The notes under the pieces: model-generated
Database searches by the model: none
What the model saw: only the letters and a program-made list of their open reading frames with translations
Told to the model about the DNA's origin: nothing
Translations under genes and position numbers: made by a program
Shown here: positions 1 to 64,000 of the stretch, one piece after another
How the letters are laid out: each line of letters starts with the position of its first letter
Position numbering within the stretch: the first letter of the stretch is position 1
Assembly: GCF_036588685.1 (NCBI RefSeq)
Contig: NC_086379.1
Coordinates: 15,872,001-15,936,000 of the forward strand
Reading direction: 5' to 3'
DNA length: 64,000 nt
Source of the DNA: Mytilus trossulus
Lineage: Eukaryota

Positions 1-297
1 GTAACTAATTCAGTACATGACATTTTTAGCTTTAGCATTGATTTGAGTAGTGACATTTCGAGCATAATAAGAAAACGATTCTAAATGGCGGATACTATAT
101 TGATCCGGATTGCTTTTTACTTTAAGAGACCATACCACGAATAAGAATAAGATTGATTTAGTTAATTGGTTTCTTATCTATATATCTCACCCCGATTAGA
201 AAACATTTCAACATTGATTTTTTTTTTATAATTACACTGAGAAGGTAAAGTCCCGCAAGTAATTTTATATTCAGTGCATATTTTTAGTATGTGTATA

Positions 298-1898
298 TGT
301 TAGCGGCAATAAGTAAAATTAGGCATTAAGCTTAAATCCTAGGCAATAAGCTAACGCCTAGGCATTAAGTTATTGCCTGAAATTTTCAGGCATTAAGCTT
401 ATTGCCTGAAATCTGATGATGATTATTCATCCTATTGCCGAACATAATTTTAGGCAATAAGTAAACTCTGGATTTTATGCATATTGGGTGATTTATTCTT
501 GATATAGAGTCGTTTATGAATATATATTCATTTGACAGATCTTCAAATTAAGTAACTTTATTTAGTAATTTTAGCAGTTGAAAAACAGAATTAACTCATA
601 CTGTTTTCATGTTTATGTGGTTTTATTAAGTATCAAAAAGACTTTAAAAAAGTAATTGTATTCAATTGGAAAAAGGGGGAGATTCTATAGAATAATTATA
701 ATTATATTTATTTGAAAATTTCTACACTTTATTAGTCGAGCTAGTTTGAACTGGTCAGAAATAGACCAAATTAAGATATGACTTTTTGTATCACACCATT
801 TTTTTTATTTTTTTTTATTTGATACGATTGTATTTGTAAAATAGTTCCAAAATTTGGGATAACAAAATGATTTTTTAACACAAATTTCTATCAAGTTTTC
901 ATATTTCTAAATTATCATTTGATGCATTTTAATATACAAATAACATATTTTATTAGTGAATTTATTTCTGGTCTCTTGTGGAGATTTGATATATTGGTAA
1001 TCATGCCACATCTTCTTTTTTTATATTTAGAATGACACTGGACCCTGTACTTTGCATCGTTAAAATTGGTGAAATTCGATTTGTTTTCTTCTCATTTTCA
1101 AATGTATGTTATTTGCAGTAATAAAATAAAATAGTTGAAGTATTCAGTATTTAAATGAAAGATGCACGAGATTTTCCTATGAACTTTTAAGTATGAAACC
1201 GTGACGCTTCGAATTTAGCTCCCTCAAAGCATAAAATGATTTTACTGATTATATATTTAACTTTAACTATTTACAATTATTTAGTTCAATTCTAGTAATA
1301 TAAAACGTAATTACATTTTTTTTACTTATGTTTTGTTTCAAAGAGTTTGGATCTACAATTATAATATAAAAAATATTTATAACCTTTCATTTAAAACTAA
1401 TAATTATTTTCTAATATTAATCGGTTTATGAATTAAAGTTTTTAATTGAAATTGATACAATATTTCATTTTTTTCATTTTCTATTTTCTTTTACGCCAAT
1501 ACTTCCCAGCTAATATAATCCTCAGATACATGTAGCTTCGATATGCAGCATGCTGAGAAATGTCGTAAGTCGATCCTAACTTGTTCATATTTTCTGTCCT
1601 AAGAATATCTTATAGGACTAATCTTAGGACAGTTTCGACAAACAGGCCACAGTTATCATAATGTTATTATGTAACAAATGTATTTTAATTTAAAAATGAA
1701 TAAATGTCTTTTCTTTACTTGAATTTACATTTTAGGCATTAAGCTTAATGCCTGCACACATTTTTCAGGATTTAAGCTTAAATCCTAGGATTTAAGACTA
1801 ATGCCTACCATCATTTAGGCAATAGACTTACTGCCTAGGCGTTAGCTTATTGCCTAGGATTTAAGCTTAATGCCTAATTTCACTTATTGCCGCTAACA
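298..1898. mobile_element. Non-autonomous DNA transposon (MITE) with TGT...ACA ends, long TIRs and TATA flanks; possibly Ginger-like
   Basis: Left end TGTTAGCGGCAATAAGTAAAATTAGGCATTAAGCTTAAATCCTAGGCAATAAGCTAACGCCTAGGC is the reverse complement of the right end (...GCCTAATTTCACTTATTGCCGCTAACA), about 70 bp with few mismatches. TATA on both sides (294-297, 1899-1902). Subterminal TAGGCATTAAGCTT-like repeats. The superfamily call is inference. Confidence 0.85.
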
Positions 1899-3082
1899 TA
1901 TATATCACGAAGGAATTTTTACATCTTTCTCATTGTATCACTCTGACCACAAGTATACCTAAATTTGATTTATTTTCAACGCATCTTTATAAAAGAGAGA
2001 ATCATTTCACTAATTTCAGAAACTAAATCTGCACTACTTGTGCGAAATATATATATATATAAAAAAATAAATGGTATCTCGCAGCTATATAAAAATTCAT
2101 TATCAATGATATCGTAAGTTAACTGATGCATTTTTATATCAGATATTTATTTGACAACCAATTTGAATTAGGCAAGAGAGCAAAGAAGACTTGGAGCTAG
2201 CAGGGTTCAGGTCATAAGTTGGAAACGAGCTGTTTCGGTTAAGGAAAGCAATTTCACAGTCTTGTAATTGGGGACCAGTTGATTTAGATCTATGGATATT
2301 ATTCATGTACCATGATCACAACAAATCATTCATGCCCTGTCTGTATTATGTATAAATAATGTGATCAAAACTAAGGTCTTGCACAAGGGTAAACCGTCAT
2401 TACTCACAAAGCTTTTTTGCGCACGTTTTAATCGTGCCCAGAAAAAATAAAATGCTACATGTAATGGACAAGATAATCAAATGTTGATTTTCAAATATTT
2501 ACATAAGTTGAAAATAGTATTGCCATGTGTTGGCCGTTCAAGTCACGAATCTTTATTGTTTCTTTCGGGGTTTGTTTAAACTAGCTTTATTGTATTTTTC
2601 ATATGAGTGGAACTGGTAGCTATTAATCCGGGATCCACTTGCGCATTTTTAACTTTAAAGTTTCCATTAGCCTCAAATTTTAGAAAATTGATCAGCAAGG
2701 CAAGATATTTTTACTACTATACTTGGAAAAAAGCTTCGTTGGTTTATGTCTGTCATATTTGTTTTTCGTAAACTGCTTTGTTATAAATTAGGCCGTTAGT
2801 TTTCTCGATTGAAATGTTTTATATTTTCCATGTCGGGACCTCTAATAACAGACTATACGTATTGGGTGTTTCTCATTGTTGAAAGCCGTAAGGTTGACTA
2901 TATTTGCTTACATTTACTTCATTTGTACTTTCAAGTGGATAGTTGTCTCACTGGCAATTATTATCTTTTAATTAACACTAATAATGAATAGAGCAGAAAT
3001 AGTATACACTTCTGCAAGTTATTTTTACAAACTTTATTACCAGATGCGTAGATCTCCGATAAAATTATCGTCTGAAAATTGT

Positions 3083-4911
3083 GGCATGTACTAAAAGCTG
3101 GAGTGGAGTGTAGTGGAGTATTGGAGTGGAGTGTTGGAGTGGAGTCATGGAGTGCAATATTCTTAATATATCCAAAAATTAATATCAATTTAAAGGTCAT
3201 TTATAATTGTTTTTGGTTTTTAAATTGCAGCACACAATGATTTTATATCATTTCATTTGACATACTTGATTATTCATTAAAGTTGGACAATGTTTGGGTA
3301 GCATTTTATGACAGCTTAGATGGAGGAGGGATGATGTAGTGTATCCTGTAATTTATTTTACTGTCATGAATTGTTGTATATTTCTAATAAGAAGGGGGAG
3401 GCAAAGGCCCAGTAACCTATGCAGTTAAAATTAATTTTGGAAGAGCTCACACAACTTTCATAAAAATACACATATTGCTTAATATGTTAATTTTCAAATT
3501 GTGGTACGTATTGTCCCTTTTTAAAAAAAAAAGTATGTCTTATTCCTGGCAAAATATGTTAGAATTAAACAGAGGCTAAAAATTTAACTTGTGATAAAAA
3601 AATATTATTAATATTATATTTTTGTCATCAATGGACATGATATAATAGAATTAAATTATCAATCAACTTTTTCAGTCACTTTGATTTTATCTTACATGTT
3701 AATTAAATGACAGAACTATTTAAAATAGTTTGTTTCTTCCGATTATAAATAGATAAGGAAAATGCATCTAGCCACCATCGCCTGTCCATAGAACCCATAA
3801 AACTGTCATTACTATAACCTTAGAAACTAAATAACTTTAATAGATTAGAAATGTGGTTGCTTTTGATTCATTTGATAAAATAAACAGATGTTAAATCAGT
3901 ACAAACGACACATTAAATGTTCTGCATATTATGAAAACAAGACAGATATAAGTATATAATGAAAACATTTTCAACAAATTTTATTGTAAAATTAAGACTT
4001 TGTCTATTGTCCTGAACATTTAAAGTTGAATTCCGAGCAATTCTAGAAAAAAAATGCTCATCTAATAAACTTTGCTTTATTTCATTAAATCTATGAATTC
4101 AAACTTTTTCTTGCACAATCAACATTTGAATGAAAATATGTGTTTGTAGCGAAACAGATTGTTTCAAGATTATAGATCTTGGAATTAAATACATTCTATC
4201 ATTTTAACACAAGATCATTTAGAACATTTCTATGTTTATCTGAAAATGATTGTCCACAGCCTAATCATTTTCTTATTATTCCAGCTATGAAAGTCAGATG
4301 GAATGGTTGGTCAGTTGAATCATGTCTTTGAACTTCAGTGTCTTGTTTTTTAAAATTATTTACACCAGAATGTTGGTCCTCAATGCTCTTCAACTTCGTA
4401 TTTTATTTGGCCTTTTTAATATTTTTGGATTCGAGCGTCACTGATGAGTCTTTTGTAGACGAAATGCGCGTCTGGCGTAGATACTAAATTAAGTCCTGGT
4501 ATCTATGATGAGTTTATTGTTAACTAACTTAAAGGTAACATTGCCAAGAGACCCCCTTCTAAATTATATTAGAAATCTATCATTTAATATTATTCTTGAC
4601 TTTTTTTTAATATTCTTTGGAGATATAACCTTAAAAAATGACCCTGATACATCCAAGGTGAATAATATTGGTATAATGAACATGAATGCAGTTGGATGCT
4701 GTTCAAACATTTAATCTATGGTTGTTTAGCTACACACGTATACACAATGTCTTATAAATTGGTTTTAGTTCCTAACTCATTGTTTTCACTCCGTGACTCT
4801 ACTCCACAACTCCACTCCACTCCACTCCACTCCACTCCACTCCACTCCACTCCACTCCACCACTCCACTCCACAACTCCACTCCACTCCACTCCACCTTT
4901 TAGTACATGCC
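3083..4911. mobile_element. Non-autonomous Mutator/MULE-like element with 9-bp TSD and (GGAGT)n/(ACTCC)n subterminal arrays
   Basis: TIR GGCATGTACTAAAAG...CTTTTAGTACATGCC. Identical 9-bp flanks GAAAATTGT at 3074-3082 and 4912-4920. Inverted pentamer arrays at about 3099-3154 and 4788-4896. Confidence 0.85.
4435..4478 (+). ncRNA. Type I hammerhead ribozyme motif in a partial retrozyme copy (about 4372-4518)
   Basis: GCGTCA-CTGATGA-GTCT(tttgt)AGAC-GAAA-TGCGCG-TC-TGGCGT: conserved core, stem II, minimal stem III, GUC cleavage triplet, and stem I pairing with two G-U wobbles. Confidence 0.8.
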
Positions 4912-5264
4912 GAAAATTGTTGATATAAATTTACAATTTAAGCGAGTTTTTGTCTGGGTTAATGGTTTTCTTTAATCTTATGTATATTATTACAGAGGTC
5001 AAGAAAAGTCCAAATAAGTTAGGTGATGAATTGATTTTATTGCTTATTAAAGTTGCGTATATCTCAGACTATAAAATTGCTAATTAGTACGATTTTGTTA
5101 TCTGTAAGAGAAACAACGTAATTGGATTAAATACTGTAAACAGTTATACATGGAATTTTATGTATATACGTTTATTAGAGAATACTAGTTTTTGTAAGCA
5201 GTCATAAATGATTTGGCATAATAATTGTTGTCGAACGCCATATATATATACTCATGATATGCAA

Positions 5265-5353
5265 TAAAACAAAAACAAAACAAAACAAAACAAAAACAAA
5301 ACAAAACAAAAACAAAACAAAAAACAAAAACAAAATTAAACAAACAAAACAAA
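5265..5353. repeat. (CAAAA)n-type microsatellite
   Basis: Imperfect CAAAA/CAAAAA tandem array. Confidence 0.9.
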
Positions 5354-6633
5354 ATATTACACGATTCCAGTTTTAATGCCGTATTGACGAGCGCCCCTAA
5401 GACGGCTAATATTCCATCGGCTATTTTTAGAGTCTAATTTTGGGGGGTCTTAACTGCACCTCAGTTTTCAAAGTTTTTGTCTGGGCAACACGATACATTA
5501 ACTAGTTCGAATTGACTTTGAACATGCTTTCAGTCACTGCGAGTACTCTTAGGTGGGTACTTGATGTCTTTAGTCTATTTGTTAGTTGTGTATTGTGTTT
5601 TGTGTCTAGCTAATGAGTCAAACCTGCCTCAACTTTGTTTTATTTTGTGTTGTTAACCGATGTCCCCGGTTACGGTAGGGATAAATTCTCACAAACTTGT
5701 TGTTTGTCGCAGTCTTTTATACTTGTTGTACGTTTAAATTGATTTATACTTAAATATGACTTTGTTTTCTTGTTTGCCGGGACCCTTTGTTGATATTATA
5801 CTGTATGGACTATGTTTAATGGTGAAGGCTGTACGGTGGTATATAGCTGTTTACGACCACGTTATTAAGTTTAAAAATAGTTCATGTCAGATCTTCTAGT
5901 TTATATATTTTCTGATAGTAAAAGTAGAATTCAGCCAATGGTAATATAAAAAATATCAACCATATATCCGATTACAAACATACATATAACAGTTGGCAAG
6001 TCAAATATTTTTATCTGTTATCATATCAATTTTATTTATTTTTCTATATTGTAAATTACCAATCTAGAGCTGTTTATTGATTGATTGTCAATTTAAGATA
6101 TTTCATGTTTCCAAAAGCGTGCTTGGAAAGTGGGGTTTTCAATCACCAAAACTTCGATGTTGCTCGGAAGTTTGCAGTTACTTATGGTTGTGTTCTCTTA
6201 TACATTTTCGTATCACAATTTTTTAGCAAGGTCAAAGTGTTATGGGACACTTTAAGTAAAGAGATAAACTAATCGTATGCTCATTTTTGAAGGGCCCTGC
6301 AATATTAAGTAATCCACTAAAATGAACATGACATCGGACAACCGTTCTATACGATAGGTCCTATCTTATAAGTGATATTGATTTTCTCCAAGATTTGTTA
6401 CTTAGTCAAATTTGCTTTGTTCAAATGTTACCACGATTGCAATACAAGCACAAGATTCCAAATAAGTGATTGAACCAAACTACAGTGAGAAGGAATATGT
6501 TATTTGTCAGATTTGAAAGCTATCTAATTTTATACAAGTTACAAGTTACAATTTTAATTTATGCAATTATCTGTTTTCATCTATTTATTGTCTATCAAAC
6601 GGCGAAGTAGGTTATTGGCTTCGGGAATCTGTT

Positions 6634-7211
6634 TGTGATGTTACATGACCCAAAATCAAAGAACACTATAAATTTGGATATGTTTATTCCTCCTTCTACT
6701 GAGGGTAAAAGACTACAAAAAAGAAAATAACACAATGTAAATGACAAGCAAACATGCATGTATCAATCATATGATAAGTCATTTATAACAAACAATCAAT
6801 ATCAAACATAAAAATATTGGATGAATAACACCGACTTTATACTAGTAAAATCTTGAAAATAAAACCAACTTTTTACGATTCACACGTTCCATACAGTGAA
6901 CATTAAAAAATCTGACATGACCCATGTGATCAACTCATTTGACGATTCGCACTTTTCATACAGTGATTTGAACAACGTGGTTTGTGTGTGAAATAATTCA
7001 AAGCGTATACTTTATAATCAGTAAAAATACTTATGTAAACTTTATATAACAATAGTTTTAAGATAAATAAATGTAAAGAACTTACTCTATGGCGCTTATA
7101 ACCAGCAAATATAAGTGTTGAAAGCAGAACAAATTTGACAGGAAATGCGTCTGACATTACAGAAATTCTAATAAAGGAAACAAATCGGAAATCCGTTCCG
7201 GTAACATTACA
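6634..7211 (-). repeat. 3' LTR of BEL/Pao element
   Basis: 578 bp; matches 13214-13791 with one substitution seen (AGAAATTCTA vs AGAAATACTA); imperfect terminal inverted repeat TGTGATGTTAC...GTAACATTACA. Confidence 0.96.
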
Positions 7212-7472
7212 CTCCCCTTCCGATATTTCTAACTGAAAATCGCTATAAAAAATTAACTCATTTATCTTTAATCACATGATGGTAAATTATTACTTCTATA
7301 GCATGTTAAACTTGAAAAACTAGAGAAAAGATGTGTGATACATTGTTACTCACAATACACATACATTCAAAAAAATGACAATGAATGAACATAAAAAATC
7401 ATACTAAATTTCTCAAAAATCTCACAATGTATCTATAATATAAACCACTTGCAATTGTCGAACTGAAGAGTT

Positions 7473-10400
7473 TTAAGATGCTTCAATCAATCGAACCAAT
7501 TCGCTTATTGGTCTCACATACGACTTCCTTTGTCCATCAACGACTATAGACACTTGGACCTTTCTAACTTTAGAATCATCACTTTCAAATACTTTGTCAA
7601 TAACACCAAGTGGCCATTGACTTCGAGGAAGCTCGGTCTTCCGCATGAGAATGACATCACCTTCAAGGAAATTGTCACCTCCAGATTTCCATTTCGGACG
7701 AGCCTGAAGGCTATCGATGTACTCTGTTTGCCAACGAGACCAGAATTGATCGGCTAGATACTGAACAAGTTTCCACTGGCTTCGCATCGCATCCTTTGTT
7801 CCGAATTCAACTTGTCCAAGAGATCCACTTGACGACGCAGGCTTCTGAGTTAAAAGAAGAGATGGCGAAAGAACTGACGGGTTTTCAGGATCACTAGAAA
7901 CTGGAACCAATGGCCTCGAATTGACCATGGCACTGACTTCGCACATTAATGTTGAAAGTACTTCATGTGTTAAATCCTTGAACTTATTTTGCAATAACAA
8001 TGAATCTAGAATACGTCTACATGAGCCTATCATGCGCTCCCACACACCACCAAAATGTGATGCATGAGGGGGGTTGAAAATCCAAACTATTTCATTGTCT
8101 GATAAAAACTGCTTCATCGGAGTGTCTTCAACGAATTCTGATACAATATTAAGCTCCTTCGCAGCACCTATGAAATTAGTACCACGGTCTGACCTCAATT
8201 CCTGAATTGGTCCACGCAAAGCAATAAATCTTCGCAAAGCGTTAATAAAAGAGGCACTACTTAATTCCTCAATAAGTTCCACATGTATTGCACGAGATAC
8301 TAAGCATGTCAATAATAGACCCCAACGTTTGTTTGAAGAACTTGCTGCGCGTGTTCGACGGACAATAACTTGCCATGGACCGAAAACATCCAAACCTACA
8401 TAAGTGAACGGTGCATCAACTTGTAACCTGTCAGCTGGCAGGTCTGCCATTTGAGTCCAACCGAACTTGCCACGTAATTTCCTGCAAAGTACACAATTAT
8501 GGATGACACTATTGACTTTTCGCTTAACGCCTAATATCCATAAACCAGCAGCACGTATTGCGCCTTCGGTCATTGTCCTGCCCTGATGTTGAACCTTCGC
8601 ATGATAATGTCTTATGAGAAGAATTGTGACATGGTGGTTTCTCGGTATAATATATGGATGTTTGTCTAGTGGCAAGTCTGCAGTATTATCGCCCTTAGTA
8701 AGCATATGTCTGATACGACCTCCAACTCGCAAGACACCATTGTTATCTAAGATAGGGTTGAGTGATATTAACGAACTATTCTTCGGTAAATTCTGACCAC
8801 ATCCTATTGCTTCAAGTTCCGTGTGAAAACATTCGTTTTGCACATGTTTTAAAACCACAAGTTCAGCTTCCTCTGTTGTAACAGCTGATTTGTCGCCACT
8901 TTTTCTACGCATGCAAACTTTCATAAGTCGAACCATACAAACTAATTTTGACCACTTAGAAAATTTATCAATACTGTTACATAACAGACAAGATGTAGAT
9001 ACATGTAGAGTTGATTTAGCCGTTGAAATAACAGTCCTTACTTCCTTATCAATATCGGGTTCCACTAACGGGAAATTCAGATCATCGATAGTTTTTAAAT
9101 TCGTTGTTAGGCAACTCGGTCCTCTTATCCATTTGCTTGATGGTAAATCACTAGCAGAGAACGGGCGTGTCGCAAGATCAGCTGGATTTTCTTTAGTCGG
9201 GATATGATTCCATTGTTTGGGCATACTAAAGGCTCTGATTCGGCCTACACGGTTTGCGACATACACAAAAAATCTTTTTTCATCGTTCGAAATATAGCCA
9301 AGTACTATTTGGCTGTCAGTATAGAAATGAAAGTCTTCATTGTCTATGTCTAATTGATCTTTAATAATCTCTGCTATGTCTATTCCAAGCACAGCAGCAC
9401 ATAGTTCCAGACGGGGTATAGTATGTCCGTGCTTCGGAGCAACCTTCGTTTTTCCAATAAGGAATCCTATATCACTAGTTTCTCCTGAGAACACCTTTAA
9501 GTACGCAACGGCGGCTACAGCTTCCTTCGATGCATCACAAAAAACATGAACTTCTAACCTACTTGCATTCTCAACTGAATAAATACAATACATTCTTGGA
9601 ATACACAATTCACAAAGGTTCTTCAACGAGTCAACCCATAATTTCCAGCGTTTATGAAAATCTTCCTCTAGCGGATCATCCCAGTCGGTAGATGAAGAGC
9701 ATGACATAATCTCGCGTAGCAATAACTTTCCTTCTAGAGTTACTGGTGCGGTAAAACCAATGGGGTCGAATAAGCTGTTGATAGTAGAGAGCACCCCACG
9801 GCGCGTGAATGGCTTCGGTTCTGTATCGACACTAAATACAAAGGCATCTAAATTAATGTCCCATGATATGCCTAGACTTCTTTGCAACGGTAAATTTTCT
9901 TCGTCAATGTCAATGTTTTTCAAGTCTTTCGCAAGATCATCTTTAGCAAATTGTTTAAGTACTTCTGTTGAGTTCGACGCAATTTTGTGTAGTCTTAATC
10001 TGCCGCCTTTCATCAATTCGCTTTGTGTATTCTTCACTAAATCAACGACTTCGCACACACTTGAACAACTTATTAGTCCATCATCGACGTAGAAGTTCTT
10101 AGATACAAATTTCTGAACGTCTAGAGATGCCGTTTGGACAGATCTACGCAAACCATATGTGGCAACAGCTGGTGAAGGGCTGTTGCCAAATACATGAACT
10201 GTCATTCTAAACTCCTCCAGAGGTTTACTTAAATCACTATTTGGGTGCCATAAGAAACGAAGATAGTTGCGATGATCGGTCTTAACACGGAAGTTATGAA
10301 ACATTTGTTCCACATCAGCGGTTACTGCAACGCGTTCACGACGAAACCTAAGCAGAACTCCTTGAAGACTATTCGACAAGTCTGGGCCCGACATTAACAC

Positions 10401-13184
10401 ATCATTGAGGGCTACACCTCCAAATTGAGCGGACGAATCAAAAACAACTCTGATAGATTCTGGCTTTCGAGGATGGTATACCCCGAACATGGGCAAATAC
10501 CATCGCTTATCATTCGGTAATAGACTTGGTGCTTTTTCAGCATGACCACGTTCAAATATTTTGTCCATAAACAACTTCACATGTTCCAACTTAGTAGGAT
10601 TACGGCGCAAATTCATGTCAAGAGAATTGGCGCGTTTTAACGCAAGAGCTTTGTTATCTGGCAATGGTTGAATATTCTTACGAAATGGCAAAGGTGCGGT
10701 CCAATGCCCATCAGTGTCTTTTTCAAACTCTGAGTCCATTAACCTTAGAAAACGTGTATCGTCCACTGAAAGTCCTATTTTGTTATCCTTATCTGTTTTT
10801 ATAAATAAATCGGTTTCAACCTTAATTTTACTTTGACAAGGTTCAAATAATGTTGGTCGACCGCTATTTGTGATGTATGTTTTGTATACAGTTATTTCAG
10901 GAACATGTGCATTTCCAAGACAGACTTGTCCAACAATGACCCAACCTAAGGGTAACTTTTGTGCAAATGGGAGCCGGTCTCCCTCAGTTCTCTGATCTAA
11001 TACATAATGCACTGCAGATATGTCTCGACCAATTAATAGCTCTATTTCTATGTCTTCCATCACTTTAGGAATATATTTGGATATTGGTTTGAGATGGGGA
11101 TATTGAAACGCAATTTCTGGAGACGGAATCTCGTCTCCTTTGCAAGGAATGTCATTACATTCTATAATGTTTGGCAATTTATACATACAACTTCCATCTA
11201 AAGACTGAACAGAATATCCAGTTCCTTGCCTACCACTTGCTTGAACTTTACCAGCACAAGAAATCAACGAATAATTTATATCAGGTCCATGATCCTGGAA
11301 TGCGTTAAAGAGGTTAGATGTTGCTAATGTGTGCGAACTCTGATCATCAATCATTGCGTAGACAATACGATGTTTTTCAGGCATGTTGTGATTTACAATT
11401 TTTACCGGAATAATTTTGGCGCATGATTTGCTTGTATTTTCAGGATACCCACACACCTGTGTACACGACACCTTAACATCATCACCAGAGTCCTTGGTCC
11501 CCTCCCCTTCTTGGACTGAGACCTCCACATGAAGTGCTGTGGGATGTGATTGACTCTTACATATAGCACATTTAATATTGTCATATTTACAGTTTGCAGC
11601 CCTATGCTTTGTTGGACCACAACATTTGAAACAAATACTGTTTGTTAGAATAAAGTTTCGTCTTTCCGATAAGGGTTTCTTCCGGAATGCCATACAATCA
11701 TTAAGAAGATGATTTGTCTTGTGTATCGGGCACAAATTTTCCTTGTGTAACTCATTGTTTGTTTTTCTTTCCTCTGCAATTGTTTCTGTTTTATGAGTAG
11801 AAATGTTCACATTTCTGTACGATTTCCTATACGTGCGATCTTGTTCGCTTGCACTACTTGTTTTCTCATGAGTACCGGTAAGTTGAAAACTTGGGTCATT
11901 CTTCATTTTAGCGATTCTCTGTATGAATTGTTCGAAAAATGTAAACGGGGGATAGACACATTGTTCTCGTTCCTTGTATCTTGTTGCATCTGATGTCCAT
12001 TTCTCACGGAGATTCCATGGCAGTTTGGAAATGAGGAGATTAACTCCTGTCGAGGAGTCAAAATACGAAAACAGAATGTTATACTGAGGTTGACATTTTA
12101 TTGAAGCTATTTCAGAAGCAAGGTCTGCTAACTCATATAAGCGTTTTGGGTCTTGTTTGTCAATGACCTTGAATGACGAAATTCTTCTTTTTAAGCATGT
12201 CTCTATGACTTCTGGCGAACCGAACCTTTGTTCTAGTCGTTCCCAAATTTTCTCAACTGCTAAACCTGGATTTATCGCATTACATGCACGAATGGTTGAC
12301 GCATGTTTTGATGACTCAGGCCCTAGCCAACGTACTAATAAATCGAGTTCTTCTGTAGAAGAAGTGTCTAATTCTAGCATGATGCCCTTAAAATTTATTT
12401 TCCATGAAACATATAGCATGGGATTATCGTCAAATTTCGATAGGCGATTTAAGATGAGATCTTTCTTAATCAAAAAGCGACTTAGTCCAGTGGCAGATTG
12501 TAAGGTTGAATCATCTATTGTTCTTGGTTTAAATGCTGAAGCAGATGCATTTAGCGTTGAAACTGGTTCAATATTACTTGGTTGTTCATAATTATCACTT
12601 GTGAACTTTTGGCTAGCCTGGCCATGCGGAGTACTAGATGAAAAAGTTACATGGTTGTTGTTATTAGAATCTGTCTTTGTGTCACTACAAAATCGTTCAT
12701 CAGAATCTATTCTTTTAACTAAAGTCTGATCATGATCATCTAAACTTAACAGATAGTCACTTTGAGCACTTTTCAACTCTAACAGTGCCTCTAACTCTGC
12801 TGTTTGCTTCCGAATCTCAATCTCAGTTTCTAAACACTTTAATCTAATACGTTTGGCTTCAAGTTCTTTTGATTGTCTTTGTTGGGTAGCTGTACTAGCT
12901 AATGTTACAGAATCTGTACTTACAGATGGTTGTTGTGGCACAGGAGAATCTATGCAAAAAGATTGTTGCACAGGTAGACTTCTATCAGGAGACGCCTGCA
13001 CAGATGAACTTCTTTGTGGAGATGGCTTATTACTAACATGAACTTGATCAAAGCATTCATCAAAGTCTGAAAGTAGTTGTTTAACCAATTCAATGTTTTT
13101 GTCCAATGATTTATCGTAATCATCTCTACTTTCACAAAATGACTGTATTTTGTCTGAAAACGCATGTCCTTCAGCTTGACACAT
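7473..13184 (-). CDS. BEL/Pao Gag-Pol polyprotein (Gag zinc knuckles, aspartic protease, RT, RNase H, integrase), 1903 aa
   Basis: Three BEL-type knuckles (CPIHKTNHLLNDC, CFKCCGPTKHRAANC, CAICKSQSHPTALH), protease IDDQS, RT NFYVDD, RNase H VHVFCDAS...TIPRLEL, integrase HHCC plus LDVFGP/SDRGTNF/GGVWERM. Domain order PR-RT-RH-IN. Confidence 0.97.
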   Translation of the reverse strand: MCQAEGHAFSDKIQSFCESRDDYDKSLDKNIELVKQLLSDFDECFDQVHVSNKPSPQRSSSVQASPDRSLPVQQSFCIDSPVPQQPSVSTDSVTLASTATQQRQSKELEAKRIRLKCLETEIEIRKQTAELEALLELKSAQSDYLLSLDDHDQTLVKRIDSDERFCSDTKTDSNNNNHVTFSSSTPHGQASQKFTSDNYEQPSNIEPVSTLNASASAFKPRTIDDSTLQSATGLSRFLIKKDLILNRLSKFDDNPMLYVSWKINFKGIMLELDTSSTEELDLLVRWLGPESSKHASTIRACNAINPGLAVEKIWERLEQRFGSPEVIETCLKRRISSFKVIDKQDPKRLYELADLASEIASIKCQPQYNILFSYFDSSTGVNLLISKLPWNLREKWTSDATRYKEREQCVYPPFTFFEQFIQRIAKMKNDPSFQLTGTHEKTSSASEQDRTYRKSYRNVNISTHKTETIAEERKTNNELHKENLCPIHKTNHLLNDCMAFRKKPLSERRNFILTNSICFKCCGPTKHRAANCKYDNIKCAICKSQSHPTALHVEVSVQEGEGTKDSGDDVKVSCTQVCGYPENTSKSCAKIIPVKIVNHNMPEKHRIVYAMIDDQSSHTLATSNLFNAFQDHGPDINYSLISCAGKVQASGRQGTGYSVQSLDGSCMYKLPNIIECNDIPCKGDEIPSPEIAFQYPHLKPISKYIPKVMEDIEIELLIGRDISAVHYVLDQRTEGDRLPFAQKLPLGWVIVGQVCLGNAHVPEITVYKTYITNSGRPTLFEPCQSKIKVETDLFIKTDKDNKIGLSVDDTRFLRLMDSEFEKDTDGHWTAPLPFRKNIQPLPDNKALALKRANSLDMNLRRNPTKLEHVKLFMDKIFERGHAEKAPSLLPNDKRWYLPMFGVYHPRKPESIRVVFDSSAQFGGVALNDVLMSGPDLSNSLQGVLLRFRRERVAVTADVEQMFHNFRVKTDHRNYLRFLWHPNSDLSKPLEEFRMTVHVFGNSPSPAVATYGLRRSVQTASLDVQKFVSKNFYVDDGLISCSSVCEVVDLVKNTQSELMKGGRLRLHKIASNSTEVLKQFAKDDLAKDLKNIDIDEENLPLQRSLGISWDINLDAFVFSVDTEPKPFTRRGVLSTINSLFDPIGFTAPVTLEGKLLLREIMSCSSSTDWDDPLEEDFHKRWKLWVDSLKNLCELCIPRMYCIYSVENASRLEVHVFCDASKEAVAAVAYLKVFSGETSDIGFLIGKTKVAPKHGHTIPRLELCAAVLGIDIAEIIKDQLDIDNEDFHFYTDSQIVLGYISNDEKRFFVYVANRVGRIRAFSMPKQWNHIPTKENPADLATRPFSASDLPSSKWIRGPSCLTTNLKTIDDLNFPLVEPDIDKEVRTVISTAKSTLHVSTSCLLCNSIDKFSKWSKLVCMVRLMKVCMRRKSGDKSAVTTEEAELVVLKHVQNECFHTELEAIGCGQNLPKNSSLISLNPILDNNGVLRVGGRIRHMLTKGDNTADLPLDKHPYIIPRNHHVTILLIRHYHAKVQHQGRTMTEGAIRAAGLWILGVKRKVNSVIHNCVLCRKLRGKFGWTQMADLPADRLQVDAPFTYVGLDVFGPWQVIVRRTRAASSSNKRWGLLLTCLVSRAIHVELIEELSSASFINALRRFIALRGPIQELRSDRGTNFIGAAKELNIVSEFVEDTPMKQFLSDNEIVWIFNPPHASHFGGVWERMIGSCRRILDSLLLQNKFKDLTHEVLSTLMCEVSAMVNSRPLVPVSSDPENPSVLSPSLLLTQKPASSSGSLGQVEFGTKDAMRSQWKLVQYLADQFWSRWQTEYIDSLQARPKWKSGGDNFLEGDVILMRKTELPRSQWPLGVIDKVFESDDSKVRKVQVSIVVDGQRKSYVRPISELVRLIEAS

Positions 13185-13213
13185 CTTTGCTGTTGCTGTA
13201 TAAGATCTTTTAC

Positions 13214-13791
13214 TGTGATGTTACATGACCCAAAATCAAAGAACACTATAAATTTGGATATGTTTATTCCTCCTTCTACTGAGGGTAAAAGACTACAAAA
13301 AAGAAAATAACACAATGTAAATGACAAGCAAACATGCATGTATCAATCATATGATAAGTCATTTATAACAAACAATCAATATCAAACATAAAAATATTGG
13401 ATGAATAACACCGACTTTATACTAGTAAAATCTTGAAAATAAAACCAACTTTTTACGATTCACACGTTCCATACAGTGAACATTAAAAAATCTGACATGA
13501 CCCATGTGATCAACTCATTTGACGATTCGCACTTTTCATACAGTGATTTGAACAACGTGGTTTGTGTGTGAAATAATTCAAAGCGTATACTTTATAATCA
13601 GTAAAAATACTTATGTAAACTTTATATAACAATAGTTTTAAGATAAATAAATGTAAAGAACTTACTCTATGGCGCTTATAACCAGCAAATATAAGTGTTG
13701 AAAGCAGAACAAATTTGACAGGAAATGCGTCTGACATTACAGAAATACTAATAAAGGAAACAAATCGGAAATCCGTTCCGGTAACATTACA
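13214..13791 (-). repeat. 5' LTR of BEL/Pao element
   Basis: Direct repeat of 6634-7211; minus-strand AATAAA at 13263-13268. Confidence 0.96.
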
Positions 13792-13946
13792 CTGTTAGCT
13801 AGTAGTTACTGCGGTCAGATTCTTGTTATTACACAATATAACAATCAGAGTCATCTGTTATCTCGACTCTCAATGTATGGTACTGGTTGGCGGTAACAAG
13901 TTCCAAAACATTCTTTGTGAAATGAGTGTTTTTGAACTTGTTTAGT

Positions 13947-15114
13947 GGCGGACTTTATAGGCTGCACCAGTACCGATGAACTTGATTTATCACTGTATTA
14001 TTATTTCATTTAGAACATTTATCCATGTTATCTTTATTTTCACCTCAAACGAAATTTCTCATGTTGATTTTGGACATCTGTTGCCAGGGTTCAATTCAGC
14101 ACCCCATTATTTCAAAATTTTCATTTCATTTTAGTTTTTATTTGAATTTTGAATTTTATTTATCTATTTTATTTGCATTTTATTTACGGTTGCCCAAAGA
14201 CCCTTTGTTTGTGGGTTGGTAACCGACAGAAGCCATGATCTTACTTCGCCAATAAAATATATTTTGACTTTAATAACGTCTTCTCTCTTATAATTCGATT
14301 TAAAGGGCTTGACCGTTAAATCACGTTATCAGAGGAAGACAAGACTTGCTACAGTTCATGCACAGGTCAATGTAACGCGCATGTCTTAATTCGATTTCAC
14401 GGCATATCAATTTTACCACCTAAAGCACTCCTCATAATATTTTGAATGCACGGTCTGCTAGGAAGTAACTATATATATCTAAGGTCAGATTGTTGAGTTT
14501 ATTGTACGCATAATTAATGTAAACCCACCCATCCCTCCTCTTATATTTTTTCGATACTGCTGTTTTATGTCTTATTTTACAGATTTCTGCTTGTTTTTAA
14601 CCTCAACATAGAACTCCTGTCACGGCTTCTGGATTTACAACTCTTCGCCAGTCTATAAACACAATTAACCACATTATGCCGTGCATCTGACGAGTGATAA
14701 CGGATTAACAGTCATAGTGAACCGATTAATAATGTTATGACAGTCTTTTAGAAGAGTTAATCACTAGGGCGGACTTTATAGGCTGCACCAGTACCGATGA
14801 ACTTGATTTATCACTGTATTATTATTTCATTTAGAACATTAATCCATGTTATCTTTATTTTCACCTCAAACGAAATTTCTCATGTTGATTTTGGACATCT
14901 GTTGCCAGGGTTCAATTCAGCACCCCATTATTTCAAAATTTTCATTTCATTTTAGTTTTTATTTGAATTTTGAATTTTATTTATTTATTTTATTTGCATT
15001 TTATTTACGGTTGCCCAAAGACCCTTTGTTTGTGGGTTGGTAACCGACAGAAGCCATGATCTTACTTCGCCAATAAAATATATTTTGACTTTAATAACGT
15101 CTTCTCTCTTATAA
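13947..15114. repeat. Two near-identical 347-bp direct repeats (13947-14293 and 14768-15114) around a 474-bp spacer
   Basis: GGCGGACTTTATAGGCTGCACC...CTTCTCTCTTATAA occurs twice, 821 bp apart, with two substitutions seen. This explains the duplicated 65-aa ORFs. Confidence 0.9.
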
Positions 15115-18041
15115 CTGTTTTCTAAACTCATTCACCATATTAGCTGTACTAGACCGATCATACAAAAGCACAACATATCCGTTCTATTACTTTTAACACT
15201 TTTAAAATTTCCACTTCATTTGGATTTTCAATAACCTGCAGAAATGCTTCTGACAACTCCTCATATACGAACCATGTATCCCAAGCTGATTTCGTACCTT
15301 TCCCAGAAAAAGCTGAGACTGTGTCACAACCGGTAAATGAATGGAACAGTGGAAAGACTTTCAATTTCAATGGTCCTAGTGCAAGGCACAATCCATGAAT
15401 TGAAATATATAGAAAGTTCTTTCCAGTGCCAAAACCTATCCACAGCTGTTTAGCCATTTGAATTCCCCTTTTAATGCAGCTGGGAATGAGGACATATCAA
15501 TTGAAAGTTCTCCTTCAACTAATGGGATATCTGGTTCGATGAATATTAGTACAGCTGGTGGAAGATTTGAATAACTCTCTGGTAAAAGAGACACTCTCTT
15601 TGACTGGCATTTCAACATAAGTTCAGATTGGTCAAATGTTTGAACAACGCCTTGAACATCCTCTGAAATATATTGGAATAAAGATATACCTGTACCATGG
15701 AATGAATCTTTTAACGAGATACTGCTTGAATTGTGATCAATGTTGTCTACAGCAGATGAAGTAAATACATTTTGTAGTGGATTGGTAGGGCAAAAAAATA
15801 CCTTCTTTGACATAACGACGACAAGCATCCTTGGCCATGGAAGTAGAAATTTCTAACACTAGGTCGTAGGAGACAGACAGTCCAAGATTGAAGAAAGTAT
15901 ATACTAGATCACGTTTGCTAGTCTTACATGGATCATGATTCCCAAATAAGCACAAACTGGAGGTTCATGATCTTTCATGTGACGGTTGGATAGTTTCTTT
16001 GTACAACTATATACATCAGAAGATGTGCTATTGTTAATGTCGACTGAGAATATGAAAGATCCTGAATGTTAGGTCCAAATTGAATCATACTGACCAAAGT
16101 AAGCAATGACTGGGGTACATAAGCTTCCTGATATCCCTTTGGGAAAGTTTCTTTAAATTCTGAATTTGATGCGAAAATATCTTTACGAACAAACGTAGCT
16201 GATTTTGATATGTTGACAAACTCATTATCAAAGTCTTCTAAGCAGACTCTCTTCAATGCAGGTCCAATGTCATCATTGAAAGCAAGACTGTTTTCAAGAC
16301 CTTGTTTGTAAGCATCTAAGTTAGGGAAATTACAATTCTGTGTTTTAGTCGTGTACTATTAACTCGAGATGAAACATCTGCACCTAGACATGTTATTCTT
16401 TCCGTATAAAGTTTATATAGATCTGACAATCTGAAAATGCAATACCATGGATTTGACTTTCCTTCTTAGATTCGACATTATCATTTTTCATTTCAATTTG
16501 AGATGCACGATTATATAAGGAAACAAAACATTTAGAGTGGTACTTTGCTTCCTTTGCAATTAGATCACCAGCACTTAACTTTGCAAGTAATAACGTGTCA
16601 TTTAATTTTACTGCTCATTCTCTCACACGTGTATCCTGTCTAAACGTTGAGGACTCATGAAGGGCTTCTTGGCCATTTTCATTACAGAAAAAGCACACAG
16701 ACGGGTTACTGGTGGACTGAACGGAGAAGCTATGTCTAGTTTTCTTTTAGATTCGATTGCTTTATCATCTATTCTCTCATGTGAGGTTGGTTTTTCTGCT
16801 CTATCCAATTTTGTCCTGTTCAGTTTCAAGTTGCAAGATTTGTGCCAACATGCCTTTTGGTCAATGGAATACTGTGCTATTCCAGATCCCTCATCTAAAT
16901 ATAAGTTTTCAATGCACACATTAATGCCTTCAGGCATCAATCGTAATTCATGAAACTTCTAAATATTGTCAGCTAAAGATTGATAACCAGCATCAACATT
17001 GAGACGTTTAGAATCAAATGGGCATATACGTTTTTCATCTATTATTTCTTGGCATAGGATGCAATTTGCCCAATCAATATTATTTAACTTAATTGGTTTG
17101 TCATATTCTACACTTGATACCCTGAACGTCTTTTCAGTAGCCATGTTGTAAGAAATATGATCGTAAATTAGTTAAACTGTTTATATATTCCTTGTATATA
17201 ACTTCTGTATGCCAGACGCGTGTTTCGTCTACAAATGATGTATCAGTTACGCTAGAATCGAAAAGTTAAAAAGACAAAAAAAAAGTATGTAATTTAATAT
17301 TTAACGACCTGAAATCCTGAAAGTTTTGCAAAGCACAAATATTTGTTGATTATTAATAGCTTTCTAGATATACACGATATAGTTTCTGATAATAAGACTT
17401 TTACGGCCATTTTGAATTTGTCGGCCATTAAGCAATTATTTTTGATTGTTCCATATTCAGAAAAGATTAATTAGCATCATAACTAGCAATATGCAAAGTT
17501 TTTTTGCTTTTATTTTCAAATGATCAATTATACCATTTTTTTTTACTCTGCCTCATGACTGTTGGCGGCCATTTTGAATTTATCGGCCATTATGGAATTA
17601 TTTTGATTGTTCCATATTCATTAAAGATTAATAAGCACCATAACTAGCAATATGCAAAGTGTTGTGTTTTTATTTTCAATGATAAATTATACCATATTTT
17701 TGGACTCTGCCTCATGACTGTTGGTGGCCATTTTGAAATTGGCGGCCATTTTTGAATTTTTTTTTATTGTTCCATATTCAGAAAAGATTAATAATCATCA
17801 TAATTAGCAATATGCAAAGTTTTGTGCTTTTATTTTCAAATGTTAAATTAAACTATATTTTTGGACTCTGCTTCATGACTGTTGGCGGCCATTTTGAAAT
17901 TGGCGGCCATTGTGGAATTTTTTTTGATGGCTTCATATCCAAAAATGTTTATAAGCATCATAACTAACACTGTGCAAAGTTTCATGCTTTTACCATAAAG
18001 TGATCAATTGTCCCAAAATATTGGACTTAGCTGCTGGACTA
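15115..18041 (-). mobile_element. Decayed Academ (AcademX-type) DNA transposon, internally deleted and 3' truncated
   Basis: Frameshifted pieces: IDWANCILCQE, ACWHKSC, LIAKEAKYHSKC, LGLSVSYD, AVDNIDHN...DSFHGTGISLFQ, then XPG-like FHSFTGCDTVSAFSGKG. Minus-strand terminus TAGTCCAGCAGC at 18041. Confidence 0.7.
17404..17990. repeat. Subterminal tandem repeat (about 160-bp unit, about 3.7 copies) rich in GGCGGCCATTTTG motifs
   Basis: The GGCC of the unit-start motif recurs at 17405, 17567, 17726 and 17887. Confidence 0.85.
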
Positions 18042-18044
18042 TTA

Positions 18045-20782
18045 TAGTCCCACATTCAGCGATTTAGCGAAGGTCATTTGTAGTCATTTTCAAGCATATT
18101 TCTTGTTCATTTTATAATTTCCAAAGCCTTGTGATTAATTTATGCTGTTTGGTATACTCGTTTTTGTTGAATTGAACTGGGAAAGTGAATTTCATTTTAG
18201 GGTTCGTTTGGTTTTCAGGTGTGTTTGATTTGGGGTTTTTTTATTCAATCACATGGACAATTTAACAATCTCGTAAAAACTGGTCCCGCAAGATGCAAAA
18301 AAAAAGGAAAGTGGAAGTTTGTGTTGACAAATGCATTATCTGCGATTCTGTTGTTGATGAAATATTAATAACATCAACAGATTTTGGAAGAAAAAGTCTG
18401 ATTACTGCTGCAGCAAAGAGACGTGATGAGAGTGTTCAGTTATTTGAACTAATTCTGCAATGAAACAGCAAGTGAATTACCCGCATTTAGATATCATAGG
18501 TGATGTTATAAAAGCTACACAAGTAAGCAAAATTTAAAATCAGTATCAGCTGAAAAGGAATCACCAGATATAGATTCCGATTTATCTAATTGTTAGGTGC
18601 CTGAAAAAATGATCACAAAACATACAAGTGTATTATTTGCATAAAAATTATCTCATAAAAGGGTGAAAACATTACATACAATTTCATCTGCTGAAAGGTT
18701 AGTCAATCTAATAGATGCTGCTTCCTCTAAACATAAGGCTAAACTTGAGAGGTACTACAGGGATGCCAATGCATTTTTTGCTCAAAAAGGACAATATAAA
18801 TCTAGCATTGTATTTGCTAGCGATATTCCCATTGGAGACGCTGTTAAAGCAGTAAATAACATCTAAGCAGAATTAGAAACGCTTGAGATGAAAGGCGACT
18901 TAAGTACATGTAGCTCCATAAAAAACCAACGAACAAATCGGTATGCATGTACTATATGAAGCAGCCTCAATTGTATGACAAAAATGGAAAATGTTTATAT
19001 ATCTAGGGAATATTATCGTGCAAATAACCAAGTACAAATGCATATCGTTGGAAATATCAGAAGCAATGTTGTCAACCTGTTTGCTAAGTTTTGTTACTTG
19101 TCTCTTGACAAAGTATTTTGAAACATTTTCTTCAGTATCAATGAATATTTCGCATGACATTCGGAGAAAATGTGCTACTCTCGCAGAGTGCCTGGTGTCA
19201 AATTGTAACAACATAACTACTCCATTTAAAGTCTTATTATGTCGGTCGTTCATGCTCTGGGTGGGTGTGACTCCACTTCAAAGTTGTTTTGGAATCGGTT
19301 ATAAGTCGGTATTCAACCTCTTTAGGACAAAACCAAGCCGTTTCGGTTATCTTGTAGCTTTAACGCACGATGATGTTGATAGTGCTGTAGTTGCTGCTAG
19401 ATTGATTGAAGCTGCTTTATACGACTCGAAATACAAATTTAAGAATTATCACAACGATTGAAATTTGCGGAGACATCACTTGGCTATAAATAAAGATTAA
19501 AGTATTATAATATAAAAAAAAAAGAAGATGTGGTATGATTTCAAATGAGACAACTGTCTACAAAAGACCAAAATGACACAGACATTAACAACTATAGGTC
19601 ACCTTACGGCCTTCAACAATGAGCAAAGCCCAAATGGCCATACCGCAGTCAGCTACAAAAGGCCCCGGTAAGACAATTTTAAATAATTCAAACGAAAAGC
19701 TTTCGGCATGTGAATTCGTATTTAAGCAACACGTACTACGTACAATGTGACAAAGCCAAGTTTGGTTGACGGCAAATCTAGCCAACCGAAATAATGGCTC
19801 CCAATGTGCCTTTGTTGGAAAACTGCGCAAAATGACAAGTTAGAGCCAGTTTTCTTTGAGGGACAAATGACAACGAATTTTCTACAAGATCTAATTTGTT
19901 CATGTAAGGGGGAAAACATGCCAGGCAGTACGTGTTTGCAAGGAGCAGGATCTTAGTTGCACTTATTTATGTTTTTGTCAAAATGTAGGTAGTTGTAATG
20001 AAATATCATGAACATAGGTCTTGTAATATTTGGTAATTTGATTTTAATTTGCTATAATGTTTTCGACGTTTCATTTGGTATGAAAATAAACTCATCACAG
20101 ATACCATAACGGTCAATTTTAGGAATTTGTTCTACAACACGCTTGCACTAATTGAGTAATATATCAAACTCCAATAACTATATTATATAAAAAGGTATCT
20201 TGTATTGAGATAGTTTGAATTCATTTCAAGAAAACTCAGTGACCCGTCGAATCCTTGAAAACTGAAACAATTTTTCACGGCTGCATATTTGGTTTGATGT
20301 ATTAACTATGCATTTCATATACTCTTTGAAAAACTTTTTAACTATCAAAGTATTCAAGAAATGCTATTTGTCGATGTCAATTATCAATGTTAATATGTTC
20401 CTGTTTTCCATTAGGCATTACAATTTGTATACCATGGACTACCTTCTAAAAAGTTAAATTAAACGTTGTTCTGACGTTATATGCAAATATGAAAAAGATT
20501 TTGTATGAACTAACGTTTTTCTACATAATACTTCTCATATAATTTATTGAATAGATTATTAATTTTGAAAAATATCAATGGTATTGTTTCTCTAGATGAA
20601 AGTATAATTTTTTTAAGTGATGACCTTTGACCTTGATTTTCGATATTATTGTACCAGATTTGATATTGACGACACATATTTTCAAAAAGTACAAGATTTC
20701 AGCTTTCCAATGAGCTATTAAAATCGCATGAGGTATTTAGGTAATTTAAATTTCTAAAATTGTCCTCTCCGCCGCTCCACTA
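18045..20782 (+). mobile_element. Second decayed Academ-type DNA transposon, divergent to the first
   Basis: Broken coding remnants CIIC, YHR*CYKSYT, XPG-like HALGGCDSTS..FGIG, FKQHVLR, and a C-terminal Cys cluster (LICSCKG...C). Right end CCGCCGCTCCACTA (TAGTGG-type terminus). The left boundary is uncertain. Confidence 0.6.
19523..19697 (+). repeat. Copy of an abundant short interspersed repeat (AAGAAGATGTGGTATGA...AACTATAGGTCACC family) inserted in the Academ remnant
   Basis: Related copies in reverse orientation at about 970-1025, 2750-2965, 46505-46700, 56555-56750 and 57560-57800. Confidence 0.75.
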
Positions 20783-20849
20783 AGTGTTATGTCCTAGTAG
20801 ATATGATCGTCTACCTTTGATGTCACATTGTAAGTTGTATTGTCAAACC

Positions 20850-23800
20850 CTAATTGGTTTTGATTGCTGGTGAGATCAGTATGGTAAATAGATAAATATC
20901 TCGAAATTCTTCTATTTGCTTCTGGTGATCTGTCAACCCATCTTTTGAGGCTTCTGTTTTATTTTCATCAACTTCATTGTAAACTTTCTCTTCACCCTGT
21001 GAAACATTCAATTTATTATCTTCTTGTAAGACCCGACTGCTCAAGTCTTTGTCATATTTCGTCACTGATGGATCGAGAACAAAGTACTCGCCTTGTGCCT
21101 TGACGATGTTTGCAGGAATTACAATGTTTTCTTCCTTATTTGTACTAGATTTATTACTTTCAAGATTTGCCATCTCAATTCGTTGGTCATCAGATATTAG
21201 TCTTGTAAGTTGTTCGCTTTTCATCGATGATCTATTAAACAAAAATACAATATTTACTTTCAACATTATGACAGGTATCTAACAGCGAAAGAATACGAGT
21301 TGGTCAAAACAATACACAAATTTGTTGTCGTGAAATTTCTTAAAAACCCTAATGTCGTCAAATTCAATGACCAGACGTCATAATGATTGACCCGACGTTG
21401 CATTTTCGGTTGCTTAAAAAATTGGTTTCAAAATTAAAAACACACAAAAATAATCCGATAAATAAATTATCCGTTTCTATTATATTGATATAATTGTAAA
21501 ATATTTGCTGCTTAACATTATTCATGGTGTGGTATGGTTGCAATGAGACAAATAACCACCGTAAATTTAATGTCGTGGATACCTTGATATGTGATTTCCT
21601 GGTTTTCCCAAAGTATGCATACCGCCTGATAGAAAATTTGTGATTCGTTGAACATTTTGAAAATTGATCCACACGTATCCACGAATACCACGAAATTTGG
21701 TAACCATCGCATACTAATGTATCCAGTATATAAGCCGACGAACATCCTTATAAGATAGCATATCACGGAATATCAAGCTATAAACTGATTTGACCTACCC
21801 TAATAGATCTTTGGTCCGATAACTATGGAGAGAACCTTGCGTTCTACCTTCTTTTATTTGCTTCTTGTGAACGCCCTCCAAATCTGTCGATAATTTCATT
21901 TTGTCTTCATCAATTTCATAGTAGACACTCTCATCACCATCTGTACTACTGCATCTTTTTATTTCTGGTAATTTCTGGTTCCTCAAGTCTTTATCATATT
22001 TCGTAATGGAGGGATCGAGAACAAAGTACTCGCCTTGCGCCTTGTAAGCGTTTAAAGATTTGTTTGTAGACAGAATATTGTATTCTTTCTTGTTTGTACA
22101 GGATGTACTACTATTTAGATTTGTCATCTCAAATCTTTGGTCGATAGACTGTAGTCTTGTCGTGTTCTTTCTCTTCTTTTTCTTTGATCTGTTTAACATA
22201 TAAATAATAACTTGGAATAAGAAAAAGGATAAACATATATTTTCTTACAAATTTTGACCGGTATTTTACTACGAGAACATACGAAGATATGTTGAAAAAT
22301 AGTGAGTTAAAAACCTTGTTTAAATCGTAGCGTCTCAATAGATTATCACGATAAATTAAATACCAAAAAAGGTATTTGCAAAAATACAGAATTTGATGAT
22401 AAATTCAAAATGGAGGGAAATCATGAAACCTTAAAATATCAAACGCACGGTTATATCAACTAACAGATAATAAATAATAGCATGTACACGACATATACAT
22501 ATATGTGGAGACAAAAACACATTAGTATCTACGCACACGCACGCGGAAAAATATATCGAGAACGTTTGCAATCTCAAGGAACGAAAACTCTGCATGGAGA
22601 ATTAAAAATTACTGTTCATTGTACCTGGGAACACTCAACAGTATGGCTGATACATATATATGTTCCTGATAGTATATAAATGTTCAGAAGTAAATAGGAT
22701 GTCAACCTGATTTTATAGCAAGATAAACCTACGACTTTTTTTTATTGGCTGTTATATTGACAAAATGAGAAATCCCCACTTACATAACATTGTTATTTGT
22801 TCATAAACTTTTTTTTGAATTTTGAGTAAACATGCCAAAAATTCAATTTACCTTCGTCTGCATACATAAATAATAGCCAGTATGATCAAAAATAATATGA
22901 TTGTGCCTGTTATTCCAACTGATATACCAACTATCGCTCCAACTTTGAATATTTCTGAAAAAGAAAAAAAAACATCATTCACAAATCACATGCATGTATA
23001 TATGCAATATCATTTGGTAGATAATGGTTGCATGATTGTATATGTATGATACAAGGTAACAAACATGCCCAACAATACAATAAAAAGTAACCTACGTAGA
23101 AAAACGGTTTCATACGTTTTTAGCAGGCGCATTGATTTGTATGTTTTACAATTAAAAAACTCACTGATATTTAAATATCCGCGGTTATCATAAATTTCTA
23201 TTGACGAAACGTGATTCAATATGCAAATATATAGATAGACGCATAAATTGCATAAGTGTTAATTTAATGTCGATAAATTATCGGCTGATAAGTTACATTT
23301 TGCTAAAAACTGTTCATGCCTATCAATATTTTCTAATTATTGCTACGATAATTATTAGTGGAGTTTTAAAACCACAGAAAACCGTAAGATGCAGTTTCGT
23401 TTGACAACAAACGCTCACATTCGAAAATGGGAAAAAAGAATTTAATGATTACACTATTTTGTTGATTTTGTTGATAAAAAGGAAAATCACAAAAATACTG
23501 AACATGGAGGAAAATCTAATCGGAAAGTCCATTATCACATGGCAAAATCAAATGAAAGGGTTTTTTTTTTTCATTTCACTTGATAATATTTGTGTTCGTT
23601 TTGAGATTAATGAAACCTCAGTCTTTCTTTGAAAACAATGTTTTTTTCTTAATCATTTGGCAAATTATTCGATTGCATTTAATCTTTCCACTCGAGGTCG
23701 TGTTTCATTTCATATAAAAATCTTAAAAAAGAAGAAAATCCACAGAACGGGATTGTTCATTATGTCGTATGTTTATCTACATCATGTTCATTTCCGAAAT

Positions 23801-26800
23801 CAAACACATCCCCAATGTTAAATTTTTTTGTATAATTGTAATTCTATATCCACGGAACTTTGTTGTAACAACAACAAATATTTTGCATCATGAACAACTT
23901 GTCTTTCCTCTATGTAATTTAAAGCTTAGGGACATGGAAGATGGACTTTTTAACTTTTGAAGGCCATATATTCACTTTCAACATTTTTTCATGCATTGCT
24001 TTATTGTATTGAAGGGTGGCTTTTTCCTTTGTGTTTACATTTTAAGTAATTTCTTTGTTATAGATAAGTGTTCGGTTTATTAATATTACGGTTTTTATTC
24101 TTTTCTCTGTCTTTTTGTCTTTTTTTCTCTTTTCCCTTTTCTTTTTCTGTAGGTCCTTTGTTTTCATCGTTGTTATAACTGTCGGTGGTAACATCGTTAT
24201 GTTCTGAATCTTAAATAAGTAATCATCATTGTTCAAATTATTTTTGTAAACAAACATACATATTTCAGAAATTTTTCGAAGTTTTTTGTTAAGATTTTTA
24301 AAGTTCATACATTCAAGAACCAAATATTAAAACAGCACTTAACCTTTCGTAGGAATGCGCAAAGCCTATATAATTGAAATCCTTTTGAAAATAATATTTG
24401 AAAACGCATTTTGGTTTTACATTTCGTTAACTACTTTGAAATTCATATAAAAAATTGAGAATTTCGATTCATGTAAAAATCAAAGTTAACGCAAGAATAA
24501 GATAGATCGAGATGAATTTCACGTGAGATGTATGTGAGAAAAATTTACCTGTATAAAGCACATAGAACTTTCAGTTTTTGAAAATGGTAAAAGCTTGGTA
24601 AAATTTTCTACCATCGATTTATTGTGGCCTCAGAATGATGTTTCATTGACGTTTACCTTTTATAAGTATATACTGTGGATTCATCTTTGTTATTCGTGGA
24701 GTACTAATTTTCATGATTTCGTTGGAAACAATGAAGAACGCCTTTTAACGATTAACCAATTGCAAATTCACTACAGCAATGTATGCAGAATTATCAACAA
24801 GACATTTAGTATTCACAAAGATGAAGGATTTTCACTATTAACAAAACTAGGCACCAACGAAAACACTACTTAATTTCCACTTCTTACGGTCAATTGTGTT
24901 TTTTTCGCCTTGTTCGGTTTCATCAACTCCTCATTTTTTTTCTTTATTCACACCACTGGGTCGATGCCACTGCTGGTGGATGTTTCGTTCCAGAGGGTAT
25001 CACCAGCCCAGTAGTCAACACTTCGGTGTTGACATGAATATCAATAATGTGGTCATTTTTATAAATTTCCTGTTTACAAAACTTTGAAGTTGTCGGAAAA
25101 CTAAGGTTTTTCTTATCCCAGTCATAGACTTCCTTTAATAGCCGTATTTGGCACAGCTTTTTGGAATTTTGGATCCTCAATGCTCTTCAACGTTGGGCTT
25201 GTTTGGTTTTATAAATATTTTGATTTGAGCGTCACTGGTGAGTCTTATGTAGACGGAACGCGCGTGTGACGTACTAAATTATAATCCTGGTACCTTTGAT
25301 AACTATGTCGTCTTCTGAATCACCGGATGTAGCATCATCGGAGTTTGATGAACCTACAAACAAAATAGAGATTACCACAATCTTTGGCGCAGAGATGTTA
25401 TCCGTTCCGTTTAATACTTCGTAACACTACATTCTATATCACCTCTGCCATGTGTCATATTAAGAGCAATATTACGGAGCATGTATGGAACGAATATGAA
25501 CTCTGCGCCGGAGATTGGATTCACAACACATTCCAAAACAGCTACAGTTCTTGTAAGCAATGAACCATTCATTCAAACATTAGAATCATAAGACCTGAAT
25601 TGTTTTAGTTACCAACTTTAGGATAAAGGGCATTCTCGTCGTGAAGTTATATTGCTGTAATTCACTGCAATAGCGGGTGAAACAATATTCAAGATGGATT
25701 GTAAGCGAAAGTACCCTTGTGAAAATCTACAGTATTTTTATATGAAGGATTTTTTTGTTACAAAGTATGCGTAAATAACGGGAATTCTTAACTATATCGT
25801 TGTTAAATTATATTTTACATTTTCAAAAGAATATAATGTATTCAATTTGAATAAAGGTTTTTTTTTTGCAAAATATATGCTTCATATTTAGATTTGGAAA
25901 GACAAGTTAAATTCATGACGGTACTCTTATCGTAATATATTGGTCTCATTTAAAAATATGTTACAAATAATTTCGAAAGATGAATCCTCCAATAAATAAA
26001 CCTTTATTTTTGTAATTTTTCATTAATGAATATTGTTCAAACTAAAAAGGTTATCATATCTTCAATCAAACAGCTACACTACAGACTCCCGACTTAGGAC
26101 AAGTAGGTGTGTAAAGGGGTAAATTATGGTTGTGAGCACTGTCAATCAACCCTATCACTTACAGTGACAGTTTGGTAATAGCACAATACTAGACAGAAGT
26201 GCATAAATAAGTTTAAATATTATTGACCTATTATATCGGTGATAAGTACAAACAAATTGAAACATCGGTGATAAGTACAAACAAATTGAAATATAGTTAC
26301 AAGTACAGTTTCAACACTAGAAAGTAATGTTTTCCCTAAGACTTTATAGTTAGTCAGTACAAGTGTAAAGCTCCTTTAAAAAATATTATATAATCTTTTT
26401 CATGCCTAAACTAATGAAATATGTATTATTTGTATGAATATTTGTGTTAATATAAATTATGTTTCCATTATTTTTAATTTGAATTCATTTGTCACCTTTT
26501 TACCTATATCATTAGCGCTCCGCTTATGCCGATTCTGTAATTCTTCTGCAATTAAAAAAATAAAATTGTTTGGATATAGTAAATATGGACAGTAAAATGT
26601 TAAAAAAAAAATCTCTCAGCTATAAGAATAAATGAGAAAAATTCTTTTGATTTAATTGACAATGGAATCGATTAAAAAGTTATGAGCAGCAAACATCTGA
26701 AAAAGTGACATGCAACACGAACCATCACTACTATTTTTTATTTTCATTTTTTGTTAAAATGCTTAGAAAGTGTGGAAAAGAGGGGGGTAATTTTCCCTTG

Positions 26801-29800
26801 CAAGAATGCATTATTAGTATTTTTTGTCTATTCGTATACATTGACATTATGTAATCAATTGATAAACTTGCAATATTGATGTTAGTGTGTCATGTTTCTA
26901 TACTAAACCAAGAATGGTCGTGGTACAATGGATTGTTACTAGTAGAAACGACGATACAATGTTCATTTACTGTCACAATACAATTCTTTATAAATAGCGA
27001 AAAAGAAGCATCAAAAACTTTTAGACGTAAACGTGAAATAGTTATGTGTTCAGAACTTATATGTTGTGTTTTTCCATATCGAGAATGGACCCTTTGGTTA
27101 CAACTATAACTATAACTGCGCACATTGCAATATAATGGAAATTTGGTTTGTTATTTGCTTACCTATGAAAACAGACAATAATTCTTTGCATTCCTTAATC
27201 GTGCAGCTGTTGTTTCCAGCGCATCTTGTACATGGAAGTTTTGACTGCTCCACCAAACATTCCTTAGTTATATTCTTATGCATGGCTGTATATTAAGAAT
27301 TTGTATGAAACTATTAATTGATTGATATAAATAACTCATGTAATGAAATATGTTTAGCGACACGAGATGTTTGCATAACGTTTTATCAATATTTGTTTTC
27401 ATTTCAAAGGTTTTAACTTGAACATGAACTATTAGCAGCAAAGTATAACAGTCAAAACGTCGGTCAACAACTTGTTTTCATGATAGATGCGAACCATCAG
27501 TTCAAGAGGGACTATTATTATTACAAGTTTGAACCATAATTCTCAATCAAACAATTCAGAGTCAAAAAAACACTTCGTAAATTGTATGCTTTCGAAGCCC
27601 TTTTCGGGAATTCATTTTAAAGATAGAAGATAAAAACATAATAATCAAATCCCTCAAAGATGAAATTAAACTTAATTACCTCAACCAAAAGTGTCTAAAT
27701 ATTTTATTAGATAACAAACGTATTTTTTTAAATATTGTCAGTTACGGATCAATGACTATTGAATAACAAATCGAAGTTTTCAACGACCTAGACTAGCTAT
27801 ATATTTCACCTTTGAAATAAGTAGATCGTATATAAGTATTGATAAAAAAAAAAGATGACAAACGAAATAATTTATTCCTAATTAAATTCTGGTAATGATT
27901 TGTATGTTGTTGTGTGTTTTGTGAATTCGGGATTTTTTCTAGTTCGGAACAGTCGATTCTAAGTAAATTCTGTGGACTTTTGTTATTCATGTTTTGCTTA
28001 TGAAATATGATAGTAGTATAAAGGTAGTAGTCTTAATGCAGAGATGGGTCTGTTTACGTTCAAGAAAATTTATTAAATTACAATTGCTTTTTCGATTGTA
28101 CAGTTAAATTAATGATAACATCATGTCTCAAAGTAACTGATTAAGTTGATGCTAAAACTACAAGTTATCATGATAACATCTGAGTACAAAGAATTTTAAA
28201 ATTACCCTTTTTAATGATATAACATATGTATAAATAACTGTATAACTTTTGTTAGAATGATTTTATTTAATAGGTTATAAAATAAAAAATAATAACTTCT
28301 ATAATTTAATGAACCACAAAGATTTAAAACATACAGTATATACATGCACACTATGTCACTGATTATGACCTGTTCCTACTTTACAATCATTAATGTCGGA
28401 ATTAGTTTGACTTTAATTGAAAAAATAAAGGCAACAATAAAATTAAATATAGTCACCAAATTTTGAATTATTTGGTGAGAGAACATTATCTGTATAGTGA
28501 AAATTAAAGTTAAAGGATATTGCAAACTTTTTATCTCTCTTCCTAAGAAGTACCTGCATGACGTCAGTCTCATTATAATAAAGGAACAAGTCGGTAAAAA
28601 GGAGGACCAATTCGTTCCCATTGGAATGCAAGCAGTCTGTTCAAAAACACGTCCTCCAAAAGTACCCAAAGGGATTTCTCTGATTTACTTAAAAGACTTT
28701 TTCTGTTTCTTTGGGGGAAAATTACAAATGTTGTATAATCTATAAAACTTGGGAGACAGTAGCTAACCGATGTTCAAACCAACTTTATAAAATATAAGCT
28801 GAGGTAATAGCAAATGATTTACATGTAAAGTAAGAGGTTTAGTTAGCTATAAAACCATATTAAATCCACCATTTTCTATATAAGAAAATGCTTGTACCAA
28901 GTCAGGAATATGACAGTTGTTGTCCGTTCATTTGATGTGGGTTTTTTTTATTTTGCCATTTGATTAGGGAGGTTCCTTTTTCTTTTTATATTCAAAATAC
29001 TGTAAGTTTTGAAATCTTTGTTATCATGTGAGTTGCAATAATTTAAGGAAGTTGATCCTTACTGTCTGCACGGCGAGCACTAAGTTTTCGTAAGTATAGG
29101 CAGAATGCTTGTGATCAGATATATCATAATTTTTAGTGCTCTTCATCTATTTTTTTTCAGTTTTCAGTAGATTTATCTGACTCACTTGTTAATCTTTAAT
29201 GAAGCACGGTAATGTGTAATTCTTAAAAAGTAAAATAACAAAAATACTGAACTCCGACGAAAATTTAAAACAATAAGTCCCTAAACAAATGACAAAATCA
29301 AATGATAAAACACAACAAACGAATGGACCACAATTGTCATATTCCTGACTTGGTACAGGCATTCTCAGATGTAGAAAATGGTGGATTGAAAATGGTCTTA
29401 TAGCGCTAAAATTCTCACTTGTATGACAGTCGCATCAAATTTCATTATATATTTGACGATGCGTGAACAAAATAGACGTTTGCACTCACACCACATCTTC
29501 TTATATCTATTATAGGTAAAATTGTCAAAATAGGTATACAGCCATCAATACTGTGTCACAAGCGCAATCAAAACAAAACAAACAAATACATAACAAAGAA
29601 GCACAAAAAAGAAAATATAAATTAAACAACCACATGCATTACTACTTATATGTATTTAAAATCAACCCAAATAATTGCATGGCGAAGTTCTGTATGTTTG
29701 ATGTTGGAATGTTCACACGGGAAGATATATCAACTAATTTTGTGTTTAAAAGTATTTTGAATTTTATAATAGAACAATAACATTATGACATATAATAGAA

Positions 29801-31205
29801 CAATGACAATATGGTAGGATGTTATTAGTAAAAAACAACGTCATATGTACCAAAGAAACACAAAAAGTAGCACGTAAAAAGCACATCAGCTAAAATGAAA
29901 GATATTACAAACAACACATTGATATAGAATAATTTTGTAGTTCAAAGTATTTTCAAAGTCATAACAGAACATTAAGATAATGACATTTTAATAGAACAAA
30001 AAAAAACGTAATGACGGGATGTTTAAAAGTACACAGTGTCATTATTTACTTAGACGAACATTTGCTTCAACACTTATCAGACCAAGCAAAATAGAGTCCT
30101 TTGAAATCGTGTTGTTTTATTTCGCTTTTCAGTGTCTGTTCTTCCATTGTTTTTCACTTTAAGTTGATGTGTTTTCCTCGGTTCTGATTTGGAACCCGGA
30201 TTTTTTTTCTTACAAATAATTGATGAATTTTGAACAGCGGTATACTACGGTTGCCTTTATTTATGCATGTTATTTGCTAAGTATTTAATAAATGAAGTTG
30301 TATTTATTATCAATTAGTAGTTAAATGCTTACCGGTTTGAATTACCATCTTTATTTTTTTCATGCAGCCTTTTTCGTTGTAAAACTTTCTATGAATGCAT
30401 GAAAACAACTCGTCGACGCCATCATATCCTTTAAAAGGCCAATTTACTGTATTTGCGACTTCACCTAAAGGATTCCAAGAGGTCAAAATATAAATATAAG
30501 ACTTTAAACTTTTCGTCAACAACTTTTTGTGTAAGATTGCATTTATTTCAATTCTTTCATTCAGGTAATTCATAACTTGCTTTATTGTCTAACCATCTAT
30601 AAACAAAACAAAACAAAACCAAATCAATAAAAATTCTATTTAAGCTGAGTTTTGAGTACAAAAAATAATGGTAGTAAAAAATAAATTTACAGAATTGTAG
30701 TAGATATATATTTCAGGACAAACGTGTAGAAAATAATCATAAAAATTGGTACAAAATTCGCAAAATTGTTGAAATAATATTTAAAAAAAAAAAAACTTTC
30801 ATAAACTGAACAACTATGTTATGACTTTCCTTGTTTAAACTGTGACTTCCTTGTAAGGTAATCACCCTTCATGTGTTTTCTGAATATGATGTGTCCCTGA
30901 ACCGAATCAATTTTTCACGAGTTCGATATTTTTGATTGTTTTAAATAGTAAAGCATGACATTTTACCTATCTTTCGTTTTCTTGAATTGCTGTAAAGAGA
31001 TCGTAGGTTTTTTTTTGGTTAAATCTGTGTGAATTATTTTTCTGTTTTAAAGGTGCTAGGATTATTTAAGTTTAATAGCAGTCCTTCACGTTTTAAATAT
31101 TTCATTTGGAAAGTCCAATAACTTACCTTTTCCATAAACATGATAAATTCCAGTTAAGACGTAGTAAACAACAACACAAGAAAGAATGTCCATATTCCTG
31201 ATCAT
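20850..31205 (-). CDS. Putative type I single-pass membrane protein with Cys-containing ectodomain, furin site and duplicated Tyr-motif cytoplasmic exons; this allele may be disrupted
   Basis: GT/AG exons: 31205-31127 (signal-peptide-like MIRNMDILSCVVVYYVLTGIYHVYG), 30464-30333, 27285-27163 (CLVEQSKLPCTRCAGNNSCTIKEC), 26545-26504 (RHKR), 25353-24888 (split by retrozyme), 24203-24090 (charged linker), 22954-22852 (TM VGAIVGISVGITGTIILFLIILAIIYVC then RRR), 22188-21799 and 21231-20850 (cytoplasmic). Phases are compatible except at the interrupted exon. Middle exons are less certain and some may be missed. Confidence 0.6.
24945..25306 (+). mobile_element. Unit-length retrozyme copy (about 360 bp) with mutated hammerhead core
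   Basis: Colinear with the reverse complement of 49366-49720. Core reads GCGTCA-CTGGTGA-GTCT..AGAC-GGAA-CGCGCG-TG. Flanked by TAT/TAT. Confidence 0.85.
25378..25517. mobile_element. Small MITE, possibly hAT-like
   Basis: TIR CAATCTTTGGCGCAGAG / CTCTGCGCCGGAGATTG (15/17 match); imperfect 8-bp flanks GATTACCA / GATTCACA. Confidence 0.5.
28443..28665 (-). pseudogene. Penelope-like (Naiad-type) RT fragment
   Basis: FGGRVFEQ..IPMGTN, then after a frameshift DLFLYY...FNFNFHYTDNVLS (degenerate FRYIDD motif). Confidence 0.75.
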
Positions 31206-34200
31206 GAGGATAGACCTGAGAGATTAATAAGTGTGATGGTTCATATATCATAATTTCAAATACACATGAAATTTGCACCGTGTGATTTCCGAAATTTAAA
31301 AAAAAAACTTAAATAATAGGAAAGCGTAGGTAGTAAAATAGTTATATAGTACTTTCTTTAATGCGGAAGAAAACGATGATATAAGTAGTAATTCTATAAA
31401 TAATAGTTAAGCGTATGTCATCAACGGATAAATACCCTACTTAGAGCAATTATATTCTACTTCATAGAACACTTGTATTTTTCTTTCTAATTATGGCCAC
31501 TTTTTCAAATTAAACTAAAATATATAGTTGTCTTTTGTTTTTAATGTGTCGTTTGGTGTCTGTTTATTTAAATCTAAATCAATGAATATAAATTGTTATC
31601 TATATTATTTATTCTTTTGTATATCTGTTAATGCTTGATAATCGTGATTCTGTTATAACTTTTTACGGCATTTCTAGATGTAATGATGTAATGAATAAGT
31701 TAGTTTTCATTTTATTAAAAAATATGATGTTTACTATTTCATATTTTTAGTAACACGTTTCTAAAATATTCGTATCGATAGTGTAATTTACATCCGGTTA
31801 ACTGATATGATGGGAAAATCTCTTGATTTATTCATTTATAGGCAAACATATAAAAAATTAAAGAAATTTCTCCCACTCAATTCCTATTTATGTTTGATTT
31901 GCTCTCCAAAGTTTGTTTTCGTGTTTTGTGTCTTTAAATGTATTGGGACTCGTGCAGTACATTGTTTAAGAGACGTTAATTGTCAAAATGCGCATCTGCT
32001 TTCATAAAATCAGAATCGTTCATGTTATCTAAATTAAATCTCATATGTATGTTATTTCCGTACTTATATGATCTTAATTCTTACATTTCGACTTCCAATG
32101 GTCTTTTGCTGTAGATACTCAATATAATTATGCGAACCATTTATTTTTAAATAGCAAAAGTGATAATCATTTCCAATAATAAGTTCAATAGGAGAAAAAA
32201 TGTTTACCATTAATTGAAAAGCTTCTTTCACAATACCAATGTTATCATCAGCATTCTTTTGATAATCTCACTTAACACTTTATGGATTATTAGAAACAAA
32301 CAACAACACATACATATAGAATATGTTCAAATATTACATAAAACTAACAATGGATATGTTTTTTTTTTATATTTCCGCATTGCTTTATGTGATCGTTAAA
32401 ATAAGGTCAAGTGGAAACATATATTTCTATGTTGTTCCGCTATATTTCAAAACTGATTATTTAATTCAAGTCAAATAGGTTTTCGTCAAACAGCAAATGT
32501 GAATTCTGCATAAAAAAGGAAGCGTTCATACTTAATTCATAATAAAAGAGAAGAAATTGTAATGAAATAAAAACACAAAAAAAACATTCAAAACAAAAAT
32601 TCATATATAACAAATTTCTGGTACATGTTTGATATTTCAATCAAAATAACACATTTAATACAAACCACATTGACTTTTTTTCCTAAAAAAAAATTGAGAT
32701 ATGCAAAAGGCAAGATGTAGCTTTGATATCGCCTAATTTGACTAATCACCTTTTTCATTATCTCTCAAAACACACAATATCAGCCGTCGATACTAATTCA
32801 TTGTTTTCAGTCGAATTTTATACGTTTCTTCAGGTTGAACTGTTTAACTTTTGATAAAATGCATGTCTATATTAACTAATCATGTTCCACATCTCTATCT
32901 AATACAGTTATCTGTATAGACACGTTAGTTTTTCTTGGTTTGTCTATTGAAGATATCGATATCAACAATATCATTTCCATGTCAACATTTTGGAAAAAAA
33001 TGTTTCTCTATGTATATGATTTTATAAGTCTACGTACCAGATTAAATATAAAGATAAGAAGATGCCGGACGATTTTCAATAAGACAACTAACCACCAGAT
33101 ACAAAACGAAAGTAAGTGTAAACAACAACTATCGTACAGTCTTCAACAAAGATTAACACTAATACCGATATGAAATGTCAAATATTTTAAATGGTAAAAC
33201 TCACTCTGATTTATATATATAATCCGAACGAAAATCAAATAAGGTAGATTACAACCGCCTGACAACCATTGAATCAAAGAGCTCAATATTAAGTTCAGTC
33301 AAATTGAGAACATGTTGGTGCTAAACAGGTTTACGAGCGCTAATTATACATATAAGCCGGTTCCATGAAATCAACGACGGTGGTGTATTCTCAATTCATA
33401 AATGCTACTTGTAAAAATCAGTTGGAAAACAAGATTGATTGTTTAGATCGTTACAAAGAACAAGAACAAAAAGACAAAATCACAAGGTATCGATCTTATA
33501 TAACTCGATTTGTATCAACTCACTCAGTTTTTATCTTATCTCAACGAATGAATAAATCCTATTTTCCTGGTTGAAATATGAATCAGTTCCCATCAAAAGA
33601 AATTTTGATTTTTCATATTTCTAAGTGTTCTTACGTGGTCTGTATTTTATTCATCTTTTTTACATGCCTAAACCTTGACTCATGAATATTAACTGATTTC
33701 GAGTATATCCCTATTCTTAACAGACTTTGCATTGAATCTTTAATACGAAAAAATACTTTTTCTATCGTAGATTTGGTAACGGTATCCTTATTTGTAAAAT
33801 TAAAAAAAAAGTGATTTATTCTAAACTATTGGTAACTGCATTTTTTATTGTTCGCCTGTTTAAACAATGTATTTCATTAACCAATCATGGAGCCCAAAAA
33901 ATTAAGATATGCAATCAAATGAATTACAACATATATTTAGTAGTTTTGAACATTTGATAAATAGCTGCTGTTTAAACCGTATCGGTCAACTTTGATGCTG
34001 AAGCCTATATCATACAGTAAAAGGCCTCAGGTTGATATTGATATCTTTGCATGATACGGCATGTTATTCGGATTTTGACATGTGCTATATATATAAATAA
34101 AAGAAAACATATATTTGTCTTTTGAGTGTACAAATTTATGTATATACTGATGGTTTAGCCTTAAACTCCTGGTTTCCTTAGTTTTTGTTATGACAGTGAC

Positions 34201-34425
34201 GTATGCACGATATCTCATTGTATTCAAGTATAATGGAAAAATATATTCTTGTTAGTAATTGATGTAAAACTGTCATTTTCTAAAGGTCTGACAACACGAC
34301 AATTTTATTTAACAGATCACACCATGGTATATAACGTCTACTGTGGAGCATTATCGGCTGACTTTCGAAATTAAAAAAAGTATGCAAAAGCGAAGACAAA
34401 TTTGATTGTATTTACACATGTTTTA

Positions 34426-34665
34426 ATAGTTATCAAAGAATTCAGGCTTAAAATTTGATACTCCAGATGTTCGTTTCGTCTACATAAGATTCATCAGTGA
34501 CGATAAGATCAAAATGGTTGTAAAGCCAAACAATTACAAAGTTGAAGAGCACTGATGACCAAAAATTCCAAAAAATTGTGCCAAATACGGCTAAAGTAAT
34601 ATATGCCTGGAATAAGAAAATCCTTAGTATTTTGAATAATTCACACTTTTGTAACCAGTAAATTT
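34426..34665 (-). mobile_element. 5'-truncated retrozyme copy with hammerhead motif (34460-34503)
   Basis: Minus strand CGTCA-CTGATGA-ATCT..AGAC-GAAA-CGAACA-TC-TGGAG; same 3' end (GATAACTATT) as the copy at 49366. Confidence 0.8.
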
Positions 34666-35268
34666 GTAAAAAAATATTGTTAAAAAATATATAAAACTAC
34701 TGATAATTTTTTTTAATCTGATACAATACATATCTCATGTATCTGTAGAACAATTTGATCATGGCAAATAAGCGTAAGACATGTAATTGTATTAACTAGA
34801 GGAAAATAAGAAGAGTTTCTATGATTACATATCACATAGTCCAGGATTCACTTAGAATATCTGTATAGGATAAAAACAACGTAGTAGAATAAGATATTTC
34901 GCTGATATATGACGTAAGACTGTCATCATAATGTGCGCCACAACCTGTAAACCTGTATTAAATGAAAATATTTATTATCCTTTTTTTTTAATGTTACATT
35001 AAATGTGTATATTTATACATTCAATTTGTCTTTAATATTATCTATTTGTGTTTAAGCAGTTACCAAAAGTTGTACATATACGTTACACACGAGACTGAAA
35101 GATACATAATTATACAATGTTTTCACATAAAGAGGTACACAGTTATCATCAAACATTGAAGGCATATTCAATTAATTCCAAATAAAACATGTAAATTTGA
35201 GCGTTTAAACTTTTCTTCTTTTAAAATGTAAGAAAACTTGAAGCACTGTCAGTCTTTTAGCCATCGCT

Positions 35269-36587
35269 TTGCAAGCAGAGCCAAATACAATGATAGTTCC
35301 AACTATGTATTGGCTTCCGAAGCTTCACAAAACCCCTTACAAATATAGATTTATTTCGTCTTCAAGCCATTGTGCAACTACAAAATTGTCTATTCTTCTT
35401 ACCAGCACACTTGATACAATTAAAAACTTTATAATAAATTATTCAAATAAGGCCTTCGAAAATAGTGGAATAAATTACTTTTGGAGTGTCAAGAACTCGT
35501 TGGAAGTACTTGATAAATTGCATGCTTATATTGGTGATTTTGAATCTGTTCAAAGTTTTGATTTTTCTACCCTGTATACCACATTGTCTCAAATTCTCAT
35601 TAAGTAAAAATTCACACACCTAATTAAATGGGCATTCAAAAATCAGAATGTGAATATATATGTTCAAACTCTTTTAGGTCATTTTTTAGTAGCAATAAAC
35701 AAAAAAACTATGTTAATTGGACATGCTTTGATACTATATATGCCCTTGAATTTTTACTTGATAACATTTTTGTTCGCTTTGGGGATTCCGTATATCGTCA
35801 GATTATCGGAATTCCAATGGGGACTCACTGTGCACCACTTATTGCGGACCTCTTTTTGTATTGTTATGAGTTACAATTTATGACAAAAATAAGCAAAGAC
35901 CCATCAAAACTACATCTGATAAACAAATTTAATAATACTTTTAGATATTTGGATGATATTTTGGCTCTCAATAATGACGACTTTAGTATGTATATTAATG
36001 AAATTTATCCTGCTGAACTTACTTTAAATAAAGCTAATACTAACAATGACCACTGCCCTTTCCTCGATCTTGATATCTATATCACTAACGGAAAGCTGAA
36101 TACTAAAATTTATGATAAAAGGGATGATTTTTCATTTCCTATCGTTAATTATCCGTTTTTAGATGGTGACGTTCCCTTGTCACCATCTTACGGTGTTTAT
36201 ATATCTCAACTTGTACGATTCGCTCGTGTATGTAATAATGTTTTAGATTTTAACGAGAGAAATTTATGTATTACTGAAAAATTATTACACCAGGGTTTTC
36301 GATATCACAAACTATTCAAAACATTTACTAAATTTTATCATCGGTATAAAGACATCATTCGTAAATATAGCTCAACATGCAGACTTCTTATACGTTCATA
36401 TTCAATTTTTTATGGAAATATTCTTTATAAAGCACAAAGGTGTCAGTATTCACCTCAGAAACTTACAAAACCTTTGAATAGACTTATTAAAAAGGGATAT
36501 AATAACGATACTGTTGTCAAGTCATTAAAGATTTCATACTTTGGCGTTAATATTGAGTCACTGATAAGGTCTTTGCGTCGGAACTAA
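35269..36587 (+). pseudogene. Penelope-like reverse transcriptase, disrupted
   Basis: ORF pieces 35269-35607 and 35628-36587 are separated by a TAA and a 1-bp frameshift in the A-run near 35640. Confidence 0.88.
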
Positions 36588-36637
36588 ACACATTTATTTT
36601 AAAAACATTTGTTGGCATGAAACGGGTTATTTTCTTC

Positions 36638-36707
36638 TCATTTATGTTATGATGGTATGATACTAAACCCCTAACGGGAAGGATTGTGCCAGATGTTCAT
36701 ATGATGA
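36638..36707 (+). promoter_or_regulatory. SECIS-like (type II) selenocysteine insertion hairpin in the PLE 3' UTR
   Basis: ATGAT core (36649-36653), 11-bp helix II GGTATGATACT/AGGATTGTGCC, AAA (36665-36667), CCC/GGG mini-stem, and GA on the 3' strand (AGAT rather than canonical U/G-GA), closed by a lower helix. Confidence 0.7.
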
Positions 36708-37559
36708 AATCATAATCTTTCAGTCAGTTTAATTGAAGTCTGGAGCTGGCATGTCAGTTAACTGCTAGTAGTATGTTGTTATTTATGTATTATTGTCATT
36801 TTGTTTCTTTTCTTTGGTTACATCTTCTGACATCAGACTCGGACTTCTCTTGAACTGAATTTTTTAATGTGCGTATTGTTATGCGTTTACTTTTCTACAT
36901 TGGTTAGAGGTTTCGGGGGAGGGTTGAGATCTCACAAACATGTTTAACCCCGCCGCATTTTTGCGCCTGTCCCATGTCAGGAGCCTCTGGCCTTTGTTGG
37001 TCTTGTATTATTTTAATTTTAGTTTCTTGTGTACAATTTGGAAATTAGTATGGCGTTCATTATCACTGAACTAGTATATATCTGTTATGGGGCAAGCTGA
37101 AGGACACCTCTGGGTGCGGGAATTTCTCGCTACATTAAAGACCTGTTGGTGACCTTCTGCTGTTGGTTTTTTTTTATTTGGTCGGGTTGTTGTCTCTTTG
37201 ACACATTCCCCATTTCCATTCTCAATTTTATATTACTTTGTTTCTGACACAAAATGGTTAATTTAGGTGCCAAATTTATGTTTTTTAGAAGAAAAATGTA
37301 CCGACGGTGATAGAATTCGAGTTTCAGGTAACATACAGTCTCAAAGTTAGTACCAACAAGTCGAACATTTTTTTTACGTAATCTGTTTTTAAAGCATTTT
37401 CTGGACTAAGCAATAAAAGTAAAAAACAACTTCAAACGTTGTACAATGTTTAACTCTCACCTTCATACATACTCCTTGAACTACGGTGAAGAATGCAATT
37501 GAAATACATTTAATTAGAAAAAAAATAACAATTGCTAATCAATAGGCAGTTCTTAAATT

Positions 37560-38760
37560 GTGAAATGCTTAAAGTTTAGAGAACCCCAACACTTCAATTG
37601 GAATCATAACTTCAAAATGATTATGGACTCCATTGAGGACTATGCCAGAGCACGGGCTAAACGAGATGAAGTAGAACTGGACACTTTGTCAGCATGGGTC
37701 AAAACAATCCGGTCTCTGATTAAACGTTGCATTCATAAGCTGAAAAACTGTGTGAATGGTCGACCGAAATCCGTTTTCAGAGACAAAGAGACTGTGAAAT
37801 GTCTTTCATCTCTTCACGATAAGTATGTTGTTGTTACTGCGGACAAAGCTTCAAATAACATTGTCTTTGTATGTACTACTACGAGTGTCTTGTAAAAGAA
37901 TTAGGTATACACGAACACTCAGGTAATCCCATATACTAAAACATATCATTTGACAAGGATGAGATTTTGGCGAATCATAAGTCCTTCATGGCTTCAATGA
38001 ACATAACCTCGACAAATCGGAGGACTTACCTTGTTTGTATTGGATACTCAAGCTTCATCAAATTCAATACAAACAACGGTACATTGCCGGCTCATCTGCA
38101 TGTTCGACTAAAGAATTGTCAAGTATTTAAAAAAATCTATCCGCAGTGACAGAGGATTTTCAGAAAAACTGTAAAACTGTTTACTCGCGTAGTGGTATTA
38201 ACCATACGTGTATGTGGATTGAAAAAAACCTCTATAGAACTTCTGGATAATTTCAAATCTCGATCATTTTCTGAAATAAGTTCTATCAAAACTTTCGATT
38301 TTTCAACTCTGTATACCACCATTGAAAATTGAAATTGAAAAATCGTCTAAAAGAAATAATCTACATTGATTTTCAACATAACGCTATAAATTTATTACTT
38401 CGGGATACCATACGGCATATTTTGTTAATAGTGAACAAAAAGGTAAACATGCTACACAGAGGAACAAGTGATCAGTATGCTGGAGTTTCTTGTTGACAAC
38501 ATATTTGTTGAATTTGGAGGTAGACTTTTTCAACAAATTGTCGACATTCCTATTGGAACAAACTGTCCGCCTCTCCTTGCCGACCTCTTTTTAATTTCAT
38601 ATGAGTCGGAGTTCCTTCAGACACTTGTCAAAGATCAAAGAAGATAGATCATTTAATTTAAAATTTAGATATATTAATGATGTTCTTTCCATTAACATTC
38701 CAAACTTTTCTGATTGGGTTAATATATCCCCCAGAACTAGAATTTAAAGAAACAAACACG
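37560..38760 (+). pseudogene. Degenerate Penelope-like (Naiad-type) RT of a second subfamily
   Basis: KFREP, ADKASNN, LYWI.KLH, KTFDFSTLYTTI, FLVDNIFVEFGG, IPIGTNCPPLLADLFL, FRYINDVL, with many frameshifts. Confidence 0.85.
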
Positions 38761-40209
38761 GCTTTATCCGTATGACAGTTGTTATTCATTCGTTTGATGT
38801 GTTTGAGCTTTCGATTTTTCGCCTTTTTGGACTAAAGATGCCCTGTCAATACCAGAAATATGACCTAGCTTTAACCCCGTCGCATTTTTGCATCTGTCCT
38901 AAGTCAGGAGCCTCTGTCCTTTGTAAGTCTTGTATGGTTTTTTTTATTTCTAGTTTATTTATGAATAGTTATGGAGTTTAGTCTGACATCAATTTTAACT
39001 AGTACACAGTTAATAGGAAGCTTACTAATCGTAGTGCCCGCAAACGTCGTCTTCAAAACCTACAGGCAATATGGCTGCAAATGTACAAATTATGCAAATC
39101 AAATGATCATAAAAATGTTGCAAGTATAAACATTTACTCACGATAAATGGAAAAAGGGTCAACAAAGACAGATATCAGTGCTGCCTAATACTTCTGAGAA
39201 AACTCATCATATGCCAGAATATACAAAATCTCATGAAAATACTGGCCCTTGTTAAACCAACTACTGTTTCAAAATCTATAACAATCCACCATGTAGTCAA
39301 CCATTGCACATTTTCTCAACACACATTACTTGAGATAATGGAATGTCATTTACTTCCTAGGTAACAACTACAATTATGTTGGAACATTTAACTTTTACCG
39401 CTACTCGACACTGGGTTTCCTTTAAAACCTACCTCATAGAAGAATTCAAACGGCTTTTACCCTTGAACTTTAGTTATTATGAAGCAGATAAATGGTTGAA
39501 AATCTGTTAATGACTAGCGTATCTAAATTTCAAAGTAATACAATTTGATGAATCTATTTGAATATATGTGTGTTTCAAAAAGTAGTGTACAGTTTCAATT
39601 GATGCATTTACATATAAATGTTTAAGTAAATGACCCAGATGTGTCTGAAACATACATATTTGAACTTTTCCTTCCTCTGAAGATGAACAACACATATTTA
39701 ACTTTTTGAGTTTTATTGATGACATATTTTGAATGAACACTGTATCAAAAGGATGTATTTTACGTCGACTTGGATGACCTGACTCATACACAAGAGTGTA
39801 CAAGTTCCTATGATGAAATTAGATATAGGGTAAATATCAATGTCAAGACATCAATTAATTTAATGACAAAACAACAGACATTTAGAGGTCATCATAGATA
39901 CACGCATATTCTTGGTGGCTGTGGGATATTTTATGCTCTTCGCTCGTGTTGTTGTCTCTTCAACACATTCCCCGTTTCCATTCACTATTTAATAGTCTTC
40001 AACACTATACAGATGTTAATAAGAAATGAGATATCTGCCAACAAAGGAAGAGATTCCTTACAGGGGACATGCATACGAGGAAAGTATTGGTCAACCAGGT
40101 CTTAATATATACCTACAAAGGTATTGAATTAGCGAAATCCAAATCAAAGATTTCGGTGATTTTAAAATCAATATAATTAAAAAGATATCTTACTTGGTCT
40201 GATAATGAT

Positions 40210-41825
40210 AAATAAAGGCAACAGTAGTATACCGCTGTTCAAAACTCATAAATCTATGGACAAAAAACAAAATCGGGGTAACAAACTAAAACCGAGGGAA
40301 ACGCATTAAATATGAGAGGAGAACAACGACACAACACTAAAATGTAACACATACAGAAACGGACCAAGCATCAGACAAAATCCCACGAGAATAACAAATA
40401 TAAAATCAAAACCAAATGCATGAATTTGGGATAGACAAGTACCGTGACACGTCTTATCGCAATGTGAATTTACACTTAAAAATAAGAGAAAACAAACGAC
40501 GCAACGTTAAAATGTAACACACACAGAAACGAACAATAATATAACAATGGTCATATTCCTGACTTGGTACAGGACATTTTTAAAGGAAAAAATGGTGGGT
40601 TGAACCTGGTTTTGTGGCATGCCAAACCTAGCACTTTAATGGCAATGTTAAATATAACATTGAAATGACAACATAATATTACAGGAATACAATACAAACA
40701 AATGGGAGAACGTATTAGACAAAGAAACACATGATTAATAGATAACAAAAAGCATCAGGTTTAAAATTTAATACGCCAAAAACGCGCTTGGTCCACACAA
40801 GACTCACCAGTGACGCCCAGATATAAGAACATCCCTATTATTTAGAACAATTAATGCTATTGCAAACAGTAAATTTTATCAAATGAATATAAAAGATATA
40901 CATAATGAAACTGAAGTATTAACTAACTACAGAAAACAAAAACCGGAATACATAATGCAAAGACCAACTTAGAATAAACACACCCGACTCAGTCCAGGCA
41001 TCAACGCAATAAATCATAAAAATGACGTCACATACGATGGTGAAAAGGCACAAAAATTACGTCACATTTGAATTTATGAAATTTCTGGAACAGCACAAAA
41101 ATGACGTCACATATGAAAAACTATATCTCAAAAGTAAGATAGAATTAGGATTGATTTAAGATTATAATAGAACTAAATACTGATATTACATTTAAATACA
41201 ATGCATATTGCAATACTTATTAATAGCAAGTAACTATAATATATATATGTCCAGTTTGTTATGAATCCAACTTCAAACGTAAATTATCGTACAGATTACG
41301 TTGAACAAAATTAAATCTAATAAATGAAGGCGGTGATTAATTTTTCTTTCCATAACACATAAATATAATAGTAAAGACGTCAACACATTTGACAAAATCC
41401 GATGAGAATTACAAATATAACATTAAACATTTAAACTAAATACATGAATTTGGGATAGACAAGTACCGTAAAACGTCTTATAGTAATGCGAATTCACACT
41501 CAGCAAAACAGTCACAATTGGGAATAAGTCACGTTTGGTAATTATAAGATTAGACGACATAATGACAAACCACAATCTACCATGTGGTGAAAATGTTCTT
41601 AGCTAGTTTGTTCAAAGACACATCGTATGGATCCACCAATTCGTGATGGTGTCCATAAAATTTACGGAGTGTCAATTTTAATCTGTCCTCCTCATAACTT
41701 TGTTGGAGCAGTTTCTGCGTAAGGAGCACACTCCTGTATATGAAGTCCGTATAATGTGAACAAGCACGTGAATAACGTATCAATTGTGATATGTAAACAC
41801 CATACGAATGGGCAGATGATATGTA
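40210..41825 (-). mobile_element. 3' end of a Penelope-like element (RT thumb at 41577-41825 plus long 3' region with degenerate hammerhead at about 40771-40818)
   Basis: SYGVYISQLIRYSRAC...LTQKLLQQSY...LRKFYGHH. The 3' region has internal repeats (40420-40475 vs 41445-41500) and GCGTCA-CTGGTGA-GTC...GAC-CAAG. Confidence 0.75.
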
Positions 41826-42494
41826 GAGGGTTTAACAAATAACTTTTAATGCATGGATACCAAAAAACTCACTTTATTCCATTGATAGACCAATTTTTGT
41901 AATGATTGAAAAAATAATTGAATGTATTATATATGACTGTTTTATTTTCCATTTTCCCCCATCTAATCCACGGTTGATTAGTTCATTGTGACCATTTTCT
42001 TATAAGCTTTTTAGTGGTATTTATTGTAGTCTAAATCTTTCAATCGTTCTTATTTTCATACCACCATAACACAGAATGAACTTAAATTCCCAGTCTTGAA
42101 AAAGACGGCATGGTTACTTCACAACACGCACAATTTCATATAACCGATGACGGTCACTTGATACTTACAACTGAATATTTGCGCCAAAAAGGACAATAGA
42201 TTGAAAAAATATCAAGTGAATCCAACTAGCTTCTGTTACACAAAAAAGGGTTTTGATATGGTTCTATGTATTGAAAAGTACAAATAATCGCCGTATGTGT
42301 ATATCGAAAATATTGATGCGTGGTTTTGTCACGCATTGTCTTATTTTGAATATTCAAATACGACAATAAGTTTTACAATAATTATTTAAAAAAAACGGTG
42401 TCAATTATGTATTGCATAAATGTCCAGTGATTATTTTCAATTTCTCTGTATTAATTATGACATGATAACATTTTGGATTTGTCTTATGTCAAGT

Positions 42495-45400
42495 TCATCT
42501 TTCATGTAGCCTGATCATCGTTATTTCCGATGATATCTTGGTTTCATTCTTTATGTGTTCAGCTAAATCAAAGTCATTAACTTTTCTGTCAGCTATATCT
42601 ATTTCGTATTTGGATCTATTCAGTCTCTCAAAAATAGCCGGGAGAATTACGACAATAGAACTAGTAACCATAGAAACTCCTGCAAAGTAAAATCCGGATT
42701 GATATGCGCCGAACTTGTCTGTCAAAAATCCTATAAAATAAAATAAAAAAAATCATAAATCGAATAGATACTCGTCGTTTAAAAACTAGAAGATTGTGTA
42801 TATTGATGTCCTGTATCAAAATTAATGTCCATTTCAATCTTTCCATTGTATTTGAGGCTTTACCGAAATCTAGTCGATAACCTAGTACAATATATTACCT
42901 CACAATCAATTGCGGTCACAAAATCTGATGAAAATGTTTTAGGTAGTGTTTTCCTGGTTGTATCGAGTGTTTATATTGTTACTGTTCTTTTATTCTTGGT
43001 CATTAGAGAAAAGTACATTTCCTTGTCTGATTATCTCAGTACTGGAATTTACTAGAAAAATCATTAAACACATTTTAACAGACATTAAGCCTTATTGTCA
43101 ATCAATTCATAAAAGATGTATCATTGTGATGACACTGAAACATACACAGCGCATTGCACGAGGACGAAATTATCCAGTTATTACATCAAGCAAAACCAGT
43201 ACTAAAGAATCAAGCAATAAAAAAAAGAAAACATACTTGAGTCAGTAATGGGTATAAATAGATTAACATGTAAATGCTATTTATATAATATGAGTTGTTT
43301 AGTTTTTTTAATTTGATCTAGATTACATACCTGCCATAGGTGGACCAACGAGGAATCCAAGACCTTGAAATAACAGAGCTATACCACATGAGCTGGCCAG
43401 ATTCTCTATTCCGAGAAGGTCCACTAAAATAACTGGTGGCAACACATTGTATGAGCCGCCAGCAAATAATCCTAAAATACAGGAATATAACACAAAGTGC
43501 CAATATTGGCTGGCAAATACACAACATATGCTAGAAACGCCACTTGTGAAAATAGCAATCACATACAAGTTCTGTCGATTCTTCTTAAAAAACTTAATGT
43601 CACATAAAATTCCAAGCATTATACGTCCAATAATATCCGCTATCCCAGATATAGACAAAAGGATGGCTGCATCCTTCGATCTTATACTGAATTGCATTGC
43701 CAAGGCTGGCAACATAATAGATGCAGGTGAGTGGCCAAGCGTTGCTAACATAAAAGATATACATAAACAAAGAAAGCGATTATTTGTCAGTAATGTGTAA
43801 TCGAAATAATCTTTTACAGTTTTGTTTTTTTCAATAATTGATTGTCGGCACTTTTTATCATTGTTGTCATTGATCAGTTTCTCTGATATAATTGTATTAG
43901 AAATTTCGTTGACTGATTTGTTTTGAATCCTTTCCTGAACAGCAGCCACAGCGAAATCAGTCGATTCATCATTTGTAAATACTTTATTTGAAATCCCTTC
44001 CAAACTAGATACTTTGTGCTTTGCGCTTTTGGGGACAGAAAGAAATAAAGATCCACAGACACACATATTTAACATTACACCGCTCATAACCAGCATTGTT
44101 CCTTGGAAACCGTATTTCCTCAGGAGAAATTCCAAAAGTGGTGCAAAAATAAAAGTCCCTACTCCTGACCCAGCTGTTGCAAGACCGTTAACGAGTGATC
44201 TTCTTTTATCAAACCATCTCCCTACTATTATAATACTTGAGATGTTTGCCAATGACTTTCCAATACCTAATCAAACATATATGATATATTGCATTAAAAT
44301 GACAAAAGTATGCTAGCTGAACCAGGTTCAAAGCAAAGATAGTTGTTTTCGCATATTCATTTATAAAAACGTATAATCCTTGAAAGAAATAGCACTTGTA
44401 TTTTGTAATTCTGCAGAAAAAAATCTATCTGATGTTAGTTGTTTTGGATTAAGCTTTGTAAAAGTCGTTTCTTTTTTGTACATCGAATCTTTTGATGTCT
44501 TCGTTTTGACAAACGTGACAATATCAACTATCTTATTTTAAATTTCTGATGTATCAAGCAAGAACATATCTATTGCACTATCGTATGGTGTTAAGAATGT
44601 TGTTGCGCGAAGATTATGTACAAAGCACATAAAACCTAATGGCATATTTTTATCGCACATTCACTCCACAATTTTTATATCCATACTTAATTACAAAGAA
44701 TAATATTTTTTAAAACGAGATTATATACGATTCCAATGAAATTTTCAGATTATTTTTTTTTAACGATTTACCTGTTTATTTGGAAAAGGAAACGCATTTT
44801 TCAGAACGATAACTTTATCTTGTAAAGTACATTCATATTTACGGATGCTTCATGCAATGATAGCCAAGTTTAATCCCAAAACAAATCGGTGTATACAATA
44901 TGTGGACAATGAAGTGTAGATCTGGAACAATTAAACTGTGCGGAAATGAACAAATAATATCAAAATAATGCTATAATATCAAACAGATCAAAGATGAGAT
45001 GGACAAATCTATGTTTGTAAACATTGTAAATGAAGGCAAAGTCCTTCAACCTTTTTTTGGACAGTACCATTAAAGACATAAATAATCAAACAGAAATTGT
45101 GAATAAATAGAACTCGAAGCTAGAAACATGTGCTATGAAATGCACCAACATCGTTCTAAAAGGATATAATTATGACCATAAGTACAGATCATGAGAGTCA
45201 AACGTATATCAAATTTGAAACATAACAGTAACAATACATTCTATCATTCTTAAACATTGTTCTGAGTGTGGGCCTTTTATACGAAGAACTTTTAATTTAA
45301 AGACTGTTTCTTTTATCTGATATAAAAAAAAATAAACTTGCGATGAATACATACATGTAAATATCAAGATGTAAATACGTTAATCCCACATATCTACTTA

Positions 45401-48089
45401 TATGCACTGATCATGGGTTTTTAAGCTTTTCCATTAAACACGTACATTTGACGTAACCACCACTAAATAATACACATTTTGTATCATGTGTATCATGCAC
45501 ATTGTGTGTAACATAAAGAACCTTAAAGTATAAATGATGGGTGTGGGTAATTTCTAACTGAGACTTTTAAGTTTGACACGTGGGCATAGTCTTTCTTCAA
45601 CACTATACCATACGAAAGTGTTCAACATCCAATTAAAGAAAATATAAGAAATTGAACTGAAATATCACGCAACTGCCAATGAAATAAACCTTACTGATTT
45701 AAAGAGTTATATTCTAAGTTCTAAGAACAAAAAGTACTATTACAATTTGAAATTACCTGCTACAAGGCCGTAAGTTAAAAACATATACTCTATTTTAGGC
45801 ATAAATCCTGTGGTGAGCCAACCAATAGACGTAAACACCCCTCCGACTACAGTCATTGAGCGACAGGAAAACCTTGTGCTCAACGCACTTGAGAGTGGAC
45901 CTGAAAAGTATAATTTTATTTGTTAACGGTATTGCGAAATAAGAATCGTTCATTTTGATGAATTTCACTTTTTGAATATATTTCTGTTTTCAATAAAGTT
46001 TAAATATTTCGAATAGAATATATACATATTAAAGCTTTAGGAAAATGTTGTTTGTGCTGTTTTTAGACACTTCTACTACGAAATTTGTTTTACATGCACA
46101 CGTATAAACATTGTGGTTTTTATCCAACGCAATCATAGGTTTGAACGTAGTTTTCAATTTAGACTCGATTATAAAAGTAATATATATATATATTGACAAT
46201 CGTATGATAAATAAAAAAAAATAGAATAAACTGTTCTTTTTCAATTTATATAATACAGAACTAATCTTACTGAAAATTAAGGCCATTGCGTTAGCCACGG
46301 AACCAACCCAAGCTGTTTTACTTGCATTCTCGTGGAATAATTCCAATAATTCAACGTATAATACACCAAATGTGTTTACAGCACCTCCGATTAGAAGGTG
46401 AATTATCACTGCACCTGTAAACCAAATAAATGTGTATAAATTTATGAATACACAACTATTATGTATAGATGTAACAGTTGTAAATCATATTTGAATTTGT
46501 AAGTAGACCGTTTGTTTTCCCGTTTGAATGGTTTTACACGTCCAGTAATTTTTGGGACCCTTTATAGCTTGCTGTTCGGTGTGAGCCAAGGCTCCGTGTT
46601 GAAGACCGTAAGTTGAGCTATAATGGTTTACTTTTACAAATTATGACTTGGATTGAGAGTTGTCCCATTGGCACTCATTCCACATCTTGTTATATCTATC
46701 CATCAGTTTCCTGTTTTTATTTTGGCAGGTTTACATTATAACTCTAGTTAAAAAAAGTATTGATTTTTATTATGTTTCTTACACAGAACATACATGTATT
46801 CGATAGTCATTCATTGTATTCTAGAAACGAATTTATTTGCGTAAAAAAAGTAGGTCAGTGTAACTGGCACTTTATTCATTAACTTCGATACCAAAACAAA
46901 CTTAACGTGACGGTACCCAAATTGCACCTATTTTGACAGTTTTTTCACCTACGGTTTTTTATGATCAAGACAAACATTCTATTCTGTGTTTATTTTGTAG
47001 CCGTATAGTTCTTGATAATATAGGTACACCAATTTGATTTTTAATCCATTGCATCCATGCTTAAATTCACACCATTAAAAATCAAATAACAGATATTTTT
47101 TTTTTTTTTTCAAATATTTAGAACAATTTGACTTTAGTACAAACTCACTATTCATTTTTTTCTAAATTGATGTTTGTGACATTTTTTTTTGTTCATTTTT
47201 AAAAGATGACTTTTTGTGAACGTCGCATGGTGGCGTTTACGTAAGTTTTTCTTTTCCAGTGAAAGTTTCATCTGTTGATATAAATTGTGAACGTTTAGTG
47301 TATATTTGAATATTTTAACCTATTTTGTAAGACGTGTATATTGTCCAATAATCCAAATACAAATTGTTTAGTCTCAAAGAAAAAAATTAAGAGTTTCTCA
47401 GCTGTTTATGTTCAATAGATGCAATTTGGGTACTCGGTGCAATTTGGGTACCGTGAAGTTATACACCAACTTCTTTGTTGTTCTCAAACAGCTTGTTAAG
47501 CCAGATGTTGAAAACGTTTATTCAATTTGATGTCACTGACATTTTTTTTTATGCTGCCACTTTATGCTGTTACGATTGTCAGAATTCATTGGCCGTATAC
47601 ACTTTGTCGTTAGAAAAAGCCTTGTTTGTGACGTTGAAATCATAACGCACATATTAATCTATGACGTCATTAATGAATGCAGGTTCGCGGAACTTTAGAG
47701 TCGTTCTTTCTAAATTCATTGTTATTGATTTTAATCCAAAATGGTTCATTCAAAACATTCCAAGAGATGCAGTATAAATGGAACAACCATAGTTGTCTCA
47801 AAATAATACATTGTAGTTGTACTAGTTTCTAATTGGATATAGAAATGCCTCGCAAAGCCTCACATTCTATCTGTTTCTTAGTCTTGTACAAGTCCATTTA
47901 TATATTGAGTCAAAATATAGTTATTCTAAAGTATTTTATTATTTCGATTTAAAATATTCAACTTATATATATTAATTGTAAATAAATATTCTTACCCACT
48001 ACTACAATCCATCCCCAACCTCCATCAGGAGCTTGTACGTCGTGATTTGCATCGTTATCTTCATCTTTCTTTTCAAAAGGTTTGGACAT
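42495..48089 (-). CDS. SLC16/MCT-family monocarboxylate transporter (MFS), about 517 aa
   Basis: Exons 48089-47996, 46414-46271, 45900-45757, 44266-43331 and 42730-42495; all introns GT-AG and phase 1; total 1554 nt. Motifs PDGGWGW, WFDKRRSLVNGLATAGSGVG, GIADIIGR, GPPMAG. Confidence 0.92.
46905..47459. mobile_element. TA-flanked MITE in MCT intron 1
   Basis: TIR ACGTGACGGTACCCAAATTGCACC / GGTGCAATTTGGGTACCGTGAAGT; TA on both sides. Confidence 0.8.
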
Positions 48090-49365
48090 CACTCTGAAAG
48101 TTGTTTTAGCATGTATAACTATATTCAGCTGTTCTCGTGTTTTAGAATGTACAAGGAGCAATGGAAAATCTATTGACCGAGAACAATAGAACATTTAACT
48201 CTTATGAAAAAGTCGTGAAAATCAAATCAGTAATGCTGGTGATGATAGAGGCTAAAAGTTATTTCTAAACAGCATTGAATTTCGTACATTTAAAAGAAAT
48301 AATTTATCAAACTGTTTCTTTAGAAAATCATGTCTAAACAACATCTAAAGATCTTTCCGTTCAACAATTTTCGGAGTTTTCCACAAAGTACATTGCATGT
48401 TACAATTTTCACAAAATGTACCTCTTTCACATCTAAGTGTTCGAGTTCACCAGTTTGTCGGGTGAACGTTCAATATAGAAATATTGGTTTTCCGTGAATA
48501 ATACAGTTTAAAAGTCTGTCATTGCAGGTTAAACAAAATAGAAATGAATATTTTCATTAAATAGGTTATCCGTCCAAATTTTAAGAGAAAGTCGTCTTGT
48601 TTTTTTTTTGTACATATATTTGCGGTCTTCTCTATCAATTTCCATGCAATGTTTACATAAGGATAAGGACCGTTTTAATTTCATTGATATATTCACTTCA
48701 AAAGTATTAAATCTGTAATCTAGCTGCATACATGTACTGATAATTTGCAAGTTCTAGAGAAGTATACAGAGAGTAGAAAAAATATTTTGAAGTTGGTACT
48801 CCAGGATTATTTTCGCATAGCAATATTTTACACCAATTTTGTACCAAGCTCGTCGTTTGTTATTTATAGTAAATGAGAACATTAAATGGAAGTTTTATTT
48901 TTCCCTTTCTGAATTTAATTTTATTTTCACTATTAACAGAACTTTTATTCGTTAACTTATAATTGGTTTCAAGTTTTCAGTGTTTTCAATGATAACCTGA
49001 ATAGGGAACCTGTCAAGCGGTATTATATGGTTTTTATAATTTTATGCATCCTGCCAATTCGGTCATTCGTAATGTTCTTGTCTATCGTATTTGCTTGTGT
49101 GCTTTATGTTTTGAGTGTTTATATGCATTTTTTTTATATTTGTTTTGTTGACATATTTGTTACTTTTGTATTGATTAAGATTATAAAACAATGTTTACTG
49201 CTGTACCCCAATATTTGACATTTTTACCTTTTATGACTGTTTGTTTTGATCACACATCGTTATCAATATAATGGTATTTTATGGGACTGTCATACATGTG
49301 AGATGTTTCGTTAGCTATAAAGCTAGGCTTAATCCTCCATTTTCTACATAGGAGATGCCTGTTCC

Positions 49366-49755
49366 AATAGTTATCAAAGTACCAGGATTATATCTTAATA
49401 CGCCAGACGCGCGTTTCGTCTACATAAGACTCATCAGTGACGCTCAGATCAAAACAATTAAAAAGCCAAACAAATACAAAGTTGAAGAGCATTGAGGACC
49501 CAAAATTCCAAAAAGTTGTGCCAAGTACGGCTAAGGTAATCTACTCCTGGGCGTAAGAAAATCCTTAGATTTTCGAAAAATTCAAAGTTTTGTAAACAGA
49601 AAATTTATAAAAATGACCATATAATTGATATTCATGTCAACACCGAAGTGCTGACTACTGGGCTGGTGGTACCCTCGGGGACGAAACGTCCACCAGCAGT
49701 GGCATCGACCCAGTGGTGTAAATAGTTATCAAAGTACCAGGATTATATTTTAATA
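49366..49755 (-). mobile_element. Retrozyme: 355-bp unit plus a terminal partial repeat, with an intact type I hammerhead
   Basis: AATAGTTATCAAAGTACCAGGATTATAT occurs at 49366 and again at 49721 (period 355). Non-coding. Confidence 0.9.
49400..49443 (-). ncRNA. Type I hammerhead ribozyme (intact)
   Basis: Minus strand GCGTCA-CTGATGA-GTCT(tatgt)AGAC-GAAA-CGCGCG-TC^TGGCGT; predicted cleavage between 49406 and 49405; palindromic minimal stem III. Confidence 0.9.
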
Positions 49756-50082
49756 ATCCAAATACAAATTGTTTAGTCTCAAAGAAAACTTTTAGGAATT
49801 TCTCAGCTGTTTTTGTTCAATAGATGCAATTTAGGTACTCGGTGCAATTTGAATACCGTGACGTTATACACCAACTTCTTTGTTGTTCTCAAACAGCTTG
49901 TTAAGCCAGATGTTGAAAACTTTTATTCAATTTGATGTCTCTGACATTTTTTTTTATGCTGCCACTTTATGCTGTTACGATTGTCAGAATTCATTGACCG
50001 TATACACTTTGTCGTTAGAAAAAGCCTTGTTTGTGACGTTGAAATCTTAACGTACATTTTAATCTATGACGTCATTAATGAA
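49752..50082. repeat. 331-bp duplicate of MCT intron 1 segment 47347-47677
   Basis: Colinear, about 16 substitutions counted by eye. It includes the right end of the intronic MITE and that MITE's unique flank. Confidence 0.9.
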
Positions 50083-50468
50083 AGTCAGGAATACGACAGT
50101 TGCTTTCCATTCGTTTGATGTGTTTGAGGTTTTGGTTTTGCCATTTGATAAGGGACTTTCTGTATTTAATTTCCCTTGGAGTGCAGTATTTTTTTATTTC
50201 ACTTTTTTTTTAACACAACGTCTATATATTCCAACACCATTCATTATTGAAATATGTATGAAACATTAGATGCGATTCAAATTACCTTTGATTTTTATTT
50301 TTCTTTGCTTTTGTTAACAAGTTAAATTTCTAGTATTATTTAAAATTTGTAACTTGTTTACAAGGCAGGATCGTGGATTCACGCATATGAGTAAAACATT
50401 TTCTCGTCCCTGCCTTATGAATCAGTTGTGTGATGTATTTACATATGAAAATATATGAGCTATAAACC

Positions 50469-50913
50469 TAGAATCATATTCAAAACAGTGTGGTCCTGGC
50501 CATTGATTGACGAAATAAATTATCACATTGACTGGGACAGATTAGGTGAACGTTTGTCGGTAACAATCACTGCTCACTATGTACTTGTTAAAGACACTGA
50601 ATCTGTGGGGTCACCAAAGGTTCTCAACACCTAAATAAAGCAATTCGAAAAACGAATCCGGAATAATACTATGTGTTGATTTATATTAATAATATAAATC
50701 AAAACATAAAGGTTATTCCTGAATAATTTTTCGAATTATTTTATTATTAAAGGCGGTAAGAACCTTTGGTGACCCCACAGTTTAAATTCTATAATAAGTA
50801 AGAAGTGAGCAATGGTCGTTACAGACAAACGTTCACCTAATCTGTCCCAGTCAATGGGATAATTTAGGTCGTCAATCAATGGCCAGGACCATACTGTTTT
50901 GAATATGATTCTA
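50469..50913. mobile_element. Foldback MITE with about 170-bp imperfect TIRs and TAG...CTA ends
   Basis: TAGAATCATATTCAAAACAGT...GGGGTCACCAAAGGTTCT is mirrored by AGAACCTTTGGTGACCCC...ACTGTTTTGAATATGATTCTA. No clear TSD. Confidence 0.85.
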
Positions 50914-52890
50914 TTTATACAATAAGGCTCATGACTTTTTGTATTAGTTTTTTCGAAAGATTTGTTTGTTAAAACAGTCGCATTACCATAAAACCCATGT
51001 TGTTGTGTGTGTTCTTGATGTTTAAATTTCGTATTATAACATTTTCGTTCTTGGTGTTTCAACGGGGATGTGACTCTCCAGACAGGTGTAATTTTACATT
51101 TCTCATTCTATATTTTTCAGCCTTTGTACGAAACAATTTAAGTAATTTGTATGTAATATTTGCTTCAAATAAATGACCGTTAAAAAAAGAGAGACGAATA
51201 TACCAAAGGGACAGTCAAACTCATAAATCTAAAACAAACTGACAACGCCAAGGCTAAAAATTAAAAAGAAAAACAGAAAAACAATAGTACACACGACACA
51301 ACATAGAAAACTAAAGAATAAACAACACGAACCCCATCAAAAACTAGGGGTGATCGCAGGTGCTCCGGAAGGGTAGTTAACGTTGATCTCTCTGCAGTCA
51401 AAGTGGTAAACTAATACGTTATACTCAGTGTCACCACGGAAAATTGTATCTGGCCATTCTTCTAGCACAATTATGTAAATTTTTACTATCGCTATCATAT
51501 AATTGTAAATCCTAATCAAATTCTGCATAGTGTTCTTTTAATAGTAACAGTGCGAATGAAATATATTAAAGATATAACGAGACAGCAACAATAACAACCA
51601 AAAAAAAAACTAAAGTTTTAGTCTGAACGATCAATCCACTCATCAATAATTGCATTTTAGTATAACAAAAGTACAAAACAAATTAATGTATGTCAATTGT
51701 CAATTGATTAATCCATAGCAAGCTGTCATATGTCCATTTATTTTCTAAATACTGATATATTTTCAAACATATCAATTTATTTATATATTAAACATGTTAA
51801 ATGAATGTATTATATTTAGTTTGTATGTACATAACACATATAATATGAATAAAAATAAAAATAAAAGTTATACACACAAAACAATACACTTTAAGTTATT
51901 TTTTTAAATGTTAACATTGATATGAAATATTAAATGTTCATATAGTTATGAACCTAAATATTGTTCTTTATCATATATAATTATCTAAAATTTAATTCCA
52001 GGCAGAACCACAACCACATAAAATTGTTACAATGATTATCCTTATTAAGTGTACGAATTCCCGTTTCGTCTGACATCTAGACATTCATTGTTAAGTTCTT
52101 TAGTGCAGACAAGTTTTCATTAGTGACTATGTGTCTCAAATAGACGACTTATAATACATATTTAACTTGTTTCAAAAAATGTTCACATGTTTCACATCAT
52201 TATAATCTGCACTTATGTTTTAATAAGAACCACAATGAATGATTGATCCAGGACTTGTGTAATAGGACTTTCCACCTTTTGCAATTCAACAATATACATT
52301 TAGATGCTAGAGATCGTATTACCCAATGTCGACATTCCCACGAATTATTTACGTACTTATATCAAATAACTTTAAAACGTTGATTAAAATGCAAATTTAT
52401 CGAATCAACAAACACAAAAAAGTGTACAAAAAGATACATGTTTTTTTTTTAAGATTTGTCTTGACTTAATAATTTTCAACTAGCTAAACTTGCTCAACTG
52501 TTTTAAATTCACGACAACTTTCTTTTGCTTAAATGGGAAGGTGCTAATAATATTTATTTTACTATATGCAATTTTGTTATATTATCCATTCATTTCATTG
52601 GACACGTGCTATTTGTTAAGTTTCACTAACCCTTCATACGCACCACCCAACCATAGCAACATGTGATATTATTTTCAACGGGTGTTAATGCCTAAAATTA
52701 ACTTCGGTATTTTAAACAAATTTCTTAAACGTCTGCAATTTTTTTGAATTGAGGTACTCGTTTGATATGTCTTAGACCTTTTGCAATCAGTCCACAATTT
52801 TCAAAAACAAAACTTTTAAATAACATTATACTCTAGTTGCAAGACTGTGTATGGCATATGTTGTTCGATTTTTAAATTTGGTCTTTCAAT

Positions 52891-55472
52891 TTACATGTCA
52901 TCAATGTTCAAGATTGGTGTAAATATCTCCTCGAGCACATTTTCTATCTCTCTGCTCTGTATGGACTGTAGGATCTTTCTTAGCCAGGAATCGATGCCAT
53001 GTTGTCCACAATAAAAGGGAATATTGAGGTATTTTCGTATAAAGTTGTACATTTTCATTGTGCCTGGAATAAGATAGTACAATATTTAAGAGAATGTATC
53101 GAAGAATGTATGAGATGACTATTTCTGTCGCAATATCATATCGAACATATTGAAATTTTACGACAGACCTAGATCATTTAAATAGAATTTGAACGGTAAT
53201 GTGTAACAATTAAATTTGAGTATTAATTCTAATGTTTAGCCCACTTCTGGGTAAGTCTTCAAAAAGTTAGCTTAGTATTAAAAAATTTAGAAAAATATCA
53301 AATTTGACTGGAAAATATTTAAAATGTTTAAATAAATTGATAACAACAACCTTTTTGACACCGCCACATTTTCACGTGCCTTTTCCATTCTCGTCAGTAT
53401 TTGTCGTATGTCAAATTTTTTTTTTTCCGTTTTTTAGATATATGGGTTTTGATAGCAGTATACTAATGTTTTGGTTTAATTAATTTTAACTTTTTAAGAC
53501 TCGGTACGATTTAGAGTGTTACAAATAAAAAAACACACCTGTGATTGTTGGAGACTGCATGTTCGCTTTTAATGTATTTGGCTTATTTTTGTCGCTTGGT
53601 TGCTGTTCCATAATTGACGCTTATCCCATATCTACTTTTAATCATATTAATGCTGTCTATTCATGTGAATTTCACCATTAATTTTAGTTTATCATTTTTA
53701 ATAATAGAGAGGCTTTTATCTCCCCATCGTTATGATTTTATATAAGACAATATAAATGTTTATAATCTACCTTTTCCCATCTGTTTGGCGGCATCTATAT
53801 TTCCATTACATGCATTTTTGTAAAGGGTACACATTCTATTTGAGAGACGTTCCCCAGCTTCTGTGTGTTCTTTTCCTGATAGGAAATTTGTCTCCTTCGA
53901 AGCCTTTTGTTTAGATAAAAACAGCAAGTCATACCATTCTATCTCCTTTAAAGTCGACGTAATGTCGAGATATTCTTGCGCAAGTAAGTCAATTTCTTTA
54001 AGAACGAGATTTCGGAGGTGACGTAGATCGATGGCCTGTGCAGTCAGAAGAAGTAGGTTTGCTGTCATCATTTGTACAATTTCAACTGCCTCTGAGGTGA
54101 ATCGCGCGGAGACTAAAGCCATTGAATTGATTGCCTGGTTGTGGCATTCTGCACTCAATATATGATTACTCATAGGGTTGACAAAATGATCGAGTTCAGA
54201 CATGTAAGAGGTCATTGCTATATCACAGCCTTTGAATCCGAAATCAACATTGATGTCACATCCACTTAGATTCGGTGGCAATCCGAAATTCAGCTTATCA
54301 TTTACAACCTCTTCGAATAGAGCAAATTGTAGCTTCCCGCAAATTCCAAGCGCTTGTCGTGTTTGGTCCATTGCGATAGACATAGTTTCTCCCTGGAAAT
54401 TAGCGTTATGTAAAACTGTATCTGTGCGATGGTCAATTAGTGGATTATCATTTGCGCTGTTAAGTTCAATTGTTATTCTTCTGCATGCTTCGTTAAGTGT
54501 TTCAACAGCTGGTCCAAGCCATTGTGGTGAACTCCGCACACTATAACGATCTTCCTTAAGAACTCCACATTTGTCTGGCAGGTTCATGTCTAATGTCGTG
54601 ATAGCTAACTTACTACCTTCTAGAATTGACAACATATTCCTTGCTATTTCTTTCTGACCTATATGAGGAAGACAGTTGTGGATAAGAGGATGGAAGCTCT
54701 CTGTTCTTCCTTTCACTGCTTCAATTGACAGTCCGGTACATACTTGGGTAAGAAGAAGAAGCAAATTTGCGTCATAAAGTGTTGGAGCCGAGAACCCGGC
54801 AGTGAATGAACATGAATTTATTACCCCTAAGCCTTCCTTTGGGCCAAATACAATCGGTGATATACCAGCCTCTGCAAGAGCTTGTGGACAAGACATTATT
54901 TTCCCTCCTTTAAACACTTTCATATCTTCTCTTCCTATCATGGTTGCTGCAATATAACCTAGAGGCATCAGATCTCCGCTAGCACTAACAGATCCACGCA
55001 GTGGAACTTCGGGCACAATATCGTTATTGATAAGATCAGTCAGAGTTGTGACCACTTCAGCACGTACTCCAGAATATGCTTTTGCAAGACAATTTGCCCT
55101 CGTTACCATTGCAGCCCTAATCATTTCTAAAGGAAACATTCGACCCATTCCAACATTTACAAGACGGATCAACGCCATCTGCACATCTTCAAATTTACAC
55201 GAACGCACGTCGGAACTTCCACCGAAGCCTGTGTTTATCCCATACAAAACAAGTCCTTTTTCTAACTTCTTTTTTAGATACACTGCATTTGCTGTTAACT
55301 CTTCCATGGATATTTCAGCAATTTTTACTTTCATGCTTGGCTCAATGCTGACTGCAAGGACTTCTGGTATGGTTAAAGTAGTTCCATCGAGCGTGATACT
55401 GTCTAACGTGTTTTTCCTTTTTTGGATGAATGTTAAAGTTGTTCTTGCATGAGAATTATCCATTTCTGTCAT
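52891..55472 (-). CDS. MIO-dependent aromatic amino-acid ammonia-lyase/aminomutase of PAL/TAL/PAM type, about 624 aa
   Basis: Coding exons 55472-53771 and 53063-52891 (phase-1 GT-AG intron; 1875 nt including stop). Motifs YGINTGFGG (catalytic Tyr), PLRGSVSASGDL (ASG/MIO, 54975-54983), KEGL..IN, DRYSVRSSPQWLGP, NDNPLID, NFQG, GFKGCDIAM, SAECHNQAINS, and C-terminal MYNFIR..L.I. A splice acceptor at 55491-55492 with an in-frame stop before the ATG suggests a 5' UTR intron. Confidence 0.93.
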
Positions 55473-56179
55473 TTTCCCAAATTAAAGAACCTGCGTTATG
55501 GATAGATTATTTTACATGTTTTACATCATACGAAAAAAACTATGTCTTTTTAATAAGATAGAAACATGAATTACAAATACAGTATTAATTCCGTTAAAAA
55601 TAATACAGAGGCTTCTTTCTTAGTAATGCCTAAGAACTATAAAAAATTAATTCATTTGTTTGGTATAATAGTAGTTCTACGTTTGTAGTTAACGTTTGAA
55701 ACGTTTTCAAACATTAAAAATGATTTATCGACAGCCCCGATAATATTATATGATAATTTTGAGTGCCTTTTGAGACCTTCGCAAAATATCCATCCTAGTC
55801 TGACTTCAGACATTAACATACAAACAAAACATTACACTCGAAATCTCAAAATGTCCACGAATTAGAAAGTAATTGAGATTGATTTAAAAAATACTATAAA
55901 AGGTCTACCATTTATAACTAAAGCCAAACATAGACGATACTCTTGGTTTTGGACAGACCGTCATAAGAATATGTGACATGCCTATACTACTTACCCCTAC
56001 CCGCCCTGTTGACCTCACCACCCCATCCTCACTTGTAATAATGATCAGAGTATAAGAATAGGTAAATAAAATATTGTTATATTCTATTACATTTGCATGA
56101 TGTCGTTCCAAATAAGCCACTTTACGTTAAACATCTGTCCATCTTTCCATCGCATTTATTACAGAAGGATATTTAATAA

Positions 56180-57174
56180 AGGCAGTTGCTTTTTTGCCGG
56201 CTCCGGCAAAATAGCAATTTATATAGAGTTTTGCTATTTTTCCGGTCTTAGTTCAGATTTTTAATCAAGACTATATGAAATTTTTTTTTTAAGGAAACTA
56301 TTTATGCACAAATGATATATGTGGCTAGATGTCAATACTAGTAACCTTTTTGTTCGCCTTGCGTTCCTAGTCATTCAATTTTAGTTAACTGCACCCATTT
56401 AATTACATCTACTGTGTTTTTGTTAGATGTATGTTAAGCCTTTTTCAACTGATTTTTATAGTTCGTTCTTATGTTGTACTGTTATACCACTGTCCCAGAT
56501 TAGGGGAGAGAGGTGTGGATCCCGCTATAACATTGATATACATTTTTCGTACATAAATAAGGCCGTTAATTTTCTCGTTTGAATTGTTTTACATTGTCAT
56601 TTCCGGGCCTTTTATAGCTGATTATGCGGTATGGGCTTTGTTCATTGTTGAAGGCCGTACGGTGACCTATAGTTGTTAATTGATGTGTCATTTTGGTCTC
56701 TTGTGAAGAGTTGTATCATTGGCATTCATACCACATCTTCTTTTTTTATATGAGATTGTTGGGTGTTACTTTTTGTTTCAAATCTTATATATTATTTTTT
56801 TTTTGTTTTAATCAGAATGTCGATTTTTTTATATGGGTCCGTATGCTTTGCTTATGCGTATTATATATTTTTATAAAGAATTTTTTGTATACCTCCTATT
56901 AAAGATAAAAAGAACTAGTATCAATTTCAATATTTTACTTTTTAAAAAAGACATATTTTTAGAGACTAAAGAATATCAATTTTAATTTGCACGTTTGGTA
57001 TAAATGTTTAAAGAATACTTAGTTGTAGAGCGATTTCTTATTGAAGTGTATGTTTCTATATTTTTTCTTTTCTTAATTTCTATACTTCTATTTTAATCTT
57101 AACTAAGACTGGCAAAATAGCATAACACTATATAAATCGCTATTTTGCCGGAGCCGGCAAAATAGCCACTGCCT
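56180..57174. mobile_element. MITE with about 75-bp TIRs and TAA TSD (PIF/Harbinger-like) carrying nested repeats
   Basis: AGGCAGTTGCTTTTTTGCCGGCTCCGGCAAAATAGC... / ...GCTATTTTGCCGGAGCCGGCAAAATAGCCACTGCCT; TAA at 56177-56179 and 57175-57177. Confidence 0.8.
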
Positions 57175-58824
57175 TAATGAAAACAAACTATCTAGCTTTC
57201 GATAGAAGAAATCGGGTATCTTACACAGAGCAGTTGATCAATTATATATAGTTTTTATGTTTTGTGCAGCAGTTGATTTTATGGATTAAAAATGTATGCA
57301 ATATAATATGAAATAAAAGACACACGGATGAAATGTCAAAGTATAAGAAAATTGATTTTAATTTAACAGCAAAGCAAATAACTGAAATATTGCTTCTTTC
57401 TTTTTTTTAAGGCACAATTAACAGGTAAACTGCGAAAGCAATCAACTGACTTAAATTGTGATGATTCGAATTTTGTTATAATTTTGCCAACATGTAGTTG
57501 TTGTTTCTGATCAGAAAATTATTTTCAGTGAACTATGAAATAAATATACAGATCAGGGGTTGTCGTTTGTTGATGTGGTTCATAAGTGTTTCTCGTTTTT
57601 TTATATAGATTAGAGCGTTGGTTTTCCTGTTTGAATGGTTTTACACTAGTCATTTTTGGGGTCATTTATAGTTTGCTGTTCGGCGTGAGACAAGGCGCCG
57701 TGTTGAAGACTGTACTTTGACCTATTATGGTTTACTTTTTACTAATTGTGACTTTGATGGAGAGTTGTCTCATTGGCACTCATACCACATCTTCTTATAT
57801 CTAAATACTGAATTTCATTTCCAAAAATACAAAATCCGGTAAATGCTAACTACACAGACCTTATGTTTTAATAACGGTGCAAACTTTTATTAAGACTTGG
57901 ATAAGCTTCAACTGTCCTTCGAAGTTCGTTTTGTATCCATAATTAGTTAGGATTACTATTTTCTATTACACTACAAAAAAAATAGCAAACAGACATTTAC
58001 CTATTTGATTAATCGTCCTTTTTGTTTACCTATGAAAGTCGTTTCCAATTCCTTTTTTTAAGTTTTGAAACTTACAAAAAATATACTAAATGGACATGCA
58101 CAAAAATAAATCATTCCGGAATTATAAACAACAGACGTAGAAATGGGAGGTTTAGCTAGCTATAAGACAAAGTTTAACACACAATGCTCTGAATTTCCAC
58201 TTGTTCCGTTGGTTAATAATGCTTGATTTGCCTGTTATTATGGACTTTCTCTTTTTGAATTTACCTTGGAGCTCGGTATTTATGTCATATTTTTTCCATT
58301 CGGTTTTTCCTTGATAGGATTTATGATTCTTTAAGATATAAACCAGCAAGTGATTGGCTAGTCCTATAGAACGAAATGTGATCTTCTTCTTGTATATTTA
58401 TTCCTTTGCTGTTATGAATAGTAAAAGGACACAACAAAACATCGTTTAAGATATATCTAACAATATAACTGCTGAGATTTTAACTATATGTTTTCTGTAA
58501 ACAAACCGGAACCAATTTAACTGCACCAGATGCACATTTCTTAAGTGATTCTCGAGACCAAAATATATTAAAATTCATAACTTGTAAAAATATTTAAGAG
58601 CTGACCAAGACAAAATATGTAGCCGAAGCCGGGCAAGGAATCAGAGTTTTGCATTAGGGAGATGTTTCCCTGTATTTTTTGAATTATCTAAATATCCAAA
58701 TGAAATTAATTCATCTCAACTAAATCTAACTACATTCAAAGTCAATAGGGACCGTTGTCTATTTTAAACATTCATGTTTGAATCTCACAATCGTCATGCC
58801 AAATTTAATGACAAACTGGGCGAC

Positions 58825-59060
58825 ATTTTCTACCCTTCCTTCTGGTGGTGATGATACGATAGCTCCTTCTTATGAAATTTGCACCTCTCTTTGTTTCGGT
58901 TCCCGCCTATATACAGGGACTCACATTTCAATGATAGTTTTTATTTCTAAAAAACTTTTACAGCAGGATATAGATATCACAATTTGGTTATTACGTTTAC
59001 TAAATGATATTGAAAATAGATGGAATTATTGTTTGAAGTATAATGTCAATGGCAGAAATT
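58825..59060 (+). pseudogene. Highly decayed Penelope-like RT C-terminal fragment
   Basis: GGDDTIAPSY...ISKKLLQQ resembles DGDVPLSPSY...ITEKLLHQ in the RT at 35628-36587. Confidence 0.4.
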
Positions 59061-60183
59061 AGATTAAAAAGTGTTATACAACACCAATCTTTTAACGGCA
59101 ACATTATTTATATCCTAATATGTTAGGGATTAAATTTAATCTGGTTGACCATATTTTAACTGATGACTTACACATTGAGAATGGATAATTGTATTTGATA
59201 CTTCTCAACTAAAAACGCCTTAATTATCAGTTAGAACAATGACTGGTCAATTTGGAGTGACAATAATGTGTCCATTTAGAGTAACATGTCTTTCTGCGGA
59301 CTGCTACGTAACCATGTGAACAAGATCTTTCAAATTCGGCTAGACGCTCTTCTCTAGCACAACGTATATTCATATTAAATCAACATGGCCTAATAGGCAG
59401 ACCAGTTCACAGTTAATTCGATGCAGACAACAGATCCCAAATAAATTTAAGAAACATGAAAAAGTTTACTGCTACACATTTGTGAAATACTTTTAAACCA
59501 ACGTTTTAGATAAACTATCCTTCTGAACATGTTTGGCTAGTATCAATGGTTGAGAAATGGAGAAACAATTTTGTTTATTTGTCCATATTTTGAATATTTA
59601 TAATGTCATAGCCAATTTGCCTTAAAGTTTCCTGTCTCAGACTGTAATTACTTTTAATTTTCATTACAGTATTTTTTTTATATATATATATATATATACC
59701 AAAGCAATAAGAGGATTCAGGTTTGAAGATAACCAATAAAGAAGTACAATATTAAGCGCTTTGGTTTTCTAATATTCAATAATAAATCGTACCTTGCAGA
59801 TTATTCGAACTGTTTTCTCCTGAGCTAGAAAATGTTTGCACCTAACCTTTTACAATGTTTTATTATGTTTGTATTATGTTTGTAACTAGGGTTCATTATA
59901 TGGTCAAACCTATCCTATTGAAAGGCACCTTTTTTTTCTAGAATTCAAAATTATTTCATGAAAAGGACATTTCTTTATAAATGTTCCCGGCAGATATTCG
60001 GCAAACTCACAATAGTGCATTATTCATTCTGTACGGTGTTTACTTAGGGGCGTTGTTAATGGCTGGTGTTGTGATTAAATATTAGTATGGCATCTCCTCT
60101 TGATAATACTTTCAAAGACATTGGAACTCTTTTGGCTTCTGCGTTTTATTTATTTATAATCTATCTTAGACAACAATTCAATT

Positions 60184-60533
60184 GAGAGCCGTGGTGTAGT
60201 GGTTAGTGCATCGGACTACTAACACAAAGGTTCCTGGTTCGATTCCCGTTTGGGATGAAAATTTCAGGAACTCAATTTTCGGCTCTCCCTTGACACCATT
60301 TGCGAGTATGGTCTTGAGGAAACGATGATAGTCCGTTGGACGGGGACGATAAATGGCTGACCCGTGTTAAGAGAGAGCCATATCTCTTGCACGTTAAAGA
60401 CACCCTTGTAGATTTCGAAAAAGAGTAGGCTAATGCCGCTACAAGGCAGCACTCGCACCCGCAAAGTGGAAAGGGATTAATATAAGTTGCAAAACTTGTT
60501 TCCCAATCCACTATAAATAAATATTTTTAAACT
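60184..60533 (+). mobile_element. tRNA-derived SINE with a Deu/Nin-like central domain
   Basis: Pol III A box TGGTGTAGTGG and B box GGTTCGATTCC; central GGACGGGGACGATAAA...GCACGTTAAAGA...AAGAGTAGG; AT-rich tail; possible TSD AACAATTC. Confidence 0.85.
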
Positions 60534-61268
60534 AACAATTCTCCGTAATATGTATTAACTGTTTGCCGTTGAAAGTTAATAATCTAATCTATCATAAAGA
60601 CATGTATATATAATATCGCCAAAGTTTACAGTTTAGCTTACTTTGGTCAGTTGCAAATTCTGGATTGATTGATTGATTGATTAATATCCAATATTTGTGT
60701 AAAACTTTTGAATTTCACAAATAAATAGATTTATCGAAAATGCATCTTTACAATCTTTACAAACAACCTGTTCGAAAATGGATTTTCTAAAATGTAAGCT
60801 TTAAAAACAAAACAATTATCGAAAAATTAAATTGTGATTTAGGGTCATTTTAAAATAAATCTCATGTACTAGTATACAAATCCGGCATGTCGATGGAGCA
60901 CATAACATAGTGATGCCACATTAAACATGTTTCAGCCTGATATATATGTTATTGGTTTACTGGATGTCAAATCATCCTCTACGACACGACAGTCGATGTA
61001 CATTTTTAATGTTTATAGTTTAAATTTAATTCGCTTCGAACAACAGATCCTAGATTATATTTTTTTTTTAAATTACTGCTACACACACATAACGGTTTTT
61101 GGTCAAACTATTTAGAGAAATTATTCGCTTGACCATGTTTGAATCGTGTGAATGATTACACCATGGAGTACTTATTTGGTTTCATTTGTCCATATTTTGA
61201 ATTTGCATCTGATATAATAGTCGTTTTTGTCATTTTTGTTTGTCTCTGTTATTGCTTTACGGTATTAA

Positions 61269-61860
61269 GGTGGTATGGGTGTCTTTCGCCATCTTGGATT
61301 GTAAAAAACAGAGAAACTAAGGTCCATATTTTCTATCAAGTTAGCAAAATTTGTTGCAGGAATGCAGATATTTAATGTAAATTTTCATTTAAAAGAACCA
61401 ATTTATAAGAATATAACTTAGAAATATTAATAGTTTTACAAGTGTTGATTATTTTTGGTTGTTTTTGAACATTTTCAAATTGGCAATTTAAGGGGAGGTA
61501 AATCTACAACAGTGCATTTTCTGAAGGACTCTACATGAAAATTTCCTATTTTGTATTTTATCTGGAAAAAACGTACGGTGACCCTATCTTTTCTTTTGAT
61601 ATTCTAAAAGCAATGTCTGAAAGCAATCTTTTCCTAATTTATTTTACAATTCTATCATTTTGTTTAGTTTCTATTCACAAAATTGTGTTTTTTTCTGTAT
61701 AATCCATACAAAATTTGTCATTTTGTCACAACCTGTAGCTTGAGAAAATGCACGGTGACCTATCATTTTTATAATATTTTTGAACATGTATCAATAGATA
61801 CTACATTTTGACAAAGTATGAACAAATTCTATCATTTTTATTTTAGACTCCCATACCACC
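61269..61860. mobile_element. Kolobok-like MITE with TTAA TSD
   Basis: TIR GGTGGTATGGGTGTCT / AGACTCCCATACCACC; TTAA at 61265-61268 and 61861-61864; internal repeats CGGTGACC..TATC and TTCTATCATTT. Confidence 0.85.
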
Positions 61861-62936
61861 TTAAATTTAAAAACAATACAGGAATAATTACAGAATAAGG
61901 TTTAAAAGAAACCGAAAAAGAAGTTAATATAAGTTATAAATAACAGATCATACCTTGTATGTTATTTGAACTATTCTCTCCTGAAATAGAAATAGATTGT
62001 GCCTTACCTTTTATCGTGCTCCTTTTATATGTTATTAACAGGGCGATGTTGGACAGTTTTCTAGTTGTTAATTACATTAATATAAAATTAGAGTAATGTT
62101 TTTATCATTAGGTAAAACCTGTCCTGTAAAAATGTACCGCGTTTTCCTAGAATTCAAAACGATGTCCTCGAACAGGAAATTCCTAGAAGTTTAAAATTTT
62201 AAACCTTTTCTTGATGATTGATGTGAATTAATATTCTTATTCATGTTAGTACGTAAACATTTTATATAATATATGGAGAAAAACAACAAAAAAGACCAGA
62301 ACAACATGATCCGGACCAGTAATTGACATGATTTAAGCATTATGTCATCGCATAAAAGTAAAAATTAATGGACATTAACTTTATCGTCATTTTGATTGGT
62401 AGTTATAACTATATTTACTCATGACCAGGATTTGCGAAGTAATATACTACATGTATATAAATTCCTTGTCGGTGATGTTCTTTAGTGAATGTAAGATACA
62501 CTTTAGAAAAATTCCAACGTTTAAGCTAAAACATAATCTTGGTAAACAGTTTGCTGTTACTATCACAGATCAACTTTAATCACAAGAAAAATAAAAATAG
62601 AAAATTTGACCAAATGGTCATAGATTTTCGGTCTCTAAAATTTTACTTTCATTTGTTTGGAAAATTGTTTAAATGCTTCGGTAAATTTGTTACACAAGCA
62701 TCTACACAAAATATAAATCCTGCACTAGTAGCACGATTTCAGTCTGAAACGGTCATTTTGGTCTGATCACATCTTGATTGACTGAATTTACTGCTAGAAA
62801 AATTCGTCAAGATATTTAAGATCGTTTAGTCGCCGTTCAGATCGATAGCCTCATCAGGTAAATCAGTTCGTTAAGACATGTCACGACGTAAAAAACTGAA
62901 TCGTCTAGCGGGTTGTTTGGACCCGTTAAGACCGTG

Positions 62937-62974
62937 CTGAGACTACTATAACACATGTGTTATAGTAGTCTCAG
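62937..62974. mobile_element. 38-bp perfect palindrome flanked by a 7-bp direct repeat
   Basis: CTGAGACTACTATAACACA|TGTGTTATAGTAGTCTCAG; GACCGTG at 62930-62936 and 62975-62981. Confidence 0.8.
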
Positions 62975-64000
62975 GACCGTGTCAGACCAAAACAGACCAT
63001 GGATACAAAATAACGTTCAAAATGTTCAGACCCTGTTTAGATCCGTTCAGTATACCGGTTTGATAACACGAGTTGCGCCCCTTCTACTCGATAATGCATT
63101 TTAGATTAATATGTATATATGTTTTTTAATATTAGGATTTGTTTGAAGAATATTTTGATTAATTAAAAAAAAAAAAAATCTTCTGTTGATTCTTTATTTC
63201 TTTTCTTGTTTTGTCGAGGAACTAATAAATTATTCGTCTATATATGTTGTTTATTTTTTTAATAAATGTTAGTTTATATAAATATATATTGGTAATTAAA
63301 TGCAAGGACGTATGTTAATTGTATACACACCAGAATGTATGCCATAAACCTTAAAATGTTGTGAAGACCGGTGAAAATATTATTCGTATTTGAAGATTAG
63401 TAACGGAAAATCCTTAACGTAACCTAAAAAAGTTAAGGATGCATGTTTAATTTTTTTAGTGCGATTTACTCTATTTAAGTTGGAAAAAAATATTCCCGAC
63501 ATCCGGAAATTCGAAAAAAGACTTCTCGGATCCCGAAACCTGATCATCATACTGCATTCATTCAGTCTCTGTCGGGACGGTGTTAAAGTATCACCGTATA
63601 GAAATTTTCATTCAAACAATGTATCCTATAATATTTATTTTGTAATCCATATGATAGGTATATTGTACTTAGTATAAAATGACTGAATGAATAAATTGTA
63701 CTTAGTATATATATACATATGGCATTAATTCAAACAAAATCTGTTTTAGTTAAAATGGTCGGGTTCGATGGCACGTGCTAGTAATCAACCGGGTCAACAG
63801 GTAACAAAATCAATGATCCGTAACGTAAGAAAGTACATGCCTATTATGTATATTACAATTACTCCCATCATCATTCTTAATAGAAAGGTGCCGTAGGGCT
63901 AAATGTTAATAAAGAATAAATGAATTTGTGTATACACGTATTAGTGATGTCTGGTCGTCAGTTTTTAATATACATGCTTGTGTTTTCAAGTTTTTAAATT

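Follow-up and report, generated by a model that had tools for sequence, protein, structure and literature searches.

The window, by which we mean the whole 64,000-nucleotide stretch of Mytilus trossulus DNA that was analysed, carries a truncated copy of a Naiad Penelope-like element (PLE) whose tail holds a hairpin of the selenocysteine insertion sequence (SECIS) type (Table 1). At the nucleotide level, the copy is 97% identical to positions 2167 to 4094 of L001, a near-full-length relative, with the match continuing into L001 positions 1 to 138, and 90% identical to two further relatives, L002 and L003. The copy had been described from the window alone as 5′ truncated and devoid of in-frame UGA in the part that remains; indeed, it begins at L001 position 2167, 100 nt past the last UGA of the family (L001 positions 2065 to 2067). 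The window copy has thereby kept its SECIS and lost all four UGAs. Its reading frame is damaged by a 9-bp deletion, by a TAA that comes too early (35605) and by the loss of 1 bp near 35641; owing to this 1-bp loss, the 319-amino-acid (aa) open reading frame (ORF) opens in a different frame. Because of these lesions the copy is dead and cannot encode the protein of the family.

Table 1. Features of the element copy in the window and UGA sites of its near-full-length relative L001 (positions are those of the window unless L001 is named)
Feature	Position	Strand	Evidence or remark
5′-truncated inactive Naiad Penelope-like copy, 3′ half of ~4.0-kb unit	35254-37234	+	Nucleotide identity to L001-L003
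Coding remnant upstream of RT core, ending at premature TAA (35605-35607)	35254-35607	+	
319-aa ORF, C-terminal reverse transcriptase (RT; GIPMG, YLDD), no in-frame UGA, stop TAA 36585-36587	35628-36587	+	
RT stop TAA	36585-36587	+	Sequence
Type II SECIS element	36639-36703	+	Rfam RF00031 28.4 bits, family alignment, covariation
Helix I	36639-36643 with 36699-36703	+	
AUGA core	36649-36652	+	61 nt 3′ of RT stop
Helix II	36654-36664 with 36680-36690	+	Standard pairing at 10 of 11 positions, A.G mismatch at the other
Unpaired AAA	36665-36667	+	Sequence
Apical mini-stem CCC/GGG, 3 bp	36668-36670 with 36676-36678	+	
3′ core AGAU	36691-36694	+	Sequence
Twister-P5-like motif, same 3′ UTR as SECIS	36902-36992	+	Equivalent in L001 at ~3823-3913
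Self-complementary palindromes at P1 place	36925-36934, 36936-36945	+	
UGA site	L001 codon 61		Second Cys of CX4CxxC finger
UGA site	L001 codon 92		Cys before GIY-YIG motif
UGA site	L001 codon 103		First Cys of CCHH finger
UGA site	L001 codon 528		Cys after DKA motif

Further mobile elements and genes were observed around the copy. A second, degenerate Naiad copy of a Cys-only lineage lies about 320 nt behind the first (37557 to ~39005, + strand; 71% nucleotide identity to L051); its codon for the Cys behind DKA is TGT, and a partial twister-like core near 38893 closes the copy. The remnant of a third Naiad copy, on the minus strand, occupies 41625-41822 (-) and 40206-40826, the latter 95% identical to L054 positions 1034-1656. 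The Pao/BEL long terminal repeat (LTR) retrotransposon at 6634-13793 (-) is a very recent insertion, with 580-bp LTRs that are 99.8% alike and an unbroken 1915-aa ORF. A phenylalanine ammonia-lyase-like gene forms one long ORF at 53760-55481 (-); the product shares 99% identity with a protein of Mytilus galloprovincialis and 90% with an M. trossulus one, and its close relatives are found in bivalves, brachiopods and annelids, then in plants and fungi. Type I hammerhead-like motifs at 4435-4478 (+) and 49400-49443 (-) scored 28.8 and 33 bits (cut-off, 34) and sit in a dispersed repeat with more copies near 17208, 25164 and 34459. Lastly, an imperfect inverted repeat of about 460 bp was seen at 50461-50919 and a tandem array of about 160 bp at 17404-18043.

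The original prediction had placed a type II SECIS geometry about 60 nt past the RT stop, with one noncanonical base (AGAU) on the 3′ side. Both statements held: the AUGA core follows the stop by 61 nt and every part of the structure is present, including the type II traits (a helix II of ~11 bp, unpaired AA, apical mini-stem and helix I), while AGAU is a mutation of the copy's own. The published core pattern is UGAN/KGAW (PMC8481496), in which the 3′ GA is preceded by U or G; the AGAU of the window copy fails this rule, and the UGAU of the family passes it. Rfam model SECIS_1 (RF00031) matched the hairpin over its full length at 28.4 bits, with a gathering score of 35 and an E value of 0.0021 in a 701-nt search and of 0.2 in the whole window. 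The form 2 SECIS of RF00031 shares with the family the AUGA/GA core, the 11-position helix II, the AAA, the apical mini-stem and helix I. The family differs in that its SECIS rides on a mobile element and scores below gathering (also in L001, at 32.3 bits) and, in the window copy, in the A at the 3′ core. Folding of positions 36638-36707 was modest (z = -2.24; 6 of 200 shuffles were equally stable), and a 101-nt stretch around the hairpin gave z = -1.19. The hairpin of this single copy is by itself suggestive. It is the comparison across the family, rather than the fold of the window copy, that places it beyond chance. As background, our own SECIS pattern was run against random 360-nt pieces drawn from the window, up to 150 in number, and matched none of them. 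A chance hairpin is ruled out by this background scan together with the conservation and covariation described below.

Relatives were collected by an RT-query search of metagenome contigs, which gave 154 relatives among 236 candidate stretches; the best 80 of the 154 were kept. L001 and L002 each contain a single frame of about 1000 codons whose sole interruptions are four UGAs; L003 shares all of these and has an additional one ahead of its likely start Met. From its likely start Met, the L001 frame runs for 1002 codons (positions 502-3507) and comprises a GIY-YIG endonuclease, a CxC linker, a DKA motif and the RT, with the SECIS 61 nt past the UAA stop. The whole SECIS of L001 occupies its positions 3562-3626. 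The expectation that full-length members would carry in-frame UGA at N-terminal Cys positions was thus borne out by the four Cys-aligned UGAs of L001, L002 and L003. L006, at 63% aa identity, has five: the same four and codon 391, the first Cys of CxC.

The protein has the features of a Naiad-clade PLE, as had been supposed, namely the N-terminal endonuclease and the CxC and DKA motifs. Its Naiad motifs comprise RSHG at 227 (KR-rich block), CNC at 391 (CxC), GPKYR at 426 (GxKY) and DKA at 518, which replaces DKG. Partial tandems (pLTR) and 5′ truncation, a Naiad trait, were likewise seen, with contigs joining the 3′ end to truncated starts. The GIY-YIG assignment came from the cut-out domain: L001 positions 730-1110 matched PF01541 with an E value of 0.00056 and 20.6 bits, just below the cut-off of 22.6; queried whole, the L001 and L006 proteins had no Pfam match at E 0.1. 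Through its truncation, the window copy lacks this domain. The L001 endonuclease region also aligned with the PF01541 region of P0060 (E = 2e-16). With respect to the insertion-in-fingers domain of telomerase-like Naiad RTs, motif A to motif B of the L001 RT spans 83 aa, a value measured in this protein only. Two zinc-finger-like motifs were recognized in L001, C56-U61-C64 (CX2-5CxxC) and U103/C108 with downstream His residues (CCHH). In addition, conservation of at least 90% across 57 aligned proteins was found for each of C385, C387, H399 and C522 (counted from the start Met), which suggests, speculatively, that these four residues, two of them Sec sites, might form a third metal site.

The distribution of TGA codons was then compared between lineages. 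Codons 570-935, the core of the RT and a region that leaves out all five switching sites, were used for a tree that split 42 rows of a UGA-bearing lineage (the Sec side) from a Cys-only group of 7 (the Cys side). Support for this split was an SH-aLRT of 99 in a quick mixture tree of 51 rows and 100/100 in a more careful tree (LG+G4, 49 rows). For the latter, two long rows were dropped and a long-branch warning was given; the rooting is uncertain, and group membership was taken from the tree itself. The lineage with UGA and SECIS thus takes up 42 of the 51 tree rows and spans about 41 to 97% protein identity, and the Cys-only lineage is about 40% identical to L001. Codons were counted in 55 of the best 80 loci (46 Sec-side and 9 Cys-side; the 25 omitted were mostly too short for the tree), and tallies were restricted to loci free of TAA and TAG in the aligned part (37 of 46 and 5 of 9, respectively). 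These loci contain near-duplicates, and the fifth site (391) was chosen from the same data. In the 37 Sec-side loci, the 131 cells at the five sites comprised 93 TGA, 37 Cys and a single other codon; outside these sites, TGA turned up once among 769 cells of other Cys columns and three times among 29,052 non-Cys cells. The Cys-side loci tallied (5 of 9) gave 16 cells at these sites, every one of them Cys and none TGA. TGA aligned to Cys among relatives, which had been named as a check, is therefore present. An alternative genetic code (UGA as Trp or Cys) was rejected on the limitation of TGA to five Cys columns, on the ordinary codons of L001 (25 Cys as TGT/TGC and 7 Trp) and on the host being Mytilus. 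The minimum numbers of changes on the tree at the five sites were 2, 3, 3, 8 and 4, from which we conclude that exchange between Cys and UGA has been recurrent.

Of the 38 Sec-side tree rows whose sequence includes a 3′ end, 31 yielded a SECIS, as against none of 6 Cys-side rows. Detection was by pattern scan, Rfam or family model; 4 of the 31 calls rest on weak family-model matches alone (E values of 0.24 to 1.1), and 4 of the 6 Cys-side controls offered at most 311 nt of 3′ sequence, a length to be read beside the L045 SECIS, which lies about 310 nt past its stop. The only locus that reached the Rfam gathering score was L032, at 38.8 bits. The 3′ core reads UGAU in all six related rows of alignment A1 (three distinct sequences), so AGAU is private to the window copy, which also has a private change in helix I at 36642 besides that at 36691 in the core. 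The change need not abolish function, since L006 has C at the same core position and an A-U pair is possible there in the SECIS candidates of L045 and L060. These type II candidates (L045 3600-3687 and L060 2589-2676, both about 310 nt past the stop) belong to the most distant UGA-bearing subclade and show a compensatory change in the apical stem; the SECIS of this subclade was missed by the pattern scan and then recovered by the family model. A SECIS-like hairpin in L030 (~4352-4415) is seemingly split by an insertion of about 20 nt, and the ORF ahead of it retains two UGAs.

Covariation of the hairpin across copies, a further check named in the original prediction, was found in two alignments. 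In A1, an unfitted MAFFT alignment with 4 distinct rows, 6 of 19 pairs had changed on both sides and 92% of cells were paired compared to 34 to 46% in slid controls; all six compensatory pairs stem from a single split, L004 and L005 versus the rest. In A2 (16 distinct rows), 18 of 19 pairs covaried, in an alignment that was fitted to the model and is hence biased.

From these sequence comparisons we hold it to be very probable that the hairpin is the SECIS of a mussel Naiad family, that the four Cys-site UGAs of intact members are decoded as selenocysteine, and that the window copy is a dead fragment of this family. Eukaryotic selenocysteine insertion uses the SECIS, SBP2, eEFSec and tRNA-Sec (PMC8557442), and selenoproteins with UGA and SECIS are known from Mytilus (PMC8481496). 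By analogy with this established pathway, the host machinery would recode the four UGAs, and the product would be a full endonuclease-RT protein in which three zinc-finger-like positions, as well as the Cys position behind DKA, carry Sec instead of Cys. If the UGAs were not recoded, the first of them would terminate translation after 54 residues, and transposition would for this reason depend on selenium supply. Copying is expected to start from the 3′ end and mostly to truncate, so that SECIS-bearing fragments would far outnumber complete elements.

One alternative is that the UGAs are read through mostly as Cys or another amino acid, by leaky or near-cognate decoding, with the hairpin as a helper or a vestige and no selenoprotein being made. 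The switching of the five sites between TGA and TGT or TGC among lineages is in its favor, as Cys evidently works at each. Leaky decoding, however, does not fit the confinement of TGA to five Cys columns beside 25 ordinary Cys codons in L001, nor a covarying SECIS that accompanies the lineage with UGA and went undetected in the Cys-only one; moreover, four consecutive leaky stops would leave almost no full-length protein. We regard this alternative as improbable.

Still less likely is that the UGAs are true stops, in which case the N-terminal half would be dead or separately expressed, an RT fragment would arise from a downstream AUG, and the hairpin would serve RNA packaging or template recognition. 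An RT fragment free of Sec could indeed start from in-frame ATGs, which L001 has at codons 574 and 579, and public protein calls of relatives are fragments of 590 to 620 aa. Against this stands the constraint on the region between the UGAs. For L001 versus L002, dN/dS was 0.046 over codons 61-200, 0.097 over codons 61-527 and 0.109 over codons 529-1008, so that the endonuclease (0.046 to 0.117) is as constrained as the RT (0.109). The frame through the UGAs is under purifying selection across the three near-full-length relatives, with dN/dS of about 0.1, and these low values indicate that the region between them is preserved as protein. The invariant DKA motif, furthermore, sits upstream of the last UGA, and the read-through L001 protein gave one confident AlphaFold model (pLDDT, 85; pTM, 0.72). 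The best fold matches of this model were telomerases (E = 9e-11); a sequence search of the PDB gave no match.

Selenocysteine decoding by intact members thus remains the preferred reading. The stretch 35700-36800 was found in 20 sequencing runs of 13 studies, and two RNA runs covered 30 of 30 bins of L001, on both strands. RNA and DNA depth on L001 both climbed steeply toward the 3′ end, the latter about 30-fold; DNA depth in the SECIS bin was 11 to 13 times that of the endonuclease, a ratio that is not a copy number. Because RNA reads came from both strands and tracked the DNA depth gradient, a dedicated full-length transcript is not demonstrated; the depth pattern fits many truncated copies inside host transcripts. 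Of 492 read variants, the 40 listed all lay outside the UGA codons and the SECIS, and this carries no weight for UGA constancy. That the window copy itself was retained since its SECIS serves a host transcript at the locus can hardly be credited: its hairpin still folds, L045 and L060 may pair A-U at the changed core position and the SECIS region of the family is covered by RNA reads on both strands, but the copy has private changes in the core and in helix I, its AGAU departs from the KGAW core (PMC8481496), its SECIS is no better preserved than the rest (97% overall), the recognizable host genes of the window (an MFS transporter and the ammonia-lyase) lie on the opposite strand, and no host ORF was recognized beside it on the + strand.

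The 3′ UTR that harbors the SECIS contains a second structured motif, which resembles a twister P5 ribozyme. On the L001 equivalent, Rfam RF02684 scored 23.1 bits (gathering score, 37.6; E = 0.0046). P2, P4, the L4 consensus, the UAA cleavage loop and the closing P5 are present; an intramolecular P1 helix is absent, and a 21-nt spacer carries two palindromes instead. Within the best 80 loci, 15 matched a pattern for the motif, from the UGA-bearing lineage as well as the Cys-only one; the window had a single match, which carries a copy-specific change at 36975. The P3 and P5 stems vary among loci yet pair, and the palindromes vary in sequence and keep their self-complementarity, which was equaled by 0 to 2 of 2,000 shuffles in five loci. 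Palindromes in place of P1 suggest a dimeric form of the putative ribozyme, which may be likened to the dimeric hammerheads reported for PLEs; the window copy and L001-L003 gave no hammerhead match at E up to 5, in keeping with the lack of a canonical hammerhead in Naiads. Twister is not mentioned in the available part of PMC8557442 and was not named for Naiads in the literature searched; as far as their accessible text goes, PMC6765202 and PMC10085705 do not link the two, and PMC8501958 concerns an RTE element. Further twister-like cores were seen in short repeats of the window at 28857-28920 (+) and near 29359 (-), 40573 (-) and 26103 (-), and are likely the 3′ ends of other Naiad families.

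Selenocysteine in Naiads has been described before. The statement that some clam and spider Naiads are reported to encode it is confirmed by Craig et al. 2021 (PMC8557442), in the accessible part of which the families Naiad_Mmer and Naiad_Scon (clams) and Naiad_Sdum and Naiad_Smim (spiders) are listed. These have three to four in-frame UGAs and a type I SECIS 1 to 21 bp after the stop, and Sec incorporation is there a prediction only (PMC8557442). The mussel family and the published ones share the N-terminal GIY-YIG, CxC, DKA, the C-terminal RT, the UGAs and a SECIS in the 3′ UTR. A UGA before GIY-YIG and another after DKA are common to the mussel family and all four; that at the first CCHH Cys is shared with the clam families Naiad_Mmer and Naiad_Scon, and that at the second Cys of CX2-5CxxC with Naiad_Sdum, so sites of the spider type (61) and of the clam type (103) occur together in one protein of the mussel family. 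It differs in its host, Mytilus rather than clams or spiders, and in its SECIS, which is of type II and 61 nt past the stop, whereas those of the published four are of type I at 1 to 21 bp. The UGA at the first Cys of CxC (391), seen in relatives of the mussel family, is unlisted in the available text of PMC8557442. By eye, over the first ~400 aa, the N terminus of the mussel family is unlike all mollusc consensus proteins compared in the portion of the PMC8557442 supplement at hand.

Two published sets tie in with the lineages described above. L032, which belongs to the same UGA-bearing lineage, agrees by eye with the stop and SECIS context published for Naiad_Mmer at 33 of 34 nt, and this match ties the published clam element to the UGA-bearing lineage. 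Mussel Naiads have themselves been published (Naiad_Mgal, Naiad_Mcor, Naiad_Bpla and Naiad_Mphi; PMC8557442 supplement) and share clade, domain order and host group with the mussel Sec family, but the accessible part of that source mentions neither UGA nor SECIS in their case. The Cys-only L051 resembles Naiad_Bpla by eye, and its lineage is the one set apart from that of L001 at 100/100. In the literature searched, with most subscription journals outside the search, no Sec-encoding Naiads were found beyond those of PMC8557442 and none in mussels; likewise, no direct test of Sec readthrough in a transposon was found in print. The kind of element is already published, and the locus is a modest addition, a mussel family joining two clam and two spider families.

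A wider reading strikes us as doubtful. Selenocysteine may be an old, lineage-wide trait of one Naiad branch rather than a peculiarity of two clams, and the five switching sites may all be metal ligands, including those of the third site (CxC, His and the Cys after DKA). Transposition would then be selenium gated, and truncated copies, roughly tenfold commoner, would scatter working SECIS elements into host transcripts, where they could seed new host selenoproteins.

It has been proposed that transposons donate SECIS elements to host genes (PMC8557442), and the SECIS-bearing truncated copies make this proposal testable in mussel genomes. Standard gene calling truncates ORFs of this type at the UGA and can hide the endonuclease. 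The broad lineage with UGA and SECIS, in which switching has occurred repeatedly, constitutes a natural series on the role of Sec at zinc-finger-like positions, and the family, a young and numerous one whose intact members can be retrieved as contigs, provides a ready substrate for testing Sec readthrough in a transposon directly.

Follow-up and report, generated by a model that had tools for sequence, protein, structure and literature searches.

A PAL-like lyase gene linked to an SLC16 transporter gene in Mytilus trossulus: a possible bivalve mantle module

In the genome of Mytilus trossulus, a gene for an aromatic amino-acid lyase of the PAL/TAL type lies directly beside a gene for an SLC16 carrier, and comparison of the two sequences with those of other bivalves leads us to lean, by a small measure, towards reading the pair as a mantle module that would deaminate phenylalanine or tyrosine and export the resulting cinnamate. 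Aromatic amino-acid lyase chemistry is usually credited to plants and fungi, and to our knowledge animals are generally taken to lack PAL/TAL chemistry. Here the lyase is an intron-bearing nuclear gene family in three animal phyla, which in bivalves travels with a dedicated-looking transporter in shell-forming tissue, and the question of which small aromatics tan, colour and protect the periostracum becomes testable. If true, the module would provide a candidate substrate for an invertebrate SLC16 and a very old example among the few metabolic gene modules listed for animals. The gene itself is already known by the 'PAL' names that databases give automatically to some animal-clade proteins (a look-up in the ESM Atlas likewise returned the PAL name only); in the literature searched we found no description of the lyase clade, its linkage to SLC16 or its mantle expression, which are apparently undescribed.

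Locus and gene structures

Both genes are intact and are read from the minus strand, where the lyase lies upstream of the transporter (Table 1). The 4,801 bp between the lyase stop and the SLC16 ATG bear out the sequence-only reading, which had described an adjacent, co-oriented pair about 4.8 kb apart with no evident gene between, and a Pfam scan of selected spacer frames found no further gene there (0 of 17 stop-free frames of at least 48 aa and GC of at least 33% matched). That scan covered 60 frames, out of 80 picked from 178 in the flanks and spacer, so that short or AT-rich exons could still be present. Neither the scan nor a search for acyl-CoA ligases, which matched nowhere in the window (the whole stretch of 64,000 nucleotides analysed), revealed a tailoring enzyme or third pathway gene. 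The usual definition of a plant metabolic gene cluster asks for at least three non-homologous genes from a single pathway; the window holds two, one enzyme and one transporter without a tailoring gene, and the word 'cluster' in the earlier reading overstates it.

At the 5' end of the lyase, one contig of RNA run X1 aligns up to position 55492 and then carries 21 extra letters absent from the window. An acceptor-like site also precedes the SLC16 ATG, and the promoter of that gene therefore probably lies further upstream. The four SLC16 introns are all GT-AG and phase 1, and the product, free of internal stops over 517 aa, is 100% identical to database protein P0121; one extra glycine in helix 10 is shared by the window copy and P0050, a fused gene model considered below.

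Table 1. Features of the lyase-SLC16 locus (positions within the window)
Feature	Position	Strand	Remarks
Splice-acceptor-like site just 5' of lyase ATG	55473..55492	-	from sequence; probable 5' UTR intron
Lyase CDS	55472-53771 + 53063-52891	-	2 exons, GT-AG intron, 624 aa, 0 internal stops
Lyase exon 1	53771..55472	-	residues 1-568; Pfam PF00221, E 3.6e-136
Lyase phase-1 intron	53064..53770	-	GT-AG ends; common to animal clade
Lyase exon 2 + stop codon	52891..53063	-	in frame; matches C-termini of spliced relatives P0004, P0013, P0019
Spacer lyase-SLC16	48090..52890	.	4,801 bp; probable lyase 3' UTR, dispersed repeats, palindromic element
Dispersed repeats in spacer	about 49366-49760 and 51200-51375		
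Palindromic element in spacer	50461-50919		
SLC16 CDS	48089-47996, 46414-46271, 45900-45757, 44266-43331, 42730-42495	-	5 exons, 517 aa
SLC16 exon 1	47996..48089	-	N-terminus and start of first helix
SLC16 exon 2	46271..46414	-	Asn45, at MCT1 Lys38 / MCT8 Asn119 site
SLC16 exon 3	45757..45900	-	
SLC16 exon 4	43331..44266	-	PF07690, E 8e-29; His306, Ser307, Ser310, Asp338, Arg342, Ala396
SLC16 exon 5 + stop codon	42495..42730	-	

An animal clade of PAL/TAL-type lyases

The lyase carries the hallmarks of the PF00221 MIO-lyases: the Ala164-Ser165-Gly166 triad, the catalytic inner-loop Tyr77, and the conserved Asn219, Tyr310, Arg313, Glu442 and Asn445-Gln446. Its predicted model (pLDDT 91) has the helical-bundle PAL/HAL fold, with TM scores of 0.83-0.88 to parsley PAL and Taxus PAM. 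Against the PDB, the best matches are PAL and PAM (E about 1e-113), with HAL at about 1e-51. The exon-1 product scores 519.0 against a cut-off of 519.15 for TIGR01226 (phenylalanine ammonia-lyase), to which its paralogue P0004 scores 533.5 and Mya P0013 512.4. Histidase (HutH) was rejected as an identity, with a score of 298 bits against a cut-off of 539 and with Leu104-Val105 at the selectivity site, where HutH and animal histidases have Ser-His; Mya has a separate histidase gene.

An aminomutase making beta-phenylalanine or beta-tyrosine, with the SLC16 protein moving that product or a derivative, is the reading we consider least probable. The top PDB sequence matches are indeed Taxus PAM and its variants (382 bits, against 370 for parsley PAL), and PAM chains are among the top fold matches; however, the NCBIfam scores (PAL 519, Taxus-type mutase 383, tyrosine mutase 245) and the position of the animal clade next to fungal PAL/TAL in trees both argue for a lyase. 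No reliable way to discriminate lyase from mutase by sequence is known to us.

That clade, of PAL/TAL type, comprises proteins of bivalves, brachiopods and annelids and includes the window lyase (SH-aLRT 99.4). At the residue of the intron junction, similarity ends exactly in 51 of 82 proteins and continues in 21, the remaining 10 being too short. Because the GT-AG intron is shared across the clade, we rejected contamination or recent transfer, and transfer between bivalves need not be invoked either, as a Pinctada copy of His-Val type exists. High scores against the animal lyase profile are also reached by ligase-lyase fusion proteins, but these group outside the animal clade, so that descent from them is unsupported by the trees. 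In 2 of 64 parts of a set of metagenome and prokaryote contigs, the relatives returned were all of 29-37% identity, which has no bearing on origin or linkage.

His at the selectivity site marks TAL/PTAL, with exceptions; the window lyase has Leu104 there. Among the 77 animal-clade rows with a residue at this site, 48 have His, 20 Leu and four Phe, and the mantle-specific Dreissena copy is of the His kind. The His-bearing majority would thus be expected to convert tyrosine to p-coumarate, and the Leu-bearing window copy phenylalanine to cinnamate, or else to act on another non-phenolic aromatic.

The transporter and its predicted pocket

The neighbouring protein is an MFS carrier with the N-terminal SLC16 motif and the helix-8 Arg, and the MCTs are its nearest solved relatives (MCT1/MCT2 and MCT8/MCT10, E 5e-53 to 2e-36). 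Its best NCBIfam model, TIGR00892, gives 278 bits, below the cut-off of 586, and the database name 'MCT12-like' is a best-match label only. In trees it belongs to a bivalve clade that includes Dreissena P0125 (support 1.0). Asp338 and Arg342, the equivalents of MCT1 Asp309 and Arg313, are present in all nine clade members, while the proton Asp occurs in nine of 111 other SLC16 matches. The Lys38 and Phe367 of the MCT1 lactate pocket are not kept (Asn45 and Ala396 in the window copy); small residues replace bulky ones in the pocket across the clade, of which His306-Ser307 is also typical.

The sequence-only reading had left the direction of transport open between export of the product and import of the substrate in the manner of MCT10/TAT1. 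The reading as a whole is partly supported, on indirect data; import is disfavoured because the MCT8/10 Tyr/Asp pair is absent and the MCT1-type proton Asp is present. That the SLC16 protein might bring phenylalanine, tyrosine or DOPA to the lyase, by analogy with MCT10/TAT1, a carrier of aromatic amino acids, accordingly seems improbable to us. Asn45 does align with MCT8 Asn119, so that an amino group could fit at the position taken by Lys38 in MCT1, a roomy pocket is predicted, and linkage and co-expression are equally compatible with import; this likeness of Asn45 to the amino-acid carriers MCT8/10 counts against export. On the other hand, Ser310 and Ala396 stand where MCT8/10, and they alone, have the Tyr339/Asp424 pair, the proton-coupling Asp is kept throughout the clade where MCT8/10 have Ser, and Asn45 itself is found in only five of the six clade members covering the site. 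Of these MCT8/10 features, the window protein shares only the equivalent of Asn119.

Linkage in other bivalves

In two Mya tables with at least 16,507 rows between them, 78 rows carry a monocarboxylate-transporter description (SLC16 or SLC5). For any one gene, the probability of having a neighbour of this sort is therefore about 1%, and higher if any plausible partner counts. Adjacency in one genome is weak evidence, and it is the cross-species evidence that raises the case for linkage. Conservation of the pair across bivalves had been proposed as a check, and in indirect data the linkage recurs.

First, in another Mytilus-clade assembly, gene model P0050 joins a lyase to an SLC16 in the same order. 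We rejected a true fusion: the model lacks lyase exon 2 and SLC16 exon 2, as expected of a prediction chimera. Second, all four duplicated Mytilus genes (lyase and SLC16) lie on one 85.4-Mb sequence, and the two duplications mirror each other, with relative depths of 0.40 (0.31-0.49) for SLC16 and 0.41 (0.30-0.56) for the lyase, the intervals from 60 bootstraps being wide. Third, one 83.6-Mb sequence of Mya carries four PAL models together with two models of the SLC16 clade, a shared chromosome that is expected from general chromosome conservation in bivalves.

Finally, in a published Dreissena table, PAL DPMN_079236 and SLC16 DPMN_079228 are eight locus numbers apart. These are numbers rather than coordinates, and paralogues in the table bear close numbers, as positional numbering gives; the chance of a spacing of eight or less is about 1e-4 per pair (on a number scale of at least 149,447). 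DPMN_079228 is the same as P0125 over the 400 residues shown, and in length; because P0125 carries the number 079228 in the paper, the paper's numbering must differ from the database's, and BIRC6 models numbered next to 149350 were dropped as SLC16 neighbours. Another Dreissena PAL, P0018, does not share a chromosome with the SLC16 genes. This counts against the module, but we dropped it as a disproof of linkage since it is the second PAL copy that is numbered near SLC16 (a comparison by eye of the first 107 residues shows 15 differences between this copy and P0018).

From these sequence comparisons the linkage looks old. It is in the distant zebra mussel, where the locus numbers are near-neighbouring and both genes are mantle-specific, that the reading of an old module finds its grounds. 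Partners were not retrieved everywhere: Mercenaria has SLC16 P0124 and no named PAL among the database matches retrieved; the lyase is present in Pinctada, Ruditapes, Mactra, Lingula and annelids, which yielded no SLC16-clade member (proteins of 419-1334 aa searched); and no SLC16 partner was retrieved for P0006/P0012, the older group of lyases in Mytilus (depth about 0.7).

Expression in the mantle

In Dreissena, the PAL gene is expressed at 0.17 CPM in foot, 15 in gill and 254.75 in mantle (tau 0.970), and the SLC16 gene at 3.25, 2.5 and 63.9 CPM, respectively (tau 0.955); both are among the 359 of 68,018 genes (about 0.5%) that are mantle-specific in this comparison of three tissues. As to co-expression, the other check proposed, the joint mantle specificity in Dreissena is favourable but indirect, and four Mytilus RNA runs of unspecified tissue are too sparse for comparison, with near-zero depth over both window genes and no splice joint of either among the joints listed. 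Run X1 has lyase contigs at depth 3-11 and none over most of SLC16 exon 4; lyase exon 1 is partly present in 15 RNA runs, mostly in small share, and this carries no weight. In the Mya differential-expression tables searched, neither the PAL gene nor the two flanking numbers were present, and the supplements of PMC10663159 and PMC10639161 gave no matches. Adjacent genes may be active in one tissue and still serve different pathways.

The linkage might also be old but non-metabolic, maintained because rearrangement is slow or because both genes depend on one mantle enhancer, with the SLC16 protein carrying some other acid, for instance lactate or a ketone body, that has no relation to the lyase. 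We regard this as unlikely, though the strongest of the alternatives: many lineages and copies have a lyase without a retrieved SLC16 partner, SLC16 genes are numerous, a third pathway gene is absent from the window, and co-expressed neighbours need no common substrate. Yet passive drift would not predict that, across so ancient a split, the locus numbers are close and both genes also belong to so small a mantle-specific set, and the SLC16 protein is without the Lys of the MCT1 lactate site and its bulky pocket residues.

In the enzyme-plus-exporter module that we lean towards, the predicted role of the lyase is to remove ammonia from an aromatic amino acid, and the SLC16 protein would export the resulting cinnamic-type acid, probably coupled to protons, from the shell-forming tissue; speculatively, the shell's organic coat might then be tanned, pigmented or defended by the acid or a derivative. 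That cinnamic acids can also cross membranes undissociated counts against this reading. We offer more tentatively, and as less likely than not, a wider scenario in which an entry step to phenylpropanoids, predating the split of the three phyla, is native to bivalves, brachiopods and annelids. In bivalves, a conserved mantle cluster (lyase, exporter and perhaps an aryl-CoA ligase) would secrete coumarate or cinnamate, to be used in tanning of the periostracum by tyrosinase or in its chemical defence, an animal counterpart of the phenolic chemistry of plant walls.

Comparison with known systems

Relative to the human MCTs, the window SLC16 has a hybrid site: it shares the helix-8 Asp and Arg with MCT1/MCT2, and the helix-8 Arg and helix-1 Asn with MCT8/MCT10, but lacks Lys38, Phe367 and the MCT8/10 Tyr/Asp pair and has its own His306-Ser307. 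In bacterial modules of PAL/TAL plus aryl-CoA ligase (EncP/EncH type), the lyase is likewise the entry step, there to a cinnamate-derived product, while the window is without a ligase. Animal biosynthetic gene clusters are represented by the octocoral terpene clusters (Scesa, Lin and Schmidt 2022, as cited in the review PMC12250223), which likewise link specialized-metabolism genes in an animal genome; here there are one enzyme and one transporter, the chemistry would be that of aromatic acids rather than terpenes, and the pair is known from genes alone.

The plant and fungal PAL/PTAL/TAL enzymes and Taxus PAM (PDB 1w27, 6f6t, 6at7, 1y2m, 3nz4, 4c5r) have the same fold as the window lyase (TM 0.83-0.88, 30-37% identity) and share its MIO triad, catalytic Tyr and Arg/Asn/Glu/Gln site residues. 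In contrast to plant and fungal PAL, the animal proteins form a separate clade, are about 620 aa long (versus about 710), have their own intron and mostly carry the selectivity His (48/77), with Leu in the window copy; and the window lyase adjoins a transporter rather than, as far as seen, C4H or 4CL.

Gene models and surroundings

Both genes of the pair could be built from splice signals in this AT-rich animal DNA, with GT-AG introns and no internal stop in either. Once spliced, the transporter is the same protein as P0121, a Mytilus trossulus record named MCT12-like; for the lyase, a M. galloprovincialis record shows 99% identity. Both place the window in a Mytilus mussel. The 4,801 bp between them contain repeats. 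The spacer and its flanks hold 178 stop-free frames of at least 48 aa, 80 of them with GC of at least 33%; a Pfam scan of 60 of the latter, including all 17 from the spacer, gave no match, nor did tblastn of the whole window with three acyl-CoA ligase domains. The sequence-only reading of a co-oriented tandem, with a gap of about 4.8 kb and no gene found between, is thus borne out by the spliced models, the measured gap and the Pfam result. Elsewhere in the window, Pfam found no match in the scanned pieces of the probable membrane-protein gene or of the non-LTR element, and the BEL/Pao element inserted recently, as its terminal repeats are 99.8% alike.

Features of the window, in window coordinates
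Feature	Position	Strand	Remarks
Lyase	55472-53771, 53063-52891	minus	2 exons, 624 aa
SLC16 transporter	48089-47996, 46414-46271, 45900-45757, 44266-43331, 42730-42495	minus	5 exons, 517 aa
Probable single-pass membrane protein	~21795-31210	minus	scattered exons; downstream neighbour of SLC16
Its signal-like exon	~31106-31210	minus	
Its Cys-rich exon	~27186-27260	minus	
Its tail exon	21795-22244	minus	diverged duplicate at 20850-21278
BEL/Pao-type LTR retrotransposon	6634-13793		1,915-codon open frame; 580-bp terminal repeats
Non-LTR element	35242-38800		broken reverse-transcriptase-like frames, by look of translation
Palindromic MITE-like element	50461-50919		within lyase-SLC16 spacer
Inverted pair of 88-bp arms	56172-57182		~0.9 kb apart, upstream of lyase

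The lyase and its animal relatives

The lyase matches PF00221, preserves the MIO triad and the remaining catalytic residues, and has a predicted structure (pLDDT 91) close to PAL/PAM (TM 0.83-0.88). Among solved structures, Taxus PAM and the PALs of plants and fungi come closest (E 1e-113 to 1e-95), with HAL far behind (~1e-51), and its NCBIfam scores are 519.0 for PAL (cut-off 519.15) and 298 for HutH, below the cut-off of 539. It belongs to the MIO lyases and is not a HAL. With PAM and PALs alike among the closest structures, aminomutase chemistry is conceivable and, in our view, very improbable. In aromatic lyases the selectivity-site residue tells, with exceptions, Tyr- from Phe-preference (the His/Phe rule). 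At this site the animal clade has His in 48 of 77 rows, Leu in 20 and Phe in four; by the rule the family would be mainly Tyr-accepting, and the window lyase, with Leu104, is probably shifted in preference towards Phe.

The relatives that carry a name belong to four Mytilus species, Mya, Dreissena, Pinctada, Ruditapes, Mactra and Lingula, and further to Owenia, Ridgeia, Lamellibrachia, Dimorphilus and Helobdella. The lyase matches listed (120 in each of two listings, many rows nameless) include none that is named as coming from an oyster, scallop, gastropod or cephalopod. The animal lyases form a single clade (SH-aLRT 99.4 with 38 rows; 0.999 with 146 rows), which fungal PALs adjoin via a short branch (91.2), and because that branch is short both inheritance and ancient transfer are possible. 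The intron site is the exact end of similarity to the spliced lyase in 51 of 82 clade members (similarity runs on in 21; another 10 lack the length to tell). By this comparison of sequences one intron is common to the bivalve and annelid branches, and the lyase is therefore an old nuclear gene.

Two near-identical lyase copies, located on the 85.4-Mb sequence that also carries the window's proteins, look damaged: P0001 has its MIO-motif segment repeated three times, and P0242 is truncated and leaves the frame towards its end. The family therefore turns over. In five nameless proteins (P0359, P0362, P0363, P0365, P0435) an AMP-binding CoA-ligase domain is fused to one or two PAL domains; these fusions score higher than the PALs of plants and fungi against the animal lyase profile, have a similarly short C-terminus and are placed outside the animal clade. 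The rotifer Adineta vaga has a PAL-like fragment, P0296 (286 aa, 40% identical), which was left out of the trees and is possibly a separate acquisition.

The transporter

The solved relatives closest to the window SLC16 are MCT2, MCT10, MCT1 and MCT8. Of the 120 matches listed, nine SLC16 proteins of Mytilus, Mercenaria, Dreissena and Mya score well clear of the rest (302-1060 bits; next 248), and the tree unites them in one clade with support of 1.0. According to PMC12078798, MCT8 N119 is the counterpart of MCT1 K38, D309 drives proton coupling in MCT1 where MCT8 has Ser, D424 is the counterpart of F367, and the Y339/D424 pair is found in MCT8/10 exclusively. At the MCT1/MCT8 sites, mapped from alignment to solved MCTs, the window protein has Asn45, Asp338, Arg342, Ser310 and Ala396. 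Asp338 occurs in all nine clade members as against 9 of the 111 other matches, and His306 in eight of the nine and none of the others. We infer that this carrier is proton-coupled and has a roomy pocket, and that it is neither a lactate transporter nor a copy of TAT1.

Compared with the Mytilus paralogues, the selectivity His is gone from the window lyase (53869-55472), and helix 10 of the partner SLC16 (42495-44266) carries an additional Gly next to the pocket; a joint substrate change is possible. The fused model P0050 has this Gly too and lacks the lyase selectivity site.

Linkage across bivalves

Two Mya tables of PMC11978232 have at least 16,507 rows, 78 of which carry a monocarboxylate-transporter description, and adjacency in a single genome points weakly to more than chance. 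Microsynteny across bivalves appears to hold in part. In P0050 (762 aa, another assembly) the later half of the lyase (89% identical) is fused to SLC16 in the window order, and both halves group with the window copies. A second Mytilus lyase (P0004) and second SLC16 (P0122) share the 85.4-Mb sequence, and the two Mytilus trees have the same shape, with relative duplication depths of 0.41 and 0.40 (wide intervals). An 83.6-Mb Mya sequence carries four lyase and two SLC16-clade models. Mytilus and Dreissena split ~480-500 million years ago. In Dreissena, the PAL DPMN_079236 and the SLC16 DPMN_079228, which matches the clade member P0125, are 8 locus numbers apart in the supplementary lists available (PMC9210306). 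Such closeness has a chance of ~1e-4 per pair, given numbers reaching at least 149,447. Funannotate, the pipeline used for Dreissena, presumably numbers genes by position, and Dreissena paralogues carry close numbers, as positional numbering would have it; if so, this suggests a distance of ~100 kb or less.

Against conserved linkage, the Dreissena lyase copy P0018 sits on another chromosome, and several lineages show one partner. Mercenaria has an SLC16-clade member and no named lyase among the matches listed; Pinctada, Ruditapes, Mactra, Lingula and the annelids have the lyase, with no SLC16-clade partner retrieved among the matches listed (candidates of 419-1334 aa); and no partner SLC16 was retrieved for the older Mytilus lyase group. 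Neither P0018 nor the second Dreissena SLC16, P0127, was found in the PMC9210306 lists available.

In table S4 of PMC11978232, the Mya arenaria acyl-CoA ligase LOC128239207 (2-succinylbenzoate-CoA ligase-like by name) is numbered five below the PAL LOC128239212; the proximity is by number only, the numbers between belonging to unrelated genes. It is a possible third pathway gene.

Expression and proposed function

In the available Dreissena supplement (PMC9210306), motif searches picked up a single row each for PAL and SLC16, and the two rows stand in the mantle-specific list (359 of 68,018 genes). Across the three tissues compared (foot, gill, mantle), mean CPM is 0.17, 15 and 254.75 for DPMN_079236, a His-type PAL (tau 0.970), and 3.25, 2.5 and 63.9 for DPMN_079228 (tau 0.955). 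Dreissena mantle genes include tyrosinases, and the main text available of the same genome paper makes no mention of ammonia, lyase or monocarboxylate (PMC9210306). Passive linkage with a shared mantle enhancer is a possible, if rather doubtful, account of the pair.

Four Mytilus RNA runs were aligned to window 42300-55700, with depth read on repeat-free coding bins. Coding depth on the pair was ~0 in X16 and X22 and below 2 in X19; X1 gave short lyase contigs of depth 3-11, of which one stops at the 5' acceptor site and another likely comes from a paralogue. At this sparse depth no splice joint of either gene is among the joints listed in the four runs, and no X1 contig covers most of SLC16 exon 4, an absence that means little at such depth.

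We consider it most likely, with moderate confidence, that in mantle cells the lyase would form its own MIO cofactor and deaminate Tyr (His copies) or Phe (window copy), and that SLC16 would export the cinnamic-type acid together with a proton. The reverse direction, in which SLC16 imports the substrate of the lyase, would suit the same pairing and appears improbable. Under deamination and export, mantle tyrosinases might, speculatively, oxidise the acid, and the resulting quinones would tan the periostracum; or the acid might serve as a defensive or pigment precursor. Such roles would fit the mantle as tissue and the presence of the lyase in shelled and tube-building animals.

Comparison with known systems

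The pair is real, probably ancient and mantle-expressed, and its function is a prediction from sequence. A literature search, mostly outside subscription papers, found no published account of PAL in bivalves or annelids, or of this pair. By family, residues and predicted fold, the lyase would work as PAL/TAL does in plants and fungi. The transporter belongs to SLC16 but departs from the residues that define each of the two human subgroups (MCT1-4 type and MCT8/10). The sequence-only reading had proposed a mini metabolic cluster; with two genes the pair falls short of the three-gene definition of such a cluster, but it does resemble animal metabolic gene clusters such as the octocoral terpene clusters, as these are described in a review (PMC12250223).

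Follow-up and report, generated by a model that had tools for sequence, protein, structure and literature searches.

A 1.1-unit hammerhead retrozyme copy in Mytilus trossulus and a common 3' end point downstream of its predicted cleavage site

Introduction

The genome of the mussel Mytilus galloprovincialis contains ∼5000 type I hammerheads within repeats of 350-390 bp (Cervera and de la Pena 2020, PMC7229834). A cloned single repeat self-cleaves at ∼0.1 per min, and circles are the major RNA form in mussel northerns, with linear forms in the minority (PMC7229834). The invertebrate form of stem III is reported to cleave as a monomer (PMC7229834, PMC7761336). For retrozymes it has already been proposed that a circle is copied for more than one unit and that Penelope-like elements (PLEs) are responsible for mobilisation (PMC7229834, PMC7761336). 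The 2020 review, in the part available, states that there is no conserved motif to reveal the retrozyme partner (PMC7761336), and the route and the enzyme by which animal retrozymes return to DNA are still presented as a hypothesis in the accessible text of these two papers and of a 2026 preprint (PMC7229834, PMC7761336, 10.64898/2026.07.22.740005).

The protein of the PLE PAc (Poseidon, Anolis carolinensis) nicks AT-rich DNA and starts reverse transcription inside its own RNA (Frangieh et al. 2024, PMC11167929). The start sites are fixed at 111-118 nt into the ORF, which places them 85-92 nt past the hammerhead cut at +26; RNA is required 3' of the start, up to +172, uncleaved RNA is used as template, and the genomic ends coincide with the start sites (PMC11167929). 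Retrozymes and circles are not mentioned in that paper, as judged by a term search of its accessible text. A tail of 30-40 bp is a known PLE trait, described as an optional extension beside the pseudo-LTR (Craig et al. 2021, PMC8557442), and vertebrate retrozymes have been linked to PLE pseudo-LTRs (bioRxiv 10.64898/2026.07.22.740005); the available part of that preprint holds no mapping of copy ends. No earlier mapping of these copy ends came up in literature searches on retrozymes and on templated insertions, conducted mostly outside subscription journals.

Here we analyse a dispersed hammerhead repeat (copy A) of Mytilus trossulus. It lies in a stretch of 64,000 nt (contig NC_086379.1, positions 15,872,001 to 15,936,000), hereafter the window.

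Results

Anatomy of copy A

Copy A is oriented on the minus strand and consists of the following parts:

49366..49755, minus strand: retrozyme copy A, in which 35 nt from the preceding round are followed by a full 355-nt unit (49720->49366)
49366..49405, minus strand: tail stretch of 40 nt from the predicted cleavage site to the common 3' end, the end being the putative start of reverse transcription
49721..49755, minus strand: second copy of the tail stretch, at the 5' end of copy A; 5-9 nt are missing between it and the upstream cleavage position (49760)

The initial annotation had reported a periodicity of 355 bp with about 30 extra nt of a second round. Positions 49366-49400 and 49721-49755 are identical at 34 of 35 bases, which confirms the period of 355; the other periods from 340 to 369 give just 7-15 matches of 35. 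The estimate of the extra round was a fair one: the terminal redundancy measures 35 nt including 2 nt and 4 nt common to the flanks, hence 29-35 nt. The 2 nt are the AA at 49366-49367, common to the element and the target site. On its 5' side the unit is preceded by the tail and then by local DNA. Both tails carry the rare allele T on the plus strand (3% of reads at 49393, and 1-2% at 49748), so the two tails come from one template lineage.

The 355-nt unit has a GC content of 40%. None of its three sense frames holds an ORF of more than 50 codons, the longest stop-free stretch being 50 codons. Size and content are those of a metazoan non-LTR retrozyme (150-450 bp, non-coding, low GC, type I hammerhead), and a unit lacking an ORF is not an autonomous Penelope-like element, which carries an RT and GIY-YIG ORF on a pseudo-LTR. 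The retrozyme identity proposed earlier is supported by the non-coding unit, the hammerhead motif and tandem copies in DNA (see below). By genus, size and ribozyme type, the family of copy A is likely the published Mytilus non-LTR retrozyme. Copy A itself is a dispersed 1.1-mer. Since it carries a single ribozyme, it is unable to release unit-length RNA by double cleavage, or a circle, and under the two-ribozyme rule given in the available part of the 2026 preprint (10.64898/2026.07.22.740005) it would not count as "active".

Hammerhead motif

49400..49443, minus strand: type I hammerhead, Rfam RF00163, 33.0 bits, E 1.8e-6, full model

The RF00163 score is just below the gathering score of 34, and Rfam at the gathering threshold gave no match in the window. 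All the structural elements of a type I hammerhead (core CUGANGA, GAAA and UH; three stems; stem I open) were found in copy A. The core CUGAUGA/GAAA is intact at all positions, stem I has 6 bp, stem II has 4 bp with a 5-nt loop, and stem III has 2 bp closed by a palindromic 4-nt GCGC loop (core and stems read by eye). Cleavage is predicted between 49406 and 49405. The complete hammerhead of the initial annotation holds as a motif. Its suggestion of dimer cleavage via a minimal palindromic stem III is not supported: stem III of copy A has the ordinary invertebrate retrozyme form and not the minimal, dimer-dependent PLE-type form, which lacks the non-conserved helix III nucleotides, and the M. 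galloprovincialis repeat self-cleaved as a monomer (PMC7229834). The palindrome could still pair between two molecules. The active hammerhead fold lies 3.5 kcal/mol above the local minimum and was not returned by minimum-energy folding.

At unit positions 31-60 (49661-49690) the sequence looks like the hammerhead core in reverse complement, with its spacing kept, perhaps as a remnant of an old inverted duplication or by chance. Two functions were considered for this segment and rejected. As a blocking strand it fails: when copies A and B were folded as circles and as linear molecules, 0 core bases paired with unit positions 20-69. As an opposite-strand hammerhead it has no stem I and a G at position 6, and variants among the reads break its GAAA yet keep the sense hairpin.

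Other copies and their common 3' end

Six copies (A-F) were found in the window by blastn. The five besides copy A are:

24945..25306, plus strand: copy B, exactly one unit from unit start to common end, 87.7% match to unit positions 2-354, hammerhead core mutated
34425..34672, minus strand: copy C, a match to the 3' 248 nt of the unit only, same 3' end (34426), stems II and III damaged
40737..40822, minus strand: copy E, a short decayed 3' fragment in the same 3' end register
4368..4479, plus strand: copy D, near-intact hammerhead with a different tail of ∼35 nt beyond the blast match
17208..17282, minus strand: copy F, a decayed hammerhead fragment, too decayed to call its end

The copies at 25306, 34426 and 49366 had been said to end at one point about 40 nt downstream of the cleavage site. 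All three indeed terminate at GATAACTAT(T), a point that follows the predicted cleavage site by 39-40 nt. Four of the six window copies (A, B, C, and E at 40737) share this register, and the variant tail of copy D stops at about the same point. Hammerhead pattern scans gave no match in viral contigs or in prokaryote genomes and two metagenome loci (L001 and L002), both of which have the common 3' end. The hammerhead is intact in copy A and the two metagenome loci, nearly so in copy D, and mutated in core or stems in copies B and C. No poly(A) or simple-repeat tail was present on any of the eight aligned copies. The same eight have no indel at the cleavage position, nor is there one among the 12 of 18 indels listed, which indicates a template covalently continuous at that position. 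A 12-letter end motif searched with one mismatch matched four times against 1.64 expected; since 10 of 100 shuffles scored as high, the motif is not significant alone, and the end-point case rests on the long homologies ending there. Four tandem copies of ∼160 bp were observed at 17346-17999, adjoining the decayed copy F.

The repeat was found in at least 24 sequencing runs, mollusc and gill metagenomes among them. Four of these were aligned to 49326-49795 with a likeness of 85%. X22 and X23 are raw RNA reads from a single study, and X4 and X2 are contig sets presumed to be DNA. The run counts refer to the best 24 of 1970 entries for loose ends and to 15 of 690 for joints. Loose ends that start at 49376-49379, where a single base differing from copy A interrupts the match, numbered at least 665 + 127 in the contigs of X4 and at least 788 in those of X2. 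Their consensus still follows the element as far as the common end and is AT-rich from there on, which indicates an end fixed across hundreds of distinct flanks. The agreement of 0.57-0.60 is about the expectation from 14 conserved letters of 30 (with assumed rates of 0.92 and 0.33). The fixed end point holds outside the window as well, with ∼790 contigs in each of the two presumed DNA runs ending alike.

Head-to-tail joints (back 356) were found in at least 10 contigs of X4 and at least 15 of X2, with up to 46-50 letters on the shorter side. Tandem copies, a mark of metazoan non-LTR retrozymes, thus occur at the family level; the contig counts give no share of tandem copies because identical junctions collapse. 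The RNA reads also contained two well-agreed alternative tails (at least 343/395 reads at 49398 and at least 218 at 49717; agreement 0.84-0.88). They are at least two more family variants, one like copy D and one with a tail running into the unit start.

RNA of the family

The RNA evidence comes from the two runs of one study. Reads placed on 49326-49795 numbered 6545 of 8.71 million in X22 and 7623 of 8.25 million in X23 (751 and 924 per million). The difference between first mates on the plus and on the minus strand is flat across 49406-49693 (1107±89 and 1149±124). If the library follows the usual convention (strandedness is assumed), this excess is hammerhead-strand RNA over the whole unit. 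The minority orientation shows a ∼4-fold rise toward the hammerhead end, which fits passively transcribed truncated copies.

The unit end was joined to the next unit start in at least 387 and 443 reads, and 81% and 86% of these have the orientation that RNA of the hammerhead strand should show. The shorter side reaches up to 74-75 letters, so that part of the joined reads covers the core, the cut site, the tail and the next unit. Loose ends at the unit junction numbered at least 507 and 693 reads, so that among the matches listed 43% and 39% were joined; 39-43% of the reads at the 3' end go on into the next unit and 57-61% enter other sequence. No pile-up of read starts or ends was seen anywhere in the two RNA runs, the cleavage site included. 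The abundant, strand-biased and junction-spanning RNA is compatible with circles or with uncut tandem transcripts. The RNA joints are no proof of circles, since head-to-tail joints also occur in the DNA contigs. Over the left flank of copy A the RNA depth was 0-1 reads, which leaves transcription of the copy A locus itself without read support.

GC-rich domain after the end point

49636..49720, minus strand: GC-rich folded domain at the unit start, candidate reverse transcriptase binding site

In a circle or multimer, the common end point is followed immediately by this domain. Its 85 nt, with which the unit begins, have 60% GC vs. 34% in the rest, and they fold better than shuffles (z -3.1 in copy A and z -4.9 in copy B); the whole unit as a circle is no better folded than shuffles (z 0.06). 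Two variants at 49687 and 49683, which would convert one G-C pair to U-A, have a similar frequency (11-18% of RNA reads; the frequencies are per position and do not imply linkage in the same reads).

Insertion site and the 331-bp passenger

49244..49367, plus strand: left half of a split unrelated repeat, aligns to 29472->29350 and ∼28830-28900
50082..50207, plus strand: right half of the split repeat, aligns to 29351->29225 and ∼28899-28970
49752..50082, plus strand: 331-bp copy of window positions 47347-47677, 94% identity by blastn, 309 of 325 positions identical inside

Copy A interrupts another repeat between CCAA and GTCAGG, and intact relatives of that repeat are present at 29225-29472 and near 28830-28970. 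The AA on both sides of the insertion limits a target duplication to at most 2 bp. The 331-bp piece, whose donor is 2.4 kb away, is joined to the 5' end of the retrozyme via a 4-nt microhomology (AATA). Templated pieces occur at retrotransposon junctions. From the layout of the sequence, the retrozyme and the 331-bp piece fit one composite insertion. The piece differs from its donor by 4.9% (∼2.5% a side) and copy A departs from most reads at roughly 2% of positions (∼8 among the best 40 of 166 entries); this similar divergence also fits one event.

The donor segment begins inside an element with terminal inverted repeats (∼46908-47458, by eye) and extends ∼220 bp past its end. The target site is within a CCTG..CCA.GTCAGG motif, also found at 29344, 36966 and 40558 (the split site being 49359-49367/50082-50089); the motif is common to the split repeat and the 3' part of a Naiad-like element.

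Penelope-type fragments and other genes in the window

Broken Penelope-type RT frames are located on the plus strand at 35242-36587 and 37557-38700. A long 3' non-coding part follows the first, to ∼37235, and the second has a DKA motif, which is given for Naiads in the available text of Craig et al. (2021, PMC8557442). Pfam recognised none of the four RT-like ORFs. Comparison of the retrozyme unit with the Naiad-like fragments or the split repeat gave no similarity above shuffles, save one weak score among eight comparisons (3 of 100 shuffles as high).

A minus-strand frame of 573 codons at 53760-55481 encodes a phenylalanine ammonia-lyase-like protein (PF00221). It matches a Mytilus galloprovincialis protein over 85% of its length with 99% identity and an M. 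trossulus one with 90%, which places the host in Mytilus; relatives are found in Mytilus, other bivalves, Lingula and annelids, then plants and fungi. An uninterrupted minus-strand frame of 1915 codons (7473-13220) lies between direct repeats at 6634-6933 and 13214-13513, which are 100% identical over the 300 nt reported and mark a young LTR retrotransposon. By its motifs we take this element to be probably of the BEL/Pao type. Exon-like frames of an MFS transporter gene are present on the minus strand at 43323-44270 (PF07690) and 46029-46484.

Discussion

The present data show how the repeat is built, that copies have a 3' end in common, that the hammerhead motif is intact, that RNA of the family crosses both the cleavage site and the unit junction, and that the target site was split. 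We consider it likely that copy A is a 1.1-unit Mytilus hammerhead repeat inserted by a Penelope-type endonuclease/RT acting in trans, which copied from a fixed internal site 40 nt past the predicted cut on RNA continuous across that cut, either a circle or an uncut tandem. Ends fixed 3' of a hammerhead and an AT-rich target are a genomic signature of Penelope-type mobilisation, and the mussel repeat bears it while having no ORF. If copying starts at +40 and the binding domain is 3' of the start, a full unit can be obtained only from RNA that continues across the cut site.

On this model, tandem loci would be transcribed, cut and ligated into circles. The enzyme would bind the GC-rich domain beyond the start site, nick AT-rich DNA, prime at the fixed site and copy back through the hammerhead. 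An early stop would give copies C, D and E, a stop after exactly one unit would give copy B, and a stop 35 nt further, near the upstream cleavage position, would give copy A. In the last case, the free cDNA end may next have used DNA 2.4 kb away as template for 331 bp and only then have been joined back to the target.

The initial annotation had reverse transcription primed at a fixed site on a circle or multimer and able to run past one full unit. A fixed end, seen also beyond the window, and a template continuous across the cut and longer than one unit were retained from that proposal; the template may be a circle or an uncut multimer, and tandem DNA exists. Copy B would be one turn of a circle, and the stop of copy A near the cut is what a linear RNA cleaved at its 5' end would give. 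The extra round of copy A ends 5-9 nt short of the upstream cut, and linear cut RNA is no worse an explanation of this than a circle copied beyond one turn. Within the favoured explanation we judge the two to be about evenly balanced for copy A, the linear RNA being one that was cleaved at its 5' end but not at the downstream ribozyme. Each is backed by one copy, and full-length 5' ends numbered only two.

A SINE-like route would make use of a linear one-unit transcript, from unit start to common end, with a LINE- or Penelope-type enzyme priming at the RNA 3' end; copy A would derive from tandem read-through trimmed by the upstream ribozyme. Copy B, as exactly one unit, is what this route predicts. 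It also agrees with the majority of RNA reads entering other sequence at the 3' end, and the window and run data show no circle. However, read ends pile up neither at the common end nor at the unit start, a large minority of the reads continue into the next unit, none of the aligned copies has the poly(A) or simple-repeat tail, and circles are the major form in the mussel northerns (PMC7229834). We regard this route as unlikely.

End-to-end template jumping is known for R2 enzymes, and jumps usually add or lose bases. If linear cleaved monomers were the template, the enzyme would start at +40, reach the cleaved 5' end, jump to the monomer 3' end and continue, which would yield exact units and cut-site ends without a circle. 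A single RNA species would then account for both copy A, whose 5' end is within 5-9 nt of the cut, and copy B. The cut position is seamless in 8 of 8 aligned copies, which argues for covalent continuity rather than jumping; furthermore, linear forms are the minority in mussel (PMC7229834) and the anole element used uncleaved RNA (PMC11167929). Jumping on linear monomers is thus quite improbable. Still a little less probable is a DNA-level event, in which an exact monomer was inserted and repair synthesis duplicated its 35-nt tail, as it did the 331 bp, making copy A uninformative on the RNA template. The 5' junction of copy A bears clear signs of templated copying of the repair kind, and the rare allele shared by its two tails is compatible with local duplication too. 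Against such an event, the tail meets the unit start in its natural register and scarless, the same junction is common in DNA contigs and RNA reads, and one extra template switch would be required.

The favoured model of internal priming on continuous RNA can be taken one step further. The mussel circle may carry its own landing site for a Penelope-type RT, namely the conserved GC-rich domain right after the fixed start and 40 nt past the ligated junction. The circle would be copied directly, for one turn (copy B) or slightly more with cDNA displacement (copy A). We put this forward as a tentative reading, more doubtful than not. If it were true, the first cis-element and start site would be defined for animal retrozyme mobilisation. 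A single start 40 nt past the ribozyme together with the folded domain matches the internal initiation described for a Penelope-like element in 2024, and the RNA is thereby defined well enough to serve as a substrate in vitro. Circle and multimer could be told apart computationally by where thousands of genomic copies have their 5' ends.

Comparison with known systems

A circle copied for more than one unit is already the published model (PMC7229834, PMC7761336), and a Penelope-like element has been shown to initiate internally at a fixed site downstream of its hammerhead (PMC11167929). The element itself has very probably been described before, and the fixed start site is a modest new link, mostly joining two published results.

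In the accessible text, the M. galloprovincialis retrozymes (PMC7229834) are like the family of copy A in genus, type I hammerhead and unit size (350-390 bp; construct Mg353), and also in a GC content of 40%, the lack of an ORF, high copy number, abundant RNA and several variants. They are described as tandem repeats, whereas copy A is a dispersed 1.1-mer with one ribozyme. The accessible text of that paper holds no copy-end mapping that we could find; its supplement may hold ends or the same sequence.

PAc, as described in the part of the paper available (PMC11167929), resembles the mussel repeat in ends fixed downstream of a type I hammerhead, AT-rich targets, a template uncut at the ribozyme and a lack of RNA-seq reads that end where the ribozyme cleaves. 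The anole element is autonomous and carries an optional tail, and its two start sites fall within the ORF, in an AC-rich stem-loop; the mussel repeat has one end point at 40 nt and no ORF.

The Penelope pseudo-LTR with its tail (PMC8557442) and the vertebrate retrozymes (10.64898/2026.07.22.740005), from what is available of both sources, share with the mussel family a partial tandem with short terminal redundancy, a hammerhead in the repeated part and many monomeric copies. The PLE tail is optional (PMC8557442), whereas the mussel copies have a shared 3' end and extra bases on the 5' side.

Follow-up and report, generated by a model that had tools for sequence, protein, structure and literature searches.

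A putative MIO-dependent ammonia-lyase gene with an altered selectivity segment in Mytilus trossulus, and its lophotrochozoan relatives

Structure and surroundings of the lyase gene

The window, which is the whole stretch of DNA analysed (64,000 nucleotides of the Mytilus trossulus genome, contig NC_086379.1), contains a two-exon gene for an MIO enzyme on its minus strand. The spliced product, 624 aa long, has no internal stop or frameshift. The gene is composed of the following parts, in window positions.

52891..53063, minus strand: coding exon 2, the last 57 residues and the stop (82% identity with the tail of the paralog P0004 in tblastn; in-frame join)
53064..53770, minus strand: phase-1 GT-AG intron inside Gly568 (donor and acceptor)
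53771..55472, minus strand: coding exon 1 of the predicted aromatic amino acid ammonia-lyase (MIO-dependent), with residues 1-567 and the first base of Gly568 (ORF and translation, TIGR01226 profile, donor GTAGAT)
55473..55492, minus strand: 5' UTR; the AG at 55492-55491 is probably a splice acceptor (break of a contig from run X1, pyrimidine-AG context)

Exon 1 was read as part of a minus-strand ORF (55472-53760), which continues into the intron past Gly568. A truncated gene, ending in GKGRL* as this ORF does, was ruled out because exon 2 exists and joins in frame. At the 5' side, the X1 contig matched 55383-55492 and then diverged from the window exactly at the predicted acceptor; a search for the upstream 5' exon with the loose end of this contig gave no match within the 64-kb window.

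The AF2 monomer model of the product (pLDDT 90.6) exhibited the all-helical PAL/HAL fold, and in a Foldseek search with this monomer the best folds were those of parsley PAL and Taxus PAM (TM 0.84-0.88); the active site itself extends over more than one subunit. All the marks of the MIO family PF00221 are present, namely ASG at 164-166, Y77 and R313. Against the NCBIfam profile for PAL (TIGR01226), the unspliced 570-aa ORF scored 519 bits for a cut-off of 519.15. The protein fell below every NCBIfam cut-off for HAL, TAL, TAM and PAM, with 298 versus 539 bits for the HAL profile TIGR01225 and, for the aminomutase profiles, 383 versus 1250 (TIGR04473), 275 versus 800 (TIGR04475) and 245 versus 501.

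About 5 kb downstream of the lyase gene and in the same orientation lies a multi-exon MFS_1 transporter gene (42492-48095, minus strand), whose product starts with PDGGWGW, which we take to be a hallmark of monocarboxylate transporters. The record P0046 fuses the lyase and MFS_1 genes, so that the two are also paired in another Mytilus assembly. This neighbour might transport an aromatic acid product.

Other elements were observed elsewhere in the window. An apparently intact 1915-aa ORF of a Bel/Pao retrotransposon (Peptidase_A17, DUF5641 and integrase zinc domain) occupies 7473-13220 on the minus strand, flanked near 6930-7271 and 13510-13794 by matching repeats, which are likely LTRs. Two similar short ORFs at 20850-21278 and 21795-22244 (minus strand) share a QGEYFVLDPS.TKYDK segment and have no Pfam match; in sequence, they look like a duplicated tyrosine-motif cytoplasmic tail. 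Reverse-transcriptase-like frames (GIPMGT, YLDD) at 35242-36587 on the plus strand probably belong to a Penelope/LINE-type element, fragments of which were found at 28376-28684, 37557-37895 and 41577-41831; the longest of these frames had no Pfam match at E 0.01.

Active-site residues and the sister paralog

The active-site segments of the protein are located as follows, with residue equivalences in the numbering of parsley PAL, checked on PDB 1w27.

55242..55244, minus strand: catalytic Tyr77 (parsley Y110)
55149..55175, minus strand: selectivity segment ALIRLVNVG; by alignment, Leu104 and Val105 correspond to parsley F137 and L138 (His/Val in the sister paralog)
54975..54983, minus strand: Ala-Ser-Gly triad that forms the MIO, residues 164-166 (translation)
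54534..54554, minus strand: carboxylate-binding EDRYSVR, with Glu307 (parsley Q348), Tyr310 and Arg313 (alignment; AdmH reads IEDAY)
54393..54410, minus strand: HNANFQ, with the Mytilus-specific Asn356 and the common Ala357 (clade alignment; HNGHFH in AdmH, HGANFQ in Taxus PAM)
54219..54245, minus strand: DFGFKGCDI, with Phe411 (the family norm), the retained Lys414, and Ile418 (parsley I460) (clade alignment)
54135..54149, minus strand: ECHNQ, with Glu442, Asn445 and Gln446 (parsley E484, N487 and Q488), which is PAL-like, AdmH having TGDFQ (alignment)

The motifs reported in the preliminary description were all recovered in the ORF (QMALIRLVNVG, ASG, KEDRYSVR, HNANFQG, DFGFKGCDI and AECHNQ), although DFGFKG falls just beyond the interval 54380..55180 assigned to them there. 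The claim that the catalytic residues are kept was likewise confirmed. Retained residues, given as parsley = window, are Y110 = Y77, F116 = F83, L134 = L101, ASG = 164-166, L206 = L168, L256 = L215, N260 = N219, Y351 = Y310, R354 = R313, N384 = N343, F400 = F359, K456 = K414, I460 = I418, E484 = E442, N487 = N445 and Q488 = Q446. Six positions are altered relative to parsley PAL: F137L, L138V, Q348E, G397N, G398A and Y453F. The corresponding codons are L104 at 55163-55161, V105 at 55160-55158, E307 at 54554-54552, H355-N356-A357 at 54410-54402 and F411 at 54242-54240.

Positions 137 and 138 are described as variable specificity positions, with His at 137 conferring TAL activity (PMC9226071), which agrees with the earlier statement that this pair modulates substrate choice; the pair was also correctly seen as hydrophobic and smaller than FL. 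According to the same source, F137V in parsley PAL enlarges the pocket for para-substituted rings. The site of Glu307 positions the substrate carboxylate (PMC5651878, PMC11374720). The mark of TAL or PTAL, a His at parsley 137 or 138, is absent from the protein (Leu104/Val105) and present in the paralog P0004. The marks of HAL are absent as well, LV and Gln446 standing where the HutH locus L005 has SH and NQED (Glu at the Q488 site). With respect to the PAL zymophore (at least 18 of 19 active-site residues), the protein mismatches at the equivalents of F107, L108 and Q311, which would give a score of about 16 out of 19. Characterised PALs deviate from the PAL active-site motif at one position at most (PMC5651878); with its three mismatches, the protein, which appears PAL-like, should thus not be filed as a canonical PAL.

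Plant and fungal PAL/TAL (parsley PcPAL 1w27/6f6t, Rhodotorula PAL/TAL; TIGR01226, PF00221) are alike in fold (TM 0.84), belong to the same major branch, and share 40-45% identity, the MIO triad and the catalytic Tyr, Arg, Asn, Lys, Glu and Gln with the mussel protein. In contrast to them, this protein has LV for FL or HQ, Glu for Gln348 and Asn for Gly397, is shorter (624 versus about 716 aa), and belongs to a separate animal clade. Taxus PAM (TcPAM; 2yii, 3nz4; TIGR04473) was the best PDB sequence match (E 4e-113) and has in common the Ala of HGANFQ and a residue other than Phe at 137, but differs in its Cys/Leu pair, its Gln319 and its membership of the plant clade. The bacterial-type enzymes AdmH/PaPAM (3unv) and EncP (TIGR04475) are only about 30% identical and share the equivalents of Val138, Glu348 and Asn397.

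The earlier comparison took plant PAL as its baseline, which was the wrong one; the proper comparison is the His-type sister paralog in the gene's own clade. This paralog, P0004 (LOC134724796), is encoded in the same mussel, with 80% identity and the same intron position. It exhibits HV, QDRY, HGANFQ and Thr418, a TAL-like combination, where the window copy has LV, EDRY, HNANFQ and Ile418. Out of the 71 differences in the core, those at or beside the pocket are H104L, A220S, D221C, Q307E, G356N and T418I. At the protein level, differences affected 39 out of 153 variable columns (25%), 24 out of 162 intermediate columns (15%) and 8 out of 150 conserved columns (5%); they were thus five-fold depleted in conserved columns, and most were conservative substitutions. 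The branch leading to the window copy (about 0.15) exceeded that of the HV paralog (about 0.12) only slightly.

A lophotrochozoan clade with a labile pocket

The closest named matches were proteins of Mytilus trossulus and M. galloprovincialis. At least 14 genera occurred among the matches listed: the bivalves Mytilus, Mya, Dreissena, Pinctada, Ruditapes, Mactra and Mercenaria, the brachiopod Lingula, and the annelids Owenia, Ridgeia, Lamellibrachia, Dimorphilus, Helobdella and Capitella. Gastropods, cephalopods, oysters and scallops were absent from the named matches listed (best 120 each), which hints at patchy loss. The alignment comprised 218 domain rows that cover the core, taken from 266 proteins; 77 rows belong to the animal clade and 141 lie outside it. 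In an IQ-TREE analysis of a 67-row subset, the 22 sampled clade rows were monophyletic (100/99) and nested in a group of plant, fungal and other eukaryotic PALs (100/99), away from bacterial-like rows, the group labels being partly inferred. Within the clade, the tree roughly follows animal groups.

Among 78 clade proteins aligned at Gly568, the match stopped there in 52 (read-through gene calls), the spliced tail was present in 18, and the position was not reached in 8. One intron position thus appears to be common to mollusc and annelid homologues, which would make the gene an old resident and not a contaminant. Contamination or recent bacterial transfer was ruled out by this common intron position, the animal-type neighbourhood and the placement of the tree inside eukaryotic PALs.

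Several clade members already bear automatic PAL labels in databases. In the literature searched, with subscription journals mostly outside its scope, we found no description of an animal PAL/TAL under Mytilus, bivalve, mollusc, Lingula or annelid, and the portion consulted of a 2022 article on MIO evolution (PMC9002059) mentions neither molluscs, annelids, Lingula nor invertebrates. The animal branch of the plant/fungal PAL family is apparently undescribed so far. To our knowledge, PAL and TAL are usually seen as plant, fungal and microbial enzymes, animals being credited with HAL only.

Domain fusions were also observed among relatives: in P0121, P0125, P0126 and P0127, an AMP-binding (4CL-like) domain is fused ahead of the PAL domain, and P0121 has two lyase domains, one with HL and one with FL. 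From their domain order, these fusions look like a lyase and a CoA-ligase in one chain.

Set against the 77 clade rows, the changes proposed earlier as non-standard differ widely in rarity. DFGFKG is ordinary, since the F411 site has F in 55 rows, M in 19 and Y in none. HNANFQ is unusual only in part: Ala357 is common (33 out of 77), but Asn356 was found only in Mytilus (8 out of 77). The pair LV does differ from FL, but the switch is very labile and LV is one of its states. Position 137 has H in 47 rows, L in 20, F in 5, S in 2, V in 2 and A in 1; position 138 has L in 59 and V in 13; and the pairs observed were HL, HV, HI, HS, LL, LV, LM, FL, VL, SV and AV. The selectivity pair has changed separately many times, with about 20 changes of the His label on the tree. 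EDRY, in contrast, is non-standard as had been proposed, Glu307 being the one truly rare change. At the Q348 site, Q occurs in 73 clade rows out of 77 and E in 3, all from the Mytilus paralog to which the window gene belongs, and outside the clade Q occurs in 137 rows out of 141. Among the 411 proteins fetched, 314 showed the motif, with Q in 305 and E in 6, five of these six again from the window gene's paralog. Because the HV paralog also has Val105, and LL paralogs also have Asn356, only Glu307 is unique.

Whether these changes are private to one copy had been raised as a check, and they are not: LV is present in P0002, P0003, P0285 and the unrelated P0021, and Glu307 with HNANFQ recurs in P0002, P0003, P0134 and P0046 (89% identity, with EDHY as its motif). 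Overall, the protein exhibits six departures from the clade consensus, about the clade median.

At the site of Ile418, His-type relatives mostly have Thr. The association of His104 with Thr418 (28/19/2/28) gave a phi of 0.53, whereas none of 520 control column states exceeded 0.41; among independent pairs, 7 changed the same way, 1 the opposite way and 7 were ties (p 0.07). These counts are suggestive of the two residues travelling together across the clade. By parsimony, the root of the whole clade is non-His, so that His as the ancestral state is supported no further than the bivalve group around the window gene. The NGT motif, near-invariant outside the clade (G in 137 and T in 136 of 141), is variable inside it (A/S/G at 220; S/A/T/C/D at 221); these positions adjoin the catalytic Asn219.

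Reaction and substrate of the window copy

Taken together, the sequence comparisons favour, with a probability of about 0.5, an intact Mytilus-specific duplicate of an old lophotrochozoan MIO enzyme of PAL/TAL type, in which the tyrosine-type pocket seen in the sister was likely lost and which is likely a Phe-type ammonia-lyase whose aryl pocket is hydrophobic and looser. This reading draws, among other things, on the whole catalytic set and the complete MIO machinery, which are intact in the protein, on its fold and on its place in the tree. The amine of the substrate would add to the MIO, Tyr77 would take the beta-proton, and cinnamate and ammonia would be released. Leu104 and Ile418, in replacing His and Thr, would remove the polar partner of a para-hydroxyl, and with that partner lost, Phe and non-polar ring analogues would be preferred over Tyr and DOPA; Leu/Val in place of Phe/Leu would leave extra room. 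Glu307 would retune carboxylate binding, probably at the price of lower efficiency or looser alpha/beta regioselectivity, in an enzyme that is still alive. As His137 gives TAL activity, the His-type clade members are likely TAL/PTAL and the Leu/Ile-type members likely Phe-type; the window copy likely fits the latter group, with a pair smaller than FL. EncP carries Glu at the Q348 site (PMC11374720). At 30 °C it behaves as a PAL, and warming brings out PAL activity in AdmH (PMC3903478); a Glu at this site, present in these two working enzymes, is therefore compatible with catalysis. Against this reading, the activity of AvPAL drops with small residues at the 138 site (L108A/G) and benefits from larger ones (bioRxiv 2021.06.06.447205), and plant lyases and mutases are not separable by active-site residues alone (PMC5651878).

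Substrates related to DOPA had been suggested for a mussel enzyme. Use of DOPA or Tyr is disfavoured here: the window copy lacks the His137 linked to TAL activity (PMC9226071), which makes DOPA unlikely and, on the pocket residues, the least likely substrate; no support was found for a link of DOPA with the byssus. Another ring-substituted aromatic amino acid (halogenated or methylated Phe or Tyr, DOPA being much less likely) as the natural substrate of an enlarged pocket is quite unlikely. LV is indeed smaller than FL, parsley F137V favours para-substituted rings, and the many selectivity pairs in the clade would be expected if substrates vary; however, the equivalents of Leu134, Leu256 and Ile460, which govern ortho and meta room (PMC9226071), are all unchanged, Val105 is also found in the His-type paralog, and phenolic substrates fit poorly with the loss of His.

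An aminomutase, also proposed earlier, fares no better in its full form. The link has in part more substance than first described, AdmH agreeing with the protein at three sites (Val, Glu and Asn) and EncP at one (Glu; PMC11374720); the other residues of (S)-PAMs are absent. A Phe 2,3-aminomutase or bifunctional PAL/PAM, partly convergent on the AdmH/EncP active site and yielding beta-phenylalanine, is quite unlikely too. In its favour are AdmH (3unv; NLINAVATNVG, IEDAY, HNGHFHG), which shares Val138, Glu348 and Asn397 with the window protein and with which two more plasmid genes annotated by TIGR04475 agree, and the top PDB sequence matches, which are Taxus PAM variants. In Taxus PAM, moreover, the Q319/Q348 site and L108 steer the alpha/beta outcome, with 77% beta for L108A and 71-84% beta for R325K, Q319M and Q319L (PMC11374720). 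By contrast, Q311M and F107C created no beta-selectivity in AvPAL, and the dynamics of the inner loop decide between lyase and mutase (PMC6413883). The scores of the window protein are far under the aminomutase cut-offs, and Cys107 of Taxus PAM is absent. AdmH and its two annotated relatives carry Met116, Ala137, Met456, Phe460, Thr484, Phe487 and TSG, none of which is found in the window protein; at these sites it has F83, K414, I418, E442, N445 and ASG, PAL residues everywhere but at 137. Among them, Phe487 is presumably the key residue of AdmH/EncP-type (S)-PAMs.

A decaying or dispensable duplicate, in which the pocket changes, chiefly Glu307, are tolerated damage and little or no activity is left, is rather unlikely. 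Four related records look damaged or partial, some perhaps through annotation: in P0002, the MIO loop is spanned by an internal repeat, and out of 10 core differences 5 are in conserved columns (G82S, G190E, D342N, L398F and T421A); P0134 is a fragment of 220 aa; P0046, as annotated, has no N-terminal half and carries R309H; and P0003 (M. galloprovincialis) ends at residue 486, directly before the CGA codon of the window (Arg487, 54012-54014). The end of P0003 would fit a CGA-to-TGA nonsense allele. In favour of decay, conserved-column differences numbered 8 between P0001 and P0004, versus 2 for the similarly distant pair P0004/P0005, and RNA support for the window gene is weak. Contigs from run X1, presumed to be RNA, were about 99% alike over 54428-55062 at a depth of about 3, with none in the intron; run X19 gave 9 reads on the gene, 7 of them 90-95% alike; and runs X16 and X22, with no reads, have no bearing on expression. 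On the other side, the frame and both splice sites are intact, the changes relative to P0004 avoid conserved columns and are mostly conservative, the differences between P0001 and P0003 fall in 5 variable columns and 1 conserved column, Glu307 and Asn356 persist in the 89%-identical P0046, and neither the departures from the consensus nor the branch length sets the copy apart.

The more surprising result is the animal family itself, with its repeated pocket changes. Phenylpropanoid-entry chemistry that predates the split of molluscs, brachiopods and annelids, with a pocket switched repeatedly and the Mytilus duplicate as the first animal aromatic aminomutase or halo-aromatic lyase, convergent on AdmH/EncP, would be an unlikely extension of these findings. 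An old, intron-bearing and duplicated animal clade nevertheless implies an uncharted route from aromatic amino acids to cinnamates. With natural His-type and Leu/Glu-type paralogs in one genome, the mussel offers a direct test of positions 137, 348 and 460, and the pair is a possible new biocatalyst scaffold.

What the first reader, a model, noticed from the sequence alone, without database searches (positions are those of the whole stretch)
52891..55472. PAL/PAM-type MIO enzyme in an animal genome: candidate domesticated horizontal transfer
Seen: an intact, spliced gene of about 624 aa with about 91% of the CDS in one 1.7-kb exon, set in host repeats. Established: the usual animal MIO enzyme is histidase (HAL; SH selectivity pair, GTVGASGDL, and an EDHVSM C-terminal motif), and PAL/TAL/PAM are plant, fungal and bacterial enzymes. 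This protein carries PAL-type motifs instead: TGFGGSSD, PLRGSVSASGDL, DRY..R.SPQWLGP, GFKG.DIAM, AECHNQAINS and a C-terminal Y.F.R..L. It is shorter than plant/fungal PALs (about 700 aa), consistent with a reduced shielding domain. Inference: an old HGT, or a patchily retained lineage, that gives this animal cinnamate-type or beta-amino-acid chemistry not usually attributed to animals. Automated database labels may already exist, but the function is probably untested.
Basis: partly seen in the sequence, partly recalled or inferred. Interest (0 to 1): 0.9.

Follow-up and report, generated by a model that had tools for sequence, protein, structure and literature searches.

The report
PAL-type ammonia-lyase gene in mussel
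A mussel chromosome carries an intact gene for an enzyme of the plant/fungal phenylalanine ammonia-lyase type, one copy of an old, unstudied family shared by bivalves, brachiopods and annelids, so these animals may make cinnamate- or coumarate-like acids themselves.

Summary
A two-exon, 624-codon gene lies on the minus strand (exon 1 55472-53771, GT-AG intron, exon 2 53063-52891). It encodes an MIO-family enzyme (PF00221, E 3.7e-136) that matches plant PAL and Taxus PAM (E 1e-113) far better than histidase (E 1e-50).

The genome is Mytilus trossulus. It has a separate multi-exon canonical histidase on another chromosome.

This is not a private or recent transfer. Orthologues occur in many bivalves, Lingula and many annelids. 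In an ML tree they form one clade (100/99) inside the eukaryote-type PAL group. That clade sits beside plants, fungi and protists, not nested in any of them and not in bacteria (best bacterial match 36%). Ancient HGT and patchy vertical retention cannot be separated: animals+fungi as one clade is not rejected (AU p 0.40).

The family mostly carries a TAL-like His at the specificity switch. The window copy has Leu-Val there and a Glu in place of a near-invariant active-site Gln, yet is otherwise well conserved (dN/dS 0.18).

A monocarboxylate-transporter gene follows the lyase at three paralogous loci.

The window copy sits in a spacer-less palindrome that may be an assembly artefact.

The scan noted this stretch before only on this same DNA.

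The parts
53771..55472 (-). Exon 1 of the PAL-type MIO enzyme gene (567 codons + first base of codon 568)
   Evidence: ORF. PF00221 455 bits. PDB best matches are Taxus PAM and plant PAL. TIGR01226 519.0 bits against cut-off 519.15.
53064..53770 (-). Single spliceosomal intron (707 nt, GT...AG, GC 0.28)
   Evidence: Sequence. The same intron position is found in paralogue P0004 at C7:22.79 Mb.
52891..53063 (-). Exon 2: last 57 codons (C-terminal helices with the Y.F.R..L motif) and TAA stop
   Evidence: Translation. The peptide is conserved in P0004, Mya, Dreissena, Lingula and P0011.
54975..54983 (-). Ala164-Ser165-Gly166, the triad that cyclises into the MIO electrophile
   Evidence: translation gives ASG. 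The column is invariant in alignments A1 and A2.
55158..55163 (-). Specificity-switch pair Leu104-Val105 (aligned to Taxus PAM Cys107-Leu108; by motif, PcPAL Phe137-Leu138 and RsTAL His89-Leu90)
   Evidence: Alignment, translation, clade-wide table.
54552..54554 (-). Glu307 at the near-invariant active-site Gln (Taxus PAM Gln319, PcPAL Gln348)
   Evidence: Gln occupies this column in 271 of 283 family members.
55242..55244 (-). Tyr77, inner-loop catalytic base (Taxus PAM Tyr80)
   Evidence: Invariant in A1.
54534..54545 (-). Tyr310...Arg313 (DRY..R motif; PcPAL Tyr351 and Arg354)
42498..48089 (-). Monocarboxylate transporter 12-like gene (5 detected exons) directly 3' of the lyase on the same strand
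   Evidence: MFS_1. P0296 [Mytilus trossulus], with the 3' exons 100% identical. Exon map by tblastn. The same tandem is present at two paralogous loci.
29603..64000 (.). One arm of a spacer-less inverted duplication that holds both the lyase and the transporter
   Evidence: blastn (99.8% over 19 kb, 96.5% over the outer 12 kb). Self reverse-complement of C7:15931996-15950648 at 99.64%.

Best explanation
This is a genuine nuclear gene of the mussel Mytilus trossulus. It is one recent paralogue of an old lophotrochozoan family of eukaryote-type (PAL-clade) MIO enzymes. It is neither a histidase nor a contaminant nor a recent transfer. Inferred mechanism: the protein forms the usual homotetramer. 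Ala164-Ser165-Gly166 cyclise into the MIO electrophile. Tyr77 on the inner lid loop and Tyr310 carry out the proton transfers, and Arg313 holds the carboxylate. An aromatic L-amino acid loses ammonia to give an aryl-acrylate (cinnamate or coumarate type). The monocarboxylate-transporter gene that follows the lyase then moves either that acid or the aromatic amino acid across a membrane. Most family members carry a TAL-like His at the specificity switch, so Tyr or DOPA is the likely ancestral substrate. The window copy (Leu104-Val105, Ile418, Glu307) has shifted towards a non-hydroxylated or otherwise different substrate. Origin: the gene was present before annelids, brachiopods and bivalves split. 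I rate an ancient transfer from a eukaryotic (fungus- or protist-like) donor into the lophotrochozoan stem at about 55%. Vertical descent with many losses gets about 35%.
For: Shown:
- Gene structure and host setting.
- Family and fold: PF00221; PAL/PAM best in the PDB at 4e-113 against HAL at 1e-50; TIGR01226 is the top NCBIfam model; the AF2 model of full-length paralogue P0004 (pLDDT 84.7) matches Taxus PAM and parsley PAL at TM 0.85.
- A separate HAL exists.
- Distribution: named hits come from 7 bivalve genera, Lingula and 8 annelid genera.
- ML tree (LG+C20, 71 rows): the animal clade has 100/99 support inside a eukaryote-type PAL clade with 100/99 support.
- The best match among 185,579 bacterial and archaeal species genomes is 36% identical.
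- Catalytic residues are present.
- Constraint: dN/dS is 0.18 against the paralogue at 22.79 Mb, and the window protein departs from columns that are >=97% conserved in the clade at only 4 sites.
- The lyase-then-MCT tandem is kept at three loci that diverged at dS 0.67.
Inferred: the reaction, the substrate class, the transporter's role and the origin.
Against: No RNA evidence could be obtained for this copy. Glu307 replaces a Gln that is present in 271 of 283 relatives. From my memory of the literature, that Gln contacts the substrate carboxylate in Taxus PAM, so canonical lyase activity may be weak or the substrate may differ. Lyase versus aminomutase cannot be told from sequence. The transporter link rests on adjacency inside one genus. 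The animal clade is not nested in any donor group, and animals+fungi as one clade is not rejected (AU p 0.398), so transfer is not demonstrated. Absence from other animal phyla was read only from best-hit lists, not from a systematic survey. The copy lies in a spacer-less palindrome, so the apparent copy number here may be inflated by the assembly.
Confidence: 0.6

Rival explanations
1. Vertical relic: the PAL-type gene was in the opisthokont (or earlier eukaryotic) ancestor. It survives in fungi and in lophotrochozoans, and every other animal and holozoan lineage lost it.
For: PAL-type genes reach down to chytrids and occur in deep protists (Spironema, Papus). The animal clade is as deep as the fungal and plant clades, with a stem of 0.44. 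Animals+fungi is not rejected (p-AU 0.398, lnL difference 3.6). Composition is fully host-like.
Against: It needs many independent losses. No named hit from deuterostomes, ecdysozoans, cnidarians, sponges, gastropods or cephalopods appears in the best 120 of two searches or among the 50%-identity representatives I identified. The gene has one intron against many short exons in the vertically inherited HAL.
Confidence: 0.35
2. The window copy is a decaying or neofunctionalised duplicate: it no longer makes aryl-acrylates because the active-site Gln is Glu, and part of the apparent copy number is an assembly artefact.
For: Q307E is unique to this subfamily (window, its 99.6% twin, P0001 and M. 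galloprovincialis P0003). A neighbouring copy has a 44-aa duplication of the MIO segment and a TAG stop, and P0001 at 25.74 Mb carries the same duplication. The palindrome has no spacer at 99.64% identity. dN/dS rises to 0.38 against the closest separate copy.
Against: The frame is intact over 624 codons. Only 4 conserved columns are changed, and three of those changes are conservative. The Glu allele is kept in a second species at 99% identity. All other catalytic residues are intact. The 0.38 value rests on few substitutions.
Confidence: 0.25
3. The enzyme is an aminomutase that makes a beta-amino acid (beta-Phe or beta-Tyr type), not a lyase.
For: The best solved relatives by sequence and by fold are Taxus phenylalanine aminomutase chains. 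Lamellibrachia orthologues carry an automated aminomutase label.
Against: Taxus PAM sits inside plant PALs, so this similarity is clade-level only. The TIGR04473 score is 383 against a cut-off of 1250. No sequence rule separates mutase from lyase.
Confidence: 0.12
4. Contamination or a recent bacterial or fungal insertion in the assembly.
For: The gene is almost intronless, and the enzyme type is unusual for an animal.
Against: It lies on an 85.4-Mb chromosome-scale contig between host retroelements and an intron-bearing host transporter. It has a GT-AG intron and host-like GC. Paralogues lie at four further sites of the same chromosome. Orthologues occur in more than 15 lophotrochozoan genera. 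No bacterial match exceeds 36% identity.
Confidence: 0.02

Closest known systems
Plant phenylalanine ammonia-lyase (e.g. Petroselinum crispum PAL, PDB 1W27/6F6T) and Taxus phenylalanine aminomutase (3NZ4/4BAA)
   Same: Same Pfam family and the same eukaryote-type clade. Identity is 41-43%. It has the ASG triad, the inner-loop Tyr, the DRY..R motif, the NDNP and HNQ motifs and the C-terminal Y.F.R..L motif. The model of the paralogue superposes at TM 0.85 over about 650 columns.
   Different: It is an animal host gene. The N-terminus is shorter and the shielding region is 45-55 aa shorter. The switch pair is Leu-Val rather than Phe-Leu (PAL) or Cys-Leu (PAM). Glu replaces the active-site Gln. 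TIGR01226 matches only profile positions 12-519 of 680. No phenylpropanoid pathway context is known; the neighbour is a monocarboxylate transporter.
Fungal PAL/TAL (e.g. Rhodosporidium toruloides PAL, PDB 1T6J/1Y2M)
   Same: A sister-level clade in the same eukaryote-type group. Animals+fungi as one clade is not rejected. Many animal members carry His at the switch, as bifunctional PAL/TALs do (the His rule is quoted in PMC9002059, seen).
   Different: The two are distinct clades, each with 100/99 support. The animal proteins are about 60-100 aa shorter.
Bacterial tyrosine ammonia-lyase (Rhodobacter sphaeroides TAL, PDB 2O6Y) and cyanobacterial PAL (2NYN/2NYF)
   Same: Same MIO chemistry. The His-Leu switch pair of RsTAL is the commonest state in the animal clade (48 of 82 rows have His).
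   Different: Only 33-37% identical, and they fall in the prokaryotic outgroup. They lack any shielding region. The window copy itself has Leu, not His.
Animal histidine ammonia-lyase (histidase)
   Same: Same superfamily and the same MIO cofactor. It is the only MIO enzyme usually credited to animals.
   Different: It is a separate multi-exon gene on contig C1 with the GTVGASGDL and EDHVSM motifs. The window protein scores 298 bits on hutH against a cut-off of 539.

Membership tests
MIO-dependent aromatic amino-acid lyase/aminomutase superfamily (Pfam PF00221) | Match to the family profile above the gathering score | tested here: met
   455 bits against 27.3; residues 33-485 cover profile positions 1-448 of 466.
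MIO-dependent aromatic amino-acid lyase/aminomutase superfamily (Pfam PF00221) | Ala-Ser-Gly triad that forms MIO | tested here: met
   A164-S165-G166 at 54983-54975. Invariant in A1 and A2.
MIO-dependent aromatic amino-acid lyase/aminomutase superfamily (Pfam PF00221) | Catalytic Tyr on the inner loop, the second Tyr, and the carboxylate-binding Arg | tested here: met
   Y77, Y310 and R313 align to Taxus PAM Y80, Y322 and R325.
MIO-dependent aromatic amino-acid lyase/aminomutase superfamily (Pfam PF00221) | Conserved active-site Gln (PcPAL Q348, TcPAM Q319, PpHAL Q277) | tested here: not met
   Glu307 in the window copy. Gln is present in 271 of 283 aligned members and in all other animal-clade subfamilies.
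Eukaryote-type phenylalanine ammonia-lyase (NCBIfam TIGR01226 equivalog) | Score at or above the curated cut-off | tested here: inconclusive
Exon 1 alone scores 519.0 against 519.15. Full-length relatives score 501-558.
Eukaryote-type phenylalanine ammonia-lyase (NCBIfam TIGR01226 equivalog) | Placement inside the plant/fungal/protist PAL clade in a rooted tree | tested here: met
   The clade of 55 rows has 100/99 support against 16 prokaryotic outgroup rows.
Eukaryote-type phenylalanine ammonia-lyase (NCBIfam TIGR01226 equivalog) | Phe-Leu pair at the specificity switch | tested here: not met
   Leu104-Val105.
Eukaryote-type phenylalanine ammonia-lyase (NCBIfam TIGR01226 equivalog) | Full C-terminal shielding domain | tested here: not met
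   140 aa follow the QAxDLR motif (83 in exon 1 + 57 in exon 2), against 168-200 in plants and fungi. The profile is matched only to position 519 of 680. Extra helices 499-552 remain in the model of P0004.
Eukaryote-type phenylalanine ammonia-lyase (NCBIfam TIGR01226 equivalog) | Deamination of L-Phe to trans-cinnamate | not testable with these tools
   Needs an enzyme assay.
Tyrosine ammonia-lyase | His at the specificity switch (RsTAL His89) | tested here: not met
   Leu104 in the window copy. His is present in 48 of 82 animal-clade rows, including paralogue P0004.
Histidine ammonia-lyase | hutH profile above the cut-off; Ser-His switch pair; GTVGASGDL and EDHVSM motifs | tested here: not met
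   298 bits against 539. The motifs are absent here but present in the separate gene on C1.
Taxus-type phenylalanine aminomutase (TIGR04473) | Profile score above the cut-off | tested here: not met
   383 bits against 1250.
Horizontally acquired gene | Recipient sequences nested within a donor clade with support | tested here: not met
   The animal clade joins plants, fungi and protists in an unresolved fork. The AU test does not reject animals+fungi.
Horizontally acquired gene | Patchy distribution among relatives of the recipient | tested here: inconclusive
   Named hits come only from bivalves, Lingula and annelids. This was read from best-hit lists, and many ENA and Logan members have no taxon.

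The most novel reading that the evidence does not exclude
Bivalves, brachiopods and annelids make aryl-acrylic acids (p-coumarate, caffeate or cinnamate type) or beta-aryl amino acids from Tyr, DOPA or Phe with their own PAL/TAL-clade enzymes. These enzymes would have been acquired or retained since before the Cambrian. They are repeatedly retuned at the specificity switch and are coupled to a dedicated monocarboxylate transporter. The window subfamily (Leu104, Val105, Glu307) would then act on a substrate that no characterised MIO enzyme uses.
Probability: 0.3. Interest if true: 0.85.

Novelty: new variant of a known kind. Interest (0 to 1): 0.62.

Why it matters
PAL and TAL are textbook plant, fungal and bacterial enzymes, and histidase is the only MIO enzyme normally credited to animals. 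This work shows a well-supported, conserved and expanding PAL-clade family in three animal phyla. That finding would:
- add a third major eukaryotic branch to PAL evolution and bear on the debate about where plant PAL came from;
- make directly testable whether marine invertebrates synthesise phenylpropanoid-type acids themselves, instead of obtaining them from diet or microbes, for example for quinone-tanned structures, UV screening or defence (uses that are speculative here);
- supply short, naturally varied PAL/TAL scaffolds with unusual pocket residues for biocatalysis;
- provide a rare animal example of a two-gene enzyme-transporter unit copied as a block.

Tried and rejected
The genomic context and taxon of unnamed ENA and Logan relatives, and synteny outside Mytilus, therefore could not be examined.
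- Exon 1 and exon 2 were used by reference, and the natural full-length paralogue P0004 served as proxy for the fold.
- HAL membership is rejected.
- Contamination or recent transfer is rejected.
- Co-variation of His104 with Thr418 as a two-residue 'hydroxyl-binding' signature shows only a trend (4-5 pairs against 1-2) and is not significant (median p 0.375).
- The protein atlas gave only generic PAL clusters.
None found a paper on PAL-type enzymes in molluscs, annelids or brachiopods. The MIO-evolution paper PMC9002059 mentions animals only for HAL. The metazoan HGT compendium PMC13342648 has no supplement held.
Full report
**1. Observation**

The minus strand carries an ORF at 55472..53760 of 570 aa. 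The sequence shows AAAAG|GTAGAT at 53771/53770 and TTCCAG|GC at 53064/53063. Exon 1 (55472-53771) has 567 codons plus one base. Exon 2 (53063-52891) completes a Gly codon and adds 56 codons and TAA.

The exon-2 peptide, which holds the Y.F.R..L motif, is conserved in the paralogue P0004 and in the Mya, Dreissena, Lingula and P0011 proteins. P0004 has its intron at the same place.

Exon 1 and exon 2 were used by reference. The natural full-length paralogue P0004 (80% identical) stood in where a whole protein was needed.

**2. Whose gene it is**

The window is G000:C7:15872001-15936000 on an 85.4-Mb contig of a 1.3-Gb genome. The transporter gene downstream is 'monocarboxylate transporter 12-like [Mytilus trossulus]', with its 3' exons 100% identical, so the host is that mussel.

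A 1903-aa BEL/Pao retrotransposon ORF lies at 7473-13184. GC is 0.41 in exon 1, 0.37 in a neighbouring host exon, 0.28 in the intron and 0.31-0.32 in the flanks. Contamination or a recent insertion is excluded.

**3. What kind of enzyme**

- Pfam gives Lyase_aromatic at 455 bits.
- Against the PDB, the best chains are Taxus phenylalanine aminomutase and plant PALs (4e-113 to 1e-95). Cyanobacterial PAL scores 1e-76, TAM and TAL score 1e-58 to 1e-45, and HAL about 1e-50.
- In NCBIfam the top model is TIGR01226 phe_am_lyase, at 519.0 bits against a cut-off of 519.15 for exon 1 alone. hutH scores 298 against 539, and Taxus PAM 383 against 1250.
- Full-length relatives straddle the PAL cut-off at 501-558 bits.
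- An AlphaFold2 model of P0004 (pLDDT 84.7, pTM 0.89) superposes on Taxus PAM and parsley PAL at TM 0.85 over about 650 columns.

The region after the QAxDLR motif is 134-146 aa in animal members (140 in the window gene) against 168-200 in plants and fungi. Cyanobacterial PALs and HALs are shorter still. The shielding region is therefore reduced but not absent.

**4. A separate histidase exists**

A PF00221 scan of the whole genome finds short-exon matches at C1:15648194-15659351. Their translations contain GTVGASGDL and EDHVSM, and their best PDB matches are HALs.

The same scan finds further PAL-type loci on C7:
- 15,956,301 (+), 99.6% identical in protein to the window copy;
- 15,993,255-15,994,744 (-), with stop codons;
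- 22,796,308 (+), which is P0004 / LOC134724796;
- 25,744,226-25,745,716 (-), which is P0001 / LOC134726297.

**5. Distribution**

Named relatives at 44-99% identity come from these taxa:
- Bivalves: Mytilus galloprovincialis, M. edulis, M. coruscus, Mya, Dreissena, Pinctada, Ruditapes, Mercenaria and Mactra.
- Brachiopod: Lingula.
- Annelids: Owenia, Capitella, Helobdella, Dimorphilus, Paralvinella, Ridgeia and Lamellibrachia.

No named hit from any other animal phylum, nor from gastropods or cephalopods, appears in these lists. That is an observation on best-hit lists, not a survey.

Many unnamed ENA entries are 565-590 aa long. That is the length a prokaryote-style gene call gives for exon 1 alone (the window's own call is 570 aa), and some have 620-aa cluster mates. 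This fits a shared gene structure.

Several Logan contigs of 2.0-2.7 kb encode uninterrupted 612-662-aa proteins that include the exon-2 part. This looks like spliced mRNA from other species. I could not check the run type, so this is inference.

**6. Phylogeny**

I took the best hits of the word-indexed search and the 150 best representatives of the exhaustive 1.84-billion-protein search. To these I added prokaryotic homologues with organism names from one genome per GTDB species (best identity 36%, Scytonema).

A FastTree of 153 rows and a careful IQ-TREE run (LG+C20+F+G4 PMSF, 71 rows x 608 columns) agree on three points:
- All eukaryote-type PALs form one clade (100/99) against the prokaryotic HAL/TAL/PAL-like rows.
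- Inside that clade there is an unresolved fork. Its branches are plants (100/100), fungi down to chytrids (100/99; identities), the protists Spironema and Papus, a clade of unnamed long multi-domain proteins, and one animal clade.
- The animal clade has 21 rows, 100/99 support and a stem length of 0.44. Its internal order roughly follows annelids, Owenia, brachiopod and bivalves.

The window gene sits with the other Mytilus paralogues (100/99).

Forcing animals and fungi together costs 3.6 lnL units and is not rejected (p-AU 0.398). The gene is thus old in Lophotrochozoa and is not nested in any donor. Ancient transfer and vertical retention with many losses both remain open.

I lean to transfer (about 55:35). 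The apparent absence elsewhere in animals would need many losses, and the gene has a single intron whereas the vertically inherited HAL has many.

**7. Active site**

The alignment to Taxus PAM (chain numbering minus 20 gives native numbering) yields these equivalences:
- Tyr77 = Y80
- Leu101 = L104
- Leu104-Val105 = C107-L108 (by motif, PcPAL F137-L138 and RsTAL H89-L90)
- Asn219 = N231
- Glu307 = Q319
- Tyr310 = Y322
- Arg313 = R325

The coordinates were checked by translation.

Across 82 animal-clade rows the switch residue is His in 48, Leu in 27, and Phe, Ser, Val or Ala in the rest. On a tree of the clade the His/non-His state changes at least 22 times.

His at this site is the classical tyrosine determinant. 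The His-to-Phe switch in the Rhodobacter TAL is quoted in PMC9002059. The family as a whole therefore looks TAL- or PTAL-like, with repeated retuning.

The window subfamily has Leu-Val, Ile418 (His-type members often have Thr there) and Glu307. It comprises the window copy, its twin, P0001 and M. galloprovincialis P0003.

Gln occupies position 307 in 271 of 283 aligned family members. From memory of the Taxus PAM engineering literature (mutant Q319M, the structure-guided regioselectivity work behind PDB 2YII), this Gln lies by the substrate carboxylate. A Glu there should change carboxylate binding. I did not test this.

Otherwise the window protein departs from columns that are at least 97% conserved in the clade at only three further, conservative sites (A87S, A421T, V438I). 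dN/dS is 0.18 against the 22.79-Mb paralogue (dS 0.67) and 0.38 against the 25.74-Mb copy (dS 0.03, few changes). The copy is constrained, not decaying, but its pocket is non-standard.

**8. Neighbourhood**

An MCT12-like (SLC16-type, MFS_1) gene follows the lyase on the same strand, with exons at 48089-42498. The same lyase-then-MCT order is found at C7:22.79 Mb (P0004 + P0298, 73% identical to the window's MCT) and at C7:25.74 Mb. The pair was therefore copied, and has stayed together, since a duplication with dS about 0.67.

Close homologues of this MCT (41-76%) are named only from Mytilus, Dreissena and Mya. In Mya they lie on the same 83.6-Mb contig as the lyase genes. Oyster and ark-shell MCT12s are only 25-30% identical.

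The products of MIO lyases are monocarboxylates, so a substrate or product transporter is a reasonable reading. It rests on adjacency only.

A side lead comes from the rotifer Adineta vaga. There a HAL-like gene (FUN_014988) and a monocarboxylate transporter (FUN_014986) are both among the most down-regulated genes in one experiment (PMC12220480).

**9. Caveat on copy number**

Window 41922-61033 matches C7:15969757-15950644 in reverse at 99.78%, and window 29603-41914 matches 15982140-15969801 at 96.5%. The segment C7:15931996-15950648 is its own reverse complement at 99.64%. Together these form a palindrome of about 35-kb arms with no spacer, centred at 15,941,322.

This may be a very recent inverted duplication or a fold-back or haplotype mis-join of the assembly. 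A third, direct copy (15,988,336-16,001,032; about 98.5%) carries a 44-aa duplication of the MIO segment and a TAG stop.

**10. Known or new**

Public records give only automated names: 'uncharacterized protein', 'phenylalanine ammonia-lyase 2-like' and 'phenylalanine aminomutase, partial'. Ten full-text searches found no paper that describes PAL-type enzymes in molluscs, annelids or brachiopods. The MIO-evolution paper discusses animals only for HAL. The library lacks most subscription journals, so prior description cannot be excluded.

I class this as a new variant of a known kind. It is a third eukaryotic PAL-clade lineage, in animals, with a shortened shielding region, a labile TAL-like switch, an odd Glu in this copy and a linked transporter.

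**11. Verdict**

Expression and synteny outside Mytilus therefore remain untested.

The scan's earlier notes on this stretch (s1-820527, s1-820732, s1-820733) all concern this same DNA.

Noticed in passing
window 29603-64000 and G000:C7:15936001-15982140: Spacer-less palindrome. C7:15931996-15950648 is its own reverse complement at 99.64%. The arms are about 35 kb (99.8% in the inner 19 kb, 96.5% in the outer 12 kb) and are centred at C7:15,941,322. It is either a very recent inverted duplication or a fold-back or haplotype mis-assembly. It doubles the lyase and the transporter genes.
   Followed up: partly
G000:C7:15988336-16001032 (L005, L006, L010, L098) and G000:C7:25744226-25745716 (L004, L007): Two further copies carry a 44-aa internal duplication, so the MIO segment (the stretch around VPLRGSVSASGDL) occurs three times. 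The 15.99-Mb copy also has stop codons. The 25.74-Mb copy is open and is RefSeq LOC134726297 (P0001).
   Followed up: partly
window 42498-55472; L099-L101 (C7:22.78-22.81 Mb); L102-L103 (C7:25.735-25.755 Mb): The lyase followed by an MCT12-like transporter on the same strand is repeated at three paralogous loci. The partners have diverged in parallel (lyase 80% aa, transporter 73% aa), so the pair behaves as one duplicating unit.
   Followed up: partly
window 7473-13184 (-): An intact 1903-aa BEL/Pao-type retrotransposon polyprotein ORF (Peptidase_A17, DUF5641, weak integrase zinc-binding domain).
   Followed up: no
proteins P0121, P0125, P0126, P0127, P0171 (not in the window): Unnamed proteins of 1265-2535 aa with one or two PAL domains form their own clade inside the eukaryote-type PAL group. 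One is labelled as a Candidatus Omnitrophota MAG on a 7.6-kb contig, which may be a mis-binned eukaryotic fragment.
   Followed up: no
animal-clade alignment, column of window residue 104 (55163-55161): The specificity-switch residue flips between His and non-His at least 22 times among 84 animal-clade sequences. This suggests repeated retuning of substrate choice among paralogues.
   Followed up: partly
PMC12220480, Table 2 (Adineta vaga): A HAL-like gene (FUN_014988) and a monocarboxylate transporter (FUN_014986), two gene numbers apart, are both among the 25 most down-regulated genes. This is a possible parallel lyase-MCT pairing in another spiralian.
   Followed up: no
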